Position numbers and translations under genes: made by a program. The notes below the pieces were generated by a model that was not told the DNA's origin, searched no databases, and saw only the letters and a list, made by a program, of their open reading frames with translations. Below are positions 1 to 64,000 of a stretch of DNA of 64,000 nt, piece by piece. How positions within the stretch are numbered: the first letter of the stretch is position 1; each line of letters begins with the position of its first letter. Source of the DNA: Clostridia bacterium (GTDB taxonomy: Bacteria > Bacillota > Clostridia > Christensenellales > CAG-1252); the NCBI GenBank assembly GCA_017394805.1, contig JAFPXC010000028.1, positions 7,917 to 71,916 of the forward strand, given 5' to 3'.

Positions 1-122
1 TCGCGCTCGGCACGCGCGGTGTTTTCTTTGACCGCGGACTCCGCGCCCGACCGTATCTCGGCGACCTTTTGGGCGGCCTCCGCCTCGATGGCGTCTAATA
101 ATTGCTGTTTGCCCGATTCCAT
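1..122 (-). CDS. ntpE: V-type ATP synthase subunit E, N-terminal fragment (continues past window start)
   Basis: Minus-strand ATG at 122-120 gives MESGKQQLLDAIEAEAAQKVAEIRSGAESAVKENTARAE... with no stop before position 1. The ATG overlaps the TAA of the K gene by 1 nt (TAATG). Its position after I and K matches V-type operon order. Confidence 0.6.
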   Translation of the reverse strand, partial: MESGKQQLLDAIEAEAAQKVAEIRSGAESAVKENTARAER

Positions 123-571
123 TACTTCAACATAATGCCCAAGACCAAGGCCAAAATCGCGTAGAACTCGATCATGGCGGGGAACAGGACGTATTTGCCG
201 CTGCCCGCGCTGTTTTTGCCCACGGCGGCGATACACGCACCGGCCGCTTTGCCCTGCAAAGCGCCCGAAGCCAAACCGCTGAAGCCCATGGCCACGGTGG
301 CGCCGAACAACGCCCAACCGCCCGTGACGCCTTCGGCGCCCGGGGCAAGCGCGTTGAGAGCGGAAATCTTCATAACCGCCAAGACGAAGCCGTAGATACC
401 TTGCGTAGCAGGCAACAGGGACAAAAGAATGATTTTGGAGAACTTCTTGCCGTCCTCCGCCAACACGCCCGCCGAAGCGGCGCCCGTCTTGTACAAGCCG
501 AACGCACTACCAACGCCGCACAAAATCATACACAGCGCGATACCGATTGCACCAATCGCTTTTCCTTCCAT
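122..571 (-). CDS. ntpK: V-type ATP synthase proteolipid subunit K (4-TM c-ring subunit)
   Basis: 149 aa, Gly/Ala-rich with four hydrophobic helices. Motifs LLPATQGIYGF, LQGKAAG and PAMIEFYAIL resemble enterococcal NtpK. GGAGG lies 7-8 nt upstream of the ATG. Confidence 0.9.
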   Translation of the reverse strand: MEGKAIGAIGIALCMILCGVGSAFGLYKTGAASAGVLAEDGKKFSKIILLSLLPATQGIYGFVLAVMKISALNALAPGAEGVTGGWALFGATVAMGFSGLASGALQGKAAGACIAAVGKNSAGSGKYVLFPAMIEFYAILALVLGIMLK

Positions 572-664
572 ATTGTTTTCCTCCGATATTTATCCGCCGA
601 AGCGGTATTTTACTTGACGATTTCCACAAGGGAAATTGTTTGCGGGCGGCGAGGCCGCACCGAA

Positions 665-2695
665 TTATTGCTCCTTGCCGCCGGCAAAGTAGACGTGCTC
701 GTGCGTACTGCCGATGGGGGTGAACAACTCGCCCTCCCCCTCGAAGAAACGCCCGAAGAACTCCACGTATTGAAGTCTGGAGTCGTGAATGTAGGCGCCC
801 AAGAGGCTCATGGCAATGTTGAACAAGTTGCCGACCACAATGATGAGAACGCCGAAGATGACGCCCACGGGACCCTTGGAGAACAAGGTCTCTATGGCCA
901 ACGTCTTGGTGAAGATGGCGGCAATTTGCGCGCCCGACAACATAAGACCGTACAAACGCGCATACGAGAGAATGTCGGACATATAGTTGATGAGGCCGTA
1001 GGCGGCGCCACCTATCTTGGTGATCTTGCCGAAACCTTTGGCCGTAATGCCCGAAGTGAGAACGCCTACGCCGATGAAGCCCAGCGTGACGTACATAGCG
1101 ATATTGTCGAAGGTGACGCGCTCGGAAGCCATAGCGAACACCCACACGACGAAGGACAGCATACCCAGCCCCCATACGACGCCGCCGAAGAGGCCGTCCA
1201 ATATCTCGTGACGACGGAAGTGCTGTACCGCTTTGAGAAACAAGCCCGCCGCAATCTGCACCACGCCCAAGCCCAAACACCACAGCAAAATGGAGGGCAC
1301 AGAAATGCCCATAATGGTGGTGGGCGCACCGATGGCGTCCAGATATTTGGCGTAAAACTCGGCGTAGGTGCCGTCGAACGCGCCGATATGGAACGGTTTG
1401 GCGCCCGCGACCGTGCGCAGAAGGTCGAAACCGAACCAACTGTCGAAGAGTACGCCGAAACAAATGGCGAAAATGCCGCCCAAGGCAAACACCTTGGCCA
1501 TGCGATACAAGCCCGTGCCGGGGCGACGCTTGGACGCGACAACCAAACCGCCTATAAGCATTAACAAGCCGTAGACGGCGTCCGCCATGATGACGCCCAT
1601 AAAAAGGGAGAAGAAGAAACTCATGACGGGATTGGGATCCAACGCGCCGTAGGCGGGCGCGGAATACATATTGGTGACGGCCTCGAAGTTGGAGACCACC
1701 TTGTTGTTTTTCATCAAAGTGGGGGCGTACTCGTTGCGCGGAATGGGCGAAGCCTCCACGAAAACGGCGGACGTGGCGGCCTGGGCGGCCTCGGCCACGC
1801 GCTCTACGGCCTCGGTGGGGACGTAGGCCTCCATGACGAAGGTGGACGTGGTGGCGAGCATACCCTCGCTGGCCGTCTCCTTCTCGGAAACGAAGGTGAG
1901 ATAGTCCGCGTACAGCCTGAGAAGGCGCACGTCGTCCATATAGGAACAGGCCTCTTCCGCCAAGGCGGAAAGCGCGCGTTGCGCCTCGTCGGCGGCCTCG
2001 TCGAGAGAGGCAACTTTGGCCTCGGCGGTGCACTCGTCCCGATAGGGGGCGCGCACGAAACCGACGGCGGAAAGAAGCGCGTCAACCTCTGCTCTGTAGG
2101 TATGGAAAAAGACCAACCCGACGACGACGCCCGTGGACGCCGAACCGAATTGGTGGGTAACGAGGGTGGGAATTGCGGACAAATCCGCCAAAGCGGCGGC
2201 GACTTTGTCCGAGGGAAGAAGGCCTAAATAGACGCAGGTCTTGGCCGTGTCGACGAAGGCGGAAAAGGGACTGCCGACCGAGAGGTACGGCTCGTAATTC
2301 TTGCGCTCCTGCTGAATGCGGGAAATATCCGCGCGGAGAGAGGTCTGCCGCTCGGCAAGCGACTCGGCGCGGGCAAGCGCACAATCTATCTCTTCCTTGC
2401 GGTCGGCTACCGCGTAAAACTCGTCCAAGGTGACGCCGAAGCCGTCCTTGGGAAGCCCCGCGCGCATCTCCTTGGGCGCCTCGTAGATGAGGGACAAGAG
2501 AAAATCGAGGTCGCGCGAAACGCGGTCGGCCGTGCGCGCCGTGTCCGTAGCGGGAAGGGAAAGGAAAGGAACGTCCTCGCGCTCGGCGCACGCAAAGACC
2601 TGCGCCGCACCCGTGCGCTGTAGGGCGTTGAGCAAGCGATCCCGCTCGGCTGTGAGACCTAAGAAGGTCACGTGGGACATCTCAGCAACCGCCAT
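665..2695 (-). CDS. ntpI: V-type ATP synthase subunit I (membrane a-subunit)
   Basis: 676 aa with a soluble coiled N-terminal half and a polytopic C-terminal half (…RLQYVEFFGRFFEGEG…), typical of subunit I. An alternative start at ATG 2680 lies 1 nt after the stop of the upstream gene. Confidence 0.9.
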   Translation of the reverse strand: MAVAEMSHVTFLGLTAERDRLLNALQRTGAAQVFACAEREDVPFLSLPATDTARTADRVSRDLDFLLSLIYEAPKEMRAGLPKDGFGVTLDEFYAVADRKEEIDCALARAESLAERQTSLRADISRIQQERKNYEPYLSVGSPFSAFVDTAKTCVYLGLLPSDKVAAALADLSAIPTLVTHQFGSASTGVVVGLVFFHTYRAEVDALLSAVGFVRAPYRDECTAEAKVASLDEAADEAQRALSALAEEACSYMDDVRLLRLYADYLTFVSEKETASEGMLATTSTFVMEAYVPTEAVERVAEAAQAATSAVFVEASPIPRNEYAPTLMKNNKVVSNFEAVTNMYSAPAYGALDPNPVMSFFFSLFMGVIMADAVYGLLMLIGGLVVASKRRPGTGLYRMAKVFALGGIFAICFGVLFDSWFGFDLLRTVAGAKPFHIGAFDGTYAEFYAKYLDAIGAPTTIMGISVPSILLWCLGLGVVQIAAGLFLKAVQHFRRHEILDGLFGGVVWGLGMLSFVVWVFAMASERVTFDNIAMYVTLGFIGVGVLTSGITAKGFGKITKIGGAAYGLINYMSDILSYARLYGLMLSGAQIAAIFTKTLAIETLFSKGPVGVIFGVLIIVVGNLFNIAMSLLGAYIHDSRLQYVEFFGRFFEGEGELFTPIGSTHEHVYFAGGKEQ

Positions 2696-3002
2696 CGAAC
2701 ACTATCTCCGTAAGATAATCGACCAATCCGTCGACCTTGGCCATGCCTTCCGTGCGAATGCGCTCGCACTCCGCGGCGTACTCCGCGGCGATATGCTCGG
2801 CCTGACGGGTGGCGTGCACCTCGGCCTCGGACAAGGCGTAGGCTCTGCGGGAACGGGCGCGCTCTTTGCCGTCCGCCCACATGGCTTCGATTTGGCGTTG
2901 GTTGTCGCGTAAGGCCTGTGCGGCCGCTTCCTCGGCGCGGGCGACGGACGCTTCCGCCTGCCCTTCGGCCTGTCGTACGCTCTCTAAAATATCATCCAGC
3001 AT
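2682..3002 (-). CDS. small V-type ATPase peripheral-stalk subunit (NtpF / subunit G/H-like)
   Basis: 106 aa, Ala/Glu/Arg-rich predicted coiled coil. It is the first gene of the operon, directly before subunit I. GAGGAGAG RBS upstream. Confidence 0.55.
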   Translation of the reverse strand: MLDDILESVRQAEGQAEASVARAEEAAAQALRDNQRQIEAMWADGKERARSRRAYALSEAEVHATRQAEHIAAEYAAECERIRTEGMAKVDGLVDYLTEIVFDGGC

Positions 3003-3046
3003 ATTTCTCTCCTCTACGTATGCGCGGGCATACAGAGTTTTATATC

Positions 3047-3076
3047 ATTATACGATACGTTGACTGCGCTTGTCAA
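3047..3076 (-). promoter_or_regulatory. sigma-A type promoter of the V-ATPase operon
   Basis: On the minus strand TTGACA (3076-3071), an 18-nt spacer, then TATAAT (3052-3047), about 45 nt upstream of the first ATG. A GTATGC/GCATAC hairpin sits in the short leader. Confidence 0.55.
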
Positions 3077-3116
3077 TAGCGAGTTTTCGCCGCGGCGAAA
3101 GGAAGTGACGTTGGGC

Positions 3117-3202
3117 CTCTACTTAGGGGATTCCTCGATAAACTCGGAATGACGTATCAGCCTACTCTACTTAGGGGATTCCTCGATAAACTCGGAATGA
3201 CG
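3117..3202. repeat. perfect 38-nt tandem direct repeat (CTCTACTTAGGGGATTCCTCGATAAACTCGGAATGACG x2)
   Basis: Copies at 3117-3154 and 3165-3202 are identical with a 10-nt spacer. They sit immediately after the ktrA stop. Same family as the elements at 20083-20222 and 23588-23632. Confidence 0.85.
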
Positions 3203-3203
3203 G

Positions 3204-3884
3204 TTACTTGTCGTCGCTGTCGAACTTGTCCAATAACTCCAAATTGTCCAACTTGCCGACGAGATACAGAATGTCGCCCTCGGCGAAACAGTAGGTCGGC
3301 TCAACGTTGTCCAAAACGCCCGCCTGCGTCTCGATGGCGATGATGTTGAGGTGGAAGGTGTTGCGTAAATCCACCTCTTTGACCGACTTGCCCACGAGCC
3401 CCGCGGGCACTTTGAGCTTGCTCATGTTGATTTGCTCGGACAAGGAGACCACGTCCATCAAGTGAGAGTTGCCGAGTTTGGTGGCCAAACGCACCGCCAT
3501 ATCGTGCTCGGGGAAAACGACCTCGGCACCCAACTTCTGCAAAATCTTGCCGTGCATCACGTTGGCCGCCTTGCTGACGACCTTGGGCACGCCCATATTG
3601 ATGAGGAGCAGCGTGGCCAAAATGGAACTGTCCACGTGCTCGGTGAGGGTGACGACCACGACGTCGCAATTTTGAATGCCCGTCTCGAGGAGACTGCGTT
3701 CGTCGATATTGTCCAAAATAAGGGCGTCGGGCGTAAGATCGCGCGCTTCGGTGACCGCGTCGGCGTCGGTGTCCAACAACAGCAGATCCGCACCCGTCTT
3801 GGAAAGCTCGGCGGCTAATTCCAACCCGAAACGCTCAAGTCCTATGACGCCGTAGGCGAATCGGCCTCTTCTCTTCTTAAACAT
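3204..3884 (-). CDS. ktrA: K+ uptake system peripheral NAD-binding subunit (KtrA/TrkA-type, RCK domain)
   Basis: 226 aa with an N-terminal Rossmann-type stretch (GVIGLERFGLELAAELSKTGADLLLLD) and a TrkA-C-like C-terminal half. GGAGG RBS. Immediately downstream of ktrB. Confidence 0.9.
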   Translation of the reverse strand: MFKKRRGRFAYGVIGLERFGLELAAELSKTGADLLLLDTDADAVTEARDLTPDALILDNIDERSLLETGIQNCDVVVVTLTEHVDSSILATLLLINMGVPKVVSKAANVMHGKILQKLGAEVVFPEHDMAVRLATKLGNSHLMDVVSLSEQINMSKLKVPAGLVGKSVKEVDLRNTFHLNIIAIETQAGVLDNVEPTYCFAEGDILYLVGKLDNLELLDKFDSDDK

Positions 3885-3893
3885 AGTTGCCTC

Positions 3894-5240
3894 CTACCCG
3901 ATGGTGATATTGCCGTCGGGATAATGCGTGCGTTTGCCCGCAGAATGATACCACATGGTGAGTACTGTCAAGGGGCTGACACGGCCTATGTACATAAGCA
4001 AACAGAACCACAATCTCGTGGCCGTGCCGTACTGGGTGGTGATGCCCGTGCTCATGCCCGCAGTGCTAAAAGCACTGATATTCTCGAAAATGACGTCGCG
4101 AATGGAGAGTTGCGGCTCCAACCAAGACACCAAAAAGACGCCGAACAAACACAAGGCAAGGGAAAGCGTGGTGACCACGTTGGCCTTGTGATAGGCCTCG
4201 CGCGGAATGGTGTAGTGGAAGGCGTGCCCCTCGCGGTTGATGGCGACCGTCTTGAGCTCTTGCAGCAAGACGAACAAGGTGGTGGTGCGAATGCCGCCCG
4301 TGGTACTGCCGGGGGCGCAACCGATGAACATCCATACGCCGATGACGATGAGCGCGCCGTTGGAGAACTGCGAAAGGTCGTAGGTGGTGAAGCCAGCCAT
4401 ACGCGCGGCCTCGGCCTGGAAGAAGGCACCGAGCCAGGTGATGCGGTCGTACTGCGTGAGTTTGACGAGCAAGGTGCCGATGACGGCCAAGGAAAAGCCC
4501 ATCAAAAGAACGACCTTGGTGTGCAAGGTGAGGCGGCGCCAGCGGAAGCGGTTGTCGATGAGGTCGCGGACGACCAAGAAGCCCAAGCCGCCGCTCATCA
4601 TAATGCCGACCGTGACCAAATTGAACCATACGTTGTGCCTAAACTCGAAAATGCTCTGCCCGCCGAAGATATCCATGCCCGCGTTGTTGAACGCGGCGAT
4701 GGTGTGGAACACGCTGAGCTCGATGGCGCGAAGAGCGGGATAGTACTGCATGAGAATGAGGAAAGATAAAAGCGTACCAACCGTCTCGAAAACCAACGTG
4801 GCGGTAAGTACGCTGACCACGAAGCGGGCGATGGAACGCCCCGAATTGAGGTTCATGCTCTCGGCGAGCAGAAGTCGCTCCTTGAGGTTGATGCGGCGGC
4901 GCATCATAAGCACCAAGCCGGCGCCCCAGGCCGTGACGCCCAATCCGCCTATCTCCATGAGAATGGCCAACACCGTGCGGCCGAACGGAGAGAACGTGCG
5001 CATGGGATTGACGACGCCCAAACCCGTGGTGGTGGAAGCGCTGGTGGCCATGTAGAGAGCGTCCATATAGGTGATATTGACGCCGTCGTAGGTGGCAGAG
5101 GGTAAACAAAGCATGGCCGCACCGAAGAAAATGAGCAAAATAAAACTGATCGCAACCAACCGCTGAGGGGGTTGCTTGCGAACGAAAGCGGCAATAACGT
5201 TGATGAATCTGCGATGGATACGCTGGTGCTCTTTCTTCAT
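3894..5240 (-). CDS. ktrB: K+ transporter membrane subunit (KtrB/TrkH family)
   Basis: 448 aa polytopic membrane protein with repeated pore-loop-like motifs (TTTGLG, NAGMD, GSTTGGIR, STAGMSTG) typical of the Trk/Ktr/HKT family. Confidence 0.9.
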   Translation of the reverse strand: MKKEHQRIHRRFINVIAAFVRKQPPQRLVAISFILLIFFGAAMLCLPSATYDGVNITYMDALYMATSASTTTGLGVVNPMRTFSPFGRTVLAILMEIGGLGVTAWGAGLVLMMRRRINLKERLLLAESMNLNSGRSIARFVVSVLTATLVFETVGTLLSFLILMQYYPALRAIELSVFHTIAAFNNAGMDIFGGQSIFEFRHNVWFNLVTVGIMMSGGLGFLVVRDLIDNRFRWRRLTLHTKVVLLMGFSLAVIGTLLVKLTQYDRITWLGAFFQAEAARMAGFTTYDLSQFSNGALIVIGVWMFIGCAPGSTTGGIRTTTLFVLLQELKTVAINREGHAFHYTIPREAYHKANVVTTLSLALCLFGVFLVSWLEPQLSIRDVIFENISAFSTAGMSTGITTQYGTATRLWFCLLMYIGRVSPLTVLTMWYHSAGKRTHYPDGNITIG

Positions 5241-5251
5241 AAAACCTACTT

Positions 5252-5280
5252 ATTATGACACAAAAACGAGCGACTGTCAA
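5252..5280 (-). promoter_or_regulatory. candidate sigma-A promoter of ktrBA
   Basis: Minus strand TTGACA (5280-5275), 17-nt spacer, CATAAT (5257-5252) preceded by TGT (extended -10-like). It implies a very short 5' UTR. Confidence 0.45.
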
Positions 5281-5299
5281 GTATTCTTAACTATGTATA

Positions 5300-5402
5300 T
5301 GCGCGGTATCTGCGTGCGCGCGTGAAAGAAAAACTTGTCAAATAGTCACAGTTGTATCTCCTCGAGGTGCGCGGTATATGCGTGCGCGTGTGAAAGAAAA
5401 AC
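5300..5402. repeat. two copies of a 35-nt direct repeat (33/35 identical), period 68 nt
   Basis: TGCGCGGTATCTGCGTGCGCGCGTGAAAGAAAAAC at 5300-5334 and TGCGCGGTATATGCGTGCgcgTGTGAAAGAAAAAC at 5368-5402. Each contains a GCGCG...CGCGC hairpin. Confidence 0.8.
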
Positions 5403-5418
5403 GGCGCGAAACGCGCCG
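5392..5418 (-). terminator. rho-independent terminator after the flavoprotein gene
   Basis: Minus strand: CGGCGCG-TTT-CGCGCCG stem-loop (5418-5402) followed by TTTTTCTTTC. Confidence 0.7.
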
Positions 5419-5459
5419 AGGAGAAACCGAGAAAAAACGAGAGAAAGGCAAGACGGCAG

Positions 5460-6635
5460 TCAACGCGCCGCGTGACAGCCCGCGATAAGCCCCGAAAGCC
5501 ACGCCCAATGGAGATTGTAGCCCCCGCAAAGCCCCGTGACGTCCACGACCTCGCCCGTAAAGTACAACCCGCGATGGGAAATCGACTGCAAGGACTCGTC
5601 CAGCGCAGAAAGCAACACGCCGCCACGGGCGACCTGCGCGTTGTCGAACCCCGTAGACTCGACGACCGTGAAGCGCCAGCCTTTGAGCACTGAAGAAAGT
5701 CGCTCGACCATAGCGCGCGTGACGGACGAAACGGGCAAATCCAAGGGAGAGAGGCCCGCCTCTTTGAGAAGGGCGTACGAGAGCGGCTTGTCGAACAAAC
5801 CGACGAGGAAGGTCTCGGCGGTGGGATAGACGCCCGAGCGAAGACGGGCAAACAAAAGAGAGCGAACCTCGGAAAGGGAAAGGCGGGGCAATAGGTCGAT
5901 GGAAACCTCGGCGCCCGCAGAGGCGAACGCGGACAACTGCATGACGGCAACGCCGCTGAGACCGTAGTCGGTGAACAGCACCTCGCCGTCCTCTACTCTG
6001 TCCCGCAAGGTAAGACGGCAGAACTGCCGACACCCTTTGAGAGAAGCGTAGCGGGGCCGTGTGCGCAAGGACACCAACGAAGGTACGAACGGCGCGAAAG
6101 GCACGTCGAGAGCGGCCGCCAAACGAAGCCCCGCGTCGGTAGCGCCCAACGAAGGCGAAGCCGAACTGCCGAGCGCGACCACGACGGCGTCGCCGAAATA
6201 GTCGCCGACGGACGTATGAACACGCCACGAATCACCGCGGGAAAGGGAAACGACCTCGGCCGAAACCGTGCGAACGCCGAGCGAAGCCGCCCGCAAAACG
6301 AGGCTGTCGGCCACCGATCGGGCTTGGTTGCTCCACGGGTAGAGCCGCCCCGCCTCGTCGGCGCGGGTGAGCACGCCCAAATCTTGCCAAAACTCGGTAA
6401 CGAGGGCGCTTTGGCTGAGAAAACCCGCCAACGTATCGGGGTTTTTGGTGCAATAGCAAGAAACGTCCACGACTCGATTGGACAAATTGCAACGTCCGTT
6501 GCCGCTGGCGAGAACCTTGCGCAAAGGCTTGCCGCCTCGCTCTATGAGAATGACCTCGGCCCCCGCAGAGCCTGCCGCCACGGCCGCCGTGTAACCCGAC
6601 GCGCCGCCGCCTAATATCACTACCCGTTTAGTCAT
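5460..6635 (-). CDS. NAD(P)/FAD-dependent oxidoreductase, HI0933/BaiN-like flavoprotein family
   Basis: The start is placed at ATG 6635 (MTKRVVILGGGASGYTAAVAAGSAGAEVILIERG..., a classic GxGxxG dinucleotide fold, followed by GNGRCNLSN, which I recall from this family). The 489-aa version in the ORF track is an N-terminal over-extension into the upstream gene. Confidence 0.8.
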   Translation of the reverse strand: MTKRVVILGGGASGYTAAVAAGSAGAEVILIERGGKPLRKVLASGNGRCNLSNRVVDVSCYCTKNPDTLAGFLSQSALVTEFWQDLGVLTRADEAGRLYPWSNQARSVADSLVLRAASLGVRTVSAEVVSLSRGDSWRVHTSVGDYFGDAVVVALGSSASPSLGATDAGLRLAAALDVPFAPFVPSLVSLRTRPRYASLKGCRQFCRLTLRDRVEDGEVLFTDYGLSGVAVMQLSAFASAGAEVSIDLLPRLSLSEVRSLLFARLRSGVYPTAETFLVGLFDKPLSYALLKEAGLSPLDLPVSSVTRAMVERLSSVLKGWRFTVVESTGFDNAQVARGGVLLSALDESLQSISHRGLYFTGEVVDVTGLCGGYNLHWAWLSGLIAGCHAAR

Positions 6636-8067
6636 CGTCCCGTCCTCCGTCTGTCGTCGTATCGCCCACATCGTCCGTATCGTCCGTATGTCCGTCGTCA
6701 TCCGCCGTAGAAGATTCGGCGGGAAGAGAAGCGTCCGTAGAACACTCGCCGTCCTCGCCTGCGGGCGCGGCATCTTCTGCCATCGACGTATCGGCAGGGG
6801 GCGAACCCTCGTCCGCAGACGGCAAAGCGGCGTCGGGAGAATCGGGCGAAGAGGCCGAAGACAAGCGCTCCAACTCGGCGAGCATCTTGTCGGCGCCGCC
6901 CGCATCGCGCCCGCCCGTGCCGCGCGCAAAGCGCAGGACGAAATAGGCGATAAACAACGCGCCCGAAATGCACGCGAATACGATGATGAGAATGGTAAAA
7001 ACGCTCTTTTTCGCTTTGGGCTTCTCGATAGTCTCCGGCTCGAGAAGGGAGAGGTAGCCGTCCAAAGCCGCCTGCACCTCTTCCACTGACTCCGCCTCGG
7101 CTAAATCGTGCTCGAGAAGGTCGGGGAAGGATAGATACAAGGCGTAGTCGGTGCCCGTAAGACTTTGCACGTAGGCGCTACCCTCGATGGCGGCGCGCAA
7201 GGTCTCGACGGCGCGGCGCTTGGCCTCGGTGAGCGTTCGCTCGGCGGCGGGCACGACGGGCGCGACCGACGAAGCGGCCGCGTCGTAATCCGCCCAACAG
7301 GCTTCCATATCCGAAGAAGCCGCGTACAATCCCAACGACAAAGTGGCCGACAAACACGAAGAAAACGCCGCGTTGACGGCGGTGGCGTCGGATAGATGCG
7401 TCGAGGTGAAGGCTTGGAAATCGTCCGCGCCGTCGGACACCCGATTGGCGGAAAACACGGGCGCGGCAAGGGCGGGCATATTCTCCCCCGCTCGGTAGGC
7501 GTTGACCTTGGCGACGACGAAGGCTATCTTTTGATTGACGGTCTCCTCTACCCGCAAAGTCCACGCATCGTACACTTCGTCGTACACGGGAAACGTGCGA
7601 ATGGTATCGAAAAAGTGGGTACGTATGCCCGTCATATCGTCCAACGTGGCGGCAAGCTCCACGTCGGCCTTGGCCTCGGAATAGGCGTCCAAAACGGCCG
7701 ACCACTCCCGCTCGGCGTAGCGGCGAACGTCCGTGGAAGAAAAGGAAATCGTGCGGTTGGTATGACTGAGACGGCTCTTGATCTCGGCCAAAGTGCAATC
7801 GCGGTGGTAGTAGCGGCGATAGAGGGGTACCTTGTCCAGATCCTCTTGCGAATACGCGGCGACCACCTCGGGATAGTCGAGCAAGGACTCGGCCTCCTCG
7901 AGCAAGGTGAGCACCTGCCCCGACGCGAAATTGTCGTACTCGGATAGGGCCGTGAGGATCTCACCAAGCCGCGCGGGATCGACCTCGGCGGACGAAAAGA
8001 GTGCGCACGGCGAAAACGCCGTGAGCACCAAAACGAGCACGAGGGAAAGGACGAAGATACGTTTCAT
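6628..8067 (-). CDS. hypothetical type-I membrane-anchored extracellular helical protein with acidic cytoplasmic tail
   Basis: Start at ATG 8067 (MKRIFVLSLVLVLVLTAFSPCALFSSAEV, a signal peptide). The body is helical and Ala/Glu-rich. TM helix SVFTILIIVFACISGALFIAYFVL, then a 100-aa D/T/P/S-rich tail. It overlaps the next gene by 8 nt. Confidence 0.7.
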   Translation of the reverse strand: MKRIFVLSLVLVLVLTAFSPCALFSSAEVDPARLGEILTALSEYDNFASGQVLTLLEEAESLLDYPEVVAAYSQEDLDKVPLYRRYYHRDCTLAEIKSRLSHTNRTISFSSTDVRRYAEREWSAVLDAYSEAKADVELAATLDDMTGIRTHFFDTIRTFPVYDEVYDAWTLRVEETVNQKIAFVVAKVNAYRAGENMPALAAPVFSANRVSDGADDFQAFTSTHLSDATAVNAAFSSCLSATLSLGLYAASSDMEACWADYDAAASSVAPVVPAAERTLTEAKRRAVETLRAAIEGSAYVQSLTGTDYALYLSFPDLLEHDLAEAESVEEVQAALDGYLSLLEPETIEKPKAKKSVFTILIIVFACISGALFIAYFVLRFARGTGGRDAGGADKMLAELERLSSASSPDSPDAALPSADEGSPPADTSMAEDAAPAGEDGECSTDASLPAESSTADDDGHTDDTDDVGDTTTDGGRDDD

Positions 8068-8077
8068 CAAAGTTGGA

Positions 8078-9883
8078 TCAAAGTTTGATTTGGTCGTTTA
8101 TCTCCCGCATGAAGTCCACGGGGATCTTGACGACTTGACGATCGTAGGTGAGCATACCGTTGACCTCGTCCTGCACGTCCGAGACCTGCGTATAGACCAA
8201 CGCGGACAAGCCCGTGGCGATTTGGGGTTTGAGCGTCCGGAGATACAGTTTTTTGATGGCGGCAAGCAATTTGTCCTTTTTGCGGAAAGCGCGGTAGCCG
8301 GGCATATTGACGCCGAACACCGTGGACTCGTTGTGAATGTGGCCGGGCTCTTGATAGATGAGGCCGCCGAACTCGGTGAGCGCCACCACGCGGTCGTCCT
8401 GCTTGTCGTACTTGACGAAGCGAATGGGGGTGAAATAGATGTGGAAACTGTTGACGTCACCGCCGCCCTGGTCGTGCCAGCCGCTGGCGTGGTCGATGAG
8501 ACGGGTGTCGTCCCACCCGCGAATCATATCCACCGCTTTCTTGGCGTCGAACTGCCCCCAGCCCTCGTTGTAGGGAACCCAAAGGCAAATGGACACCGAA
8601 TTGTAGAGAAGAGAAATCATATCCTCTAAGTCGCGGTAGAACTCGTCGCGCCCGTCCGCGTCGTGGCGGTCGAAACGGCGGTAGTTCTTCTCGCCGTCGT
8701 CCATGTGGCCTATCTTCTTGTTGTTGAACAAAAGACCGAGGAAGGGTCCGAAGCCGATGGTGTAGCCGTTGTACACGCCCGCGCCGCCCGAAACGGCGTC
8801 CTGCCATACGAGCATACCCAGCCTGTCGCAATGGTAGTACCAGCGCAAAGGCTCCACCTTGATGTGCTTGCGGAGCATATTGAAGCCCATATCTTTCATC
8901 GTTTGAATGTCATAGACGAGCGCTTCGTCCGAAGGCGCCGTGTACATACCGTCCGACCAATAGCCTTGGTCGAGCAAGCCGTTCTGGAAATAGGGTTTGT
9001 TGTTGAGCATCATGCGGGAGACGCCCATCGAATCCTTGCCGACGGAGAACTTGCGCATACCGAAGTAGCACTTAACCGTATCCGCGCCCATGGTGAGATA
9101 GAGATCGTACAACTTGGGATTCTCAGGCGTCCACAACTCGTAGGCATCCAACTCCACGGTGAAGGAAAGACCGCCCCGCCCCGAAGCGAGCACTTTGTCG
9201 CCATCTTGCACCCGCCACTCGACGGAGGGCGCGTCAACACCGTCGCCCGCAGGGGCAACGACTACCCGCAACGCGTTGCGGTCGATGTCGGGAGTGAGGC
9301 GCACGGAACGGACGTAGGAAGCGGGCACGCTCTCCAACCATACGGTCTGCCAAATGCCCGACGTGGGCAAATACCATATACCCGAGCCGCCCGTGAGTTG
9401 CTTGCCGCGCGCTTGATGCCCTTTTTCGGAAGGGTCGGTGACGGACAAGGTAAGCTCGTTGTCACCCTCGACCAAGCACTTGGTAACGTCGAAAGCAAAG
9501 GGCAGGTAGCCGCCTCGGTGGCACCCGACCTCCAGCCCGTTGACCGCGACCGTGCACGCGTAGTCCACCGCGCCGAAGTGCAGCAATACGCGCCCTACGT
9601 TGAAACCCTCGGGAAGGCGGAAGGACCGACGATAATACAAAGTGTCCGCAGGGCCGACCGTCTTTTCGACGCCGGACAGCAAGCACTCGGGCGAGAAGGG
9701 CACGAGAATGCTGCCCTGATAGCCTGTGAACGGCTGCTGCGTGGGCAAGATGGCGTAGTCCCATTGACCGTTGAGGTTGAGATAGGACTCGCGTACCATC
9801 TGCGGACGAGGGTACTCGGGAAGGACGTTGGTTTTGTCAAGTGTCTGCCCCCAAGGGGTGTAAAGTTTGTTGTCGGGTTTCAT
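8078..9883 (-). CDS. glycoside hydrolase family 2 protein (beta-galactosidase/beta-glucuronidase-like)
   Basis: 601 aa with an N-terminal sugar-binding-like region (LNLNGQWDY..., FDVT...GDNELTLSV) and a TIM-barrel part with WVPYNEGWG (NE acid/base motif). AAGGAGAG RBS. Confidence 0.8.
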   Translation of the reverse strand: MKPDNKLYTPWGQTLDKTNVLPEYPRPQMVRESYLNLNGQWDYAILPTQQPFTGYQGSILVPFSPECLLSGVEKTVGPADTLYYRRSFRLPEGFNVGRVLLHFGAVDYACTVAVNGLEVGCHRGGYLPFAFDVTKCLVEGDNELTLSVTDPSEKGHQARGKQLTGGSGIWYLPTSGIWQTVWLESVPASYVRSVRLTPDIDRNALRVVVAPAGDGVDAPSVEWRVQDGDKVLASGRGGLSFTVELDAYELWTPENPKLYDLYLTMGADTVKCYFGMRKFSVGKDSMGVSRMMLNNKPYFQNGLLDQGYWSDGMYTAPSDEALVYDIQTMKDMGFNMLRKHIKVEPLRWYYHCDRLGMLVWQDAVSGGAGVYNGYTIGFGPFLGLLFNNKKIGHMDDGEKNYRRFDRHDADGRDEFYRDLEDMISLLYNSVSICLWVPYNEGWGQFDAKKAVDMIRGWDDTRLIDHASGWHDQGGGDVNSFHIYFTPIRFVKYDKQDDRVVALTEFGGLIYQEPGHIHNESTVFGVNMPGYRAFRKKDKLLAAIKKLYLRTLKPQIATGLSALVYTQVSDVQDEVNGMLTYDRQVVKIPVDFMREINDQIKL

Positions 9884-9914
9884 AATGCTCTCCTTATTCG
9901 TTTCGCGCTATTAT

Positions 9915-11786
9915 TTAGAGGGATAGCGCCACCTCTACGTGCTGACCGCACAAGGCCGAATCGTCGTAGTAGATCCGACCGAAAATGTCTTGTATGCGAA
10001 GGTGCCCCCGCTCCCAATCGAATCGAAGAACGGACGCGCCGATATGAACGCCGCGGACGGAAAACCTATCCCACGTCCCCGGCAAATGAAGACAAACGGC
10101 TATGCGCTCGAAAGACAAGATCTCCAGTCCCAAAAGCCCGTAGACGCACGCGCCCACGTAGCGCCACGACAAGGAGGCGGCCGAATAGCCGCACTCGGCG
10201 GGATAGGGCGAGAAAGCGCCCAACGCGACGTCGGACGAAAGCTGCCGCAGCATCTCGTGCGCCGCGTCCGCGTAGCCTACCCGCGCAAGCGCGAGCGCGA
10301 CGTCGAACCAATCCGAAAGGGGACGCGACTGCTTGCGGGGCGCGTCCGCCTCGTGAAGCCAACTGACGATGAGGGCGCGACCGATCTCCTCTGCCCGTCC
10401 GTCTACGCCGCAGGCCAAGGGCATCCAAAGAAGGGACGCACGCTTGAAAAGCGCCTTGGGCGAGGATAAGTACGCCTCGTCTATGCGACGGGACAACGCC
10501 GAAGCGGCCTCCTGCCAAGCGGCGGCACGATGGGACACGCCCAACGCGAAAGCCAAACGCGAAGCCTCGGTGAGCAACGCGTAAAACACGCATTCGCACC
10601 CAAGATCCGCCCGCCCGCCGAGGGTATATAGCCCGCCCTTGGCGGTGCGAAGGAACCGCTCGACGAAGCGCTCGACGAAGCCGAAGTGCGCCGCCGCAAC
10701 CGAAGAACCCGTCAAAAGGGAATAGCGCGCCACGGCCAAGGCAAACGAGGCGCAGGTAAGACCGTCCGCCCTCTCCGAAGAAGAAACGTCCAACCGAACG
10801 GGAAGAACGCCGTCCGTCTCCAACCGCTCGCAGGCGGCGGACAAAAAATCCTTCGCCGCCAAAGACGCGCGGTGCAAGCCGCATAGCGCCATAAGAGGCA
10901 ACGCGAACGAGCCTCGGTCCGTCCAGCAGCCGAAGTCGTAGGGAAGCACGCCCGAAGGCGCGTCGGCAAGGCGCTCGGCGGCACACAGCAAGGCGTGCGA
11001 AAAAGCGCGGTTGAGAAGTGGCTCGGGCGTGGACAGCACGAGCCCCGAAGAAAAACACTCGGCGACCGACTCCATCCGCTTCTTCCACTCCAAGCGGCAA
11101 TCCACCATAAGATCCTCGGCGCGTGGCTTGGACCAATAGACGACGTGAAACACGACCTCGCCGTCTACGGGAACGAGGCGGGTATCCTCCTCGATAAGGT
11201 CGGTGAGCATACGCCCCATCTCGTCCGCCAAGGTGACGCCGCTGACCACGGGAAAATCGTGCCCTTTGCGCGTGACGACCGAAAGATGCGGGAGAGTCAG
11301 GCGCACGCGGCGCGGATTGACGCCCAAGTTGAGGACGGCGACGCGCTCGACGAGCCCCGTCGACAGTACGGCGGGATAGAAGGTGCGCTCTATGCGGAAG
11401 CCTGCGGCTTCGGTAACGACGCGAAGTGCGCCCAACGTCTCCACGAAGGAAAGGCGTTCGGTAAGGGGCGACTCGTCCGCCAAAAGCGAGGGGGATAGGT
11501 CGTAGTCGAACGTGAAACCCGTGGACGTGAGGAAGGGGAAGCATCCATGTTTGAAACATTGGAACCCGCCATCCTCGGATAGGCGATAGGACAAACGAAA
11601 GCGCGAGCGGCGGCCGCATACCCAAAAACGCTGCGAAAAGGGCAACGACGTGCCCTCGGGCATAAGACGCACGGCGCCGTCGGGCATGAGAAACCGATTG
11701 ATTTCGTCCGAAGAACGCGGGCAAACCGCCCTATGCGGCGCTCGCTCGGCGCGGGGTATTCGATTGCGAAGGGTGTTACGTGCCAT
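9915..11786 (-). CDS. hypothetical protein, possible (alpha/alpha)6 six-hairpin glycosidase-like
   Basis: 623 aa, AGGAG RBS, TGgTATACT extended -10 upstream. The central region (…FGCWTDRGSFALPLMALCGLHRASLAAKDFL…ETDGVLPV…) resembles the W-x-RD / helical-hairpin pattern of GH15/GH63-like folds. Weak, by-eye assignment. Confidence 0.4.
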   Translation of the reverse strand: MARNTLRNRIPRAERAPHRAVCPRSSDEINRFLMPDGAVRLMPEGTSLPFSQRFWVCGRRSRFRLSYRLSEDGGFQCFKHGCFPFLTSTGFTFDYDLSPSLLADESPLTERLSFVETLGALRVVTEAAGFRIERTFYPAVLSTGLVERVAVLNLGVNPRRVRLTLPHLSVVTRKGHDFPVVSGVTLADEMGRMLTDLIEEDTRLVPVDGEVVFHVVYWSKPRAEDLMVDCRLEWKKRMESVAECFSSGLVLSTPEPLLNRAFSHALLCAAERLADAPSGVLPYDFGCWTDRGSFALPLMALCGLHRASLAAKDFLSAACERLETDGVLPVRLDVSSSERADGLTCASFALAVARYSLLTGSSVAAAHFGFVERFVERFLRTAKGGLYTLGGRADLGCECVFYALLTEASRLAFALGVSHRAAAWQEAASALSRRIDEAYLSSPKALFKRASLLWMPLACGVDGRAEEIGRALIVSWLHEADAPRKQSRPLSDWFDVALALARVGYADAAHEMLRQLSSDVALGAFSPYPAECGYSAASLSWRYVGACVYGLLGLEILSFERIAVCLHLPGTWDRFSVRGVHIGASVLRFDWERGHLRIQDIFGRIYYDDSALCGQHVEVALSL

Positions 11787-11967
11787 ACTGCTCCTGATGC
11801 CGCTTTTTAATAGTATACCATACTTTTTTTGCTTTGTATAGAGGGGAAACGAAAGGTTTTGCGCGTTTTTGTCGCCTTTTTAATAAAAAATTTCCCATGC
11901 AAGGGGCGGGCGAGGGTATGAAGACGAAGGGAAACGACCATACTCCAAGGGAAAAAGGAGGATGAGA

Positions 11968-13515
11968 ATGAGAAAATTTTGGTACGCTTTGGTGGCGGCG
12001 GCGTTGATCGGCGTTTTGGTGTGCGGGCTCGGCGCGTGCAAAAAGAAAGAGGAAGAACAGAAAAAAGAAGACGTGATCGACCAACCCGTGAAAGCAGAAG
12101 GAATCGAATTGAATTGGCAGGAAGTGCTGTTGGTGAAGGGCACGTCCGTGACCTTGGCGCATACGGTAAGCCCCGAGGGGGCGACGGGTACGGCGACGTA
12201 CACCAGCTCGGATACGGCGGTGGCGACCGTGAGCGCACAAGGCGTGGTGTCGGGGTTGAAGGCGGGCGTGACGACCGTGACCGCCAAGATAGACGATAGC
12301 CACTATGCGGAATGCAGGGTGATAGTGGGCGACGTCATCGTGAAAGCGAGCGAAGCGCAAACCCCGAGCGAACAAGGCGAAACGGGTGCCGAGGGCGGGC
12401 AAAACGCCGAGAACGGCAACGCGCAATCGAGTGAAGGCACGCAAAACGGCGAAACAAACAGCGAAACCGGCGGCACGAATACGGGCGGTGAAACCGGCAC
12501 GGACACGGGCGGAAGCGATAACCCGCTCGGCGGAGGTGAAACCGGCACGGACACGGGCGACGGCGGCAGCAATAGCGGAGAGGCGGACGGCACGGATACG
12601 GGCGATGGGCAAGGCACAGGCGGAGATACGACGTCCCAAGACGGTGCAACGAACCCCACGAACGGCGGGGAAACCGATGGTCAAACAACCGAGAACGGCA
12701 CGCAAAACGGGGGTACGTCCGAGGGTAACGGCGACCAAACCTCGACGAACGGTCAATCGGGAACGAGCGCGGGAAGCAATGGAACGGAGTCGAACGGCGA
12801 GACCGAAAGTATGCCCGTAAGGCGCACCGTGTCGGGCGGCGTAAAGGGCGAAACCCTATTCGAAAGCGTGCAAGCGGCCGTGGGTAAGGCCAAGGCGAAC
12901 GACGTGGTCGTGGTGGATAAAGGCGACTATAAAGAAGCGGTGACCATCGGAAAAAGTCTGACCGTCATGGGCGTGGGCAATCCCAAAGTGCAAAAAGTGA
13001 CCGTGGAAACGGGCAACCTCGTGAAACTGCAGAATATAAGCGTCGTAACGGACGAATACCCCTCGGCGGGCGAAGCGGCGGTGCTCGTGAAGACGTCGGC
13101 GGGCGTGGAGATACGAAACTGCGTGATAACGTCCAAAGCGACGGGCGAATTGGAAGGCGGCTACGGCGTGCTGGTGGAAAAACAGGCGCGAGGCGTGACG
13201 ATGGTGGGGAACAGCATCGGGAACTTCCGCTACGGCGTGTACGTGTGTCCCACCGATCAGTCGGTCACCATTACGGATAACCGCTTGTCGAATATGGCGG
13301 TGGGTATCGGCTTGGACGTGCGACAGGAAAACGCGGAGACCAACTACCCTACCCTGGGTAAGATCGCGGATAACGAATACAACGAAGTGACCAAGCACAC
13401 GCAATTCTTGCACTACGGCGAGAACTACGAGGGCGACTTCGACTTCGGCGACAACGAGGAAGAAAACGCATCCCAAGGCAACTCGAACACGGGGGGCGGC
13501 GGATTGATGGAATAG
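11968..13515 (+). CDS. lipoprotein with Big_2-like Ig domain, D/T/G/E-rich linker and right-handed beta-helix domain
   Basis: The start is likely ATG 11968 (GGAGG 6 nt upstream; ATG 11962 abuts the SD). Lipobox LGAC. A Big_2-like stretch (…VTLAHTVSPEGATGTATYTSSDTAVATVSAQGVVSGLKAGVTTVTA…) is followed by about 140 aa of low complexity. Beta-helix rungs follow (…VEIRNCVITS…, VTMVGNSIGNFRYGVYV, VTITDNRLSN). Confidence 0.75.
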   Translation: MRKFWYALVAAALIGVLVCGLGACKKKEEEQKKEDVIDQPVKAEGIELNWQEVLLVKGTSVTLAHTVSPEGATGTATYTSSDTAVATVSAQGVVSGLKAGVTTVTAKIDDSHYAECRVIVGDVIVKASEAQTPSEQGETGAEGGQNAENGNAQSSEGTQNGETNSETGGTNTGGETGTDTGGSDNPLGGGETGTDTGDGGSNSGEADGTDTGDGQGTGGDTTSQDGATNPTNGGETDGQTTENGTQNGGTSEGNGDQTSTNGQSGTSAGSNGTESNGETESMPVRRTVSGGVKGETLFESVQAAVGKAKANDVVVVDKGDYKEAVTIGKSLTVMGVGNPKVQKVTVETGNLVKLQNISVVTDEYPSAGEAAVLVKTSAGVEIRNCVITSKATGELEGGYGVLVEKQARGVTMVGNSIGNFRYGVYVCPTDQSVTITDNRLSNMAVGIGLDVRQENAETNYPTLGKIADNEYNEVTKHTQFLHYGENYEGDFDFGDNEEENASQGNSNTGGGGLME

Positions 13516-13529
13516 CAATAGAGAAACGG

Positions 13530-13556
13530 GGGGCGCCGAAAAGGGGCGCCCCTTTT
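13530..13556 (+). terminator. rho-independent terminator
   Basis: GGGGCGCC-loop-GGCGCCCC stem followed by TTTT, 15 nt after the stop codon. Confidence 0.7.
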
Positions 13557-13675
13557 GGGAAGACGACGGCACGGCGATTTGACATAGAAAGCGGGGTTTC
13601 GGCAAAGGTCGCGGAAAAAGCGCGGAAACGTAGGGTTAAACTGTAAGAATGAAACGAAAAAGGTAAGACAAAGGA

Positions 13676-15940
13676 ATGAAACAAGGGAAAGTAAACAAGA
13701 CGGATATATTGCAATACATAGTCTTTTTTCTATTGATGATTTTGACCTCGATGGCATCGAATAGGGGGGTACGTCCCTTCGCAATCGGCGTCTTCGTGGG
13801 GTTGGCGTACTGCAAGAAAAACGTGTGGCTGTTGGCGCCAATGCTGTTGGCCGCGGCGCTTATCGGGGAATTCGGGTGGCAATCTATACTGCTTGCGGCG
13901 ACGGCCGTAATCGTGGTGACGGCGGCCTATTATCTGCACTATCTGTTCAAAAAACGAATGAAGGCCTGGCAACTCATTGTCTACGCGTTCGTGAGCCAAA
14001 CGCCCGTGCTATTGGTGTACGGAATAAACGAAGAACGCTTGCTGTTGGGCGCGCTGAGCCTGGTGCTGTCCACGGCGTTCGCGTACTGCTGTACCGTGCT
14101 GGCGCATTGCGCGTTCGTCAAAGGCGTACGCTATAAGATGACCGCGAAAGAGGAACTGTGCATGGGATTTTTGGCCGCCGTACTGACGATGGGTATGGTG
14201 CGCATAAGCCTCTACGGCGTCGTGGTGGGTATGGTGGTGATGGGATTCGCGTACCTTTTGGCACCGCGCGTTCTACGAGAAAAAGGCGTGTTCGCCGTGA
14301 TGGCGATGGGGCTGGGCGCTTGGGCGGCCACGGGCGACGCCGCGCATATAGCCGTGGCGGCCGTGATGGGATTGGGGGCGTACGTACTGCGCAATCAGCA
14401 CCCCGTCTTTGCTTTGGCGGTGCTGACGGCGACCGATTTCGCGTGCGGTTTTTTGCTGAAACTGTACGCGGATTACTACTTTGTAAATACGATTTTGTTT
14501 GCCTTGGGCGGGGGCATACTCGCCTGTATTCCCAACAAAATACGCAACCGATGGGAGGGATTTTTGCAATCGGAAAACGATATCGGCGTGCGCTATCTCG
14601 TCAACCGAAATCGGCTGGATCTGTACGGAAAACTGGTGGGCGTGGCGGGAGTGTTGACGGATATGCGCCTCGTGCTGGAGGGGGGCATCTGCAACCTCGC
14701 GCCCATAGAACAAAGCAAGAATCAACTCGCAAAAGAATTGGCGAAGGCGTGCTGTGCGGGATGCGCGTACCGTCCGAAATGCGAACGCGCCCTCTCTTCT
14801 TCGACGGCGGTGGCCATGTACGACCTTATCGCGCGGGCGCTGGATACGGGACGGCTGTCAATATTGGAAACGCCCTCTTTCTTTGGAGAAAACTGCCCCT
14901 ACCAAAAACGCGTGGTGGAGACCTGCGGCGACCTCTTGGACGGCTATATCCGAAAAAAGCAGGTGGCCGACCGAGTGGACGACAATAAGCGCGTGATGTG
15001 CGAGCAACTGTCCGGCCTGTCGGGAATGATGAACGACCTCGCCGCCGAGGTGAAACAAGTGGTGAGCTTTGACACGACGAAGGAAAAGCGGCTGTTGGAG
15101 GACCTGTCGAACGGCAATATCATCGCGAAGGAGTGCATTATTTACCGCGACAAGGGGCTGGCGACGGCCATCCTCGTGGTGCGGGCGGGCGACCAGGACA
15201 AGCCCGCGTTGGACGCGATATTGGAGAAGCATTTGGGTAAAATGGTGGTGAAAAGCGTGTCCAATCACTCGTCGGGCTGGGTGAGCAAGCGATACGTGAC
15301 CGCACCGCCTTTGGGCGTGGCCACGGGAACGTCTACGGCGACGAAAAAGGGAAGCGAACGGTCGGGGGACACATTTTCGGTGCTGCCCCTCGGGACGGAC
15401 AAAACCCTATTGGCGGTGTGCGACGGAATGGGGAGCGGCGAAGAGGCGTCGGGCGGCGCGAACGCGGCGATGTCCTTGGTGGAAAGCTTCTACACGGCGG
15501 GCATAGACGACGAAGCCGTGCTATCGCTCATCAACAAATTGCTGGTGGTGCGCAACGAAGACAGCTTCCAAGCATTGGATATTTGCGTGGTGGACCTGCG
15601 GCGCAAGCAGGCCGATTTTATCAAATTGGGCGCGCCCGAAAGCGTGATACGACGAGCCGATCGCATTGAGACCGTGGAAGGGGGCGCGTTGCCCATCGGC
15701 ATATTGGAGAACGTGACGCCCAAGATAAGCAGGGTGAAAATAACCGAGGGGGATATGATCGTGATGTGCTCGGACGGCATCACCGAAAGTATCGGTGTGG
15801 AAGGCGTGGTGCGGATGATCGAGCAAAACCCCACCGTCAATCCCAACACGATGGCGCGGCTCGTCGTGGAAGACGCCCTTTTCGTGAACGAAAGCGACGA
15901 CAAAACCGTGCTGTGTGCGCGAATTTTCGACAACGTATAG
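13676..15940 (+). CDS. spoIIE: stage II sporulation protein E (membrane-bound PP2C phosphatase)
   Basis: 754 aa with about 10 N-terminal TM helices, a central regulatory region and a C-terminal PP2C domain (GDTFSVLPLG…LAVCDGMGSGEEA…MCSDGITES). Confidence 0.9.
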   Translation: MKQGKVNKTDILQYIVFFLLMILTSMASNRGVRPFAIGVFVGLAYCKKNVWLLAPMLLAAALIGEFGWQSILLAATAVIVVTAAYYLHYLFKKRMKAWQLIVYAFVSQTPVLLVYGINEERLLLGALSLVLSTAFAYCCTVLAHCAFVKGVRYKMTAKEELCMGFLAAVLTMGMVRISLYGVVVGMVVMGFAYLLAPRVLREKGVFAVMAMGLGAWAATGDAAHIAVAAVMGLGAYVLRNQHPVFALAVLTATDFACGFLLKLYADYYFVNTILFALGGGILACIPNKIRNRWEGFLQSENDIGVRYLVNRNRLDLYGKLVGVAGVLTDMRLVLEGGICNLAPIEQSKNQLAKELAKACCAGCAYRPKCERALSSSTAVAMYDLIARALDTGRLSILETPSFFGENCPYQKRVVETCGDLLDGYIRKKQVADRVDDNKRVMCEQLSGLSGMMNDLAAEVKQVVSFDTTKEKRLLEDLSNGNIIAKECIIYRDKGLATAILVVRAGDQDKPALDAILEKHLGKMVVKSVSNHSSGWVSKRYVTAPPLGVATGTSTATKKGSERSGDTFSVLPLGTDKTLLAVCDGMGSGEEASGGANAAMSLVESFYTAGIDDEAVLSLINKLLVVRNEDSFQALDICVVDLRRKQADFIKLGAPESVIRRADRIETVEGGALPIGILENVTPKISRVKITEGDMIVMCSDGITESIGVEGVVRMIEQNPTVNPNTMARLVVEDALFVNESDDKTVLCARIFDNV

Positions 15941-16102
15941 GGGGTATCGAATACAAAAGAACAGTGTATGGGAAAAGGCGACGAAAAGAAAGCGTCGGAG
16001 TGAGTGAGCGATAGAGCCACCGAGAATGCAATCGAAAAGGGGGCGGCGAAACGAGTGACGAAGGGGTGGTGCCCTACTCCAAAGAAACGCGTATGGGTAG
16101 CA

Positions 16103-16137
16103 AAAAGGCTTGTGGAGAAATCGACACAAGCCTTTTC
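16103..16137. terminator. bidirectional rho-independent terminator between convergent spoIIE and S51 peptidase genes
   Basis: AAGGCTTGTG-GAGAAATCGA-CACAAGCCTT stem-loop flanked by an A-run on the left and a T-run on the right (TTTTT when read on the minus strand). Confidence 0.65.
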
Positions 16138-16258
16138 ACTAATTATATGATAAGGGGGAAATTATAATTCTGTATCGGGGGCAATCTCTTGCCAAGTTCA
16201 CAGGTATTTTACTACATAATGCGCGCAATGTCAATACGTTTTACAATTGTTTTGCAAT

Positions 16259-16963
16259 TTATTGCACATTTATTTCGGTTTTGACGAGTTCGCCCGACGT
16301 GGCGTCCAGATAATAGGCCTTGCCGCCCGTGGTGACGGTGCGACGAATGACACCGTCGGCAAAGTGCAAAGCGCAGTTGTCCTCGATGGCGTAGGCCGCG
16401 GCGCGCTCCCGCAACACGACGGAGTCGAACTCGGGGCGTTGATTGTAGTGGGGCGTCATCATACCGTACAAAAGCCCCCAACCGTCCATCAGGCAAAAGC
16501 CGTCGCCCAAGCCCTCGACGATTTGGCTGTCCGTGTACATACGATCGAACCAACAAATGGCGCCGGCGGAAAGACCGACGACGGGGACCCCGCGACGATA
16601 GGCGGAAACGATGCGGCGACCGACGCCCGTGCGACGCCACTCCTGCAGCATATACCAAGTGTCACCCCCGCCAACATAGATGAGGTCGGCCGCTTGGAAC
16701 TTGGCGTCCATATCCGCCTCGTTCATCTCCCCACCGCGCACGGTGAGGATGAGGTCGGCCTTGACGTCGAATACGGACGTGTAGGTCTTGCGGAAGGTGT
16801 TGAAATAGGGTTTGCTGTCGTGGCTGGCCGTGGGAATGAACAAGGCGTTGGGGCGATTGCCCGCGGCGTGGCGGTAAGCCAAAGTGGCGCAATAAGCGTC
16901 TATGCCCAACGTCATCTTGGTGCGCAACTCGCCGCCGCCGATACAAATAAGCGTCTTTTCCAT
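16259..16963 (-). CDS. peptidase S51 family protein (dipeptidase E / cyanophycinase-like)
   Basis: Start at ATG 16963 (MEKTLICIGGGEL…) with a GGGGAGAG RBS. Motifs …LIYVGGGDTWYM… and …VVGLSAGAICWF… (nucleophile Ser context) are typical of S51. The track ORF is over-extended by 25 codons. Confidence 0.75.
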   Translation of the reverse strand: MEKTLICIGGGELRTKMTLGIDAYCATLAYRHAAGNRPNALFIPTASHDSKPYFNTFRKTYTSVFDVKADLILTVRGGEMNEADMDAKFQAADLIYVGGGDTWYMLQEWRRTGVGRRIVSAYRRGVPVVGLSAGAICWFDRMYTDSQIVEGLGDGFCLMDGWGLLYGMMTPHYNQRPEFDSVVLRERAAAYAIEDNCALHFADGVIRRTVTTGGKAYYLDATSGELVKTEINVQ

Positions 16964-17068
16964 AGCGTACTCTCCCCTACCGCGACCTCGATACGCGGCT
17001 ATTATTATGATACCCTTTTCGCCGCGCATAGTCAACATATCGCAAGAAGAAACCTCATAAGATAGGGT

Positions 17069-18322
17069 ATGAAACGCGTGATAATGGGACTATTGGCGAT
17101 AGCAACGTGCTGTCTGATGACGGCGATAGGCTTGGCGGCGTGCATAAAGCCGCAAAGGATAGCATACGAGGAGCCGAAAGACACCCGTGCGATTGAATAC
17201 GACGTGGAAATGCGCCTCGTCCCGACCGAGGACAAGACGACGGGCACGGCGCGATTCGTCTACGAGGCGACGGCGGACGGCGTGGATGTCGTGCGGCTAC
17301 GGTCGGAAGCGGCGGTGACGAAAGCAAGGGCAAACGGCGAAGACGTGCGCGTAAACCCCATGGACGTATATACCCTTTTGGCGCTACCGACGGAAATGCG
17401 CAAAGGGGAAACCATAGAAGTGGAAGTGGACTTCGAAATGCCGTGCGCGCAAAAAGGCGACAGGCGCATGGTGAAAGGACTGCCCGTAGTGTGCCAAGCC
17501 GTGGACGAGGCCGGCGAACGATGGGAAGTGACGAACGGGAGCATTAGACTACGGATAGAGGCACCCAAGTCGCAAGTATTGGTGATGAACGGGCGCGACC
17601 TGACGAGAGAATACGGGGAAAACGCGCAGACGGTCGGGGTGATGGTGAACGCAAAAGACGGCTTCGTCCTTTTGGCAAGCCCCTATCTCGTGCGAAAGAC
17701 CGCGACCGTGGGCGATACGACGTGGGAATACTACGCCGAAACCGTGGACGCCCTAACCTACCAAACCATCTGCGCGGTGGCCGAGAAGGCCCGCGAATTG
17801 TGGGGGGACTGCGGCGAAGAACGGGTGGCCGTGATGGCAGACCTCGAAGAGGACGTGAAAGGGCTGACGGGGATAAACGCGAATCTGCGCGACATTACCG
17901 AAAAAGTCGTGGGACAATGGGGGAAGGTGACGGGCGACGAGCGATTGGCCGGCGGGTTGGCGAAATATACGCTGTGGGAATACTACCGCGCATACGACGA
18001 AGACGAGGCAAACCGCCTGCTGAAAGAGGCGAAGGAACGCGTACACGAGTACGGCGTACTGCATAAAGGAAAGGAAGACGAGGTAAATACGGGCGAAAAA
18101 CGCAAGGCATACGCGCATATACTCGCGGACGAAGGACTATTGTTTTGGGTAAATTTGCGCGAAATAGGGGGTGACGGTATAGGGGAATCCGTGCAAACGA
18201 TACGCAAACGTGGCGAGGTGACGGAAGAAGTCGCTGTGGATATCGTGCGAGAGATAACGGGAAAAGACTACGGGTATTACTTCGAGGCGTGGAGAGAAAG
18301 GAAAGTGCCTATATGCGCGTGA
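17069..18322 (+). CDS. hypothetical lipoprotein
   Basis: 417 aa, signal peptide with lipobox GLAAC. No catalytic motif recognised (no HEXXH). The stop codon is embedded in an 11-bp hairpin. Confidence 0.6.
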   Translation: MKRVIMGLLAIATCCLMTAIGLAACIKPQRIAYEEPKDTRAIEYDVEMRLVPTEDKTTGTARFVYEATADGVDVVRLRSEAAVTKARANGEDVRVNPMDVYTLLALPTEMRKGETIEVEVDFEMPCAQKGDRRMVKGLPVVCQAVDEAGERWEVTNGSIRLRIEAPKSQVLVMNGRDLTREYGENAQTVGVMVNAKDGFVLLASPYLVRKTATVGDTTWEYYAETVDALTYQTICAVAEKARELWGDCGEERVAVMADLEEDVKGLTGINANLRDITEKVVGQWGKVTGDERLAGGLAKYTLWEYYRAYDEDEANRLLKEAKERVHEYGVLHKGKEDEVNTGEKRKAYAHILADEGLLFWVNLREIGGDGIGESVQTIRKRGEVTEEVAVDIVREITGKDYGYYFEAWRERKVPICA

Positions 18323-18510
18323 GGCGCATATAGGCATAGTGAAGTTTCGCCTAAAGGCGAAGTGAAATCCGAGACACAGCCTCGGGAGAAATCCGCGTTG
18401 TCACGCGGGAGAAATCCGCTCGAACCGCGAGCGGGTGAAATCCGACGTCCGTCCGGATGTGGTTTAAGCGTGAATTGATACCCTTTCGGATACCGTGAAT
18501 GGCAACTACG
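18308..18510. repeat. array of short GC-rich hairpins joined by conserved GWGAAATC-type linkers (locus H1)
   Basis: CCTATATGCGC/GCGCATATAGG hairpin, then GTGAAGTT-[TTCGCC taaa GGCGAA]-GTGAAATC-[CGAG..CTCG]-GAGAAATC-[CGCG..CGCG]-GAGAAATC-[CGCTCG..CGAGCG]-GTGAAATC-..., ending with GTGAATG-[GCAAC tac GTTGC]. Confidence 0.75.
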
Positions 18511-18525
18511 TTGCGCTGCGGTTGG

Positions 18526-19284
18526 TCAGATGAACAAAAGGGACAAGGCGATGAGGAATTGGGCAACGTAGTAGGTGACGTGGTTGGAGACGATCATCAG
18601 CTTGCTCTCGGGGTGCAACATGCCCGTCTTTTGATAATCCTCGGGCTTGGAGAAGTAGGTCATCGAGAGAATGAGGTCGGAAACAATGAAGAAGATCGCG
18701 CCCAACAGCATGAGAATATTGGCCGTGGTAGCCCCCACGGTGGCCAGCGTCCAAATGGAAAAGACGACGAACCAGGACAGGAGTAAGGCGTAGCAAACGC
18801 TCGGAATGAGGAACTTGCCGAAACGCATTTTCATCACGCCGACGCTAAGAGCGAAGATGGCGGCGACCAAGCCTACGGCAATGAGCGCGGACCATAAAAG
18901 GCACATACGTCCACCCCCTAAGCGCAACGCGCCCGCGGTGATGTACAGGACGTGGCCGACGCCGAAAGCCGCCATGCCCAAATAGGTCATGATGTCCGCG
19001 TCGCGCTCGGCACGGTCGTAGGAAAGGCCTTTGAGGAAGATCTTGAAGTCCAAGGTGATATCGCCGACCAAACCGCAGACCAAGCCGCCTATGAGCAAAA
19101 GAGCGGGTACGAGGGGCACGGACCAGGCGGGACGCGAAAGAATGGCCGCGACGGCAACGGCGATGAACATCATAGACGTGACCGTCTTGAAGGCGATGGC
19201 CGTGGCGGACGAACGGCGGTCGCGCACGACGCAGAAGAGGGCTAAAAATGCGGTGCCGAGGGCTAAAAACACGTAGGGCATCAT
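18526..19284 (-). CDS. YhhN family membrane protein (lysoplasmalogenase-like)
   Basis: 252 aa, about 8 TM helices, with GDxxLD and SDxxL motifs (LVGDITLD, IVSDLILS) as I recall for YhhN. AAGGAG RBS. Confidence 0.65.
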   Translation of the reverse strand: MMPYVFLALGTAFLALFCVVRDRRSSATAIAFKTVTSMMFIAVAVAAILSRPAWSVPLVPALLLIGGLVCGLVGDITLDFKIFLKGLSYDRAERDADIMTYLGMAAFGVGHVLYITAGALRLGGGRMCLLWSALIAVGLVAAIFALSVGVMKMRFGKFLIPSVCYALLLSWFVVFSIWTLATVGATTANILMLLGAIFFIVSDLILSMTYFSKPEDYQKTGMLHPESKLMIVSNHVTYYVAQFLIALSLLFI

Positions 19285-19495
19285 AAATATTACTCCTTTG
19301 ACCGCCCTACCCTATACGAGGAAAAACGGCGGAAACGATAGTCTACTTACATTATACAACCATACGAACGCCCATTCTTACGAATGGTATCTATACTGCG
19401 TATAGATTGGTCGCTGCGCTCCCTGCGTTCGGTTGCAATGCGGCGCAAGCGTTATGCAAATACTTCGCTTCGCTCGTGCTTGCACGCTTGCTTCT

Positions 19496-19523
19496 ATTAT
19501 ACAATGGAAAAAGTGATTGTCAA
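19496..19523 (-). promoter_or_regulatory. strong sigma-A promoter with tandem TTGTCTATTG repeats, driving a roughly 200-nt leader to the YhhN gene
   Basis: Minus strand TTGACA (19523-19518), 16 nt, TATAAT (19501-19496). TTGTCTATTG occurs twice in tandem, the second copy overlapping the -35. Confidence 0.55.
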
Positions 19524-19638
19524 TAGACAACAATAGACAAATAAGCGAAAAGGCGGGAAAGCAACACGCTCCAAACGACCGCCGCATAGCAAAGAGCCAT
19601 AAGTGGGGGAATAAAGAAGATTATTATGCGCGGGTAGG

Positions 19639-19667
19639 TTGATTTTCGGAAAGAAACGCGCTATCAT
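19639..19667 (+). promoter_or_regulatory. candidate promoter of small acidic protein gene
   Basis: TTGATT (19639-19644), 17 nt, TATCAT (19662-19667), then GGAGG 5 nt before ATG 19685. Confidence 0.45.
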
Positions 19668-19684
19668 AATAGATGGAGGCGCGT

Positions 19685-19918
19685 ATGAGCAACGAACCGA
19701 ACGAATTGGAAAAATTTATTGCGCAAAACAAAGACTTCTTTGACAAATACCAACGCATCAATGAAGAGGTAGAAGAAGAAATGCAGGCTATTGCCGCATA
19801 CAAAGCCGCGCACCCCGAAACGTACGATACGGAATATCAGGTGGAAGTGACGAATAGGTTTATCGAGGATAATCCGGACACGGCGTACGTAGAGATAAAA
19901 GAAGTGAAGAAACCGTAG
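19685..19918 (+). CDS. small acidic hypothetical protein (77 aa)
   Basis: MSNEPNELEKFIAQNKDFFDKYQRINEEVEEEM… The start is chosen by the GGAGG position. Its own promoter-like element and a clean terminator flank it. Locally low GC. Confidence 0.55.
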   Translation: MSNEPNELEKFIAQNKDFFDKYQRINEEVEEEMQAIAAYKAAHPETYDTEYQVEVTNRFIEDNPDTAYVEIKEVKKP

Positions 19919-20008
19919 TCTTTGAACACGCCTCGACAAAGGCATCTTATCTTGAAACCAAAGTGCCGAAATCGAAATGGAAAATCGACCGAAATAGCAT
20001 TATGGCAT

Positions 20009-20038
20009 AAAAAGCCACCCACGTTGGGTGGCTTTTTG
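20009..20038. terminator. rho-independent terminator (A-run / GCCACCCA-cgt-TGGGTGGC / T-run)
   Basis: Perfect 8-bp stem with TTTTT downstream and AAAAA upstream. It could act in both directions between the convergent genes. Confidence 0.75.
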
Positions 20039-20082
20039 ATAACAATCGGGTATGGCAATCGCGACAGACGGAGAGATAGTGC

Positions 20083-20222
20083 CTCTACTTATGGGATCCT
20101 TCGACGCGCGCATAGGATGCGCGGCTCAGGATGACGGCTTGTCCGTCACTTAGGGGATCCCTCGACGCGGCTCGGGATGACGAACGTGGAGAACGCGCCT
20201 TGCGCAAGGGTACAGGATGACG
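20083..20222. repeat. three tandem units of the CTTAGGGGAT…GGATGACG element family
   Basis: Unit a at 20083-20136 (CTCTACTTATGGGATCCTTCGAC-[CGCGCAT agg ATGCGCG]-GCTCAGGATGACG). Unit b at 20146-20182 (TCACTTAGGGGATCCCTCGACGCGGCTCGGGATGACG). Unit c at 20189-20222 is partial (CCTTGCGCAAGG palindrome + ACAGGATGACG). Confidence 0.8.
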
Positions 20223-20246
20223 TGATCGACCGACGATGGGCGGCGG

Positions 20247-21416
20247 TTACTCTAAGACCAACGTGTCGACGGTGGGGAGAAGCTCCTCCAGCCAGCGGCG
20301 GTAGAAGGCGACGGCGTCGGCGGAATCGGGAGAATCCGAACGGCGGGCGGCGCGGCGCAAAAGGCGCATGATGCCGACGACGGCCGCTTTGCGCTCGACC
20401 GAACGAATGACCGCGTCGTTGTCGGTGCCGAGGTAGAGAGAAAGGGACCTGCGCCACACGGCCTCGGCCACGTCGCGCTCGATGCCGAGGAATGCGACGG
20501 ATTTGGCGGGATCGATGGCGGCAAAGCCGTTGTAGGCGTTGAACATAGAGCCCAACTCGAAAATGGGGTGACCGACGCAGACGGTGTCCATGTCGATGAG
20601 AATGGCCTCGCCCGACTGGATCATCACGTTCTTGACGTGGTAGTCGCCGTGCATCATCTTGTCCGAAAAGGGGATCTCGCGCACCAAAGAGAGCAATTTG
20701 TCTCCCGCCTCGGGAGAAAGATAATCTTTGTCGAAGATGGCCCACTCCTCTGCCGTGCGCTTCATATCGTTCATGATCGCTCGGTCGCCCGTGGTGGCGT
20801 GAATCTTTTTGAGCAAGTCCACGTATAAATTCACCATTTCGTCCATGCGCGTGGGCTCGGCGGCCAAAATCTCGGCGATGGACTTGGCGTCCAACAACTC
20901 GAACACCGAACCGTAATTGTCGCCCACCTTGACGACCTCGTAGGAAATGGCGGTGGGAATGCCCAAAATGAAGGCGCGCTTGGCCAACTCGCGCTCGCGG
21001 CGAATGTCGTCCAGGCAGTCGGGCCAGCGGTAGACCTTGACGATGGTGTCGGCGGCGGTGCGGTAGACCTTGCCGTTGGCGCCCTCGCCGATGACGGCGC
21101 ACCCCTCGACGGACAGCGTGCGGAAAGCCTTTTCGATGGGCATCATCTCGGTGAAGCCCGTCATTTCGAAGATATCGTACACGTCGGGTTGAACGTCGAC
21201 AAGGCGAAGCGTGGGATACGCTTTGCGCAATTTGAGTACGACGCGAAGACCTGCGGACGACACGTAGTCCAAACGGGCGCAGTCCAACACCACCTTTTCG
21301 GCGGGATTGGCACGGCATACGGCGAACGCCTGCGCCTCGGACTCGGCGGCATTTTGGGAGTCGATCCGCCCCACTAAATAAACGGTAAGGACGTTGTCTT
21401 TGAGCGTATATTCCAT
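20247..21416 (-). CDS. STAS (anti-sigma-factor-antagonist-like) domain fused to a protein-kinase-like / APH-type phosphotransferase domain
   Basis: N-terminal about 105 aa: MEYTLKDNVLTVYLVGRID…LDCARLDYVSSAGLRVVLKL (STAS with a DxxSSxG site). C-terminal part: IGEGANGKVYR (GxGxxG), IVKVY (Lys), HGDYHVKNVM (HxDxHxxN), LIDMDT. AAGGAG RBS. Confidence 0.75.
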   Translation of the reverse strand: MEYTLKDNVLTVYLVGRIDSQNAAESEAQAFAVCRANPAEKVVLDCARLDYVSSAGLRVVLKLRKAYPTLRLVDVQPDVYDIFEMTGFTEMMPIEKAFRTLSVEGCAVIGEGANGKVYRTAADTIVKVYRWPDCLDDIRRERELAKRAFILGIPTAISYEVVKVGDNYGSVFELLDAKSIAEILAAEPTRMDEMVNLYVDLLKKIHATTGDRAIMNDMKRTAEEWAIFDKDYLSPEAGDKLLSLVREIPFSDKMMHGDYHVKNVMIQSGEAILIDMDTVCVGHPIFELGSMFNAYNGFAAIDPAKSVAFLGIERDVAEAVWRRSLSLYLGTDNDAVIRSVERKAAVVGIMRLLRRAARRSDSPDSADAVAFYRRWLEELLPTVDTLVLE

Positions 21417-21446
21417 AAGTATCTCCTTTGTGCTTCTACCTGCCGA

Positions 21447-22013
21447 CTACACTTCGGCGAACAGGTGGTCTACGTCCCACGACAACTCCATAAACGCCTC
21501 CGTGCCCTCGAACGTGGGGCGCAAAACGTCCACGACCGAACGATAGTACCAGGCAACCTTGGCGGGATCCTTTTGGTTGAACACGTCCCACATCGCGTCG
21601 CCTTTGAGCGCGTGAAGGCGCATAAGGGAGCGCACGTTGGAAAGCTTGTCGGAAAGCCAAATCACCCTGACAGCGTAGTCGTCGGTGGATTTGAGCCGCG
21701 CGATGGACTCCTCTTTGCGCCGCTGCCACGTCGCCGAGGCGGGTAAGTCGCGATATTTATTCTCGCTGTCGTGCTCGACCAAGTAGGCCACGCGGGCGCC
21801 GAAACGCGCCTCGATATCGGCCTCGGTGGCGGCGGTATCCTCCACGACGTCGTGCAAAACGGCCGCGACCAACGTATCCTCGTCCTCGGTGACGGTGGAA
21901 GCGATGACGGCAACCTCCATCGGATGCAAAATGTAGGGTAACGCCGCGCCTTTGCGCAGTTGGGCGCTGTGGCAGTCTACGGCGTACTTGATGGCTTGGT
22001 TGAGTTTGTCCAT
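21447..22013 (-). CDS. HD-domain protein, RelA/SpoT-type (p)ppGpp hydrolase-like (small alarmone hydrolase candidate)
   Basis: Start at ATG 22013 (MDKLNQAIKYAVDCHSAQLRKG…PYILHPMEVAVI…LHDVVEDT…) with GGAGAG upstream. The track start is a TTG four codons earlier. The H…HD…ED pattern matches HD_4/SpoT hydrolase domains. Confidence 0.7.
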   Translation of the reverse strand: MDKLNQAIKYAVDCHSAQLRKGAALPYILHPMEVAVIASTVTEDEDTLVAAVLHDVVEDTAATEADIEARFGARVAYLVEHDSENKYRDLPASATWQRRKEESIARLKSTDDYAVRVIWLSDKLSNVRSLMRLHALKGDAMWDVFNQKDPAKVAWYYRSVVDVLRPTFEGTEAFMELSWDVDHLFAEV

Positions 22014-22057
22014 AATTCTCTCCAAATAGAAGATTTGACCGCAAATGCGTCATTATT

Positions 22058-22087
22058 ACTATACCAAACGAAGCGGCTCAATGTCAA
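22058..22087 (-). promoter_or_regulatory. sigma-A promoter of the HD-hydrolase / STAS-kinase operon
   Basis: Minus strand TTGACA (22087-22082), 18 nt, TGgTATAGT extended -10 (TATAGT = 22063-22058). Confidence 0.55.
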
Positions 22088-22123
22088 CGATATGCGGGCG
22101 AGCGAATAAAAATCAAAAAAGGG

Positions 22124-22152
22124 TTGTCAAAACGGGAGAATTGCATTATACT
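22124..22152 (+). promoter_or_regulatory. promoter of ssrA (tmRNA)
   Basis: TTGTCA (22124-22129), 17 nt, TATACT (22147-22152), about 25 nt upstream of the mature 5' end. Confidence 0.55.
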
Positions 22153-22177
22153 ATATAGTGCAACGATCGAAACACGT

Positions 22178-22524
22178 GGGAGTGTTCTGGTATTCGACAC
22201 GTTCGATGGGGCATCGTAAGCATACCGAAGGCTCGTCTTCGTAAAAACGGAAGCGTTTTCAAAGAAACGACAACAAACAATCTTTGGCGTTCGCTGCTTA
22301 ATGCGAACTGTCACACCGTCAAGCCTACTGGGGCGGCTGTGGCATCATAAGGTGTAGGGAACCGAGGCGCGTCCTGCCGCGTGGCGCGTAACGGAATTCA
22401 GCGGCTTGGGATAGGTAGCCTGTCTGCGGGCGACCGCCTCCGACATCAAATCACAAGACTAAGTATGTAGAAAGCGTTGTGACGTCCTGCGCGGACAAGG
22501 GTTCAACTCCCTTCACTTCCACCA
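22178..22524 (+). ncRNA. ssrA: tmRNA (transfer-messenger RNA), 347 nt
   Basis: 5' GGGAGTG pairs with 3' CACTTCC-ACCA, including the G3:U alanine identity pair. TATTCGACA-type 5' region. T-arm AAGGGTTCAACTCCCTT. The internal tag ORF ends …AAC GAC AAC AAA CAA TCT TTG GCG TTC GCT GCT TAA (…NDNKQSLAFAA*, stop 22299-22301). Confidence 0.93.
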
Positions 22525-22568
22525 AAAAAGGCAACCACAGAGGTTGCCTTTTTTGGTGGAAGTGAAGG
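22510..22568 (+). terminator. ssrA terminator embedded in a 27-bp perfect inverted repeat
   Basis: The core terminator is AAAAAAGGCAACC-acaga-GGTTGCCTTTTTT. The complementarity extends to 22510-22536 / 22542-22568 and includes the last 15 nt of the mature tmRNA. Confidence 0.8.
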
Positions 22569-22650
22569 TTGCCTTTCGCCCCCATTGTCTTTGGGCTTTG
22601 CACAGTTATATTCGGCTTGCGACGAGTTATAGCGCTATGCGCGCAATTTG

Positions 22651-23457
22651 TCAGGGCATGGTGACGCTGAGGACGGGAAGGACGCCGAGTTCGTCGGTGA
22701 CCTCGCGGCCGGTGTCGGGTAGAACGAGGGAGGCGATTTGGTCGAAGCCGAAGGTGGCGGCGCGGGTGGCGGTGGCGTCGGCCGTGCGAAGCCAACCGGT
22801 GCCGAGGCCGTCGGGGGTGGCGACGGCGCCCATCGCGCGGGCGTAATCGGTGGGAGAAAACGGACGGGAGGGGGACTGCATACCCTCTATCTCGGGGCGG
22901 GAAAAGAGAAACACACCGTCCCACGTGAGGGGTTGGACGCACCACGGGGCGTTGTCGGCGGAAAGGACGACGGAGCGACCGTCCAGAACGGTCTCTTGCC
23001 CCAAACTGTCGTTGTCTAACACCAAATCGGTGATGCGCGCCTTGGTGCGGGCGTCAAGACAAGCCAAAGCGAAGTTCTGCAACTCCTTGCGAACGTAGGA
23101 CGTGCCCCACTCGTTGGAACTGTCGTCGAAGGGGCAAGTGAACAGCACGTGGCGGCTGACGAGAATGCCCTTGTCCTCGGACAAGAAATAGGGGTACCAC
23201 GCGATGGGCTGTACCTGAAAATAGCGTTTCTCGCCCAAAGTCATGGGCGTGCCGTCCGAGAACATGCCCGTGCCGCGAACGTAGACCTTGGCGTACAATT
23301 TGCCGTCGAAACGGCTACGATAGTAACCGCGCTCGTCGGGGGTGGCGCCCATAGCGGCCTCCGCCTCGGGAGAGGCGACGGTTTGGGGGCATTGTCCGGC
23401 ATAGACGAAGGATTCCTCGATTTGTTGTTGGGGTTGAAGAATGGCGGTGGGATCCAT
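22651..23457 (-). CDS. hypothetical protein, DUF6273-like
   Basis: 268 aa, AAGGAG RBS, no signal peptide. The pattern …PIAWYPYFLSEDKGILVSRHVL…SNEWGTSYVRKELQNF…DGVFLFSRPEI…GWLRTADATA…GVLPVLSV resembles the W-RVL / W..S.lR.wLN / vFLLS / WWLRS / GVRPA logic I recall for that family. Confidence 0.5.
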   Translation of the reverse strand: MDPTAILQPQQQIEESFVYAGQCPQTVASPEAEAAMGATPDERGYYRSRFDGKLYAKVYVRGTGMFSDGTPMTLGEKRYFQVQPIAWYPYFLSEDKGILVSRHVLFTCPFDDSSNEWGTSYVRKELQNFALACLDARTKARITDLVLDNDSLGQETVLDGRSVVLSADNAPWCVQPLTWDGVFLFSRPEIEGMQSPSRPFSPTDYARAMGAVATPDGLGTGWLRTADATATRAATFGFDQIASLVLPDTGREVTDELGVLPVLSVTMP

Positions 23458-23473
23458 GAGAAACTCCTTTCGC

Positions 23474-23632
23474 GTGAAGTTTCGCCTATCAGCGAAGTGA
23501 CATTCCCCTTACGGGGAGAGGGTGAAATCCAAGGCGTAGCCTTGGGAGAAATCCGCGCATTCGCACGGGTGAAATCGGCGCAACGCGCCATCCTGAGCGT
23601 AGTCGTTAAACGACGAAGTCGAAGGACCTAGT
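23474..23632. repeat. hairpin array with GWGAAATC linkers (locus H2), followed by an inverted copy of the GGATGACG-family element
   Basis: GTGAAGTT-[TCGC ctatca GCGA]-AGTGACATT-[CCCC ttac GGGG]-…GGTGAAATC-[CAAGG cgtag CCTTG]-GGAGAAATC-[CGCG…]-GGTGAAATC-[GGCGC aa GCGCC], then CATCCTGAGC-[hairpin]-GTCGAAGGAC (23588-23632). Confidence 0.75.
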
Positions 23633-23710
23633 CGTCGGGATATGGACGCAAGCGCAACGACGTACCGCCACGCGGTGCGAAACGGTCGCCGATGGCAGCC
23701 GAACGATTGG

Positions 23711-24739
23711 CTATTCGGCGGGAGTGGCCTCTTGGGCGGCCTCGGCGTTGGCGGTCGCGGCCTTGACCTTGATGGTGGCGTAGTAATTGGCGTTGTACTT
23801 GGTCATATCGCAAGAGTCGGCGTCGTAGTAGTAGGCCGTATCGAAGTTGATGGTGCTGGTGATAACGCTGCTGCTCCACTTATCCACGCTGAGGAAGCGC
23901 TTGAAGAAGCCGTTGTCCCAAATCTCGATGGTCTCGGTAATGGACGTATATTTGGCGTTGTTCATACCCGAATTCTTGCGAAGACTGGGCAACAAGTAGC
24001 GCGCGGCACCCGTAGACGTGGGATCGAGGTCGAAGACGATGGTGTAGTAACCTTCCTCGTCGTTGTGGGTAAGCGTGGCGCATCGGATAGTCTTGAGGTT
24101 GACGACGGCCTCGGTGACGCAATAGGCCTGCTTCTGCGAAGCGTGGAAGCAAAGACGCGCGGTGTCTACCGTGAGTTCACCCTCGGTATCGCCGAAAGAG
24201 GCGGTGCCGTTCCAATCCGCGTCGATTTTGCTGTCGCCGATCTCCACGTAGTAGGCCTTGGCAAGCCCCAAACGCGCGTAGGTGGCCTTGGCGTGGCCGT
24301 CCACCGTGATGCCGAACTTCTTAACGTCGGGCTGGAAGTCGTATTTGAGATACTCCTCCCCGTTCTTGAGGTCTACGACCAAATTCTTGGCGTCAACGCC
24401 CACCGTGGAAACGAGGTTCTGCGTGAGGGCCAAACGCATGAGGCAATTTTGGTCGTTGGCGTTGGCGATCTTGAACAACTCCAACGCCTCGGCCTTGACG
24501 GCCTCCGCATAAGCGTCGTCGCTGTCGTAAGCCGAGCGAGCGGGCAAAGTGACGTCCACCTTCTCGGCATACGTCTCCTCGTTGATGACGACGTAAGACT
24601 CGGAAGCCTCGGCCGCTTGGAAATCCGCATCCTTCTCGGCCGCCACTTCCTGCGTGGAGAGCGCCTGCTCAGATTTGCAACCGACGAAAACGCACAGTAG
24701 GCTGACTATCAATAGCGATATAAACAATTTCTTTTTCAT
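23711..24739 (-). CDS. hypothetical lipoprotein, last gene of the giant-gene locus
   Basis: Start at ATG 24739 (MKKKLFISLLIVSLLCVFVGC…) 8 nt after GGAGG; the track start is a GTG abutting the SD. Its lipobox VFVGC matches the one in giant B. 342 aa with no recognised domain. Confidence 0.7.
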   Translation of the reverse strand: MKKKLFISLLIVSLLCVFVGCKSEQALSTQEVAAEKDADFQAAEASESYVVINEETYAEKVDVTLPARSAYDSDDAYAEAVKAEALELFKIANANDQNCLMRLALTQNLVSTVGVDAKNLVVDLKNGEEYLKYDFQPDVKKFGITVDGHAKATYARLGLAKAYYVEIGDSKIDADWNGTASFGDTEGELTVDTARLCFHASQKQAYCVTEAVVNLKTIRCATLTHNDEEGYYTIVFDLDPTSTGAARYLLPSLRKNSGMNNAKYTSITETIEIWDNGFFKRFLSVDKWSSSVITSTINFDTAYYYDADSCDMTKYNANYYATIKVKAATANAEAAQEATPAE

Positions 24740-24827
24740 TCGTTTCACCTCCGCTCGGAGGCGGTCATACCCGCCGCCGAGCGATTGATTTCGTTGCGTA
24801 CACCCATAGTATACTATATGCCGACGA

Positions 24828-27800
24828 TTATGTCAAATCACCGTCGTCCGTATCGTCGGGAGTGCCGTCGGCACCGTCGGCGGGAGCATCCTCGGCGGGT
24901 GCGTCCTCGGCGGGTGCGGCGTCCTCGGCGAACACGTCCTCGGCAGAGCCTTCTGCGGACGGCGACGTGGTGGCGAACACGTCCTCGTAGTGCATATCAC
25001 GCTGCGCACGGGCGAAGAGACGACGGCGCTTGTAGAGAAGCGTGCCCACGACGCCCGCGGCGACCAATGCAAGGAAGCCCACGATGGCGATGGCCAAAGG
25101 TACGGGATTGTCGGCTAAGGCCTGCCCCAACACGCTCCAGAAGCCCTCGCGCACGTTGACTTCGTCCGTCAAAGCGCGGTTGTAGGACACCAGTACCTTC
25201 TCGCCATCCTCGTCCGTCTGCTGGACGAAGAGAATGGGATCGGCCGAGGTCTCGCGGTAGGTGACCCACGCGGCGCCGTCGTTGACGTAGGAGCTGAGGT
25301 TGTAGGTGGCGTTCGCGGCGTCGTAGGCCGTGAAGCTGAAACTAACGGCGTAGTTGTCGTTGAGGGTGACGCGCTGTCCCGAGCGCACGCCCGACACCGA
25401 AGTCTCGGAGAAGTAGCCCTCGATGGGCTCGCCCGACACCTCGACGGTGCCGTCCTCATTGCGCACGAAGTGCGAATAGGCGGCGACCGTGAAGGACATC
25501 GTAGGCTCGGTCTTGGCCGAATCCGAAGCGAAGCGCACGTCGGTGATGACGATGGCTATCTCGTCGATGCGGAAGTAGGAATCGGCGGTGAGCGTGATGG
25601 TGACGTTGCTGTCCGCCGAATAGGGCATATAGTAGTTGGCGCCCGAACCCGAAGCCATAATGGTGCCGGCGGGCAAAGAGGCGATGCTACGCGCGACGAT
25701 GGCGAAATGCTGACGCAACCACTCGGAACGCTCTAAGTCGGTGGTGAGGTCGGCCTCTTCGTAAGCGGCGGCCATATATTCGGGCAAATCGCCGCCGACA
25801 AGCGCGAAGTTCCAACGCATCGTGTTGTCACCGAAGGAAATGAAGCCGTCGTCGTCCGCGGTGAAGGCGCCCTCCTCGTCGTAGGTGCCCGCCGAAACGG
25901 TCATGGCGACCGCGACGCGGGAAATGACGTACTTGGCGCCGACGACCGTGCCGATGACGTAGTTGTCCAGCAAGCCCGCGTCGCCCTTGACGTCGTAGAG
26001 GGTGAGGTCGGCCGGCTCGTAGAAGTAGGTGCCGGCGGCGGCGGTGAGCCCGTCGCACACGTAACGACCTACGCGAACGGCCAGACGTTTGCCGTCACCG
26101 TTGGCCCAACCCGTGACCTCGATGGACGCGCCCGTGAGATTGTCGGTCATGTCGTAGACGCGATTGACGTCGACGGCGGAAACCGTAAGAGAGGCGCGAA
26201 TGATCTCGTAGGACCTGCTCTTCTCTTCCAACACGAAGTCCAAAGACTGATTGACGAGCGCAGCGGACACGTTCTTGAACTGCACGGAAAGAGTGGCGTT
26301 GTCGTAGCGGCCTACGGGCAAAGCGTCGGAGCCGAAGTAGCCGACCGTGATGAGAATGGACGCGTCGAATTTCTTGGACACGTCGAAAGCACTCATGATG
26401 CGCGCCTTGACCGAATCGCTGAGGTTGGTGGAGAAAGGCATCTCCTGCAAAGCGTCGCTGCCGTAGTTGAACACGCCGTTGCCCGTGCGCTGCACGACGA
26501 CCGTGCGGCGGGTGATGGCGTAGCGGAAGTCGGCGCCGTTGTAGGCCTCCAACACGTAGTTGGACGTGACGTCCTTGCCGTCCTTGTCCACGACGGAAGC
26601 CGTGATGGCGTAGGTGCCCACGGCCTCGCCCTTCTCACGCGTGAAGCGCAGTTTGTCGCCGTTCATCAGAGCCTTGCCGACCGAGCGGCCGCTGATGACC
26701 GTATCTTCCGACCCGAAGGGTTTGGAAACGTCCGAAGTGACGTTGTAGACGATATGGCGCGCCGTGATGGTGAGCACACCGTCCGCAGTGAGCACGTATT
26801 CCTTTTGATTGTTGCCGTTGATGACCATGGTGGCCGAAGCGTCGGCGAGGATGAAGTTGCGGTTGTCGGCCGTGAAGCGGTACTGCACGCCCGCCTTGAC
26901 CGCGTGACCGTCGGCATCTACCTTGATGGGTGCGGTGGCGAAGGACATATTGGCACCGCCCACGACGGCGTACTCGGGTACTAAGGTCATGGCGAACCAA
27001 TCGGCCGCGTCCAGATTGGTGTACACCTTGGCCGCCGCGAGCGCCGCGCGCTCTTCCTCGGTGAAGTAGGTGACGGCACCCGCCGCACGAACGGTGTAGT
27101 TGAGCGCGGTGAGGGTATCGCCGTACTGCAGATCCATATCGTTGAGGACTACCGTGGCGGGAGAAGGCTTGACCGTGAAGGTGGCCTTGTTCTCGCTGAT
27201 CTTGGGCTCGTAGTTGACCAAGACGTCCTTGATGACCTCGATGGAATAGGAGCCGACCGAACGAATGGTGTAGCTGTACTTGACGTCGCCCGAATCGGTG
27301 ACCGTGGTGCGGTCGCCGACCACGCGCAACAACTTGGTATTGCTGCCGAGAAGTTCGCTGTCGGCACCATAAATGGTGCCACTCCACTCGAAGCTAAGGT
27401 ACTCGTAGATGTCGAAGGGCACGAAGTCACCCGAATCGGTGCGCGTGCCGAACTGGTCGAGATAGAAGACGCTGACGTCCGAAACGACCAGCTCGAGATC
27501 CTGCTTGCTGATAATGCCGACGTACAAGTTGTCCGTGCGGACGTAGCCCGTGGCCGTCTCGGCGTACATATACAAGGCGCCCTCGGGCAAGACGTAGTCG
27601 TCGTTGAACAAGACGGTGCCGTTGAGTACGTTGGAATCCACGTAACTGCCTTCCTTGACGCGGAGATACCAAGTGCCCGCGTTAGACATGGCTTCGCCCG
27701 TGGCAAGGTCGAAATACTCCAGCGTGACGCTATTTTTGATGGAATACTGCCTGCGGCAGCCCTTGGCGACGTCGTCGGCGGAGAAACCGCCCAACTCGGC

Positions 27801-30800
27801 GAACTCGATGCGGGCGTTGGCGTTGCCGTCGTACTTCTTGACGCTCACGCGCAAATTCTCGAAATACAAGGGGCGCGGCGTGATCTGGAAGGACAGGCCG
27901 TCCGAACGACCGACCAAGGTGCCGTCGTGGTAGACGTTGAAGCGAATGACGTAGCCGCCCGCGTGGTAGGGCGTGTCGAAGTCGGACATAACGTTGCTGT
28001 CGGGAGTGTCCTGACGATTGTAGGTAAAGTCGGCGTCCGACCGGATGACGTCCATGACGGCCGAAGACGGCTTGAGATAGTCGTCGATCTCGGCGAGCGT
28101 CTTGTCACCATAGGTGACCTCGCTCCACTCGGACTCGATGAGAATGAAGCGGGCCGTGATGGTGATGCTGCCCGTGTCGATGAGGCGATCCACGTTGATG
28201 GCCAACTTGGTGTAGGTGCTGTGGGCAAGGTCGATGGCGGGCAAAGCCTCGTCGGCGTAGGAGAAGCCCGCGAAGAGGTAGCCCTGCACGACCTTCTTGA
28301 ACTCGACCGTGGGCTCTGTGTAGGCAAAGCCCAACCAATAGGGCGTGCCGGGCGTGACGTGGGCGTCCGTGACCAACTCGGCGGGAGCGCCGTCAACGTC
28401 GACGTACACGGTGTAGCAATAGAAGAACTTGGCCTTGACGTCGGCGGTTTCGCCTACGGCGAAGACCACGTCGTTCATACTGTTGGCATCGTCCACGTCG
28501 TAGTCCGTGCCGCCCATCTCGTAGTAGCGCAAACTGTACTCGGCGGTATTGCGCGCGACGAAGGCGAAATGCTCCGTGCCCCCGACCGTGCGCTTGTCTA
28601 CGCGGACGTAGCCCGCACCCTCGCCCTGATCGACGACGGTGAGCATACGCACGGTGCCGTCGGGATGCAAGAGCACCTTGTCGGTGTAGTTGACCAAAAC
28701 GCACTCCTCTACCGTAGCGCCCGCGGGAGAAGCAAACCAAGTGAGAGCGGGATCGGCAAGATAGCCGCGCTCCACCTCAACGGCCAAGTGACGGACCGAG
28801 CCGCCCGAAGCAAGCTCGACCACGCCCGTGGAAACGCCATCCGAGAAGAGGTTGGCATTCTCCTTGACGACCACCGAGAAGAAGGCGCCGTCCAACGTGC
28901 CCGCGTAGTCGGTGAAGGGCACGAACGAGGCGTCCGCCACTACGTCGGCGGCCAACGTGAAGGAAGGCGTGACGTTGCCGGTGAGGCGCATAGCCAAAGC
29001 GGCGTGCGACCACTCGGCGGAAGACGAGAGCACCTTGTCGGCGAAGAAGGCCTCGACACGAGCGGACGTGCCCGTCAATGCGAAGGCGGCGTCCGTGTGA
29101 TTGGCGGTATCGTAATAGCCGAGGAAGTGCAAGCGTCCCTCGCGGTCGTCGGCCGTGACGGACATACCCGTGACGTCCGAACCCGTGCGGCTGAAGGAGA
29201 CGGTGAGGTCGCCCTTGTCGTAGAGCATGACGTTGAGCCCCGCGGGAAGCGCCGCGTAGTCCGCCGTGAGGTCGGCGGGCGCACGCATATCGCCCTCGAC
29301 GAGCAGCCAGACGTTGTCGTAAACGCCCGTGACGTCCAAGCGGGCGTCCTCGGAAGCCTTGACCGCTACGTTGATGTACTCGGGGCGGTTGGTAAGCCCT
29401 GCGGGAATGCGGGTGAGCACGAAGTCGGTGACCGAATCGGCCACGACGAACACGACGTTGTAGATATGGCTGTTTTCGCCGCTACGCGCGGTGAGTACGG
29501 ACAACGCCACGGGGGCGTTGACGAACACGGTGTGCCCGTTGCCGTCCAACTTGAAGGCGTCGGTCATAACGGGCGTGGACGCGTAGACGTGGATATCCGC
29601 GGACAAAGTGACCTCGCTGGTATATCCGTGCGCGGTGGCCATGGCGAAGTAGGCGTACTCGTCGTCCGTGGCGACCTCGGAAGTGCCCTCGACCGAATAG
29701 TAGTCGGCGGTGGCGACGGAGGAAACCAACGTGTCGTAGGCCTCGTTGAAGAGCACCTTACCCGCCTTGTCGCGCCACAGGAGGAAGTACTCGGAAGAAG
29801 TGGGCGAAGCGGTGAAGGAAACGTCGGTGACGTCCACCGACAACGTGACGTTGGGACCGAGGCGCACGGTCTTGACGCCGGCCGTCGCTTCGGGCGTGCC
29901 CGAGGAAGCGACCAACCAGCAGTTGGTAAGACGCGCGGACACGGAAGAGGCGAAGCGCGCCGAAGCCGCCGAAGAGACGACAACCACGTTGCGGAACTCG
30001 CCCGAAGCAAGCGTGGCCAAGCCCTCTTGGGAGGACGTGGCGACCTTGGCATTCTTCAACGTGCCGTTGAAGACGGTGAACAAGGGCGCGGTGAGCGTGA
30101 GCACGTGACCATTGCCCTCGATGACGCCCGCGAAATAGGTGGGATCGTCCGCGCCGACCGTGGCGGAGCCGATGGACGCGCCCGTGTAGGCGACGTCGGA
30201 CTCCACGGTGAAGGAAAGCCCCGCGAAGTCGTACCCCTTATTGACGGCCTCGGCCAAACCCGCGACGTCGGTAGACGTGCGAATGGTCTTGGAGAGATAG
30301 CGGGAGACGTAGGAAGACGTGCCCGAAAGATCCAAAGCCTCGGTCTTGAAGTGCGTGGCACCGTCCAACGTGTACCAACCGACGAAATACAAGTCGTCCG
30401 AATTGCCCGCGACGGCCTGCATGAAGCGGTCGCCCATGCGGAAGGTGGTGGGCACGTCGGTCTCGACAATGAGCCCTACTCTGTCCGCCTTGTGACAAGC
30501 GGGATCGGGAGATACGACGTAGACGTATTGATAGGTGAGGTTGGACGTGGCCTGCAAGTTGCCGTAAGCACCCTGCCGTCTGACGACCACGCGCGTGAGG
30601 CGCGCGGACGCGCCGGCGGCGAACAGATATTTGTCGCCCGTGAGATCGGTGGCGTCGATGACGATATTTTGGATAAGCGAAGCACCCAACGCACCGAACG
30701 CCTGATCGACGTCGCCCACTACCGTGAGGGTGTGGAACGCGCCGTCAAGTACGCCCGTGAAGGAAGCGAAGCGGGCAAGACCTTCGGCCTCGACGGAGAT

Positions 30801-33800
30801 GTCCGCAACCAAGGTGAAGGTGGTGTCGCTATCGACGGCGTAGGCCATGTTGAGAAGCCCCAACAGATCCTCGAAGTCGGAACCGGTGGCGATATCGGTG
30901 GAAAGGAACTCCGCCGTGAAGGACATCGTATTGTTGTTGTTGACGGCCGTGATGACGTTGAAACGCAGCCGATTGGACTCCCCGTCTACGTTCTTGAGCA
31001 TCTTGTGGAAGTCGCTGTAGCCCGCGAACGTGGTGGCCGCGCCCAAGGAACGCGCCGTGAAGTACAAAGCGCCGTTCTCACGCTCTACGTCCAAAGTGCC
31101 GTTGCCGTTGACGACGATGACGCCGTAGCGGTTGGTGGAATTGACGGAAGAAGCGGACATACGCTCGCGCGAGACGATCCATATCTCACCGTTGGCCTGC
31201 AAAGGCGTGCCGCCCACGTAGGTGGGATGGCTGAGGGTGACGCCGTCCGCGGTGTAGACCACGACGTCGCGCAACGCGCCGTTGTTGGTGTGCGCAATGC
31301 CCGCCGCCCGGTCGGCGCTCATATCCGCGAAATACTCCACGACCACGCCGTTGACCGTGCCCGACATGACGCCGAAGAGGGAACGCTCGGCCTTGAACGT
31401 GACGGCCTCGGTGAACGTGATGCGGTGCATATCGCCCTGGAAGACGGCGGAGAACGCCGCGCCCGAAGAGGCGCCAATCGCATAGTAGTCGCCGTCCACC
31501 GTGACGTCGTCCGTCATGGTGTAGGTACCTCTGATATCCTGCCCGTTCTCGCGAAGGGCGCGGGCGATGGCTTTGAGTTCGGTCTGGTCGCCGACGGTGT
31601 TGCGAATCTCGCTACGGACGTGCACGCCCGTCATAGAGGCGTGGGACGTGAGGCGCAAGCGCCCGCCGTTGTAGGCGATGAAGTCGTCCAAACGGACGGT
31701 CTTGTACGCGGTATCCGCATCGGCGTAGACGGTAAGGCCCGCGTTGGCGTCGATGGCGGCCTCGAAGTAGATGCGACCGTCCCGACGAACCTCGGCGGGA
31801 TCGTTGTGGATCAATGCCGCCGTGCCGACCGTCATATTGTTGACGGCGGGAGAACGGGAATCGAGCGCATCGTTGCGGTTGAATACCCACACGTTGGCCG
31901 CCGTGCCGTAGTTGCCGGTATTGGCAACCGCGCTGTCGGCGTTGGCGGTAAGGACGCTACCCACCGCGAAGTCGATGAGAATGGCCGCGAGGTTGTTGTT
32001 GTTGGTGCCCACGACACCGCCCGCGGCGTTGTCGGAGACCATGCTGACCTTGTTCCAAGCGACGTAACCGTTCTTGATAAAGCCCGTGTTGCTGCCCGCG
32101 ACGCCGCCCGCATAGGCTTGCACCGCCGAGCGGGACTCGATAAAGGCGGAATCGATGCTGACGTAGACGTTGCTAATCTCGATGGCGTTGTTGCCCGCCA
32201 CGCCGCCTACGTAGGAAGTGCCCGAAGTGCCCGCGTTGGACGCCGCGTACATGGCGCGGAAGCCGCCTGCGGGTTGATAGATATACGCGTCGATGGACGA
32301 AACCGTGCCGCGGTTGTTGCCGACTACGCCGCCCACGTACTCGTTGGAGGTGGCGTTGGCCGAAGTGGTCTCGGCCTGCAAAGCCGCGTAGGACGTGACC
32401 GTGACGGAGGTGATGGTGCCGAAGTTCTCACCCGCGACACCGCCGACCTTGGCCGCGATAAGACGGGTGGGAACGTCCATAACCGTGAGCCCCGTGGCGG
32501 TGGGCGCACAGCCCAAGTAGACGTGGCAATTCTCCACCGTGCCGTTGTTGTGGCACACCAACGCGCCCAAAACCTGCGTGGTGCCCGCCACGCCGTAGGT
32601 GCCGCTCTCCACCACCAAGGTGAGGTTGCGAATGACCGCGTCCTGACCGGTGTAGCCGAACAGACCGACGTACGCGCCGCCGTAGACGTTGTTGTCGCCG
32701 TTGACGACGGTGATGGTGTAGCCGTTGCCCTCGAAGACGTGCTTGAACGCGTTGACCGACTCGCCCAAGGCGGTGCCGATGGTCAACTCCCTGAACAAGG
32801 GAGAAGAGGCCACGTCGATGGTGAGGTCGTCGTTGAGGGTGAAGGTCAAGCCCGTGGAGAACAAGCCCGCGTTGACCGTGGTGGCCATGGCGACCAAGTC
32901 CTCTACCGTGTTGATCTGGGTGTTGATGAAGATGACGTTGACCGTATAACCCGTGATGTTGCGGTTGGGACGGAAACTGACGTCGTCCACGCCGCCTACG
33001 TCGTCGGGCACCTGAATACCCGTGCTGACGTACCAGCCGTCCAACGCCGCGCCCGTAAGAGGCGTGAGGTCACGGAAGATGATGTTGTCCGAGCCGTCCA
33101 GATAGGCGTCGATGAAACCGCTGCCGTTGATCTGGAGCACGTTGACCGACGAGCCGTTGCCGATGGCGGTGACGGTGGGCGGGACGGGAACGACCAACCA
33201 GCAGTTGGGCGCGGAACCTTGGAGATTGCCGATAAAGTGGCCGCTGTAGGCCCTGTTGGGCGTGCCCGTATAGCCGACGGTGCCCTCGGACAAGAGGACG
33301 CTGTTGGCCAAAGTGGCCAAGGAACGACCGGCTAGACCGCCTACCTCGACGCTACCGCCCGAAGCGGTGACGCTGCCCGTAGAAGAGACGCGCACGGTGA
33401 CGCGGTTGATGGTGGCGCGATTGCGCGATTCACCCACGGCGCCGCCCGCGAACAAGGTCTCGGATGAAAGGGAATTGACCACCTTGACGGAGCCGTCCAG
33501 CAAGACGGACGACAAGGTCAACGTGGAGCGCGTGACACTCTCGTACCCCTCGTACCAAGGCGACAAGGTGGCGTAGGCAACGGGATTGCGGCGCCAATCG
33601 TCGAATTGGTCGGAAGTGCTGCCCATGACCATACCCTCGTTTTGACCGACCAGGCCGCCCACCGAATAGGTGGCGTTGAGGGTGGCGCGGGGGCTTATAT
33701 AGACGATACAGTTGCCGACCGTGCCGTAGTTGGCGCCTACGACGCCGCCTACCGTGGTGCCGTACACCGTGACGGGTTGGGCATAGCCCGCGGCGAAGCG

Positions 33801-36800
33801 GTACATACGCACCAAGGCGTTGCGCACCACGCCGTAGTTGTACTGCGCGATGACGCCCGTGACCGAGTTGTAGGTGGGCACGTCTACCGTAAGCTCAACG
33901 ATGAGATTCTCCACCACGCCGCGCATCTCGCCGAACAAGGCGACGCCCGCGTCGGTGGGTTGACCGTTGGCCGCGATGGATTGACGCGCCATGACTATCT
34001 TGTAGAAGTTGCCGTTGTAGGCGCCCTGGAAGGTGCCCATAAAGGGCGTGGCGGCCGTGCCGATGGGTTGGAACGCCACCGAAGAGACGACCACGTCGTG
34101 GCCTAAGGTGAAGGTGGTGTTCTCGAAGGTGTAGCCGCCCTCGTTGACGTCCTCGGCGATGGCGATGAGGTCGTCCTCGCTGACGATGATACGCGACATG
34201 ATAGCCACCTCGAAGCGGCTGTTGAAGATGTCGGCGGCGGCGAGATAGGCACCGTCGTCACCCGCGGTGATGCCCGTATTCAACGCCGTGACGTTGAGGG
34301 CCTGCGACAACTGGTTGTCACCCGAGAAATCGCTGTACCAACCGCGAATGGTGTAGGAATAGACCACGCCGTCCACGGTTTGGGTGTAGGTGCGGTCGTT
34401 GGCGAACTGCACGTAGTAGACGTTTTCTTCCTTGCGGAAGGTCGCCGCCAAGCGTCCCATGCCGATGACGCGCATGACGTTGATGGTGCTGTCGTTAGCG
34501 GACGCGACCCAACCGAAATAGGGCACGGTGTTGTTGGCGGAGACGATGAGCCACGTGTTGGTGTAGTCGTTGCCGTAGTCGTAGGCGACCGAAGCGACCG
34601 CGTATCCGTATTGCAACGCGCGTGCTTTGAGCGCGGTGGCATCGATGATGACCGAATCCAAGCGGCCGTAACTGACGGCAATGGCACCGGCGTACAAGGT
34701 GTTGACCTTGCCCGCCTCTACCTCGGTGGCGGTGTAGTCGGCGCGCCCCAGCGTGCCCTGCAAATCGAACTTGACGTTGGCGATGGTGCCGTCCGCACCC
34801 AAGACGCCGAAGATACCGGCGGTTTTACCCTCGATAAGCGTGCCCTCGGCAAGCGTGACGGTGTGGCCTTTGCCGTTGAAGGTGGCCGAGAAAGGCGTGG
34901 TCTCGGTGCCGATGGCGATAAAGCCCTGCTCCACCGCCGCTTGGTCTATGACGACGTCGGACTCCAAGTAGAAGGTGAGACCGTAGAGGTCACACCCTTC
35001 GCCCACGTCCACGGACAACTCCACCAGATCCTTGGCGGTGGAGATGAACTCGTTGAGGAACGAGGCGTAGAGAACGAGCCCCGAAACCGCAGAGTCGGCA
35101 TCCGTAATGTACTCGTTGGCGTACTCGCCCGCATCGTACAGGGGCGCGTAAGGCGTGACCACGCCCTCGGGCGCGGTGTACCACATTCTGATGGGTTTGA
35201 CGGTGGCGGCCGCGTTGCGCAAGACTACGCCGACGATGGCGCCCGCCTTGACGTTGAAGCTGACGTCAACCGTGCCGTTGGCAATGACCGTGACCACGTT
35301 GACGCCGCCGTTGAAGACGCCCGAAGCCGCGAAAGGCGCGCTGAGGTCGGGATCGAGGGCAAGCGCTTTGGCCAAGTCGTCGAAGAAGGCCTGCTCCTCT
35401 AAGTTGTGCTCCACGGCGAAGCGGCTGTTGCGATTGAGCACCCACACGTTGTCGGCCTTGTTGACCGAGGCGTAGTTGGTGACCTTGCCGTTGACGTCGT
35501 AGGTCAACGCGCGGTTGACCGCTACGCGGGCCGTGCTCATATTGGCGGTGACGGAGGCCGTGCCGCCCAAGTCCACGATGATATTGCGCAACCCGGCGCC
35601 TTGGTCGACGCCCGCCAAAACGCCCGCGTATTGGGTGGCGGCGCCGCCAATGGCGGCGTTGCAGACGACGCGCAAGTTGCGGATACGCGCGGACGAGGAC
35701 AATATGCCGAAGAGGCCCGCGTACTGCTGACGGCAGGTGAGGCCTTGGGGCATGGTGATGGTGTAACCGTTGCCGTCGAAGGCGCCGATGAAGGCGACCT
35801 GCTTGTACTCACCCGATCCGACGTAGGTCTCCACCGCGCCGCCGATAGGCGTCCACTCGCCCGAAGACAAGGTGATGTCCCGAGTAAGCGTGAAGGTGAC
35901 GCCCAAATAACTGCGGTTCTGCACGTTGACGAGGTCGGCTATGTATTGGAGATCCGCTTCGGAATCCACCGTGGTCTTGATGTACAAAGCCAAGTAGACC
36001 TTGCCTACTCTGCCGTCCTCGACGGTGGCCGTCATGGAATGGGGCAGGTTGGCTTGATCCAAATCCAAATCCTTGAGTTTCTCGATAAAGCCGAAGGGAT
36101 ATTGCTCGCCGCTCGTAAGGTCGAAGGTGATCTCGGCCTTGCCCGTGCTCTCGTTGAGGCGATGCGTGTAGTTGATGAGGCCGTCGCCGCAGAGGTACAT
36201 CGTGTTGGGAAGGTCGATGGCGTACGTATCCGCGAAGGTCTCGACATATTCTTGGATGCCCGAAGGCGTGCGGCAACTGCCCAACGCCTGGTAGGCGCCG
36301 TTTTCGGGCAGGACCACCCACGTATTGGACACGTTGACGTAGTTGCCCCACAAGCCCGCGACGCCGCCGATGGCGTCCGCGTGGCTGTTGACCAACGTGG
36401 TGTTGCGATTGACGCCCACGACCACGCTCTCGAGGGTGACGGGATGGGCGGCGCTACCTTGAATATAGGCCGCGAAGAAGCCCGTGTAGATGCTCTCGCG
36501 ATAGCCGATGGACTGCGCCTCCACATTGTCGGCGCGAACGACCAAGTTGCGAATGGCGGCACCCTCGCCTACGTAGCCGAACAAGCCGCTGTAATCCGCG
36601 TTTTGCACGGTGCCTTTGAGCACCAGCGTATAGGCGTAGGAGTCGGGATTGGCGAAGGAAGTGACCGAGCCGTCCAAAGTGGCTTGGAAGGGGTGCGCCG
36701 CCGTGCCGATGGGCTGCATCTTGGACAGGTCGATGGTGAGAGAAGTGACGTTGCGCCCCAAGTCGAAGCGGAACTGACCGTCCTTGACGCCGTAGGTGTT

Positions 36801-39800
36801 GATATTGCTGGCGAAGTTGTAGAAGTCCTGCTCGGACGTGATGACCATCTTGATGAAAGAGGCCGTGAAGCGACGTGCGGTAAGCGTGCGCAAGGGACGG
36901 TAGAAGGTGGACACGATGACGCCGCCGTCCGAAGAGGTGCGGAAATCACCGAGCCCCGAAGTGAACACGGTGGACGTGTGGAAATCCGAATACCAATTGT
37001 CGAAATAGTCCACGCCCTCGATAGCCGAAACGTCGAACTGCATGACGCCCTCGTTCTGCCAATCGGCGTCACGACGGACGACGCGCATGACACCGCGGCC
37101 GTACACGTCGATGACGTTGTAGTCGCCCGCGCTGAGATCCTCGCCCACGGGGTTGGCCACGGCGAGGTTGTAGTTGACGACCCAGACGTTGCGGAAGGTG
37201 GCCGAAGCGCCCACGTAGCCCGCCAAAGCGCCCACGACGGCGCCCTCTTTGCTGGAACGAGGCGCGGAAACCAAGTTGACGGCGACATCCGAAACGCTAC
37301 CGTAGATATAGCCGGCCAACGAGCCTACGTAGTCGGTAGTGGAGCCGATGAGCACGCCCTCGTCTACCTGCAACACGAAGTTGCGCACGACGGCCTCCTC
37401 GGCGATGCAACCGAACAAGCCGCTAACCTGACTGCCCACGACGATGGAACCCGATTGGAAGGTGATGGTGTGACCGTCGCCCTCGAAGATGCCCGTGAAG
37501 GGATAGGCAAGACTGCCGATGGGTTGGACGTTGGAGGCGTAGGGTACGACGATGTCGTTGATGAGTTTGAACATAACGCCGCTGAATAAGTCGGCGGAGT
37601 TGACGAACGTATAGAGGTTGGAAAGGTCGGCGACGTTGTCGATCTCCAAATCGTAGGCGCACAAGTGATAGAGACAGTTGCGCAAGCCGACGTCCGCGGT
37701 GAACACGGTGTTGCTGTTGGAATCCTTCTCCAACTTGGAAATGTCGGTGTACCACACGAGCCCCGACGTAATGTTGGAAGAGAAGCGAACGGCCGTGCGC
37801 GTGGAATACTTGACGAGCGAGGGCGCGACCATCTCGGTACCTACGATCTTGAGGACGTTGAAGCCGCTGTCCTCGGACGTGGAAGCCAAGGTGCGATCGC
37901 TATTGAACGCCACCGCCCAAGCGTTGACGCCGTAGTCCTTGGGCTCGCCCTCGACCAATTCCTCTTTGGTGAGACCGACGGCCAAGCCTTGGCGCGACGA
38001 AGACAAGACGGTGTTGTACAGAACGACGTAACTATTGGAGACGACGCCCTCGGTGTAGCCGGCGAAACCGCCCACCGTATGGGAAGAAGCGCTGCCCAAG
38101 ACGCCGTTGACGGTCAAGCGGCAGGCATCCGCCCTGCCCTTGTTGTAGCCGAACAAGCCGCCCACGTAGCCGTCCGAAGCGGACGAGGACAGCGCGACGT
38201 TCTTGTTGACTTTGACGGTGGCGGCGGACACGTAACCCGCGTGGTAGCCCACGACGCCGCCCACGTAGGTAGCGCCCGTGACCGAAGCCTCGAAATTGAC
38301 CGAAGCGCCGCGCACGTCGCCCGTGCTGTAGCCCGCGACGCCGCCGAAGTAGGCGGGCGCGTCCGTGGAAAGCGCGCGTTGCCAGTAGACGGTGACCGAA
38401 TCGTCGGAATCCACTTCGCCCACGACGCCGCCGTCCAGATAGCCGACGACACCGCCCAGATAGCCGCCTGCGGCACGCAGCACGGCCGAAGAAGCGACGG
38501 TGACGCGGGTACCGTACACGGTGCCCTTGGAAAGACCCGCGATCGCGCCCACCTTGCATTCGGTGGACGTAACGCCCATATCGAATTTGTCCTCGACGGG
38601 TTTGGGCGCGCCGACCACGCCCTTGACGGTGACGGTGGCGTTGGCGACAGTGCCTTCGTTGAGGCCGACCAAGCCGCCCGCCGCGTAGGCGCCGATGGCC
38701 GCCGCGGGTAAGGTGTCGGTATTGAGAACCAGCACGACGCTGGAAATGGCGTCCGAGCCTATCCAACCGCCGGGGGCGTTGTAGCCGACCAAGCCGCCCG
38801 CGTACAAGCCGTACATACGCGCGGCCATATTGGTACCGCTGACGTTGCCCGTGTTGAGGGAAACGCTGGTGTTGGCGATGCGGCCCGCGTTGTAGCCGAC
38901 CAAGCCGCCCGCATAGGTGGCGTAGCCGCCGTAGGCGACCGAATCACCGTCCCTGTAGGCGTCGCCGTAGACGCCCGACTGGAACTTGAAGACCACGTTG
39001 CGAATGACGCCCAAGTTGACGTAGGCCAAGCCGCCCACGACCGACTCGCCCTCGTAGTCGTAGCGGAGACGGAAGCGAACGGTGGGCTCTACCGACATAT
39101 TGAAGTTGCAGACCTCGCTGGTGGCGCCGATGGTGCCGAACATAGGCACGGTCTCCCTGCCCGTCTCGAGGCTCTTGATCTCCACCGTGACGCCGCTACC
39201 GTCGAAACTGCCGACGAAGACGTTGTCGCCCTGTCCGACCGAGGTGTAACGGGCATCCGTGGCCTGCAAGGTGAGCGCCGTGCCCGAATTGAGCCGCACG
39301 ATGTAGCCGACGTAGGCTTTGAAGCCCTTGTTGACCATCTCGACGAACTTGTAATACTCCACGTCGGTGTTGATCTCGGCATCCGCGAATACCGCATAGT
39401 AGGTGACGCCGCCCAAGCCCTCTTGGGTGGACGTGGTGATGGCGGGAGAATAGTAGGAACCGGCGGCCTCGACCACGGGTTCACCGCGCTCCAAGGAGTG
39501 CGTGTAGGAATAGAAGGGAACTTTGGCGTCCTTGTCGGAGGAAGCCGCGAACAAAATGTTGCCGCCCTTGGGTTGCTGCTCGGTGTTGGCGTAAATCTCG
39601 GAAGACAGCGAGCCGTACCCGTAGCGTACCAAGCGATTGCCGACCGAATCGGAAACGCCGTTGATAAGGGGATTGTCGTACGGCGTGACGAAGCCCTCGA
39701 CGGCCAACTGATAGACCGCCCACAGCGCGTCTATGTCCGAAGAGGAATTGTAGCCGACCAAAATGGCGCTGAAACTGTTGGACGCGTTGTTGCCGCGGGC

Positions 39801-42800
39801 AAAGGCGATATACTCGCCCTCGTCGTCCACGAATACTTCGACGACGCCCGAATACAACTCTCCCATATTGTAGCCGACCAAGCCGCCCGCATAGGCGCGG
39901 CCTGCGGTGTTTTTGGAAGAAACGGCGTTTTCGTACGCACCCTCGTCGCCCACTTCGCAAGTGACTTTGACGTTGCGCACGGCGCCCTCGTTGACGCCGA
40001 CGGCACCCGCCGAAACGGTGTAGCCGTAACTACCCGCGTTGTCCGCCGTCAACTTGCCCTGCACGTCCGAAGCCTCGTCGCCGACGATGACGGTCTCGGT
40101 GTTGTAGACCAAGCCGCCCGTGAGGTTGCGCCCCACGACGCCGCCCGCGACGGACGCGCCCGTGACGTTGCAATAGATCTCGGCCTTGACGCGCTCGTTC
40201 TGCGAATTCTGCCCGACCGTGCCGCGATTGACGCCTACGACGGCGCCGAAGACTTTGCCGTTGAGGTTGCCGATGCTATTGACGCGAACGACGACCTGCT
40301 TGACGTTGCCCGAAGTGCCCAAAGCACCGAAGAAGCCGATGGCGGCCTCGGTGACCTTGAACCCGTTGAAGGTGACGCTGTAGCCCTTGCCGTCGAAGGT
40401 GCCGTTGAAGGGATTGGTCTCGGTGCCGATGGGCGTGAAGTTGGGAGAGGCCTCCACGTCGCAACCCAACGTGAACGTGACGCCCGCATAGCGTTGGCCC
40501 GCGTTGGTGGTGGTGGCCAAGACGTCCAACTCGTCCGCCTCGGTGATCATGCTGTTGACGACGCGGCTATACCATACGCCGCCCGCTTGGTCGCCCGGCT
40601 TGAACGCGTTGCCCGACAAGAGGTTGTCGGCGACCATCACGGTGTGATTGTAGTCCACGTACCAGCCCGTGAACACGTGGGCGCTGTCTTCCACGGGAAC
40701 GGTGAAGTGCAAGCCGCCCTCGAAACTGCCCTCGGCCGTGCCTGCGCGGACGTAGATGAGGTTGAGGTGCAAGTCGTTGAGTTCGGACACCGACTGCTGA
40801 GAGCCGAAGTGCGAGATATAGTTGACGCCCTTGCCGTAGGTGTCGTCGCCCGCGTACTGACCGTAACTGCCGATGGCCCATACCTGCGTAAGACCGAAGC
40901 CGTTTTCGATCTCGGCGGCGAAGTAGGCGCGTTTGGCCTTATCCTGACACGAGGCGCAAGGCGCGTTGCAATCCAACCCTTTGGCGATGACTTTGACGTA
41001 GCGCTCGAACCAAGCCTGCGCGGGAATCTTCTTGACCTGCGTGTTGGTCGCCCAATCGGCAGGCATCGAATCGGCGTTCATATCGGGCCAATTACCCTTA
41101 TCGGAGGCCGCGATACGGCCGCGCACGAAGGAAAGATTGGATTTGAGCACGGCGAAATCCGCGGCGCTCGAAGAACCCACGCCCACGTCGTCGGCATCCG
41201 AGATGAGGTCGTCCACCAAGGCGGTGGTGCCCGTGGCGACCTTGAAGCTCTCGATGCCCTCGATGAGTTCGGCATAGGTGCGAATGTTGTTGGCGCACGT
41301 GTTGACCAAGACGTCGCCACCCATATTGCTCTTGTCGTGCACGTTGACGATGACGTGATCTAAGGCGAGTTTGCCTTTGCAAATGCCGACCAGACCGCCC
41401 ACATAGGTGTAGGACGACTTGGCGGGATTGTTGCCGTAACTCTCCAACTGACCTTTGACGTCCACGTTGAAGTTGGAGTAGGTCATGGTGCCCGTGGTGT
41501 TGCATTGGCCGATGACGCCGCCCAAAATGGGCTTCTCGGACTGCACGGTGTAGTTGCCTTGAATGGAGGCGTTGACGTTGGTGATGGTGCCGTTGTCAAT
41601 GCCGACCAAACCGCCGCCGTAGGCGACAGCCGACGAAACCACGATGAGGTTGCCCGCCTGCGGTACGGTGAGATTGACGTTGGTGATGGTGCCCATATTG
41701 ACGCCGGCAAGGAAGCCCGCCGCCACGTAGGTGTCGAGCGTCTCGCCGCCGTTGGTGCCGCCGTACATTTTGCCGGCGAAGACCAAGTCGAAGTCCCTGA
41801 CGACGGCACCCGCGGCTATGACGCGGAAGATGCCCGCGCCCGCCGCCGTGTCACCCTCGGCCGCGCCCGTGAAGTAGGTGGCGACCTCGTCCGCTTCGAA
41901 GTTGGCGGCGCCTATCATCTGCACGCCGTTCTGGAAGGTGATGGTGTGGTTGTTGCCGTAGAACTTGCCTTTGAAGTCGTTGACGACGTTGACGCCCTTG
42001 GTGACGACCACGTCCTCGGTGACGTTGACCACGATCCAAGGCTTGTTGAGACCTTTGTTCATCTCCTCGGTCCATTGGACGAAGGTGCCCGCCGATTTGA
42101 TCTCTTTGGTGAGGAAGACGGCGTAGACCGTCTTGTTGCCGCCCTGCGGACGGAAGACGTATTTGGTGTAGGGGTTGCCGTTGATATCCTCTTTGGGCTC
42201 GGTGAAGACTTCGCCGCTGTGATAGCCCGCCGATTTGGTGTAATCCTTGGGCTCGGTGAGGTTGGCGTACCACTTGTCGAACGGCGAATAGACCTGCTCG
42301 GCGGAGAATTGCAACTTGCCGCCGTCGATCTCGGCCTTGATGCGGCCGCCGCCGAATACCATCAAGACGCCCACGTCGCCGCACGTATTGTCCGCGCCGC
42401 CCGCGTCGTTGGTGGATTGACGCACGTTGATGGTGGTGGTCTCTTCGTCGCCTTCGAGCACCGTCCATACGTTGCCCTTGTTCCAAGAATTGAAGTAGTC
42501 GGCGTGGTTGCCCGAAAGATAGCCGTAATAACTCTTGCCGTCCGTGTTGCAGTACTTGGCGGACTCCACGATGGTGGCGGTGTAGAGAATGGCGTTGTTG
42601 CCGAATTTGCTGTTGTGATTGAGGGCGCCGTTGAACTTGCCCACGATGCCGCCGTGGTAGACGCTGCCGCCCTTTATCTCGGTGGCGCCGATGCCGATGA
42701 AACCGCCCTCTTTGTGATTCTCACGGCTGGTGACGGCGGCGATGGTGGCCGAAAGGTGAATGATATTGTTGTTGACCAAAACGAGGCTCTCGGCCGAGAC

Positions 42801-43949
42801 GCCCGCGTTGGAATAGGAACCGGCAAGGCCGAACATACCGCCCGCTACGATGCCGTTGATGGCGGAATATTTGAAACCGCTCGCATTGACTCTGCCGCCC
42901 AAGGTCACTTCGCACCCCGTGAGGGTGAGTTGGCCGCCCAAGGAGAATAGGCCGCCCGCCGAAGCGACGTAGGCGTCGTCGTTGTAGGAATCCTCTTCGT
43001 CTTTGCAACTGTCGTAGGTGGTGATGGCGCCGCGAGCCGAAACAACGCTGTCGGAGATGGTGGTGTTGTTGAGGCAAACCGCGGCGACGCCGCCCGCGTA
43101 CAACTTGTTGTTGCGGGTGGAACCTACGTCGTCCGAATGATTGGGAACGCTCTCGTCGTCGTCCTGCTCGAAACTCTTGACGCTGACGTCGCCGCCTACG
43201 GTGACGGTACTATCGGAGATAATGGTACCGTCCATATAGCCCGCGATGCCGCCCGCGTAGATGGTGCAACCCGACTTGTTGGCGTAGCAAAGAATGGAAC
43301 CGCCGTCTGTCAACTCGCAATCGGTGATATAGGCGTCGGTCAACTTGCCCGCGAAACCGCCGTAGTAGACGACGGACGGGCCGATCTTGTACATATCCAC
43401 CTCCAACTTGCCGCGGAAGAGGTACTCGAGGGACTCCAACTTGCCATTGAACTGCGCGAAGAAGCCGCCGTACTGCGCGGTGCTGTACACGGCGGACGCG
43501 GCCTCGAGGTTGGGCGCGTAGGTGATGCGGTGGCGCTTGGCAACCGTAACCTCTTCGCCCGCGACCGTCTGCGTCTCGGTGTAGCCGCCCTTGATGGTGA
43601 TGCTACGCTGCGTCGTGTAGTCGGACAAGGCCTCCCACATAAGCGCCGTGACGTAAAAATCGTTGGCCAAGGTGTAGGTGGTGGAACCCGTGTCGCGCAT
43701 CATGTACACGAACTCGGCGGCCGTGCGGACTACGCCGCCCGAAGGCTGGGTGCCGCCCGCGCGGAAATGGTCGAAGGTGACCACGACCGCGTCGCCTGCG
43801 TCTATAAAATAGACGGGCGCACGTGCGGTGGACGACGCCGTGGCGAATTGCTGCGTAGACTTGGCCGCAACGCGGGTGCAACCCACGAACAGCACGGCTA
43901 CGGCCAGCATAACGATGGTGATAATGGTGAGTAACGTCTTCTTGTTCAT
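24828..43949 (-). CDS. giant cell-surface protein B (6,373 aa): lipobox signal peptide, 14 adhesin-type modules with GLUG-like beta-helix rungs, MBG-like repeats, C-terminal TM helix and acidic tail
   Basis: ATG with AAGGAGAAG RBS. N-terminus MNKKTLLTIITIVMLAVAVLFVGC. Many GLUG-type motifs (YAGGLVGYNMGEL, YAGGLVGYNAGRI, AAGGLVGLNEGTV, VGGVVGYHAGYV…). Module heads follow …DL..LA..VN.G…G.TF.L..D…PIG…PF.G.FDG.GHTIT. C-terminal TM PVPLAIAIVGFLALVAAGVVGTLLY at 25032-25106, then KRRR and a 62-aa acidic tail. Confidence 0.85.
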   Translation of the reverse strand: MNKKTLLTIITIVMLAVAVLFVGCTRVAAKSTQQFATASSTARAPVYFIDAGDAVVVTFDHFRAGGTQPSGGVVRTAAEFVYMMRDTGSTTYTLANDFYVTALMWEALSDYTTQRSITIKGGYTETQTVAGEEVTVAKRHRITYAPNLEAASAVYSTAQYGGFFAQFNGKLESLEYLFRGKLEVDMYKIGPSVVYYGGFAGKLTDAYITDCELTDGGSILCYANKSGCTIYAGGIAGYMDGTIISDSTVTVGGDVSVKSFEQDDDESVPNHSDDVGSTRNNKLYAGGVAAVCLNNTTISDSVVSARGAITTYDSCKDEEDSYNDDAYVASAGGLFSLGGQLTLTGCEVTLGGRVNASGFKYSAINGIVAGGMFGLAGSYSNAGVSAESLVLVNNNIIHLSATIAAVTSRENHKEGGFIGIGATEIKGGSVYHGGIVGKFNGALNHNSKFGNNAILYTATIVESAKYCNTDGKSYYGYLSGNHADYFNSWNKGNVWTVLEGDEETTTINVRQSTNDAGGADNTCGDVGVLMVFGGGRIKAEIDGGKLQFSAEQVYSPFDKWYANLTEPKDYTKSAGYHSGEVFTEPKEDINGNPYTKYVFRPQGGNKTVYAVFLTKEIKSAGTFVQWTEEMNKGLNKPWIVVNVTEDVVVTKGVNVVNDFKGKFYGNNHTITFQNGVQMIGAANFEADEVATYFTGAAEGDTAAGAGIFRVIAAGAVVRDFDLVFAGKMYGGTNGGETLDTYVAAGFLAGVNMGTITNVNLTVPQAGNLIVVSSAVAYGGGLVGIDNGTITNVNASIQGNYTVQSEKPILGGVIGQCNTTGTMTYSNFNVDVKGQLESYGNNPAKSSYTYVGGLVGICKGKLALDHVIVNVHDKSNMGGDVLVNTCANNIRTYAELIEGIESFKVATGTTALVDDLISDADDVGVGSSSAADFAVLKSNLSFVRGRIAASDKGNWPDMNADSMPADWATNTQVKKIPAQAWFERYVKVIAKGLDCNAPCASCQDKAKRAYFAAEIENGFGLTQVWAIGSYGQYAGDDTYGKGVNYISHFGSQQSVSELNDLHLNLIYVRAGTAEGSFEGGLHFTVPVEDSAHVFTGWYVDYNHTVMVADNLLSGNAFKPGDQAGGVWYSRVVNSMITEADELDVLATTTNAGQRYAGVTFTLGCDVEASPNFTPIGTETNPFNGTFDGKGYSVTFNGFKVTEAAIGFFGALGTSGNVKQVVVRVNSIGNLNGKVFGAVVGVNRGTVGQNSQNERVKAEIYCNVTGASVAGGVVGRNLTGGLVYNTETVIVGDEASDVQGKLTADNAGSYGYTVSAGAVGVNEGAVRNVKVTCEVGDEGAYENAVSSKNTAGRAYAGGLVGYNMGELYSGVVEVFVDDEGEYIAFARGNNASNSFSAILVGYNSSSDIDALWAVYQLAVEGFVTPYDNPLINGVSDSVGNRLVRYGYGSLSSEIYANTEQQPKGGNILFAASSDKDAKVPFYSYTHSLERGEPVVEAAGSYYSPAITTSTQEGLGGVTYYAVFADAEINTDVEYYKFVEMVNKGFKAYVGYIVRLNSGTALTLQATDARYTSVGQGDNVFVGSFDGSGVTVEIKSLETGRETVPMFGTIGATSEVCNFNMSVEPTVRFRLRYDYEGESVVGGLAYVNLGVIRNVVFKFQSGVYGDAYRDGDSVAYGGYATYAGGLVGYNAGRIANTSVSLNTGNVSGTNMAARMYGLYAGGLVGYNAPGGWIGSDAISSVVLVLNTDTLPAAAIGAYAAGGLVGLNEGTVANATVTVKGVVGAPKPVEDKFDMGVTSTECKVGAIAGLSKGTVYGTRVTVASSAVLRAAGGYLGGVVGYLDGGVVGEVDSDDSVTVYWQRALSTDAPAYFGGVAGYSTGDVRGASVNFEASVTGATYVGGVVGYHAGYVSAATVKVNKNVALSSSASDGYVGGLFGYNKGRADACRLTVNGVLGSASSHTVGGFAGYTEGVVSNSYVVLYNTVLSSSRQGLAVGLTKEELVEGEPKDYGVNAWAVAFNSDRTLASTSEDSGFNVLKIVGTEMVAPSLVKYSTRTAVRFSSNITSGLVWYTDISKLEKDSNSNTVFTADVGLRNCLYHLCAYDLEIDNVADLSNLYTFVNSADLFSGVMFKLINDIVVPYASNVQPIGSLAYPFTGIFEGDGHTITFQSGSIVVGSQVSGLFGCIAEEAVVRNFVLQVDEGVLIGSTTDYVGSLAGYIYGSVSDVAVNLVSAPRSSKEGAVVGALAGYVGASATFRNVWVVNYNLAVANPVGEDLSAGDYNVIDVYGRGVMRVVRRDADWQNEGVMQFDVSAIEGVDYFDNWYSDFHTSTVFTSGLGDFRTSSDGGVIVSTFYRPLRTLTARRFTASFIKMVITSEQDFYNFASNINTYGVKDGQFRFDLGRNVTSLTIDLSKMQPIGTAAHPFQATLDGSVTSFANPDSYAYTLVLKGTVQNADYSGLFGYVGEGAAIRNLVVRADNVEAQSIGYRESIYTGFFAAYIQGSAAHPVTLESVVVGVNRNTTLVNSHADAIGGVAGLWGNYVNVSNTWVVLPENGAYQALGSCRTPSGIQEYVETFADTYAIDLPNTMYLCGDGLINYTHRLNESTGKAEITFDLTSGEQYPFGFIEKLKDLDLDQANLPHSMTATVEDGRVGKVYLALYIKTTVDSEADLQYIADLVNVQNRSYLGVTFTLTRDITLSSGEWTPIGGAVETYVGSGEYKQVAFIGAFDGNGYTITMPQGLTCRQQYAGLFGILSSSARIRNLRVVCNAAIGGAATQYAGVLAGVDQGAGLRNIIVDLGGTASVTANMSTARVAVNRALTYDVNGKVTNYASVNKADNVWVLNRNSRFAVEHNLEEQAFFDDLAKALALDPDLSAPFAASGVFNGGVNVVTVIANGTVDVSFNVKAGAIVGVVLRNAAATVKPIRMWYTAPEGVVTPYAPLYDAGEYANEYITDADSAVSGLVLYASFLNEFISTAKDLVELSVDVGEGCDLYGLTFYLESDVVIDQAAVEQGFIAIGTETTPFSATFNGKGHTVTLAEGTLIEGKTAGIFGVLGADGTIANVKFDLQGTLGRADYTATEVEAGKVNTLYAGAIAVSYGRLDSVIIDATALKARALQYGYAVASVAYDYGNDYTNTWLIVSANNTVPYFGWVASANDSTINVMRVIGMGRLAATFRKEENVYYVQFANDRTYTQTVDGVVYSYTIRGWYSDFSGDNQLSQALNVTALNTGITAGDDGAYLAAADIFNSRFEVAIMSRIIVSEDDLIAIAEDVNEGGYTFENTTFTLGHDVVVSSVAFQPIGTAATPFMGTFQGAYNGNFYKIVMARQSIAANGQPTDAGVALFGEMRGVVENLIVELTVDVPTYNSVTGVIAQYNYGVVRNALVRMYRFAAGYAQPVTVYGTTVGGVVGANYGTVGNCIVYISPRATLNATYSVGGLVGQNEGMVMGSTSDQFDDWRRNPVAYATLSPWYEGYESVTRSTLTLSSVLLDGSVKVVNSLSSETLFAGGAVGESRNRATINRVTVRVSSTGSVTASGGSVEVGGLAGRSLATLANSVLLSEGTVGYTGTPNRAYSGHFIGNLQGSAPNCWLVVPVPPTVTAIGNGSSVNVLQINGSGFIDAYLDGSDNIIFRDLTPLTGAALDGWYVSTGIQVPDDVGGVDDVSFRPNRNITGYTVNVIFINTQINTVEDLVAMATTVNAGLFSTGLTFTLNDDLTIDVASSPLFRELTIGTALGESVNAFKHVFEGNGYTITVVNGDNNVYGGAYVGLFGYTGQDAVIRNLTLVVESGTYGVAGTTQVLGALVCHNNGTVENCHVYLGCAPTATGLTVMDVPTRLIAAKVGGVAGENFGTITSVTVTSYAALQAETTSANATSNEYVGGVVGNNRGTVSSIDAYIYQPAGGFRAMYAASNAGTSGTSYVGGVAGNNAIEISNVYVSIDSAFIESRSAVQAYAGGVAGSNTGFIKNGYVAWNKVSMVSDNAAGGVVGTNNNNLAAILIDFAVGSVLTANADSAVANTGNYGTAANVWVFNRNDALDSRSPAVNNMTVGTAALIHNDPAEVRRDGRIYFEAAIDANAGLTVYADADTAYKTVRLDDFIAYNGGRLRLTSHASMTGVHVRSEIRNTVGDQTELKAIARALRENGQDIRGTYTMTDDVTVDGDYYAIGASSGAAFSAVFQGDMHRITFTEAVTFKAERSLFGVMSGTVNGVVVEYFADMSADRAAGIAHTNNGALRDVVVYTADGVTLSHPTYVGGTPLQANGEIWIVSRERMSASSVNSTNRYGVIVVNGNGTLDVERENGALYFTARSLGAATTFAGYSDFHKMLKNVDGESNRLRFNVITAVNNNNTMSFTAEFLSTDIATGSDFEDLLGLLNMAYAVDSDTTFTLVADISVEAEGLARFASFTGVLDGAFHTLTVVGDVDQAFGALGASLIQNIVIDATDLTGDKYLFAAGASARLTRVVVRRQGAYGNLQATSNLTYQYVYVVSPDPACHKADRVGLIVETDVPTTFRMGDRFMQAVAGNSDDLYFVGWYTLDGATHFKTEALDLSGTSSYVSRYLSKTIRTSTDVAGLAEAVNKGYDFAGLSFTVESDVAYTGASIGSATVGADDPTYFAGVIEGNGHVLTLTAPLFTVFNGTLKNAKVATSSQEGLATLASGEFRNVVVVSSAASARFASSVSARLTNCWLVASSGTPEATAGVKTVRLGPNVTLSVDVTDVSFTASPTSSEYFLLWRDKAGKVLFNEAYDTLVSSVATADYYSVEGTSEVATDDEYAYFAMATAHGYTSEVTLSADIHVYASTPVMTDAFKLDGNGHTVFVNAPVALSVLTARSGENSHIYNVVFVVADSVTDFVLTRIPAGLTNRPEYINVAVKASEDARLDVTGVYDNVWLLVEGDMRAPADLTADYAALPAGLNVMLYDKGDLTVSFSRTGSDVTGMSVTADDREGRLHFLGYYDTANHTDAAFALTGTSARVEAFFADKVLSSSAEWSHAALAMRLTGNVTPSFTLAADVVADASFVPFTDYAGTLDGAFFSVVVKENANLFSDGVSTGVVELASGGSVRHLAVEVERGYLADPALTWFASPAGATVEECVLVNYTDKVLLHPDGTVRMLTVVDQGEGAGYVRVDKRTVGGTEHFAFVARNTAEYSLRYYEMGGTDYDVDDANSMNDVVFAVGETADVKAKFFYCYTVYVDVDGAPAELVTDAHVTPGTPYWLGFAYTEPTVEFKKVVQGYLFAGFSYADEALPAIDLAHSTYTKLAINVDRLIDTGSITITARFILIESEWSEVTYGDKTLAEIDDYLKPSSAVMDVIRSDADFTYNRQDTPDSNVMSDFDTPYHAGGYVIRFNVYHDGTLVGRSDGLSFQITPRPLYFENLRVSVKKYDGNANARIEFAELGGFSADDVAKGCRRQYSIKNSVTLEYFDLATGEAMSNAGTWYLRVKEGSYVDSNVLNGTVLFNDDYVLPEGALYMYAETATGYVRTDNLYVGIISKQDLELVVSDVSVFYLDQFGTRTDSGDFVPFDIYEYLSFEWSGTIYGADSELLGSNTKLLRVVGDRTTVTDSGDVKYSYTIRSVGSYSIEVIKDVLVNYEPKISENKATFTVKPSPATVVLNDMDLQYGDTLTALNYTVRAAGAVTYFTEEERAALAAAKVYTNLDAADWFAMTLVPEYAVVGGANMSFATAPIKVDADGHAVKAGVQYRFTADNRNFILADASATMVINGNNQKEYVLTADGVLTITARHIVYNVTSDVSKPFGSEDTVISGRSVGKALMNGDKLRFTREKGEAVGTYAITASVVDKDGKDVTSNYVLEAYNGADFRYAITRRTVVVQRTGNGVFNYGSDALQEMPFSTNLSDSVKARIMSAFDVSKKFDASILITVGYFGSDALPVGRYDNATLSVQFKNVSAALVNQSLDFVLEEKSRSYEIIRASLTVSAVDVNRVYDMTDNLTGASIEVTGWANGDGKRLAVRVGRYVCDGLTAAAGTYFYEPADLTLYDVKGDAGLLDNYVIGTVVGAKYVISRVAVAMTVSAGTYDEEGAFTADDDGFISFGDNTMRWNFALVGGDLPEYMAAAYEEADLTTDLERSEWLRQHFAIVARSIASLPAGTIMASGSGANYYMPYSADSNVTITLTADSYFRIDEIAIVITDVRFASDSAKTEPTMSFTVAAYSHFVRNEDGTVEVSGEPIEGYFSETSVSGVRSGQRVTLNDNYAVSFSFTAYDAANATYNLSSYVNDGAAWVTYRETSADPILFVQQTDEDGEKVLVSYNRALTDEVNVREGFWSVLGQALADNPVPLAIAIVGFLALVAAGVVGTLLYKRRRLFARAQRDMHYEDVFATTSPSAEGSAEDVFAEDAAPAEDAPAEDAPADGADGTPDDTDDGDLT

Positions 43950-44019
43950 AATCTTCTCCTTAGATTATCGCAATCAAGTCTATATCACGCCCGAAGGCGG
44001 TTATATTCGAAGTAATCAT

Positions 44020-44045
44020 CCCCGCCCGCCCGAAAACGGGCGGGG
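44020..44045 (-). promoter_or_regulatory. GC-rich stem-loop between giant genes A and B
   Basis: CCCCGCCCG-8 nt-CGGGCGGGG (perfect 9-bp stem) lies 10 nt after the stop of A. On the transcribed strand AUGAUUACUU follows, with no clean U-tract. A TGaTATAGA extended -10-like element (43979-43987) lies between it and the B RBS. Confidence 0.5.
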
Positions 44046-44054
44046 AATGAAGTC

Positions 44055-47000
44055 CTATGCGACCACCACTTGCCGTTCGCAAGAGGCGGAAGCGTTGACC
44101 GAGAACACCGTGACCTTGATGGTGTAGGTGCCCGGCTTGAGGGCGGGATCGTTGACGTCGAATCCCGCGGGTTGGGTGATGTAGGAGCCGTTGCGGTACA
44201 CGGCGTAGGACGTGGTGCCCACGAGGTAGTCGATCTCGTAGGAATCGAACAAATCCACTTCCTCGCCCGCGTAGACGAAGGTCACCGAAGCGATGCCCGT
44301 CGTAGCGTCGACCGCGATGGCGGCGCGAGCCTCGTAGATATCCACGCGGCTGTTGCCCTCGATGAGGGAGGCACTTACGCGCTCGTAGACCGAGAAGACG
44401 CGCGTGACACCCTCGCCGTCCACGTAGTACCAGACGGAAATGCGGTCCTCGGTAATCATCGGGTAGCCCGTGATGGTGCTGTCGGTGACGTAGCTGTCTT
44501 GACCGACGGAGGTCGAGACGGCGGCGCCGCCTACGGGATGAAAGACCAGGTTGACGGCCTTGGCGATGGTGAGCGTATCCATCTTGACGCCCGTGTAGTT
44601 GGCGGAAACTACGGTGACGCGGACGGTGTACTTGCCGACGGCGGAGGGCGCGTCGGTGGTGTAAGCGGCGTCGTCGGCGCCCACGGGTTTGTACTCGATG
44701 CGGACGTCGGCCAAGTGACCGCTGACGGCGGCCTCGACGGCCGCGGGTTGGGCGATACCGCCCTCCTCACGATAGATGCGGTTGGTGCGCGAAATGAGGA
44801 TGAGGTCGCGAATGTCCTTCTTCTCGATGACGTAGTCGATGGACACGTCCGCACCTTCGACCGCGCCCACGTAGCGCAGGCTGACGGTGAGCGTGTACTC
44901 GCCCGCCTCGGAAGGCTCGGCGTCACCGATCATCACGCCGCCGTCCAACGTCTTGACGTAGCGCTTGCCCGTCGCCTTGTTGAGGTAGGTGACGCGATAG
45001 ACCTCGACGTCCGAATCCACCAGCACGTAAGGCACGTAGCCCTTGGTGGAGCCGTACACACCCGTGGCGCATTCGGCCTCGGTGCCGTCCAGCAAGGTGA
45101 GCGTCTTGACGCCCACGAAGTCGATCTTCTCGGACAAGTCGGTCTTGTCGGTGACGACGACCGTGACCAAGAGGTCGGCCTGCGTGTCGCGGTAGACCAG
45201 CAAGTCGCCGTTCTTGTCGATGGTGAGCGCACGGAAGACGTAGCGAGCGTCTTTCTCCAAGGCGCGAATGTTGAAGTTGTTGTAGGCGACGTTCTGGTCG
45301 TACTCGGTGACCACGCCGTTCGAGCTGACGCTGCGGACCAGCACCCACGAAGGATTGATGATCTCGTCGTAGGTCATGGTGCCGTAGAGGACGCTCACTT
45401 TGACGGCGGGCAGAATGTCCGCGACTACGTCGTCGCCGACCTTGACGCTGACCGTGCCGTCCGTCGCGTTGCCGTCCTCGTCCACAAAGTTCTCGAAGGT
45501 GTAGACGTAGCTGTTGTACACGTACACGGGAATGGTGCGCGTCCACTTGACGCCGTCGCCGTCCACCGAAGCGGACAGGACGTACTTATCCGTGATATTG
45601 AGCCGCGGCAACACGTTCCACACGATGTCGAAGGTGGTGCTGACGACCGATTGCGTACCGTCCTCGGTGAGAACGTAGACGGACTGGGTGATGGTGGTGG
45701 GCAAGCCCACGGCGGAACCTCTGCGCACGCTGTAGTAGGCGGCGAAGTCGTCACCCTTGACGACGCGGAGGGCGGACAAGGTGAGACGAATGGACAACTC
45801 TTGACCGTACACGCCGCAATAGAGACGGAAGTCGGTGACGCCACGCTTGTAGGCGGCGTACACGTCGTCGGGCGTCCAGCCCTCGACGGTGACCGTCTCG
45901 CCCGAAGCGACGTAACTCATCTTGTGCCACGTCGCGTTGACGCGCAAGGTGGTGCCGTCCTGCATGGTGAGCCACAAGTCGGTGGGCAAGGTGAAGTACT
46001 CGCCTACGCCCGCGGTGACGTCGTGCAAGGTGGCCAAGGTGACGCCCGAAGCGTCCTCGGATACCACGTAGCGGACGGGTGCGGTGGCGTCAAGTACCTT
46101 GGTGGCGACCTTGAAGCGCACGCTGACCGCCTGATAGCCGCCCAACGCGTTGCCCACGTAGAGGACGCCGTAGTAGGTGCCGCCCGTAAGGGCCAAGTCT
46201 ACGTTGGAGAGATCCCAACCGCCCGTGACGGCCGAACCCAGCGCGGTCTCGGCGAAGGCGTAGGTATTGCCCTCGGCCAAGATGGTGGCAACGTAAGGCG
46301 CGACGTCGAAGGAGGCCGTGGTGCCGTCCATGAAGTTGACGGTCACGCTGCCCGAAGGCAAGGTGAACGTGCGGTTGAATTGATTGACCGCAATGGTGCC
46401 GAGGTCGGCGGACACGATGACCTTTTGATAGACGCGCATGGTGTAGTAGTAGTCCTGATAGCCGCCCAAGGCCGTGCCGATGCGCGCGAGCATGGCGAAG
46501 TCGCCGCCCGAATAGGTGATGTCGGCATCGGTGACCGCCGCGCCCGTGACGGCGTCGACGAAGGTGACGCGATAGTCCACACCGTCAACCGTGACGGTGG
46601 TGGGCAAGCGATAGGTATAGGGATCGACGCGGGTGGCGAACTGCGCGCGGAAGGCGGCGTCCGTCATATCCACGGTGACGTCGGCGAAGTTGAGTACCAA
46701 GCGGGACTCGCCGTCCATGACGTACACCCATTGATAGCCGCCCCACTCGGTGCCGACCTGCAACTTGACGTAGCAGACATTGCGCTCGTTGTAGCCGATG
46801 ACGGCAAGGTCGCCCTTGGCGCCGAGTGCATCCTCGAAGGCGATGGCCTTGACGGTGACGGAGGTGGTGGCGTCGCCCAAGCGGGCGTCCACCGTACTGC
46901 CGACCATCTCGGGCACGTCGTAGGGACTGATAAAGCCCGCGTTGACCTTGGCGGTGAAGAGTGACTTGACGTCTACGTCGGAGAAGATCTCCTCCATGAC

Positions 47001-50000
47001 GCGCACGTTGATATAGAGAGGATTGCCCTCGCGATCCACGGCTTGATAGCCGCCCAACGCGTTGCCGACCTTGACGCGCACGCGAACGATGCCGTCCGTG
47101 CCGCGATAGTCGTAGGCAAAGTCGTCGTACAAGGCCACTTTGAGCTTGGAGGAAACGCGGCTGTCCCCCAAGAAGGCGTCCAATGTGAGATACTCGCCCG
47201 CGAATCGCAAGACGCGCTCGCCGTCCTCGTTGACCACGGTCAAAGGCGACGTGTAGGGGTACACCGTGACCGTCTTGTCACCGATGGCGGTGACGGCGGC
47301 GTCGTCCACCGGCATCATGACGTCAACCCATTGATAGCCGCTGCGGACGTTGCCCACGCGGACGGTCGCCTCGATATACTCGGTGGCGTAGCTGACGTTC
47401 TGCGTCTTGACGCGGAAGTTGGACGCGTCCACGGGGAACAGCACGTTGTTGCCGCCGAAGTCCACGTTGACGTAGGCGGGCATGAGACCGCTGTCCACGT
47501 AGGGATTGTACTTGAACTCGACGTCGGGCTTGCTCATAGCCACGTGTCCCGTCTCTTCGGCGACCATGCGCTTGACGATGACGTTGACGGTCATGGTCTG
47601 GTAGCCGCCCTGCGCGTTGCCGACGAGGACGCTGGCCTTGGCGGCGGAACCCGTGTAGTGGTAGTTGATATTGGCGTACGTCCACAAAACGGACAACGTG
47701 CCCGTGGTGCCGTCGCGGTACTCTACGCCCACCGTGCCCGCGGGTTGCGGCGTGGCGCCGTTCTCACCGCTGTAGGGCGTGATGGTCTGGGTGAACTGAC
47801 CGTCCACGCGGTAGGTCTCGGTGACGTTGACGATGGTGCGATCCGCCACGTGGAGGAGCATATCCACGTCTTGGTAGCCGCCTATACGGTTGCCCACCTT
47901 GACGGTGAGGACGTAGTAGCCGCCCTGATAGAAGAAGGCGTTGGTGTTGAGGCACTCCTGCCGTCCGTACACGATGGACGTGGGATCGTCGATCATCTCT
48001 TGGGTCACCTTGACGGCGTTGTTGATATTGCTGACCACGGACAATTCGCCCGAATAGTTCTCGAACAAGACGTTGATGGTGGTGGGCAAGGGAGAATCCA
48101 CGTAGGGATCGACCTCGAACTCGTCCTTCTCGACGGCCTTGATCTTGCGCTCCTCCATCTCGACGAACACGCTGACGTAGTAGAAGCCGATGACTTCGTC
48201 GCCCACGTAGACGTCCGTGATGTATTGAGTGACGCCCGCCGTATCGTAGTTGTAGTTGATCTGCGCCTTGGTCCAGTCGACGCTCATCACGTACTGGCGT
48301 GCGTTGCACCAACAGGTACAACCGCCCTCGCCCGTGCACATACCTTCGGCCCGGCAAGCGGGATTGTCGCAGCCGCACACGTCGGAAGTGATGTAGAAGC
48401 CGTCCTTATCCTTGGCTCTGCCGATGGTAACGGTGAGTTTCTCGGGCAAGACGATGCTGTAGGGATCGACCGTGATGATGTCGATGAGGTCGTATTTGAG
48501 GTCGGAAGCGCGGACGTTCCAATCGGCCAAAGCCGTCTCCGCACCCTCGGCCGCGACCATACGCTTGCCGTACTCCACGACTTCGAGATAGGTGTTGAGC
48601 GCACCGAAGCCGTCGATGAGCGCGTTGAGGTAGGAAACGGCGTCCTCGCGCAAGGACTCGGACGCGGGCGTCAAGGCAAGCGACGTGAGACTGTCGCGCA
48701 AAGCGGTGAGACGCTCGGTCTCGGCACTCTTGCGCGAATCGTAACTGACCTCGCGGGAAATATCGTACACCTGCACCTCGAAGGTCTGCACGCCGTACTC
48801 GGCGTTGCCGATGGAAACCCAAGCCTTATCTTCGCCCTTCTCCCACGAAACGACCTGCGACACGACGCTATCGGCGCCGTTGACGTTGTTGCCGAAGTAG
48901 AAGTAGAGGACGTTGGGATAGCTGGTGGCGTCGAAGTCGTCGTCCACGATGTAGTAGAGGCGCTCGTTGTGCGTCTCGTCCTCGTAGGACTTGTAGATGA
49001 CGGGACGGTCGGCGCCGTCCTTGGCCACGGTGCGATCCAAGACGATGACCTTGAACTCCATATCCACGTAGCCCACGCGAGCGGTACCCATAGACATAAT
49101 GGCGCCCGTGGTGGTGCCGTCACCTTCCTCGGAATAGAAGGTCTTGCCGTGGTAGTCGGCACCCGTGATGGCGCTGAGATCCCACGAAACGGTGAGGTTG
49201 CGGGTGGTGTCGTCCTCGGCGAAGTGCGCCACGACGACCTTGGGCAGGTCGTAGCGGACGTACTTGGTCTCTTTGACGCCCGAAACCGTCCTGGAGGACA
49301 CGCAGACGAGCTGCGCCGAGCGGTCGAGAGGATTGATTTCGTAGTAGCAATCCTCGCGGAAGAAGACGTCGCCCGTATCGTCGGTGTAGGTGAAGTCGCG
49401 GACTTTCATCTGTCCGCCCTCCAAAACGGCGATGACGTCGTTGCCGATGAAGACGCGGTCGATGGTCTTCTCGAGGACGTTGACCGAAACGTTGTAGATC
49501 TGGTAGCCACCCAAGGCGTTGCCGATGCGGGCGTCGATGGAAGCGCCCGAATTGTCGACCTGACGTCCCAAGACGTAGAGGTCGTATTGCTTGTTGGTCC
49601 ACTCTACGCTCATAACGCCCGTGGTGCCGTCCTTGAACTTGACCTTGACGGTGGCCGTGAGGTTGGTGGCGCTGTAGGGATCGATGGTGACCGACGAAGG
49701 ATCGAGACTATCGACCTCGCGGTTCAACACGCGAACGCCTACGGGGTACTCTTGATAACCGACCATATCGTTGCCGACGTAGGCGGTGACCACGTACTGC
49801 TTGTACCAATGCTCGACGACGTCGCCCGCCATCGTGCGGCTCTTGTAGCCCACGTAGTCGTTGATGACGTTGTTGATGTCCCAGCTGACCCTGACCGTGC
49901 CCGAAGTCTCGTTGGTGTAGACCACCTCTACCTCGGTGGGATAGGAAGCGACCAAGCGAGGATCAGTGTCGAGGAAGCGGCTGTCGATGCCGTACGGGTC

Positions 50001-53000
50001 GAAGGACAGGACCTCGTCCGCATTGAGACGGAAGCTGTCGATCTCGCGGTTAAGAACGGTGACGGGTACGCGGTACTCCTGATAGCCGCCCAACGCGTTG
50101 CCAATATGGGCGTAGACGTTGCACGAGCCTCCCTTGTAGTTCCAGATACTACGGAGTTCGGTGAGATCCCAAGTGACGTTGCGGAAGGTGTAGGTGGTGA
50201 GATCCTCGAAGCGAACGCCCAACTCGGTGGGATAGTTGGCCTCGTCCAACGCGTCTACCGAGCCGTAGGGATCGAAGGTGTAGGAAGACACGTCGAAGAC
50301 GCTCATGATCACCTTGCGCTCCACCGTGACGGGGAAGCTGACGTATTGGTAGCCCGCGACCGCGTTGCCTATCTTGGCGACCGCGTTGTACACCGCGTTG
50401 GTGCCCTCGGCCTCGTTGCCCTTGTAGGAGGCGTTGATGGCCGACAAATCCCATTGAATGGGATAATAGTTGGCGGCGGCGTGGGCGAAGATGACCTTGC
50501 TACGCACCGAAGCGTCGCTACGAAGCAACGCGGCCAAATTCATGCCGTTGGCGGGATAGAGGGCTTCGTTCAACGCGTAATCCGTGTAGAGATAGGGGTT
50601 GAAGACGTAGTCCTGTCTAACGCCCGACAGGTTGATGGAGTCGATGGTGCGGTCGATGACGTTGATGGGTACCGCGATGGTCTGGTAGCCGCCCGCCGTC
50701 GAACCAATGGTGAGTTGCGCCTGATACAAGCCGCCCGAATAGAGGACGGACACGTTGCCCTTGTTCCAGACGACGCCGCCGTCCAAGGCGAAGTTGCCCA
50801 ACGTGACGGACGCCTCGAAGGTGTGCGTGGTGCCGTTCTTGTAGGTGATGGTGACGGTGCGCGGGTAGCAACGCTCGTCCAACGGGTTGGTGGGATCCAC
50901 GATGCGATGGTGATCGACGTCGTAGACGACCAAGGCGGGAACGAACTCGGCCAACAGGTCGTAGTTGCAGGAAGGCGACGTGAGGTCGAACTCCTCGTGA
51001 CCTAAGACGCTGTGCAAGCGAGTGGCCGTCTCGGAATACTCGATATAGTCCACGATATCGTCGCCGTCGTAGCGCGCGTACAACAGATACAAGGGATCGA
51101 TATTGCCCGCCAAGCCCTCGATATAGGGCACGGTCTCGATGGTGGCGTCCATAATGGTGACGGGCACCTCGACCGCCTGACGGCCTGCCGCTTGAATGCG
51201 CTTGACCTCGTCATCGTCGTCCGACGTGACGCGGAAGGTGGCCGCGGTGGTGCCGCCCGAATAGTGGTTGACCACGTTGGCGAGCGCCCACTCGACGCGC
51301 GTCTCCACATAGTCGGTGGTGTCGCTGTACTTGATCCACAACGTGCGCGGATAGAGGTCTACGTTCTTGCTGTCCACGTTGGACGCGCCGTCCGTGACGT
51401 GGTAGGGATCGAAGGTGAGGTCGAGATCGACGTACTCACCCGACGCCGTGCGCAGCTTGAAGTCCTCGACGGTGTGCGAGGTGATCTCTATCTTGATGCC
51501 CTCGTAGAGGTAGTAGCCCACGTCGAGGTTGCCGATGGTGGCGCTGACGTAGTACTTGGCACCCGTGTAGGTGGGTACGATCTGGGCCTCGGTGACGTTC
51601 CAACGAATGTTGTACAAGGCGGGTTGACTGTTGCCGAAGACCGCCCAGACCTTGTTGGGCAACTCGATGGCGTCGTAGGGCCCGAAGACCAAGTTGGCGG
51701 TGGACTCCTCGTAGGTGTCGCCCGAAATGAAGCGCACGCCGTTGAGCTTGTTGGCGTTGACGGTGACGGGTACGTCGACTTGGTAGTTGGCCGTCTTGCC
51801 GTCACCGAAGGTGAGGTGTAAGGTGTAGTTGCCGCCCTGGAAGGAATCGCTGATCTCGGTGGCGTCCCACTTGACCACGGCGTTGCCCGTGCCCTTGGTG
51901 CCGTCGAAACTCTTGACGTAGGTGCCCTCTCCGTTGCCGTCGGTGAAGGTGACTTCGATGCGCGAAGGCAGATTCTTGACGAAGTCCTTGACCTCGTACG
52001 CCTCTAAGCGCAAGGGGAAGGAGAGGTTGGCACCCGAAATGACGGGCGTGCGTACGACGGAGCCGTCCGCATTCTCGCGCTCGGTGTACTTGACCAACCT
52101 GGCGGCGGTGGCGGGCACTTCGACGCGCACGCGGTGGACGTCGTTGAGGACGTAGCCCTCTACGTAGTAGACGCCCTTGGTATCGTCGGTACCGTCGTAA
52201 TACTCGTAGGGAACGATCTGGAAGATGGCGTCCGACCACGAGACCTGAATGTTGCCGCCCGGCGTATTGGCGGTGGCGGTGCTGCCCGCTTTCTCGGGTA
52301 CGTTGTTCCAGCGGTCGATGGTGGCCATCGAAGGCAGATTCTCCATATAGTCGACCACGCCGTCTTTGTTGTGGTCCAGATCGAACACGTCGATGATGGT
52401 GCGGCGATTGTCGTTCTCGTCACCCTTCAGGTTGAAGTGGCTCTCGCCCGTGACGGACGAAGACATCTCGATGCCTTGGTTGGTGATGACCAAGGTCCAG
52501 TACTCACCGATGGTGGACGTGTAGATGCGCAGGATAATCTTGCGGAGCATACTGTACTCGTCGTTGCGGTTCTTCTCGTCGCAGAGGACGATGATGGCCT
52601 CGCAGGTGGTGTCGGGCGTGATGTTGGGCCACGGCATGAACTGCGACAGCAACCCGATAAGGAAGTTGCCGATGGCGTCGCGCAAGCCGGACAGCACGCG
52701 GTCGATGGCGCTGTTGATGAGGCCGTTGAAGAAGGAGTTGTCAACGATATTGAAGTCGAAGTTGCGCACGATCTCGGTGTAGATGGCGTCGTACAACTCG
52801 TAGAGCATAGTGCTGTTGGAAATGTTGTTGACCTTGGCGTTGGTGCCCAACTTCTCATTGAGCAAGTTGACGAGGAGCGTGGGAATCATAGCGCCCAAAC
52901 CGCCGATCAACTTGGGATTGAGTTGAAGCGTGATATTGGAATAGGCCGCGCCGCTGTCCAAAGAAGCGACCACGTTGCCGTCCTGTACCACCCAATCGCC

Positions 53001-56000
53001 GCCGCCCAACGAGGCGGAAATGCCTACGATGGGATGCGCCAAGCCCTCGGCGAGGTCGTCGGTGGTGAACTCGGTCTTGGTGCCGTCGTCAATGGAGATA
53101 TCTTCCTTGGGATCGAGCCCGCCCGAAATGCCTTTCTTGAACCAAGTGTCGAAATCCAAAGGAATGGTGATGGGCGAAGGTATCTTGCTGATATTGATCT
53201 TGTACAACGTGACCGTGTTGCCGTTCTCGTCGTAGGCGGTGCCGTCCTCTTTGAACCAATCGTTGATGAACCCGATGGGCCACGGCAACTTATTGTTGAT
53301 ATTGACCACGTTCTTGATGGCGCGGCCGATGCCCGAATTGCCCGCGAAGCGAATGGCGAAATCCAAAACGAATTGGTCTTGGGCAATGTAGAGGCCGTTG
53401 AGCATATAACGGGCGAAGTTGGGCAGTTTGTTGAGGATGCCGGAGACGTCCAACGAGATGCCGTGTACGAATTGACTCATCTTGCCCACGTTGTCCTTGC
53501 CGTTGGTCTGCTCGGCGCCGATACGCGACAATTTGATGGTGTTGGCGCGTTTCTCGCCCGAATGCAGGACGGCGCCGTCCGCACCCACGTAAGAGGAGTT
53601 GAGATAGAGGCTCAAATCCAAATCCTTGGGATACAAAGCGTCGATGAAGGCGTAGATAAGCGCCGAGGTAACGTTGCCGCTCCAATTGTTGTCGGGACCG
53701 ACCAAACCGCCCAGGTTGACGGCGGAGAAGCCCGCCATCTCGGTGAGCGAGGCGTCGTAGACGTAGTTGCGCAACAAGCCGGCCTGCGAACCCGTGGTGT
53801 TGTAGCCTATCTTGAGCTTGGTGACGGCCAAGGTAAGCGTGCTCTTCTCGGGTACGCCGCCCGTGACCACGCGCTCGCCCGCGGCATTGGTGTGATAGCT
53901 GAGCAGCGTGAGGTCGATGCGGTCGAAGCCGTTGGCCAACTTGATCTCGACGGTGGCCTCGGTCTCGGCGGGCAACTCGAAGTCGATACCCATGATATAG
54001 AGAAGCTTCTGGATCATGGCGGTATTGATGTCCACGCGGACGTCAAGACCACGGACGTTCTTGTCCGCGTTGCGGACGTAGGTGCCCAAGGTGAGGCGGA
54101 GGTTGGCGCCGTCTACGAAGTGGGCGCAATGATGCTCGCCGGGGAGCAAGTTGCCGTCCTCGTCGTAGCAATCGCCGTTCTCCACGCAAAGCGGGTTGTC
54201 GCAACCGCAGTAGGTGTTGATGGAGAAGGGCTTGGAATCCTCTTTCTCACCGAAGAGTTTGTCCTCGACGTATTGGTCGATGAGGTCGTTGATGATGACG
54301 CTGAGGTCAGACGTGCCCAAGAGGGACGCGAATATCTCCGCGCCGACTTTCAACGCACCGTCGGTGACGTCCAGATTGGCCATGGTCATCATGATATTGG
54401 TGAGGTTGAGGCCCTTGACCTGCGTCTTCATCAAGCCGAAGTTGGACAGATCCAGATAGAAGCTGTTGGTCTTGCCCCAATAGTACAAGCCGAGGAAGAG
54501 CAAGGGATTGTCGTGCGACAGTTCGGAGTTGTCGCGGTAGTAATCCAGCACGAAGCGGATCTCGGTGTTGTCCCAATTGGAGAAGTCCACGTTGGCGTCC
54601 AACGAGAACTCGTACGTCCACACGTCGTTGGCGCGCAACGCCACGTTGACGTTGTCACGGTCGAACTCCATCATGCCCGCGACGACCTTCTCCAACGCCT
54701 CGACGACGGGGTTGACCGCGCCCGCGGAGGGAGAGGTGATGTCCAAGCTGAGGCTACCGCCTAAGCTCAACGTGAAGGCGTTGAGTTGGAGGAAGTTGGG
54801 GTACTTGGACAAGTCGCCGAAGTCGGAGAGGTTGACGAAGGTGCGGCCGCGATATTGATTGGACGCGTTGGGGTTGGGCATTTCGAGATAGGTAGGAAGT
54901 TTCTTCTCCACTTCGTGTTCGCTCTCGATGACCTTGTAGGTGGCGCTGTACGTCGTCTTGGGCAAGGGGTTGCGGCTGTCGCCCAAGTGGAGAGACAGAT
55001 TGCCGACCTCGATTTGAATGCCGAACCAATCGTAATTGGTGGTGCCCAACTGCACGCCGAAGGGTTGATCGTCGTGCTTGTCGAAGTACAAGCCCAAGTA
55101 CAAAGACAGGCTATCCAAGAGTTTGCCGTCTTTGAGCACCGTGTAGTTGGTGTCGGGATCGTTCTCGCCCATGGAGAAGTAGACTTCCATACGGTCGAGG
55201 CCGAGCAACTCCTCTACCTTGTCGAGAATGTCGGACGCGACGCCCAAATCGGCCAACTCAAGCGCGTCGACATAGTCGAGCAAGAGATAGACCAAGGTGA
55301 AGTTGAGGGCAAGTCCCAGACGGCTGTCGCCCAAGGAAATGGCCAAAGACGCGTTGGTGTACGCGTCGGCTACGCCGGTGAGCTTGGTGATATAGGACTT
55401 GACCGAATCGATGTTGAGGCCGAGATCGGTGAGAATGCTCATCAGGCGGCCGTAGGTGGACTCGCTGTCGCCGGCGCCGGCGGTATCGTTCCAATCAATG
55501 CCGACCATGGTGGACAGCAAGGTGGACAAATCCACACTGTCGACCATAATGCCGTTGATATCCAAAGCGGGAACGGTGACGTACAGGCTTTCGTTCTTGT
55601 TGGTGTAGTAAATACCCACCAAGAGGAAGTCGTTGGCGTTGCCGAATCTGTCCTTGAACTCCTTGACGATCTCCAAACGAACCTCGGTGGCCTTGCTGTC
55701 CGAGAGATTGAGCGCCATGCCGACGTCGATGCGCACGCACGCGTCGATCCAATTGGGATCGCGCTCGGCGGAATCCAAGATGACGTCCAGATTGTCGCCC
55801 TTGCTGCTGTCGAGGTAGAGAATGTCGACGAGCATATCGGTAAGGTCGAGGACCTTGCCACCCGCGACGCCCGTGTCCACGCCGCCGTTGACGCGGAGAT
55901 ACAAGGACGCTTCGAAGGTGAGTTGGGCGTCGGTAACGTCGCGCCAATTGCGATAGGACTCGGCCTCGTCCGGACGGATATCCTGCGACAAGACCACGGT

Positions 56001-59000
56001 GGCGGGCAGATTGGTGACTGCGGCACCCGCGTGCTTGACGTAGATGGTGGAGGACGCCGTGACTTCGGTGAGATGGTCGGCCAAAGGCTTGGTGGCCGCG
56101 TCGTCAAGGAAGAGGTCGTAGTGACGGTAGACCTTCTCGGCATAGACCTGCCACTTGGCCTGCAACTCCTCGGCGGTATCGTTGAGGTAGTCGCGCGAAA
56201 GCATGGCGTCGTAGGCGAAGGCCTTGATGTCGTACAGTTTGAGCTCGGTGAGGAAGGTGCCCGTGTGACCGTTGTCGTCGGTGGACACGTTCTCGATATG
56301 CAATACGACCGAGCTGTCCGAAATGTCGCGCAGCATATTGATCTCCACGTAGGCGTTGAGCCCCTCGGAGAAGGTGGTCTTGACCGCCATCAGCGCGAAG
56401 AGGTTGTTGAGGAAGTTGGGATTGAGAAGCAGGAAAATCTTGTCGTTGCCGATAGAGACGCCGTCGAACAAATTCTCAACCATACGTACGTAGTACAGTA
56501 TCTTCTCGACCGTGGTCTGCTCCTCTTCTTCTTCCTCTTGCTGGAAGCACTTGCAATCGCAACCCTCGGGGCAGAGATAGGTGCCCGTGGCCTCGTCGAA
56601 GCAACTGCCGTGCTCCATACAGGCGGGATGCGTGCAACCGCAGGACAACGCGCAGTGCGAGCAATGACAGGTGGGATCGTCCGCGCAAATGACGTTGCCG
56701 TCCGCGTCTATACAGCCGTTGTTGGCGTAGCAACGCTCGTCGTTGCAACCGCACTCGAGCACGGCGCACGAACAGCCGCAGGTAACGCCGTCGCAACGAC
56801 GGATGCCGCGGATATTGTAGCAACTGCCGTTGCGGACGCACGCGGCGTCGCGGCAACCGCAGGGCAACATACAATGCGAGCAGGTGCAACCCGCCGAGCA
56901 GAGTTTGTTGTCGTTGTGCGTGCAACCGCCGTTGGCCAAGCATTGCGGGCAGGTACAGCCGCAATCCAACCCCGTCTCGTTGTAAGATACGTTGCCGTTG
57001 CTGCTGGCGTACTCCAAGTCGCGGATGAAGCCCGTGACAAAGTCTTTGAGTATCGTGACAAAGTCGAAGTGGATATAGAACGGCGCGACGCCAAGGAGGG
57101 ACAAGTCGAGATAGAGACGCGCGTCCTCGGTGGAGCCTGCGCCGTCGAAGTAGATGACGATGGGTTTGGTGATGGCTTGGACGGTGCCGCCGACGCGTTG
57201 ACCGAAGCCCGTGACATAGATCTTGAACAAGAACTCGGACAAATCATAGTTGGCCGTGTTGAGTTTCATGGAGAAGTCAACGGTGATGGTGGTATCCGTC
57301 TTGGTGGTCATCAAGATAAGCATCTTGATGTGGTCGGCAAGCTCGTGGAGATTGCTCCACTCGGCCGAAATCTCCTCTTCGGTGGTGGGTGCGGCGAACT
57401 TACCGAGCAGGTCGGTGTTCATCGTATCGTAGTTGAGGACCAAATCCAACGCCGCGTGGAAGGTGATTTCGTTGGTGCTCCACTCGGTGTACTCGGACAA
57501 ATCCATACCCAAAACCGCGTCGGTGAAGCCCAAGTGCGTGTAACTGTACTCCTCGGCCATGTGGTAGGGGCCGCCCGTGCCGTAGACTTGGCGACCGTTG
57601 ATGACGGTGTACTCGCCGCCGTCGTCCTCGGTGCGGTACTTCTTGGGCAGGCTCAAGCCCAGCTCGATGGTGTGGAGCCTGAGGTCGAAGCCCACGAATT
57701 GCTTGTTGACGCCCGCTTCGGTAAGCTCGGCGCCGTAGAGGACTTCGCCCTCGGCGACGGACAAGGTGACCGACGTGAGAGAGGCGAAGGACGTGAGCGC
57801 GGCGTGCTCGACGTACATCAACTCGCCTTGGTAGCCCAAGCGCTCGGTGACGAGGTCGCTACCCACCTGCATGGTAATGGTGGGATAGTACGCCATAAGA
57901 TCCAACGCGCCCGAGACGCCCAACCCGTCGAAGGTGACGGTCGCCGCCCCTGCCTTGATGGACTGGAATACGTAGCGGTTGAAATAGAGACGGTTGCCCT
58001 CGACGCGATAGGCAAAAGTGCCGTCGCCCTCGGTGAGGGTGAGCGTGCGCGTCGTGACCGCGTAGGACACGGGCATCTTGCCGTCGGCGTAGATGAGGCT
58101 ACGCATCGTGTCGGTGGGTACCGCGTAGTTGGCTGCGCCCGCGGCCAACGTGACGTTGGCGGTGTAGGCGGTGCCGTCTGCGTAATTGGCGGCGATGGTC
58201 CAAACGCCCGCGGGCAGATTGGCCACGGCGTTGTCGGTGAGGGAGACCGCCGTATCCGTAACTTTGACGGTGGCGAAGTTGACGGCGTTCTTGTACAGAG
58301 CGTTGCCGTCCTTGTTTACGTCGTCGGCGGGCGTGTACTCGGACGTCTTGCCGAACGAGAGGGACAACGCGCCGTCCAAGAGGTCGATATCCACGTCCAG
58401 ATAGTCGATATCCACGGACAACTCGAAATCGGTGAGCATACCGACGGCCTTGCCGATGAAGTCGGAGGCAAGCTGAATGCCCAACTTACCTTGGCCGAAG
58501 GTGACGGCCTGCATCATGCCCAAAACACCCGCTACCGAGAAGCCCGTACCCGCCTCGGCGGTGGCGTTGGCGATAGAGGTGGGCGTGTTGGCGGCGTAGG
58601 CCGCGACGCGGTCGGGTGCCAAGCCCCAATACTCCAAGGAGCGCTCGACGGGAATGAACATAGTGGGCACGGCGAAGTTGGGGAAGATGAAGGGGTTGAC
58701 GTTGAAGTAGACCCTGTCTCCGTCGTAGTAGATGGTGAGCACCTCGGCCCAATCGCCCGCGGCGCCGATGACTTGGTCGCCGATGGTGGTGTTGTACACG
58801 AAACGCTTGATCTTGAGATAGACCTGCACGTCGGACAAGGCGAAGTTGGCAAAGTCCAAGGTCTTGAGGTTGACGCGGACTTCGGCTTGGTACTTGCCGT
58901 TCATCTCGTAGGCGGAAAGGCCCAAGTTGACGAACAGACTGCCGAGATAGGCAGAGAGGTTGTCGCCCAAGCCCAAGACCGAGCCGCCCACATTGTAGAC

Positions 59001-62000
59001 GCTGTCCAAATTGGCGATATCGTTGTCGCTGACGTTGAGGTCAAGGTCCAGAGTAAGCGCCAAATAGAGACTGTTGAGGTCGGACAAGACGTCAAGGTAG
59101 GCGCCGTCGTCTATGCGGGTGACGCCCGTGGTGTCGTCCAAGACCTTGGAAGGCTTGGTGGTGACGACGCCCGTCGTCTCGTCCACGACTACGGTGTCGG
59201 AGACCTTGTCGAGCATATTGAACGCCGACCAATCCTCGCCCTCTTTGAGCAAGGAAATGCTGTAATTGTTGAGTTTGATGCCCAAATCCAAATTGCTGAG
59301 GTCGAGGTCGAGACCGGCGGACAGGAACACGCCCTTGTAGAAGTAGCCCTCGGTGAGGACGGTAGTACCCTCGTACAAGGTGAAGGCATACTTGTCGGTG
59401 TCGATATCGGCCACGGCACCCTTGACCAAGAAGGTGAGGACGTTGCCGTCGATGCGGACGTATTCGTTGAGGTCGGAGGAAGAGACGGTGATCTCGTTGC
59501 CCGTGCGTGCGGCGCGCAAGACCAATTTGTCCGCCGCGGCAAGAGAAGCGCCGGCGGTGAAGGACAAGTTGCCGTTGACCTGTTTCAATCCGTAGGTGAA
59601 GGCCTCGTTGACCGCGTTCTCGTAGGTGGGACGATTGATCTCGACCAGCGAAGTCTGCAACTCGACGTGCGCCTCGGCGCCGCCTACGTTGTAGAAGCCG
59701 AAGTTGAGACCGAGCAACTCGTCCAAGACCATGAGGAAGTCGCCGCCCATGGTGACGCCCGCGTAGTCCTTGGTGAGACGGATGCTGTTGATGATGGACG
59801 TGACGCTGCCCACGATATTCTCGGCACCCGAGAAGTTGAGGTAGAACTTGCCGCCGACCTTGGTGACGATGGCAAGACTGCCGCCCGAAGTGGTGAGAGT
59901 GACCGTGTAGTACACGCCGCCCGCATCCTCGTTGAGCGCGCGCACGCGTTCATTATTAAGAAGCATGATGGACGTGACGCCGTCGGCGGTGGTAATGTCG
60001 AAGTACTCGCCCCACGCCTCGGCGTCGTTGAGGACGATGCGCGTGGGCACGCTACCCGCTTCGCCCCATACGTTCATATTCTCGATGACGATGGATTGAA
60101 TGGCTCTGCCCTTGAGGTCCACCTTGAACGGCATATTGGGCTTGGCCTCGGAAGGCTCGAGATAGAAGTTCATTCTGCCCGAAGTGACGCTCTGCGGCTT
60201 GGGATTGGACGCGCTCGTAGACAGCTCGGCCGCCTGTTGATTGTCGGCGGCGGAAGCGATACGACCGTCGCCCACCAAGGACAAGACGTCCACCTTGACC
60301 GAAGGCGTGGCCGCGAAGATACCGAAGTCAACGTAGAGCCAACCGTCCTCTAAGTAGGCGGACACGATCAACTCGTCGTAGGTGGTGCCGGCGACCGTGG
60401 TCTTCTTGACGATTTCGACGAGCAACTTGCTACGCTTGATGACGTTGGAAATATTGACGTTGGCAATGCCGTTCTCGAAGATGGAGGCAAGGCTGACGTT
60501 GGCCATAAGGTTGAGCTCGAAGACGTCGTTGGTCTCGGCGGTGAGCAACTTGAAGTCCACGTTTTCGCCGACTATCGTGCTGATGATGCCCGACAGATCC
60601 CAAGAACCGTCCTGAATGGCCTTGATGTCCAACTCACCCGCGAGAGAAATGGCGATATTATCCTCGAACGTGAGCCGCTTGAAGTAGGGCAAAGCCGCGG
60701 CGACTTCGTCGTCCAAGGTGATGATTTCCTTGGACAGTTTGACGCCGACGTTGCCGATATTGATGCGAATGAAGGGACCTTGTTGGGTAACGGCGGAACC
60801 GTCGTCCAAGCCTGCCTGCAAGCTGACGCCCAAGCCGTCGAAGGCACTCATACGAATGCCGACCGAAAGGACGCTGACGCCCTTCATCGCGTCGAGATCC
60901 AAGGTGAAGCCGAGGCTGTTGATGACGGCGGCGACCAACGAGGCGTTGACGTAGACCTCGAAGCCTTTTTCGTGCGACAAGCGCACGGTGTCGATAGCGC
61001 CCAGAATCGCCTTGATGGTATAGCCCGAATCCGAGAACAACTTCTTGGAATCCTCGGCGGCGGCGCAAGACTTATCCGTGCAATAGGGGCACGAATCGTA
61101 GCAACTGCCGCGCTTGACGCAGGTGGGATCGTAGCAACCGCAACGCAAAGCGTTGGCCTTGTTGCCCTCGGGACGGTGGCAGGCGGCGCTGTCCGTGCAA
61201 TAGGGACAGCCGTACACGCAACTGCCGCGCGCTATGCAGGCCTTTTGCTCGCAACCGCAGGGAAGTACGGTAACGACGGGCGCATCACCGCCGGGGGCGG
61301 GCGCTACCTCGTCGTGACAATGGCAAGCGCATTCGGCGCCGCAAAGCAAACGACCGTCGCGGTCGCGGCAAGTGACCAAGTTGCCCTCGCCGTCCACGTA
61401 GGTACCGGCGGCTACGCATTGGTCGCAAGAGCAACCGCACACCAAGCGAGCGCAAGAGCAACCGCAATCCTCGCCGTCGCAAATGCGCGTGCCGTCGGCG
61501 GCGTAGCAACTGCCGTTGGCATTGCACAATACGTTGCCGCAACCGCAAGGCAAAGTCTCCTTGCTGAAGAGACTGTTGAGGTCAAGGCCGACGTACTTGA
61601 TTTGATGGATATTCATAACGGGCAAATCCACGTAGACGGTGGGGCCTTCGGCGGCCAAGCCGTCGTAGTAGATATAGCCCAAACGGCGCTGTACCGTGCC
61701 GTTGGTGGCACCGCCTTCGGTGACGGTGAGGAAGACCTGCGACGTGTTGATATTGTCGAGGTCTACGCTGCCCTTGACGTCCAAAGTGAACACCATATCG
61801 GGCTTGAAGGAGACCGTGTCCATGCCGAAGACCGCATCCAGGGAGGGAAGAATGGCCCGCAAGATCTCGGTGAGGTCGAGGTGATAGGGATAGCTCTCCT
61901 GCTGTACGCCCTCGACGACGAAGGTGCCTGCGGACTCCACGATCTCCACGCTGACGCTGAAGGTGATGCGCTTGAAGCCGGACAGCGATTGATAGTCGGA

Positions 62001-64000
62001 GGTGTCGGCGTAGACGGGATCTACCTCGGGTGTGGCGGGATCGTCCACAATCTCTTTGCGGGTGGCGGTGTCTACGGCCAAGAAGTCGATGGCGTGCTTG
62101 CCCGTCTTGAGATTGAGGTTGTTGAGGGTGAGGTCGATGGTGTTACGATTGGTGGGATCGTTCCAATCGTCGCCCTTGTTGTAGTAGAAGATGGCTACCT
62201 TGAGCCCAAGGTTCTGCACGAATGCGGCAGGTACGAGCTCGTGGTTTTCGTTCAACTTGAAGAAGTCGAACTGAATGTCGATGCCGCCGCCCGGCGTGTT
62301 CTCCTCGAGAATGTCCTCGCCGACGATAAGTTCGAAGAGGTTGCGAATGAGCAACTTGTTGGTGACGACGTGAATGCCGCGACGCGAGAAGGTGAACTCG
62401 TCCACGATATCCGTGATAAGCGCGGCGTAGTGGGTACGGCAACTGCCGTCGCATTGCTCGCAATCCTGGGTGCAGATATGCTCGTGCACGTGCGCGGGAT
62501 CGGTGCAACCGCAAACGAGGTGTCCGATCGTACAACGGCAGGACTTCGCACCGCAGAGGAACTCCGCGTGGTCGGCGCCGCCCTCGCCCTCGCAATAGCA
62601 GACGTAGTCGATCACGTTGCCGTAGGCGTCCTTGACGACCTCTTTGACGCAAGTGCCGTGATCTACGCACTCGGGGTTGGTGCAACCGCAAGCCAAGGCC
62701 TTGTGGCAGGCGCAACACTCGGTATCCCTGCCGCGGCAATACATACCGTCGGGACCGCAAGCGGTGATATAGTCACCCGTGGCAACGGCGTATTCCAAGC
62801 AATAGGGATCGGTGCAACCGCAAGCCAAACACACGCAATCGCACCCGGCGTCCTCGCACAACTTGACCCAAGTGGTGCCGATCCGCCTCCAGCAACTGCC
62901 GTTGGCGACGCAAGCGGGATGGGTGCATCCGCAAGCCAGCTCGACGGGCTCGGCGGGCGTCTCTTCGGTGGGCGTTTCCTCTTCCTGCGGCTTGTTGAGC
63001 CCCGCGATGATGCCGCCCAGACTGCCCAACTTGAGGTTGAGCGCCGTCTTGATATTGTACAAGCCGATCATGGGCGCGTCGATATAGATGGCGTTGTCCG
63101 CGCCGACGTAGTACGCGCGCAAGAACAGGACGCGCATCGCTTCGTCGTCGGCCATGCCCTCGATGTACTTGCCGTATTCGGTCATATACACCTTGACCAT
63201 CAAATCGCTCTCGCCCAACTCTTTGAGGTTGATATTGGCGGCCAATTCGATTTCCAAACTGACCTTCATACCGTTCTCGATCTCCAACTTGATGGTGTCG
63301 TTGACGAGGTATTTGAGGGCTTCGGACAGGTTGAGTTCGCCGTCCTTGAAGTCCACGTTGAGGCTGAGGCTACCGCCGAAATAGAGGTATTCGAGTATGA
63401 GTTCCTCACCTTTGGGCATACCGAAGTCGAGAAGCGTGGTGTACTCGGTGACCGTCTGCGTGCGCTCGGGACGAATGTCGCTGTCGCCCAACTTGACCGA
63501 GTCGATGGATAAGTCGATATGCACGTAGCCCGTATGTTGGGCAACCACCAAGCCGCCGTCCAACTCCTCGGCGAACAATTCCATATTGACGCGCACGAAG
63601 CGGTTGGAAAGGCTGACGCCCACGAAGCTGGGATACTCGGGCTCGTCGCGCAAGGTGAAGGGAAGCTCGATGTCGAACTTGGCGAGGAACGCGTCCAAAA
63701 CCTTGGGCAGTAAGTCTTTGTTGAGTACGATATAGAGGCCTTGTTGTTGGAAGGTGCCCGTGGTGTAGGAACCGTCCGCCCACAAGACGTAGTCGATGAT
63801 GGAGCCGGCGAGCTTGGTGTACTTGGTCCAAGCGGCACTCTCCGCGTCGGCGGCCATGGCGGCCTCGGCGTCGGTGCCGAAGACGGAATCCACCAAGGTC
63901 TGGAGATTGACGCCCGTGATGAGCAACTTGTCAATCTCGAGCCAAGGCAGGTCGACGTACAATTCGCCGCGCAGAACGTCCGCGTAGATGCCCGCGAAGA
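44055..64000 (-). CDS. giant protein A (>6,640 aa, N-terminus beyond window): novel two-block supermodules with Cys-knot insertions, junction region, about 16-18 Ig-like repeats, Ig/MBG-like C-terminus
   Basis: The frame is open from 44058 to the window edge. The track start at 63962 is an internal TTG, and upstream codons read …FAGIYADVLRGE with no stop. G/C-ending codon bias matches the neighbours. There is no C-terminal TM or anchor (ends …SASCERQVVVA*). Confidence 0.85.
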   Translation of the reverse strand, partial: FAGIYADVLRGELYVDLPWLEIDKLLITGVNLQTLVDSVFGTDAEAAMAADAESAAWTKYTKLAGSIIDYVLWADGSYTTGTFQQQGLYIVLNKDLLPKVLDAFLAKFDIELPFTLRDEPEYPSFVGVSLSNRFVRVNMELFAEELDGGLVVAQHTGYVHIDLSIDSVKLGDSDIRPERTQTVTEYTTLLDFGMPKGEELILEYLYFGGSLSLNVDFKDGELNLSEALKYLVNDTIKLEIENGMKVSLEIELAANINLKELGESDLMVKVYMTEYGKYIEGMADDEAMRVLFLRAYYVGADNAIYIDAPMIGLYNIKTALNLKLGSLGGIIAGLNKPQEEETPTEETPAEPVELACGCTHPACVANGSCWRRIGTTWVKLCEDAGCDCVCLACGCTDPYCLEYAVATGDYITACGPDGMYCRGRDTECCACHKALACGCTNPECVDHGTCVKEVVKDAYGNVIDYVCYCEGEGGADHAEFLCGAKSCRCTIGHLVCGCTDPAHVHEHICTQDCEQCDGSCRTHYAALITDIVDEFTFSRRGIHVVTNKLLIRNLFELIVGEDILEENTPGGGIDIQFDFFKLNENHELVPAAFVQNLGLKVAIFYYNKGDDWNDPTNRNTIDLTLNNLNLKTGKHAIDFLAVDTATRKEIVDDPATPEVDPVYADTSDYQSLSGFKRITFSVSVEIVESAGTFVVEGVQQESYPYHLDLTEILRAILPSLDAVFGMDTVSFKPDMVFTLDVKGSVDLDNINTSQVFLTVTEGGATNGTVQRRLGYIYYDGLAAEGPTVYVDLPVMNIHQIKYVGLDLNSLFSKETLPCGCGNVLCNANGSCYAADGTRICDGEDCGCSCARLVCGCSCDQCVAAGTYVDGEGNLVTCRDRDGRLLCGAECACHCHDEVAPAPGGDAPVVTVLPCGCEQKACIARGSCVYGCPYCTDSAACHRPEGNKANALRCGCYDPTCVKRGSCYDSCPYCTDKSCAAAEDSKKLFSDSGYTIKAILGAIDTVRLSHEKGFEVYVNASLVAAVINSLGFTLDLDAMKGVSVLSVGIRMSAFDGLGVSLQAGLDDGSAVTQQGPFIRINIGNVGVKLSKEIITLDDEVAAALPYFKRLTFEDNIAISLAGELDIKAIQDGSWDLSGIISTIVGENVDFKLLTAETNDVFELNLMANVSLASIFENGIANVNISNVIKRSKLLVEIVKKTTVAGTTYDELIVSAYLEDGWLYVDFGIFAATPSVKVDVLSLVGDGRIASAADNQQAAELSTSASNPKPQSVTSGRMNFYLEPSEAKPNMPFKVDLKGRAIQSIVIENMNVWGEAGSVPTRIVLNDAEAWGEYFDITTADGVTSIMLLNNERVRALNEDAGGVYYTVTLTTSGGSLAIVTKVGGKFYLNFSGAENIVGSVTSIINSIRLTKDYAGVTMGGDFLMVLDELLGLNFGFYNVGGAEAHVELQTSLVEINRPTYENAVNEAFTYGLKQVNGNLSFTAGASLAAADKLVLRAARTGNEITVSSSDLNEYVRIDGNVLTFLVKGAVADIDTDKYAFTLYEGTTVLTEGYFYKGVFLSAGLDLDLSNLDLGIKLNNYSISLLKEGEDWSAFNMLDKVSDTVVVDETTGVVTTKPSKVLDDTTGVTRIDDGAYLDVLSDLNSLYLALTLDLDLNVSDNDIANLDSVYNVGGSVLGLGDNLSAYLGSLFVNLGLSAYEMNGKYQAEVRVNLKTLDFANFALSDVQVYLKIKRFVYNTTIGDQVIGAAGDWAEVLTIYYDGDRVYFNVNPFIFPNFAVPTMFIPVERSLEYWGLAPDRVAAYAANTPTSIANATAEAGTGFSVAGVLGMMQAVTFGQGKLGIQLASDFIGKAVGMLTDFELSVDIDYLDVDIDLLDGALSLSFGKTSEYTPADDVNKDGNALYKNAVNFATVKVTDTAVSLTDNAVANLPAGVWTIAANYADGTAYTANVTLAAGAANYAVPTDTMRSLIYADGKMPVSYAVTTRTLTLTEGDGTFAYRVEGNRLYFNRYVFQSIKAGAATVTFDGLGVSGALDLMAYYPTITMQVGSDLVTERLGYQGELMYVEHAALTSFASLTSVTLSVAEGEVLYGAELTEAGVNKQFVGFDLRLHTIELGLSLPKKYRTEDDGGEYTVINGRQVYGTGGPYHMAEEYSYTHLGFTDAVLGMDLSEYTEWSTNEITFHAALDLVLNYDTMNTDLLGKFAAPTTEEEISAEWSNLHELADHIKMLILMTTKTDTTITVDFSMKLNTANYDLSEFLFKIYVTGFGQRVGGTVQAITKPIVIYFDGAGSTEDARLYLDLSLLGVAPFYIHFDFVTILKDFVTGFIRDLEYASSNGNVSYNETGLDCGCTCPQCLANGGCTHNDNKLCSAGCTCSHCMLPCGCRDAACVRNGSCYNIRGIRRCDGVTCGCSCAVLECGCNDERCYANNGCIDADGNVICADDPTCHCSHCALSCGCTHPACMEHGSCFDEATGTYLCPEGCDCKCFQQEEEEEEQTTVEKILYYVRMVENLFDGVSIGNDKIFLLLNPNFLNNLFALMAVKTTFSEGLNAYVEINMLRDISDSSVVLHIENVSTDDNGHTGTFLTELKLYDIKAFAYDAMLSRDYLNDTAEELQAKWQVYAEKVYRHYDLFLDDAATKPLADHLTEVTASSTIYVKHAGAAVTNLPATVVLSQDIRPDEAESYRNWRDVTDAQLTFEASLYLRVNGGVDTGVAGGKVLDLTDMLVDILYLDSSKGDNLDVILDSAERDPNWIDACVRIDVGMALNLSDSKATEVRLEIVKEFKDRFGNANDFLLVGIYYTNKNESLYVTVPALDINGIMVDSVDLSTLLSTMVGIDWNDTAGAGDSESTYGRLMSILTDLGLNIDSVKSYITKLTGVADAYTNASLAISLGDSRLGLALNFTLVYLLLDYVDALELADLGVASDILDKVEELLGLDRMEVYFSMGENDPDTNYTVLKDGKLLDSLSLYLGLYFDKHDDQPFGVQLGTTNYDWFGIQIEVGNLSLHLGDSRNPLPKTTYSATYKVIESEHEVEKKLPTYLEMPNPNASNQYRGRTFVNLSDFGDLSKYPNFLQLNAFTLSLGGSLSLDITSPSAGAVNPVVEALEKVVAGMMEFDRDNVNVALRANDVWTYEFSLDANVDFSNWDNTEIRFVLDYYRDNSELSHDNPLLFLGLYYWGKTNSFYLDLSNFGLMKTQVKGLNLTNIMMTMANLDVTDGALKVGAEIFASLLGTSDLSVIINDLIDQYVEDKLFGEKEDSKPFSINTYCGCDNPLCVENGDCYDEDGNLLPGEHHCAHFVDGANLRLTLGTYVRNADKNVRGLDVRVDINTAMIQKLLYIMGIDFELPAETEATVEIKLANGFDRIDLTLLSYHTNAAGERVVTGGVPEKSTLTLAVTKLKIGYNTTGSQAGLLRNYVYDASLTEMAGFSAVNLGGLVGPDNNWSGNVTSALIYAFIDALYPKDLDLSLYLNSSYVGADGAVLHSGEKRANTIKLSRIGAEQTNGKDNVGKMSQFVHGISLDVSGILNKLPNFARYMLNGLYIAQDQFVLDFAIRFAGNSGIGRAIKNVVNINNKLPWPIGFINDWFKEDGTAYDENGNTVTLYKINISKIPSPITIPLDFDTWFKKGISGGLDPKEDISIDDGTKTEFTTDDLAEGLAHPIVGISASLGGGDWVVQDGNVVASLDSGAAYSNITLQLNPKLIGGLGAMIPTLLVNLLNEKLGTNAKVNNISNSTMLYELYDAIYTEIVRNFDFNIVDNSFFNGLINSAIDRVLSGLRDAIGNFLIGLLSQFMPWPNITPDTTCEAIIVLCDEKNRNDEYSMLRKIILRIYTSTIGEYWTLVITNQGIEMSSSVTGESHFNLKGDENDNRRTIIDVFDLDHNKDGVVDYMENLPSMATIDRWNNVPEKAGSTATANTPGGNIQVSWSDAIFQIVPYEYYDGTDDTKGVYYVEGYVLNDVHRVRVEVPATAARLVKYTERENADGSVVRTPVISGANLSFPLRLEAYEVKDFVKNLPSRIEVTFTDGNGEGTYVKSFDGTKGTGNAVVKWDATEISDSFQGGNYTLHLTFGDGKTANYQVDVPVTVNANKLNGVRFISGDTYEESTANLVFGPYDAIELPNKVWAVFGNSQPALYNIRWNVTEAQIVPTYTGAKYYVSATIGNLDVGYYLYEGIKIEITSHTVEDFKLRTASGEYVDLDLTFDPYHVTDGASNVDSKNVDLYPRTLWIKYSDTTDYVETRVEWALANVVNHYSGGTTAATFRVTSDDDDEVKRIQAAGRQAVEVPVTIMDATIETVPYIEGLAGNIDPLYLLYARYDGDDIVDYIEYSETATRLHSVLGHEEFDLTSPSCNYDLLAEFVPALVVYDVDHHRIVDPTNPLDERCYPRTVTITYKNGTTHTFEASVTLGNFALDGGVVWNKGNVSVLYSGGLYQAQLTIGSTAGGYQTIAVPINVIDRTIDSINLSGVRQDYVFNPYLYTDYALNEALYPANGMNLAALLRSDASVRSKVIFAHAAANYYPIQWDLSAINASYKGNEAEGTNAVYNAVAKIGNAVAGYQYVSFPVTVERKVIMSVFDVSSYTFDPYGSVDALDEANYPTELGVRFEDLTTYTFRNVTWDLTELRSIWNYKGGSCNVYAHIGNALGGYQEYRVPVTVLNREIDSFRLNADEVLSFDPYGIDSRFLDTDPRLVASYPTEVEVVYTNETSGTVRVSWDINNVINDYVGYKSRTMAGDVVEHWYKQYVVTAYVGNDMVGYQEYPVGVRVLNREVDSLDPSSVTIDPYSATNLTATVKVKFKDGTTGVMSVEWTNKQYDLYVLGRQVDNSGASIDARIGNALGGYQIYNVSVNVLEKTIDRVFIGNDVIAVLEGGQMKVRDFTYTDDTGDVFFREDCYYEINPLDRSAQLVCVSSRTVSGVKETKYVRYDLPKVVVAHFAEDDTTRNLTVSWDLSAITGADYHGKTFYSEEGDGTTTGAIMSMGTARVGYVDMEFKVIVLDRTVAKDGADRPVIYKSYEDETHNERLYYIVDDDFDATSYPNVLYFYFGNNVNGADSVVSQVVSWEKGEDKAWVSIGNAEYGVQTFEVQVYDISREVSYDSRKSAETERLTALRDSLTSLALTPASESLREDAVSYLNALIDGFGALNTYLEVVEYGKRMVAAEGAETALADWNVRASDLKYDLIDIITVDPYSIVLPEKLTVTIGRAKDKDGFYITSDVCGCDNPACRAEGMCTGEGGCTCWCNARQYVMSVDWTKAQINYNYDTAGVTQYITDVYVGDEVIGFYYVSVFVEMEERKIKAVEKDEFEVDPYVDSPLPTTINVLFENYSGELSVVSNINNAVKVTQEMIDDPTSIVYGRQECLNTNAFFYQGGYYVLTVKVGNRIGGYQDVDMLLHVADRTIVNVTETYRVDGQFTQTITPYSGENGATPQPAGTVGVEYRDGTTGTLSVLWTYANINYHYTGSAAKASVLVGNAQGGYQTMTVNVIVKRMVAEETGHVAMSKPDVEFKYNPYVDSGLMPAYVNVDFGGNNVLFPVDASNFRVKTQNVSYATEYIEATVRVGNVRSGYQWVDVMMPVDDAAVTAIGDKTVTVYPYTSPLTVVNEDGERVLRFAGEYLTLDAFLGDSRVSSKLKVALYDDFAYDYRGTDGIVRVRVKVGNALGGYQAVDREGNPLYINVRVMEEIFSDVDVKSLFTAKVNAGFISPYDVPEMVGSTVDARLGDATTSVTVKAIAFEDALGAKGDLAVIGYNERNVCYVKLQVGTEWGGYQWVYVMDGESRLVLNFADVTVDMTDAAFRAQFATRVDPYTYRLPTTVTVDGVDYRVTFVDAVTGAAVTDADITYSGGDFAMLARIGTALGGYQDYYYTMRVYQKVIVSADLGTIAVNQFNRTFTLPSGSVTVNFMDGTTASFDVAPYVATILAEGNTYAFAETALGSAVTGGWDLSNVDLALTGGTYYGVLYVGNALGGYQAVSVRFKVATKVLDATAPVRYVVSEDASGVTLATLHDVTAGVGEYFTLPTDLWLTMQDGTTLRVNATWHKMSYVASGETVTVEGWTPDDVYAAYKRGVTDFRLYCGVYGQELSIRLTLSALRVVKGDDFAAYYSVRRGSAVGLPTTITQSVYVLTEDGTQSVVSTTFDIVWNVLPRLNITDKYVLSASVDGDGVKWTRTIPVYVYNSYVYTFENFVDEDGNATDGTVSVKVGDDVVADILPAVKVSVLYGTMTYDEIINPSWVLVRSVSSNGVVTEYDQNVAYNNFNIRALEKDARYVFRALTIDKNGDLLVYRDTQADLLVTVVVTDKTDLSEKIDFVGVKTLTLLDGTEAECATGVYGSTKGYVPYVLVDSDVEVYRVTYLNKATGKRYVKTLDGGVMIGDAEPSEAGEYTLTVSLRYVGAVEGADVSIDYVIEKKDIRDLILISRTNRIYREEGGIAQPAAVEAAVSGHLADVRIEYKPVGADDAAYTTDAPSAVGKYTVRVTVVSANYTGVKMDTLTIAKAVNLVFHPVGGAAVSTSVGQDSYVTDSTITGYPMITEDRISVWYYVDGEGVTRVFSVYERVSASLIEGNSRVDIYEARAAIAVDATTGIASVTFVYAGEEVDLFDSYEIDYLVGTTSYAVYRNGSYITQPAGFDVNDPALKPGTYTIKVTVFSVNASASCERQVVVA

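Follow-up and report, generated by a model that had tools for sequence, protein, structure and literature searches.

Giant protein A, encoded in the 64,000-nucleotide stretch of clostridial DNA analysed here (the window), contains 14 copies, three of them degenerate, of a Cys-rich unit of about 36 amino acids. In the translations, the units form tandem arrays, whose copy number varies, in one recurring supermodule loop, which follows the motif LY.D.P. We put the probability at roughly one half that they are a lineage-restricted extracellular mini-domain, i.e., beads held by Cys/His-bound metal and carried in this loop of a giant surface protein.

Giant ORF A and its export

The gene was located as follows:

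44055..64000, minus strand: giant ORF A; 6635 aa listed (44055..63962), frame open to base 64000

ORF A extends over 19.9 kb without interruption. Its N-terminus lies outside the window, because the reading frame is still open at base 64000. By comparison with orthologues, full-length A would comprise about 10,000-10,500 aa with a signal peptide at its start. Matches to Big_4 and MBG_3 are confined to the C-terminal half of A. The orthologue on Ga0310786_10000028 (L178 and L162, connected via P0011) begins with a signal peptide, after which comes a Cys, and in L164 the units are placed between a signal peptide and a sortase-like LAKTG anchor. The signal peptide in the orthologue and the presence of the unit in a sortase-type wall protein indicate that the unit is extracellular. 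As judged from these sequences, A is a surface protein exported by a Clostridia bacterium of the gut or rumen. Genes for such giant surface proteins are usually shattered across MAG contigs. A search of the literature on the motif or on giant proteins of Christensenellaceae returned nothing relevant.

Definition of the unit and its arrays

The full unit in its canonical form has 8 Cys in about 36 aa and follows the consensus L-x-C-G-C-x4-C-x3-G-x-C-[YF]-x3-G-x3-C-x3,4-C-x-C-x1,2-C. The formula proposed in the first-pass annotation, CGC-x3-C-x4-G-x-C, has two spacers off by one residue and gave 0 matches. The real spacing, CGC-x4-C-x3-G-x-C, gave 10 exact matches in A, and C-x-C-x4-C-x5-C gave 11. 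The pattern search found no copy of the motif in giant B. The placement of 14 units at five sites was correct, since all coordinate ranges translated to the sequence quoted for them, and the 11 quoted instances as well as the CxC runs were all recovered from A. The sites are:

62439..62933, minus strand: array 1, aa 344-508, 4 units, 31 Cys and 9 His; unit 4 with His at the third Cys position
62427..62513, minus strand: unit 4 of array 1, CGCTDPAHVHEHIC...CDGSCRTHY, which resembles the His2Cys2 repeat CGYETATHVHEESC of P0006 (see last section)
61065..61547, minus strand: array 2, aa 806-966, 4 units, 31 Cys
56547..56963, minus strand: array 3, aa 2334-2472, 4 canonical units, 33 Cys; an acidic EEEEEE linker comes next
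54126..54209, minus strand: single unit at site 4, aa 3252-3279, CGCDNPLCVENGDC..GEHHCAH, 5 Cys and 3 His
48306..48377, minus strand: single unit at site 5, aa 5196-5219, CGCDNPACRAEGMCTGEGGCTCWC, no LY.D.P motif before it

The 31 Cys of array 1 had previously been counted as 32. Array 2 consists of one canonical, one long-loop and two short-form units; unit 7, the first of the short forms, ends in a conserved C-H. In the translation of ORF A, 107 of the 120 Cys are located in the five sites. The unit core was observed 10 times in the three arrays compared to 0.76 times in residue-shuffled arrays, and 0 of 500 shuffles reached 10. Because the shuffles never reached this value and the pattern is conserved in orthologues, it is beyond chance.

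The insertion loop

The module motif ..YY.G....LY.D.P precedes four of the five unit sites (aa 292, 776, 2283 and 3168):

63072..63089, minus strand: module motif IYIDAP, aa 292-297, precedes array 1
61620..61637, minus strand: module motif VYVDLP, aa 776-781, precedes array 2
57099..57116, minus strand: module motif LYLDLS, aa 2283-2288, precedes array 3
54444..54461, minus strand: module motif FYLDLS at aa 3168-3173, ahead of the site-4 single unit
63945..63962, minus strand: module motif LYVDLP at aa 1-6; the Ala/Glu linker behind it is plain and has no Cys
58695..58712, minus strand: module motif VYFNVN at aa 1751-1756; the linker behind it has no Cys
55569..55586, minus strand: module motif LYVTVP at aa 2793-2798; the linker behind it has no Cys

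The first-pass annotation had likewise placed four of five sites after the LY.D motif, but it had listed four counterparts with a plain linker, whereas a regex search located three in the window (aa 1, 1751 and 2793). Its view of the loop as an insertion hot spot is borne out by the orthologues, among which the number of units at site 1 and the presence of a unit at site 4 vary. While A has 4 units at site 1, P0001/L162 has 8 and L109 at least 7. At site 4, a unit is present in A and P0008 and an acidic linker in L182. The unit of site 5 is kept at the equivalent place in L182.

Conservation and distribution

L109 and L101 are collinear with A (35-36% identity across ~2,500 aa) and have arrays at the same three sites. 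Between A and its orthologues, Cys was kept in 265 of 276 aligned pairs (96%), compared to 31% identity for all other residues. At the level of these alignments, the units are conserved and their Cys are under strong selection.

The orthologue comparison also refutes an artefact, i.e., chance low complexity, an assembly error or a wrong reading frame, which we regard as practically excluded. Cys-rich translations of GC-rich tandem DNA are indeed common and formed the majority among the matches listed in both contig scans. The arrays of A, however, lie within an unbroken ORF and contain no DNA tandem repeats except for one 61-base stretch of 2.3 copies. Furthermore, NCBI MAGs and JGI metagenome contigs, which were assembled independently and come from related species, contain them in frame and at the same sites, with the Cys conservation given above; they are neither absent nor frameshifted there.

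A profile built from the 14 units gave 9 matches among 1.84 billion representative proteins. Six of these are true relatives with the same unit, and several of the six have the LY.D.P module motif ahead of their units. In DNA pattern scans of genome and metagenome contigs, at least three and at least five loci were true family members according to the unit profile. L164, L209 and L211 contain a short form of the unit, which was found by the motif only and scores below the profile threshold; the number of species carrying the unit is a lower bound. According to their translations, the short form is also present in unrelated wall-anchored proteins and, for this reason, the unit behaves as a mobile module. 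The motif had not been recognized in the first pass. The units indeed form a repeated mini-domain without a match in curated libraries (Pfam, NCBIfam and PDB profile searches), and they match no annotated family. The mini-domain appears to be lineage-restricted and previously unannotated.

Probable metal sites versus disulfides

The first-pass annotation left the choice between disulfide knots and metal clusters open. The present data lean toward structural Cys/His metal sites and favour such sites, probably with zinc, over disulfide knots; their role would be structural and zinc-finger-like rather than metallothionein-like storage. Metal binding is favoured because His is enriched and found at a Cys position, an even Cys bias is missing and a His2Cys2 repeat matches the unit. 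Histidine was the most enriched non-Cys residue inside the arrays (4.9-fold, odds ratio 5.06, p = 1e-26, 8/8 proteins), and the Cys count of complete arrays was odd in 19 and even in 11 cases, i.e., without even bias, whereby both tests count related sequences as independent. The more frequent odd counts argue against full disulfide pairing. At the C3 position of unit 4, all three orthologues have His; L109 and L101 keep this residue as well as the terminal His of the unit, and the terminal C-H and SCxxH motifs are conserved. Among the exchanges at Cys columns, Cys-to-His was the commonest (5 of 22). Single units without C5 have GEHHC or THKHC (A, P0008 and P0003). His adjoining Cys was not significantly enriched (41 compared to 33.9 in shuffles; 138 of 2000 shuffles reached 41), and in 95 automatically cut units, for which the segmentation is imperfect, His did not rise systematically as Cys fell.

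EGF-like domains have three disulfides (1-3, 2-4 and 5-6), and EGF repeats act as rigid spacers in animal matrix proteins. Accordingly built mini-domains, knotted after export by three or four disulfides per unit and serving as a rigid spacer, seem rather unlikely to us. The segment C-x4-C-x2-NG-x-C-x8-C of the unit recalls EGF repeats in their N-terminal half, and Notch EGF repeats were the only PDB sequence matches (E 0.8-1.4, non-significant). The 8 Cys of the canonical unit are an even number, and the units are extracellular. On the other hand, none of the five Cys segments matched EGF or laminin families in Pfam up to E = 10. The EGF/laminin signatures, which we take to be C-x-C-x5-G-x2-C or C-x-C-x2-[GP]-[FYW]-x4,8-C, gave 1, 0 and 0 matches in the arrays, which is not above shuffles. 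The odd Cys counts speak against such a knot, the His enrichment and the His at a Cys position play no part in it, and each of the related 22-aa repeats combines two invariant His with no more than two Cys. DsbA/VKOR-type enzymes or their homologues are present in some clostridia (PMC12453122), but the hosts are strict gut or rumen anaerobes, and Cys is generally avoided in exported proteins of Firmicutes, which as a rule show neither disulfide signatures nor the even bias typical for disulfides (PMC2823432). Compared to the latter proteins, the Cys density of A is unusual, as had been noted in the first pass. Neighbouring genes for a radical-SAM/SPASM maturase or a thiol-disulfide oxidoreductase, whose search had been proposed, were not found by Pfam among the ORFs of the window at 1-24.8 kb; the region upstream of A is off-window.

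Metallothionein-like surface buffers, whose thiolate clusters would take up Zn, Cu(I) or Cd ions in large numbers for sequestration or storage and not for a fold, are improbable. They would agree with the very high Cys density, the C-x-C and C-x-C-x-C runs, the enriched His and the differing copy number among orthologues. However, orthologues of 35% identity keep the Gly, aromatic and hairpin residues, and the units have a fixed spacing, which indicates a defined fold, unlike metallothioneins, where conserved non-Cys residues are few and the metal clusters alone determine the fold. In addition, no metallothionein family of Pfam or NCBIfam matched, single units exist besides the arrays, the arrays occupy fixed loops in a giant protein that is structural, and no metal-resistance genes are located nearby within the window.

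Predicted structure and proposed mechanism

AlphaFold2 (AF2) predicted a helix and a hairpin for a single unit (35 sequences, pLDDT 78.4); for a 4-unit array, the confidence was 62.7. Both values are only moderate. According to the metal-bead reading, each unit would fold as a short helix plus β-hairpin, and coordination of metal ions by Cys/His would hold this fold, most likely in two tetrahedral Zn2+ sites per unit. The resulting rigid beads may project from the supermodule or space it. In the strictly anaerobic, reducing habitat, the thiolates would stay reduced and disulfides would be disfavoured.

A protein of ~10,000 residues in which a few loops gather over 100 Cys, kept at 96% between distant orthologues, is of interest given that exported Firmicutes proteins avoid this residue (PMC2823432). 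If zinc is bound by the units outside the cell, zinc fingers would have an extracellular counterpart that depends on an anaerobic way of life. The proposal, if true, would add a compact, modular, metal-dependent building block which is described in no domain library. For Christensenellaceae-like bacteria of gut and rumen, the unit profile offers a handle to annotate very large surface proteins that are called ‘hypothetical’.

Comparison with known systems

The CXC, tesmin and pre-SET domains (MSL2, LIN54, SUV39) begin with C-x-C-x(n)-C and end with C-x(2-4)-C-x(1-2)-C, as the units do, and both use Cys throughout with occasional His ligands (PMC3447885). The units might be divergent members, carried in a bacterial surface protein, of this eukaryotic superfamily (Zn3Cys9), in which nine Cys coordinate three Zn ions and three of the nine form bridges; we consider this very improbable. 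Their C-x-C-x4-C start and C-x3,4-C-x-C-x1,2-C end recall the published consensus, CX[C/H]X2-13CX4-7CXCX5-60CX2-4CX1-2CX2-15CXN (PMC3447885). However, this consensus had 0 matches in the three arrays and, when the terminal Asn was omitted, 2 compared to 1.9 in shuffles. The units have neither the middle C-x-C nor the signature Asn, and no match was found in Pfam (TCR/Pre-SET), in PDB profile searches, to solved CXC chains or by fold. Moreover, CXC domains are DNA-binding domains of the eukaryotic nucleus, whereas the units occur in a bacterial extracellular protein.

Metallothioneins have a high Cys density with C-x-C motifs in common with the units, but the units differ in their fixed spacing, conserved non-Cys residues, predicted secondary structure and position in fixed loops of a structural protein. 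EGF-like domains, e.g., those of Notch, are likewise small, extracellular, Cys-rich beads in tandem with a similar Cys spacing (C-x4-C-x2-NG-x-C-x8-C) and a central β-hairpin. EGF has 6 Cys, whereas the unit has 8, including a leading C-G-C and a trailing C-x-C-x-C; the short helix predicted by AF2 is missing in EGF. His substitutions and odd array Cys counts set the units further apart, and the PDB likeness to EGF is non-significant (E ~0.8).

The closest likeness concerns the His2Cys2 repeats, 22-aa repeats of the form H-x-H-x3-C-Y-D-x2-G-x3-C-G in the LPXTG-anchored Lachnospiraceae proteins P0006, P0007, P0009 and P0013, which NCBI names ‘fibro-slime domain-containing protein’. The unit profile matched P0006, P0007 and P0009 at E = 1.9e-5 to 7.5e-5 (1.84 billion proteins), with 10-15 stretches in each. 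The host proteins are unrelated. The repeats are uncharacterised, so the likeness carries no tested chemistry. The repeats keep a strict 22-aa period with 2 His and 2 Cys and have no C-x-C-x-C tail, whereas the units are ~36 aa long with 8 Cys and such a tail. Both share the C-[YF]-D-x2-G-x3-C hairpin and a preceding C-G, and in the alignment the third Cys of the unit falls on a His of the repeat. Unit 4 of A (CGCTDPAHVHEHIC, AHVHE..C) is a nearly identical string to the repeat (CGYETATHVHEESC, THVHE..C). Both are found in extracellular proteins of gut Clostridia and neither is annotated in Pfam. Based on these alignments, we read the units and the His2Cys2 repeats as a related kind of repeat, but not as the same family. 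Tentatively, both may belong to an undescribed superfamily of extracellular zinc-finger-like beads, which would replace disulfide modules in stiffening the giant surface proteins of strictly anaerobic gut and rumen Clostridia, the permanently reducing habitat enabling metal-thiolate chemistry outside the cell.

Genomic context and the giant ORFs

The window is bacterial chromosome with a G+C content of ~59%, and among its genes are those for SpoIIE, V-ATPase subunit I, TrkH/TrkA and a GH2 enzyme, a set that points to a spore-forming organism of Clostridia type. An identically coded TrkH occurs on one 169.6-kb ENA metagenome contig and on three Logan contigs. Two giant ORFs, A and B, are arranged head to tail:

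44055-63962, minus strand: giant ORF A, 6635 aa, frame open to base 64000
24828-43949, minus strand: giant ORF B, 6373 aa, directly downstream of A

Since the frame of A is open to base 64000, its N-terminus is missing from the window. At the N-terminus of B is a signal peptide containing a lipobox-like FVGC, and at the C-terminus a membrane anchor with an acidic tail. The protein contains just 40 scattered Cys and neither CGC units nor the unit motif, and no similarity to the tested loci of the A family was detectable. The gap between the stop codon of A and the start codon of B (105 bases) contains a G+C-rich hairpin without a clear T run (ccccgcccgttttcgggcgggcgggg, 43990-44054), which may act as a terminator or attenuator at this junction. 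Two plus-strand ORFs antisense to A (54786-60353, 1855 aa; 60780-63512, 910 aa) were regarded as a side effect usual in long G+C-rich genes, because homologues back the minus-strand frame of A.

The Cys-rich unit and its arrays

Five sites hold 107 of the 120 Cys of A, and the other ~6100 residues are almost free of Cys; the first-pass annotation had called the rest of the protein Cys-poor. When the ranges were translated, its coordinates and quoted peptides were all correct; for array 1, 31 Cys were counted instead of 32.

62439-62933, minus strand: site 1, array 1 (tandem units)
61065-61547, minus strand: site 2, array 2
56547-56963, minus strand: site 3, array 3
54126-54209, minus strand: site 4, single unit
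48306-48377, minus strand: site 5, single unit

Cutting the arrays at each C-G-C gave 14 units, which fit one consensus of ~36 residues with eight Cys, L-x-C-G-C-x4-C-x3-G-x-C-[YF]-x3-G-x3-C-x3,4-C-x-C-x1,2-C. The real spacing is CGC-x4-C-x3-G-x-C; the formula proposed earlier, CGC-x3-C-x4-G-x-C, has zero matches. Some units depart from it: there is a form with a long loop, a short form with the ending C-x3-C-x2-C-x4,6-C(-H) and a form with nine Cys (CGCxCxxC...CxCxxC). In the arrays of A, the unit core was counted 10 times, versus 0.76 times in shuffled arrays. Except for one 61-base stretch of 2.3 copies, the arrays contain no tandem repeat at DNA level, so the units are old and diverged. 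The first C-G-C triplet is coded TGCGGTTGC in 11 of the 14 units (e.g. 62925-62933), a fixed choice which is curious for a gene of 59% G+C; relatives whose G+C content ranges over 35-58% likewise mostly use GGT for this Gly.

Relatives and conservation

A profile built from the 14 units was scored against 1.84 billion representative proteins and found nine. Six of these (P0001-P0005, P0008) bear the A-type unit, in several cases preceded by the LY.D.P module motif; their NCBI members are MAG fragments of Clostridiales/Clostridia bacteria named 'hypothetical protein'. A cluster member, P0011, is a partial protein of 7552 aa with eight arrays and 194 Cys. DNA pattern scans of contigs gave mostly chance matches, which were filtered with the unit profile. 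At least two Christensenellaceae MAGs (L060, L101), at least one goat-rumen Clostridia MAG (L109) and at least five JGI metagenome loci (L159, L162, L177, L178, L182) passed.

Both L109 and L101 are collinear with A (35-36% identity across ~2,500 residues) and have arrays at all three array sites of A. In these alignments, 265 of 276 aligned Cys pairs are identical (96%) versus 31% for ordinary residues. This rules out an assembly artefact and marks the arrays as real, selected features.

Unlike A, L109 and L101, some orthologues have a further 40-50 aa of Cys-rich sequence (C-x2-C-T-S-[KR]-x-C-Q..G-x-C...C-D-Y) in the third unit of array 3, an insertion nested within the inserted array:

P0002, aa 402-483: extra insert
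P0004, aa 318-386: extra insert
L182, aa 1448-1516: extra insert

The Planctomycetes/Pirellulales MAG loci L056, L075 and L037 contain in-frame repeats such as CCEPSCGCADxCC; they belong to a different, extremely Cys-rich protein family picked up by the DNA pattern by chance. Most spurious matches of the metagenome scan stem from a 27-base tandem DNA repeat, translated ..GATGCCGC*YC.. in the matched frame, which is common to many gut and other metagenome contigs (L129, L132, L137, L142-L144 and ~50 further metagenome loci).

A variable loop in an extracellular protein

The module motif ..YY.G....LY.D.P lies at aa 1, 292, 776, 1751, 2283, 2793 and 3168 of A; four of the seven copies precede arrays and three precede Ala/Glu-rich linkers. 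Site 1 contains four units in A, at least seven in L109 and eight in P0001/L162; site 2 contains four each in A, L109 and L101 and two each in L162 and L182; site 4 contains one in A and P0008, and only an acidic linker in L182. The loop therefore deserves the name 'insertion hot spot' given to it at first pass, as unit number at one site differs among orthologues.

L178 and L162 share one JGI contig and are joined into a single ORF by P0011. The start of L178, MTKNLHTKILLILLLCFAVALVAFAC, is a signal peptide and then Cys, and the first in-window residue of A maps ~3,850 residues past this start, so the full protein would comprise ~10,500 aa. The short form also occurs in unrelated proteins, found by motif below the unit-profile threshold: L164 has a signal peptide, three units and an LAKTG sortase-type anchor (its FIVAR match is weak, 22.5 bits against a Pfam cut-off of 29.2), and in L211, CarboxypepD_reg domains and a membrane anchor come after the units. 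Judged from these sequences, the unit is an extracellular, mobile module.

Metal ions or disulfides

Most likely, metal ions keep the units stable, probably zinc at about two sites in each (probability roughly 0.5). Several lines of evidence, independent of one another, speak for Cys/His metal sites and against disulfides. His is the most enriched non-Cys residue of the arrays (4.9-fold; pooled odds ratio 5.06; Fisher p = 1e-26), and of the complete arrays, 19 have an odd and 11 an even number of Cys, so an even bias is absent; in both statistics, related sequences were counted as if independent. The His enrichment is present in all eight family proteins tested, the runner-up being Gly (1.7-fold). 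In unit 4 of array 1, His occupies the third Cys position in three of three orthologues (CGCTDPAHVHEHIC, CHCVNPNHVEDYSC, CGCINPEHIDDYNC), and several units have a conserved His after the last Cys (C-x-C-H, SCxxH[YW], C-H). Where orthologues exchange a Cys for another residue, this is most often His (5 of 22; e.g. CKCAHC vs CECNHH), and single units without the fifth Cys bear GEHHC or THKHC (A, P0008 and the low-GC relative P0003). Two results speak against metal sites: within the arrays, adjacency of His to Cys was not significant, and Cys and His counts show no global inverse relation.

The remaining three profile matches (P0006, P0007, P0009; whole-library E = 2e-5 to 8e-5) are Lachnospiraceae LPXTG proteins in which a repeat of strictly 22 aa, H-x-H-x3-C-Y-D-x2-G-x3-C-G, occurs 9-13 times, each copy with two His and two Cys. 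The profile aligns the first His of this repeat to the third Cys of the unit, and unit 4 of array 1 of A is almost the same string. The repeat looks like an unannotated extracellular zinc-finger-like array. Together with P0013, these proteins are ~1750 aa long, LPXTG-anchored and named 'fibro-slime domain-containing' at NCBI; Pfam recognises DUF7601 and the anchor, nothing else.

The main rival, a disulfide-bonded EGF-like knot, appears rather unlikely. In a PDB profile search with the units, Notch EGF repeats alone were found (E ~0.8); the N-terminal half of the unit does look EGF-like, and some clostridia possess Dsb-type enzymes (PMC12453122). Against such a knot stand the odd Cys counts, the His enrichment and the His at the third Cys position. 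No thiol-disulfide oxidoreductase gene is present in the window, nor is a radical-SAM/SPASM gene, both of which the first-pass annotation had suggested looking for nearby. Metal binding also fits the general trend in exported Firmicutes proteins, in which Cys is avoided and the even Cys numbers typical of disulfide systems are not seen (PMC2823432). The hosts live anaerobically in gut and rumen, a setting in which thiolates would remain in the reduced state.

Comparison with known families

The Cys segments of A had no match in Pfam (E up to 10) or NCBIfam; elsewhere in A, Pfam matched only Big_4 and MBG_3, both in the C-terminal half. A PDB search with the array profile gave no match. Neither the published CXC/pre-SET consensus (PMC3447885), taken as a test pattern, nor the EGF/laminin signatures occurred in the arrays above chance. 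AF2 reached a pLDDT of 62.7 for the four-unit array and 78.4 for one unit (alignment of 35 sequences), which it models as a short helix at the x4-C-x3 segment and a hairpin after it. The unit is a real, conserved, unannotated extracellular mini-domain, whose variable arrays occupy a fixed loop of a giant surface protein. Small, stabilised Cys-rich modules are a known general class, within which the unit forms a new family; what is unusual is where it occurs, namely extracellularly, in a phylum that avoids Cys and in a protein of ~10,000 residues.
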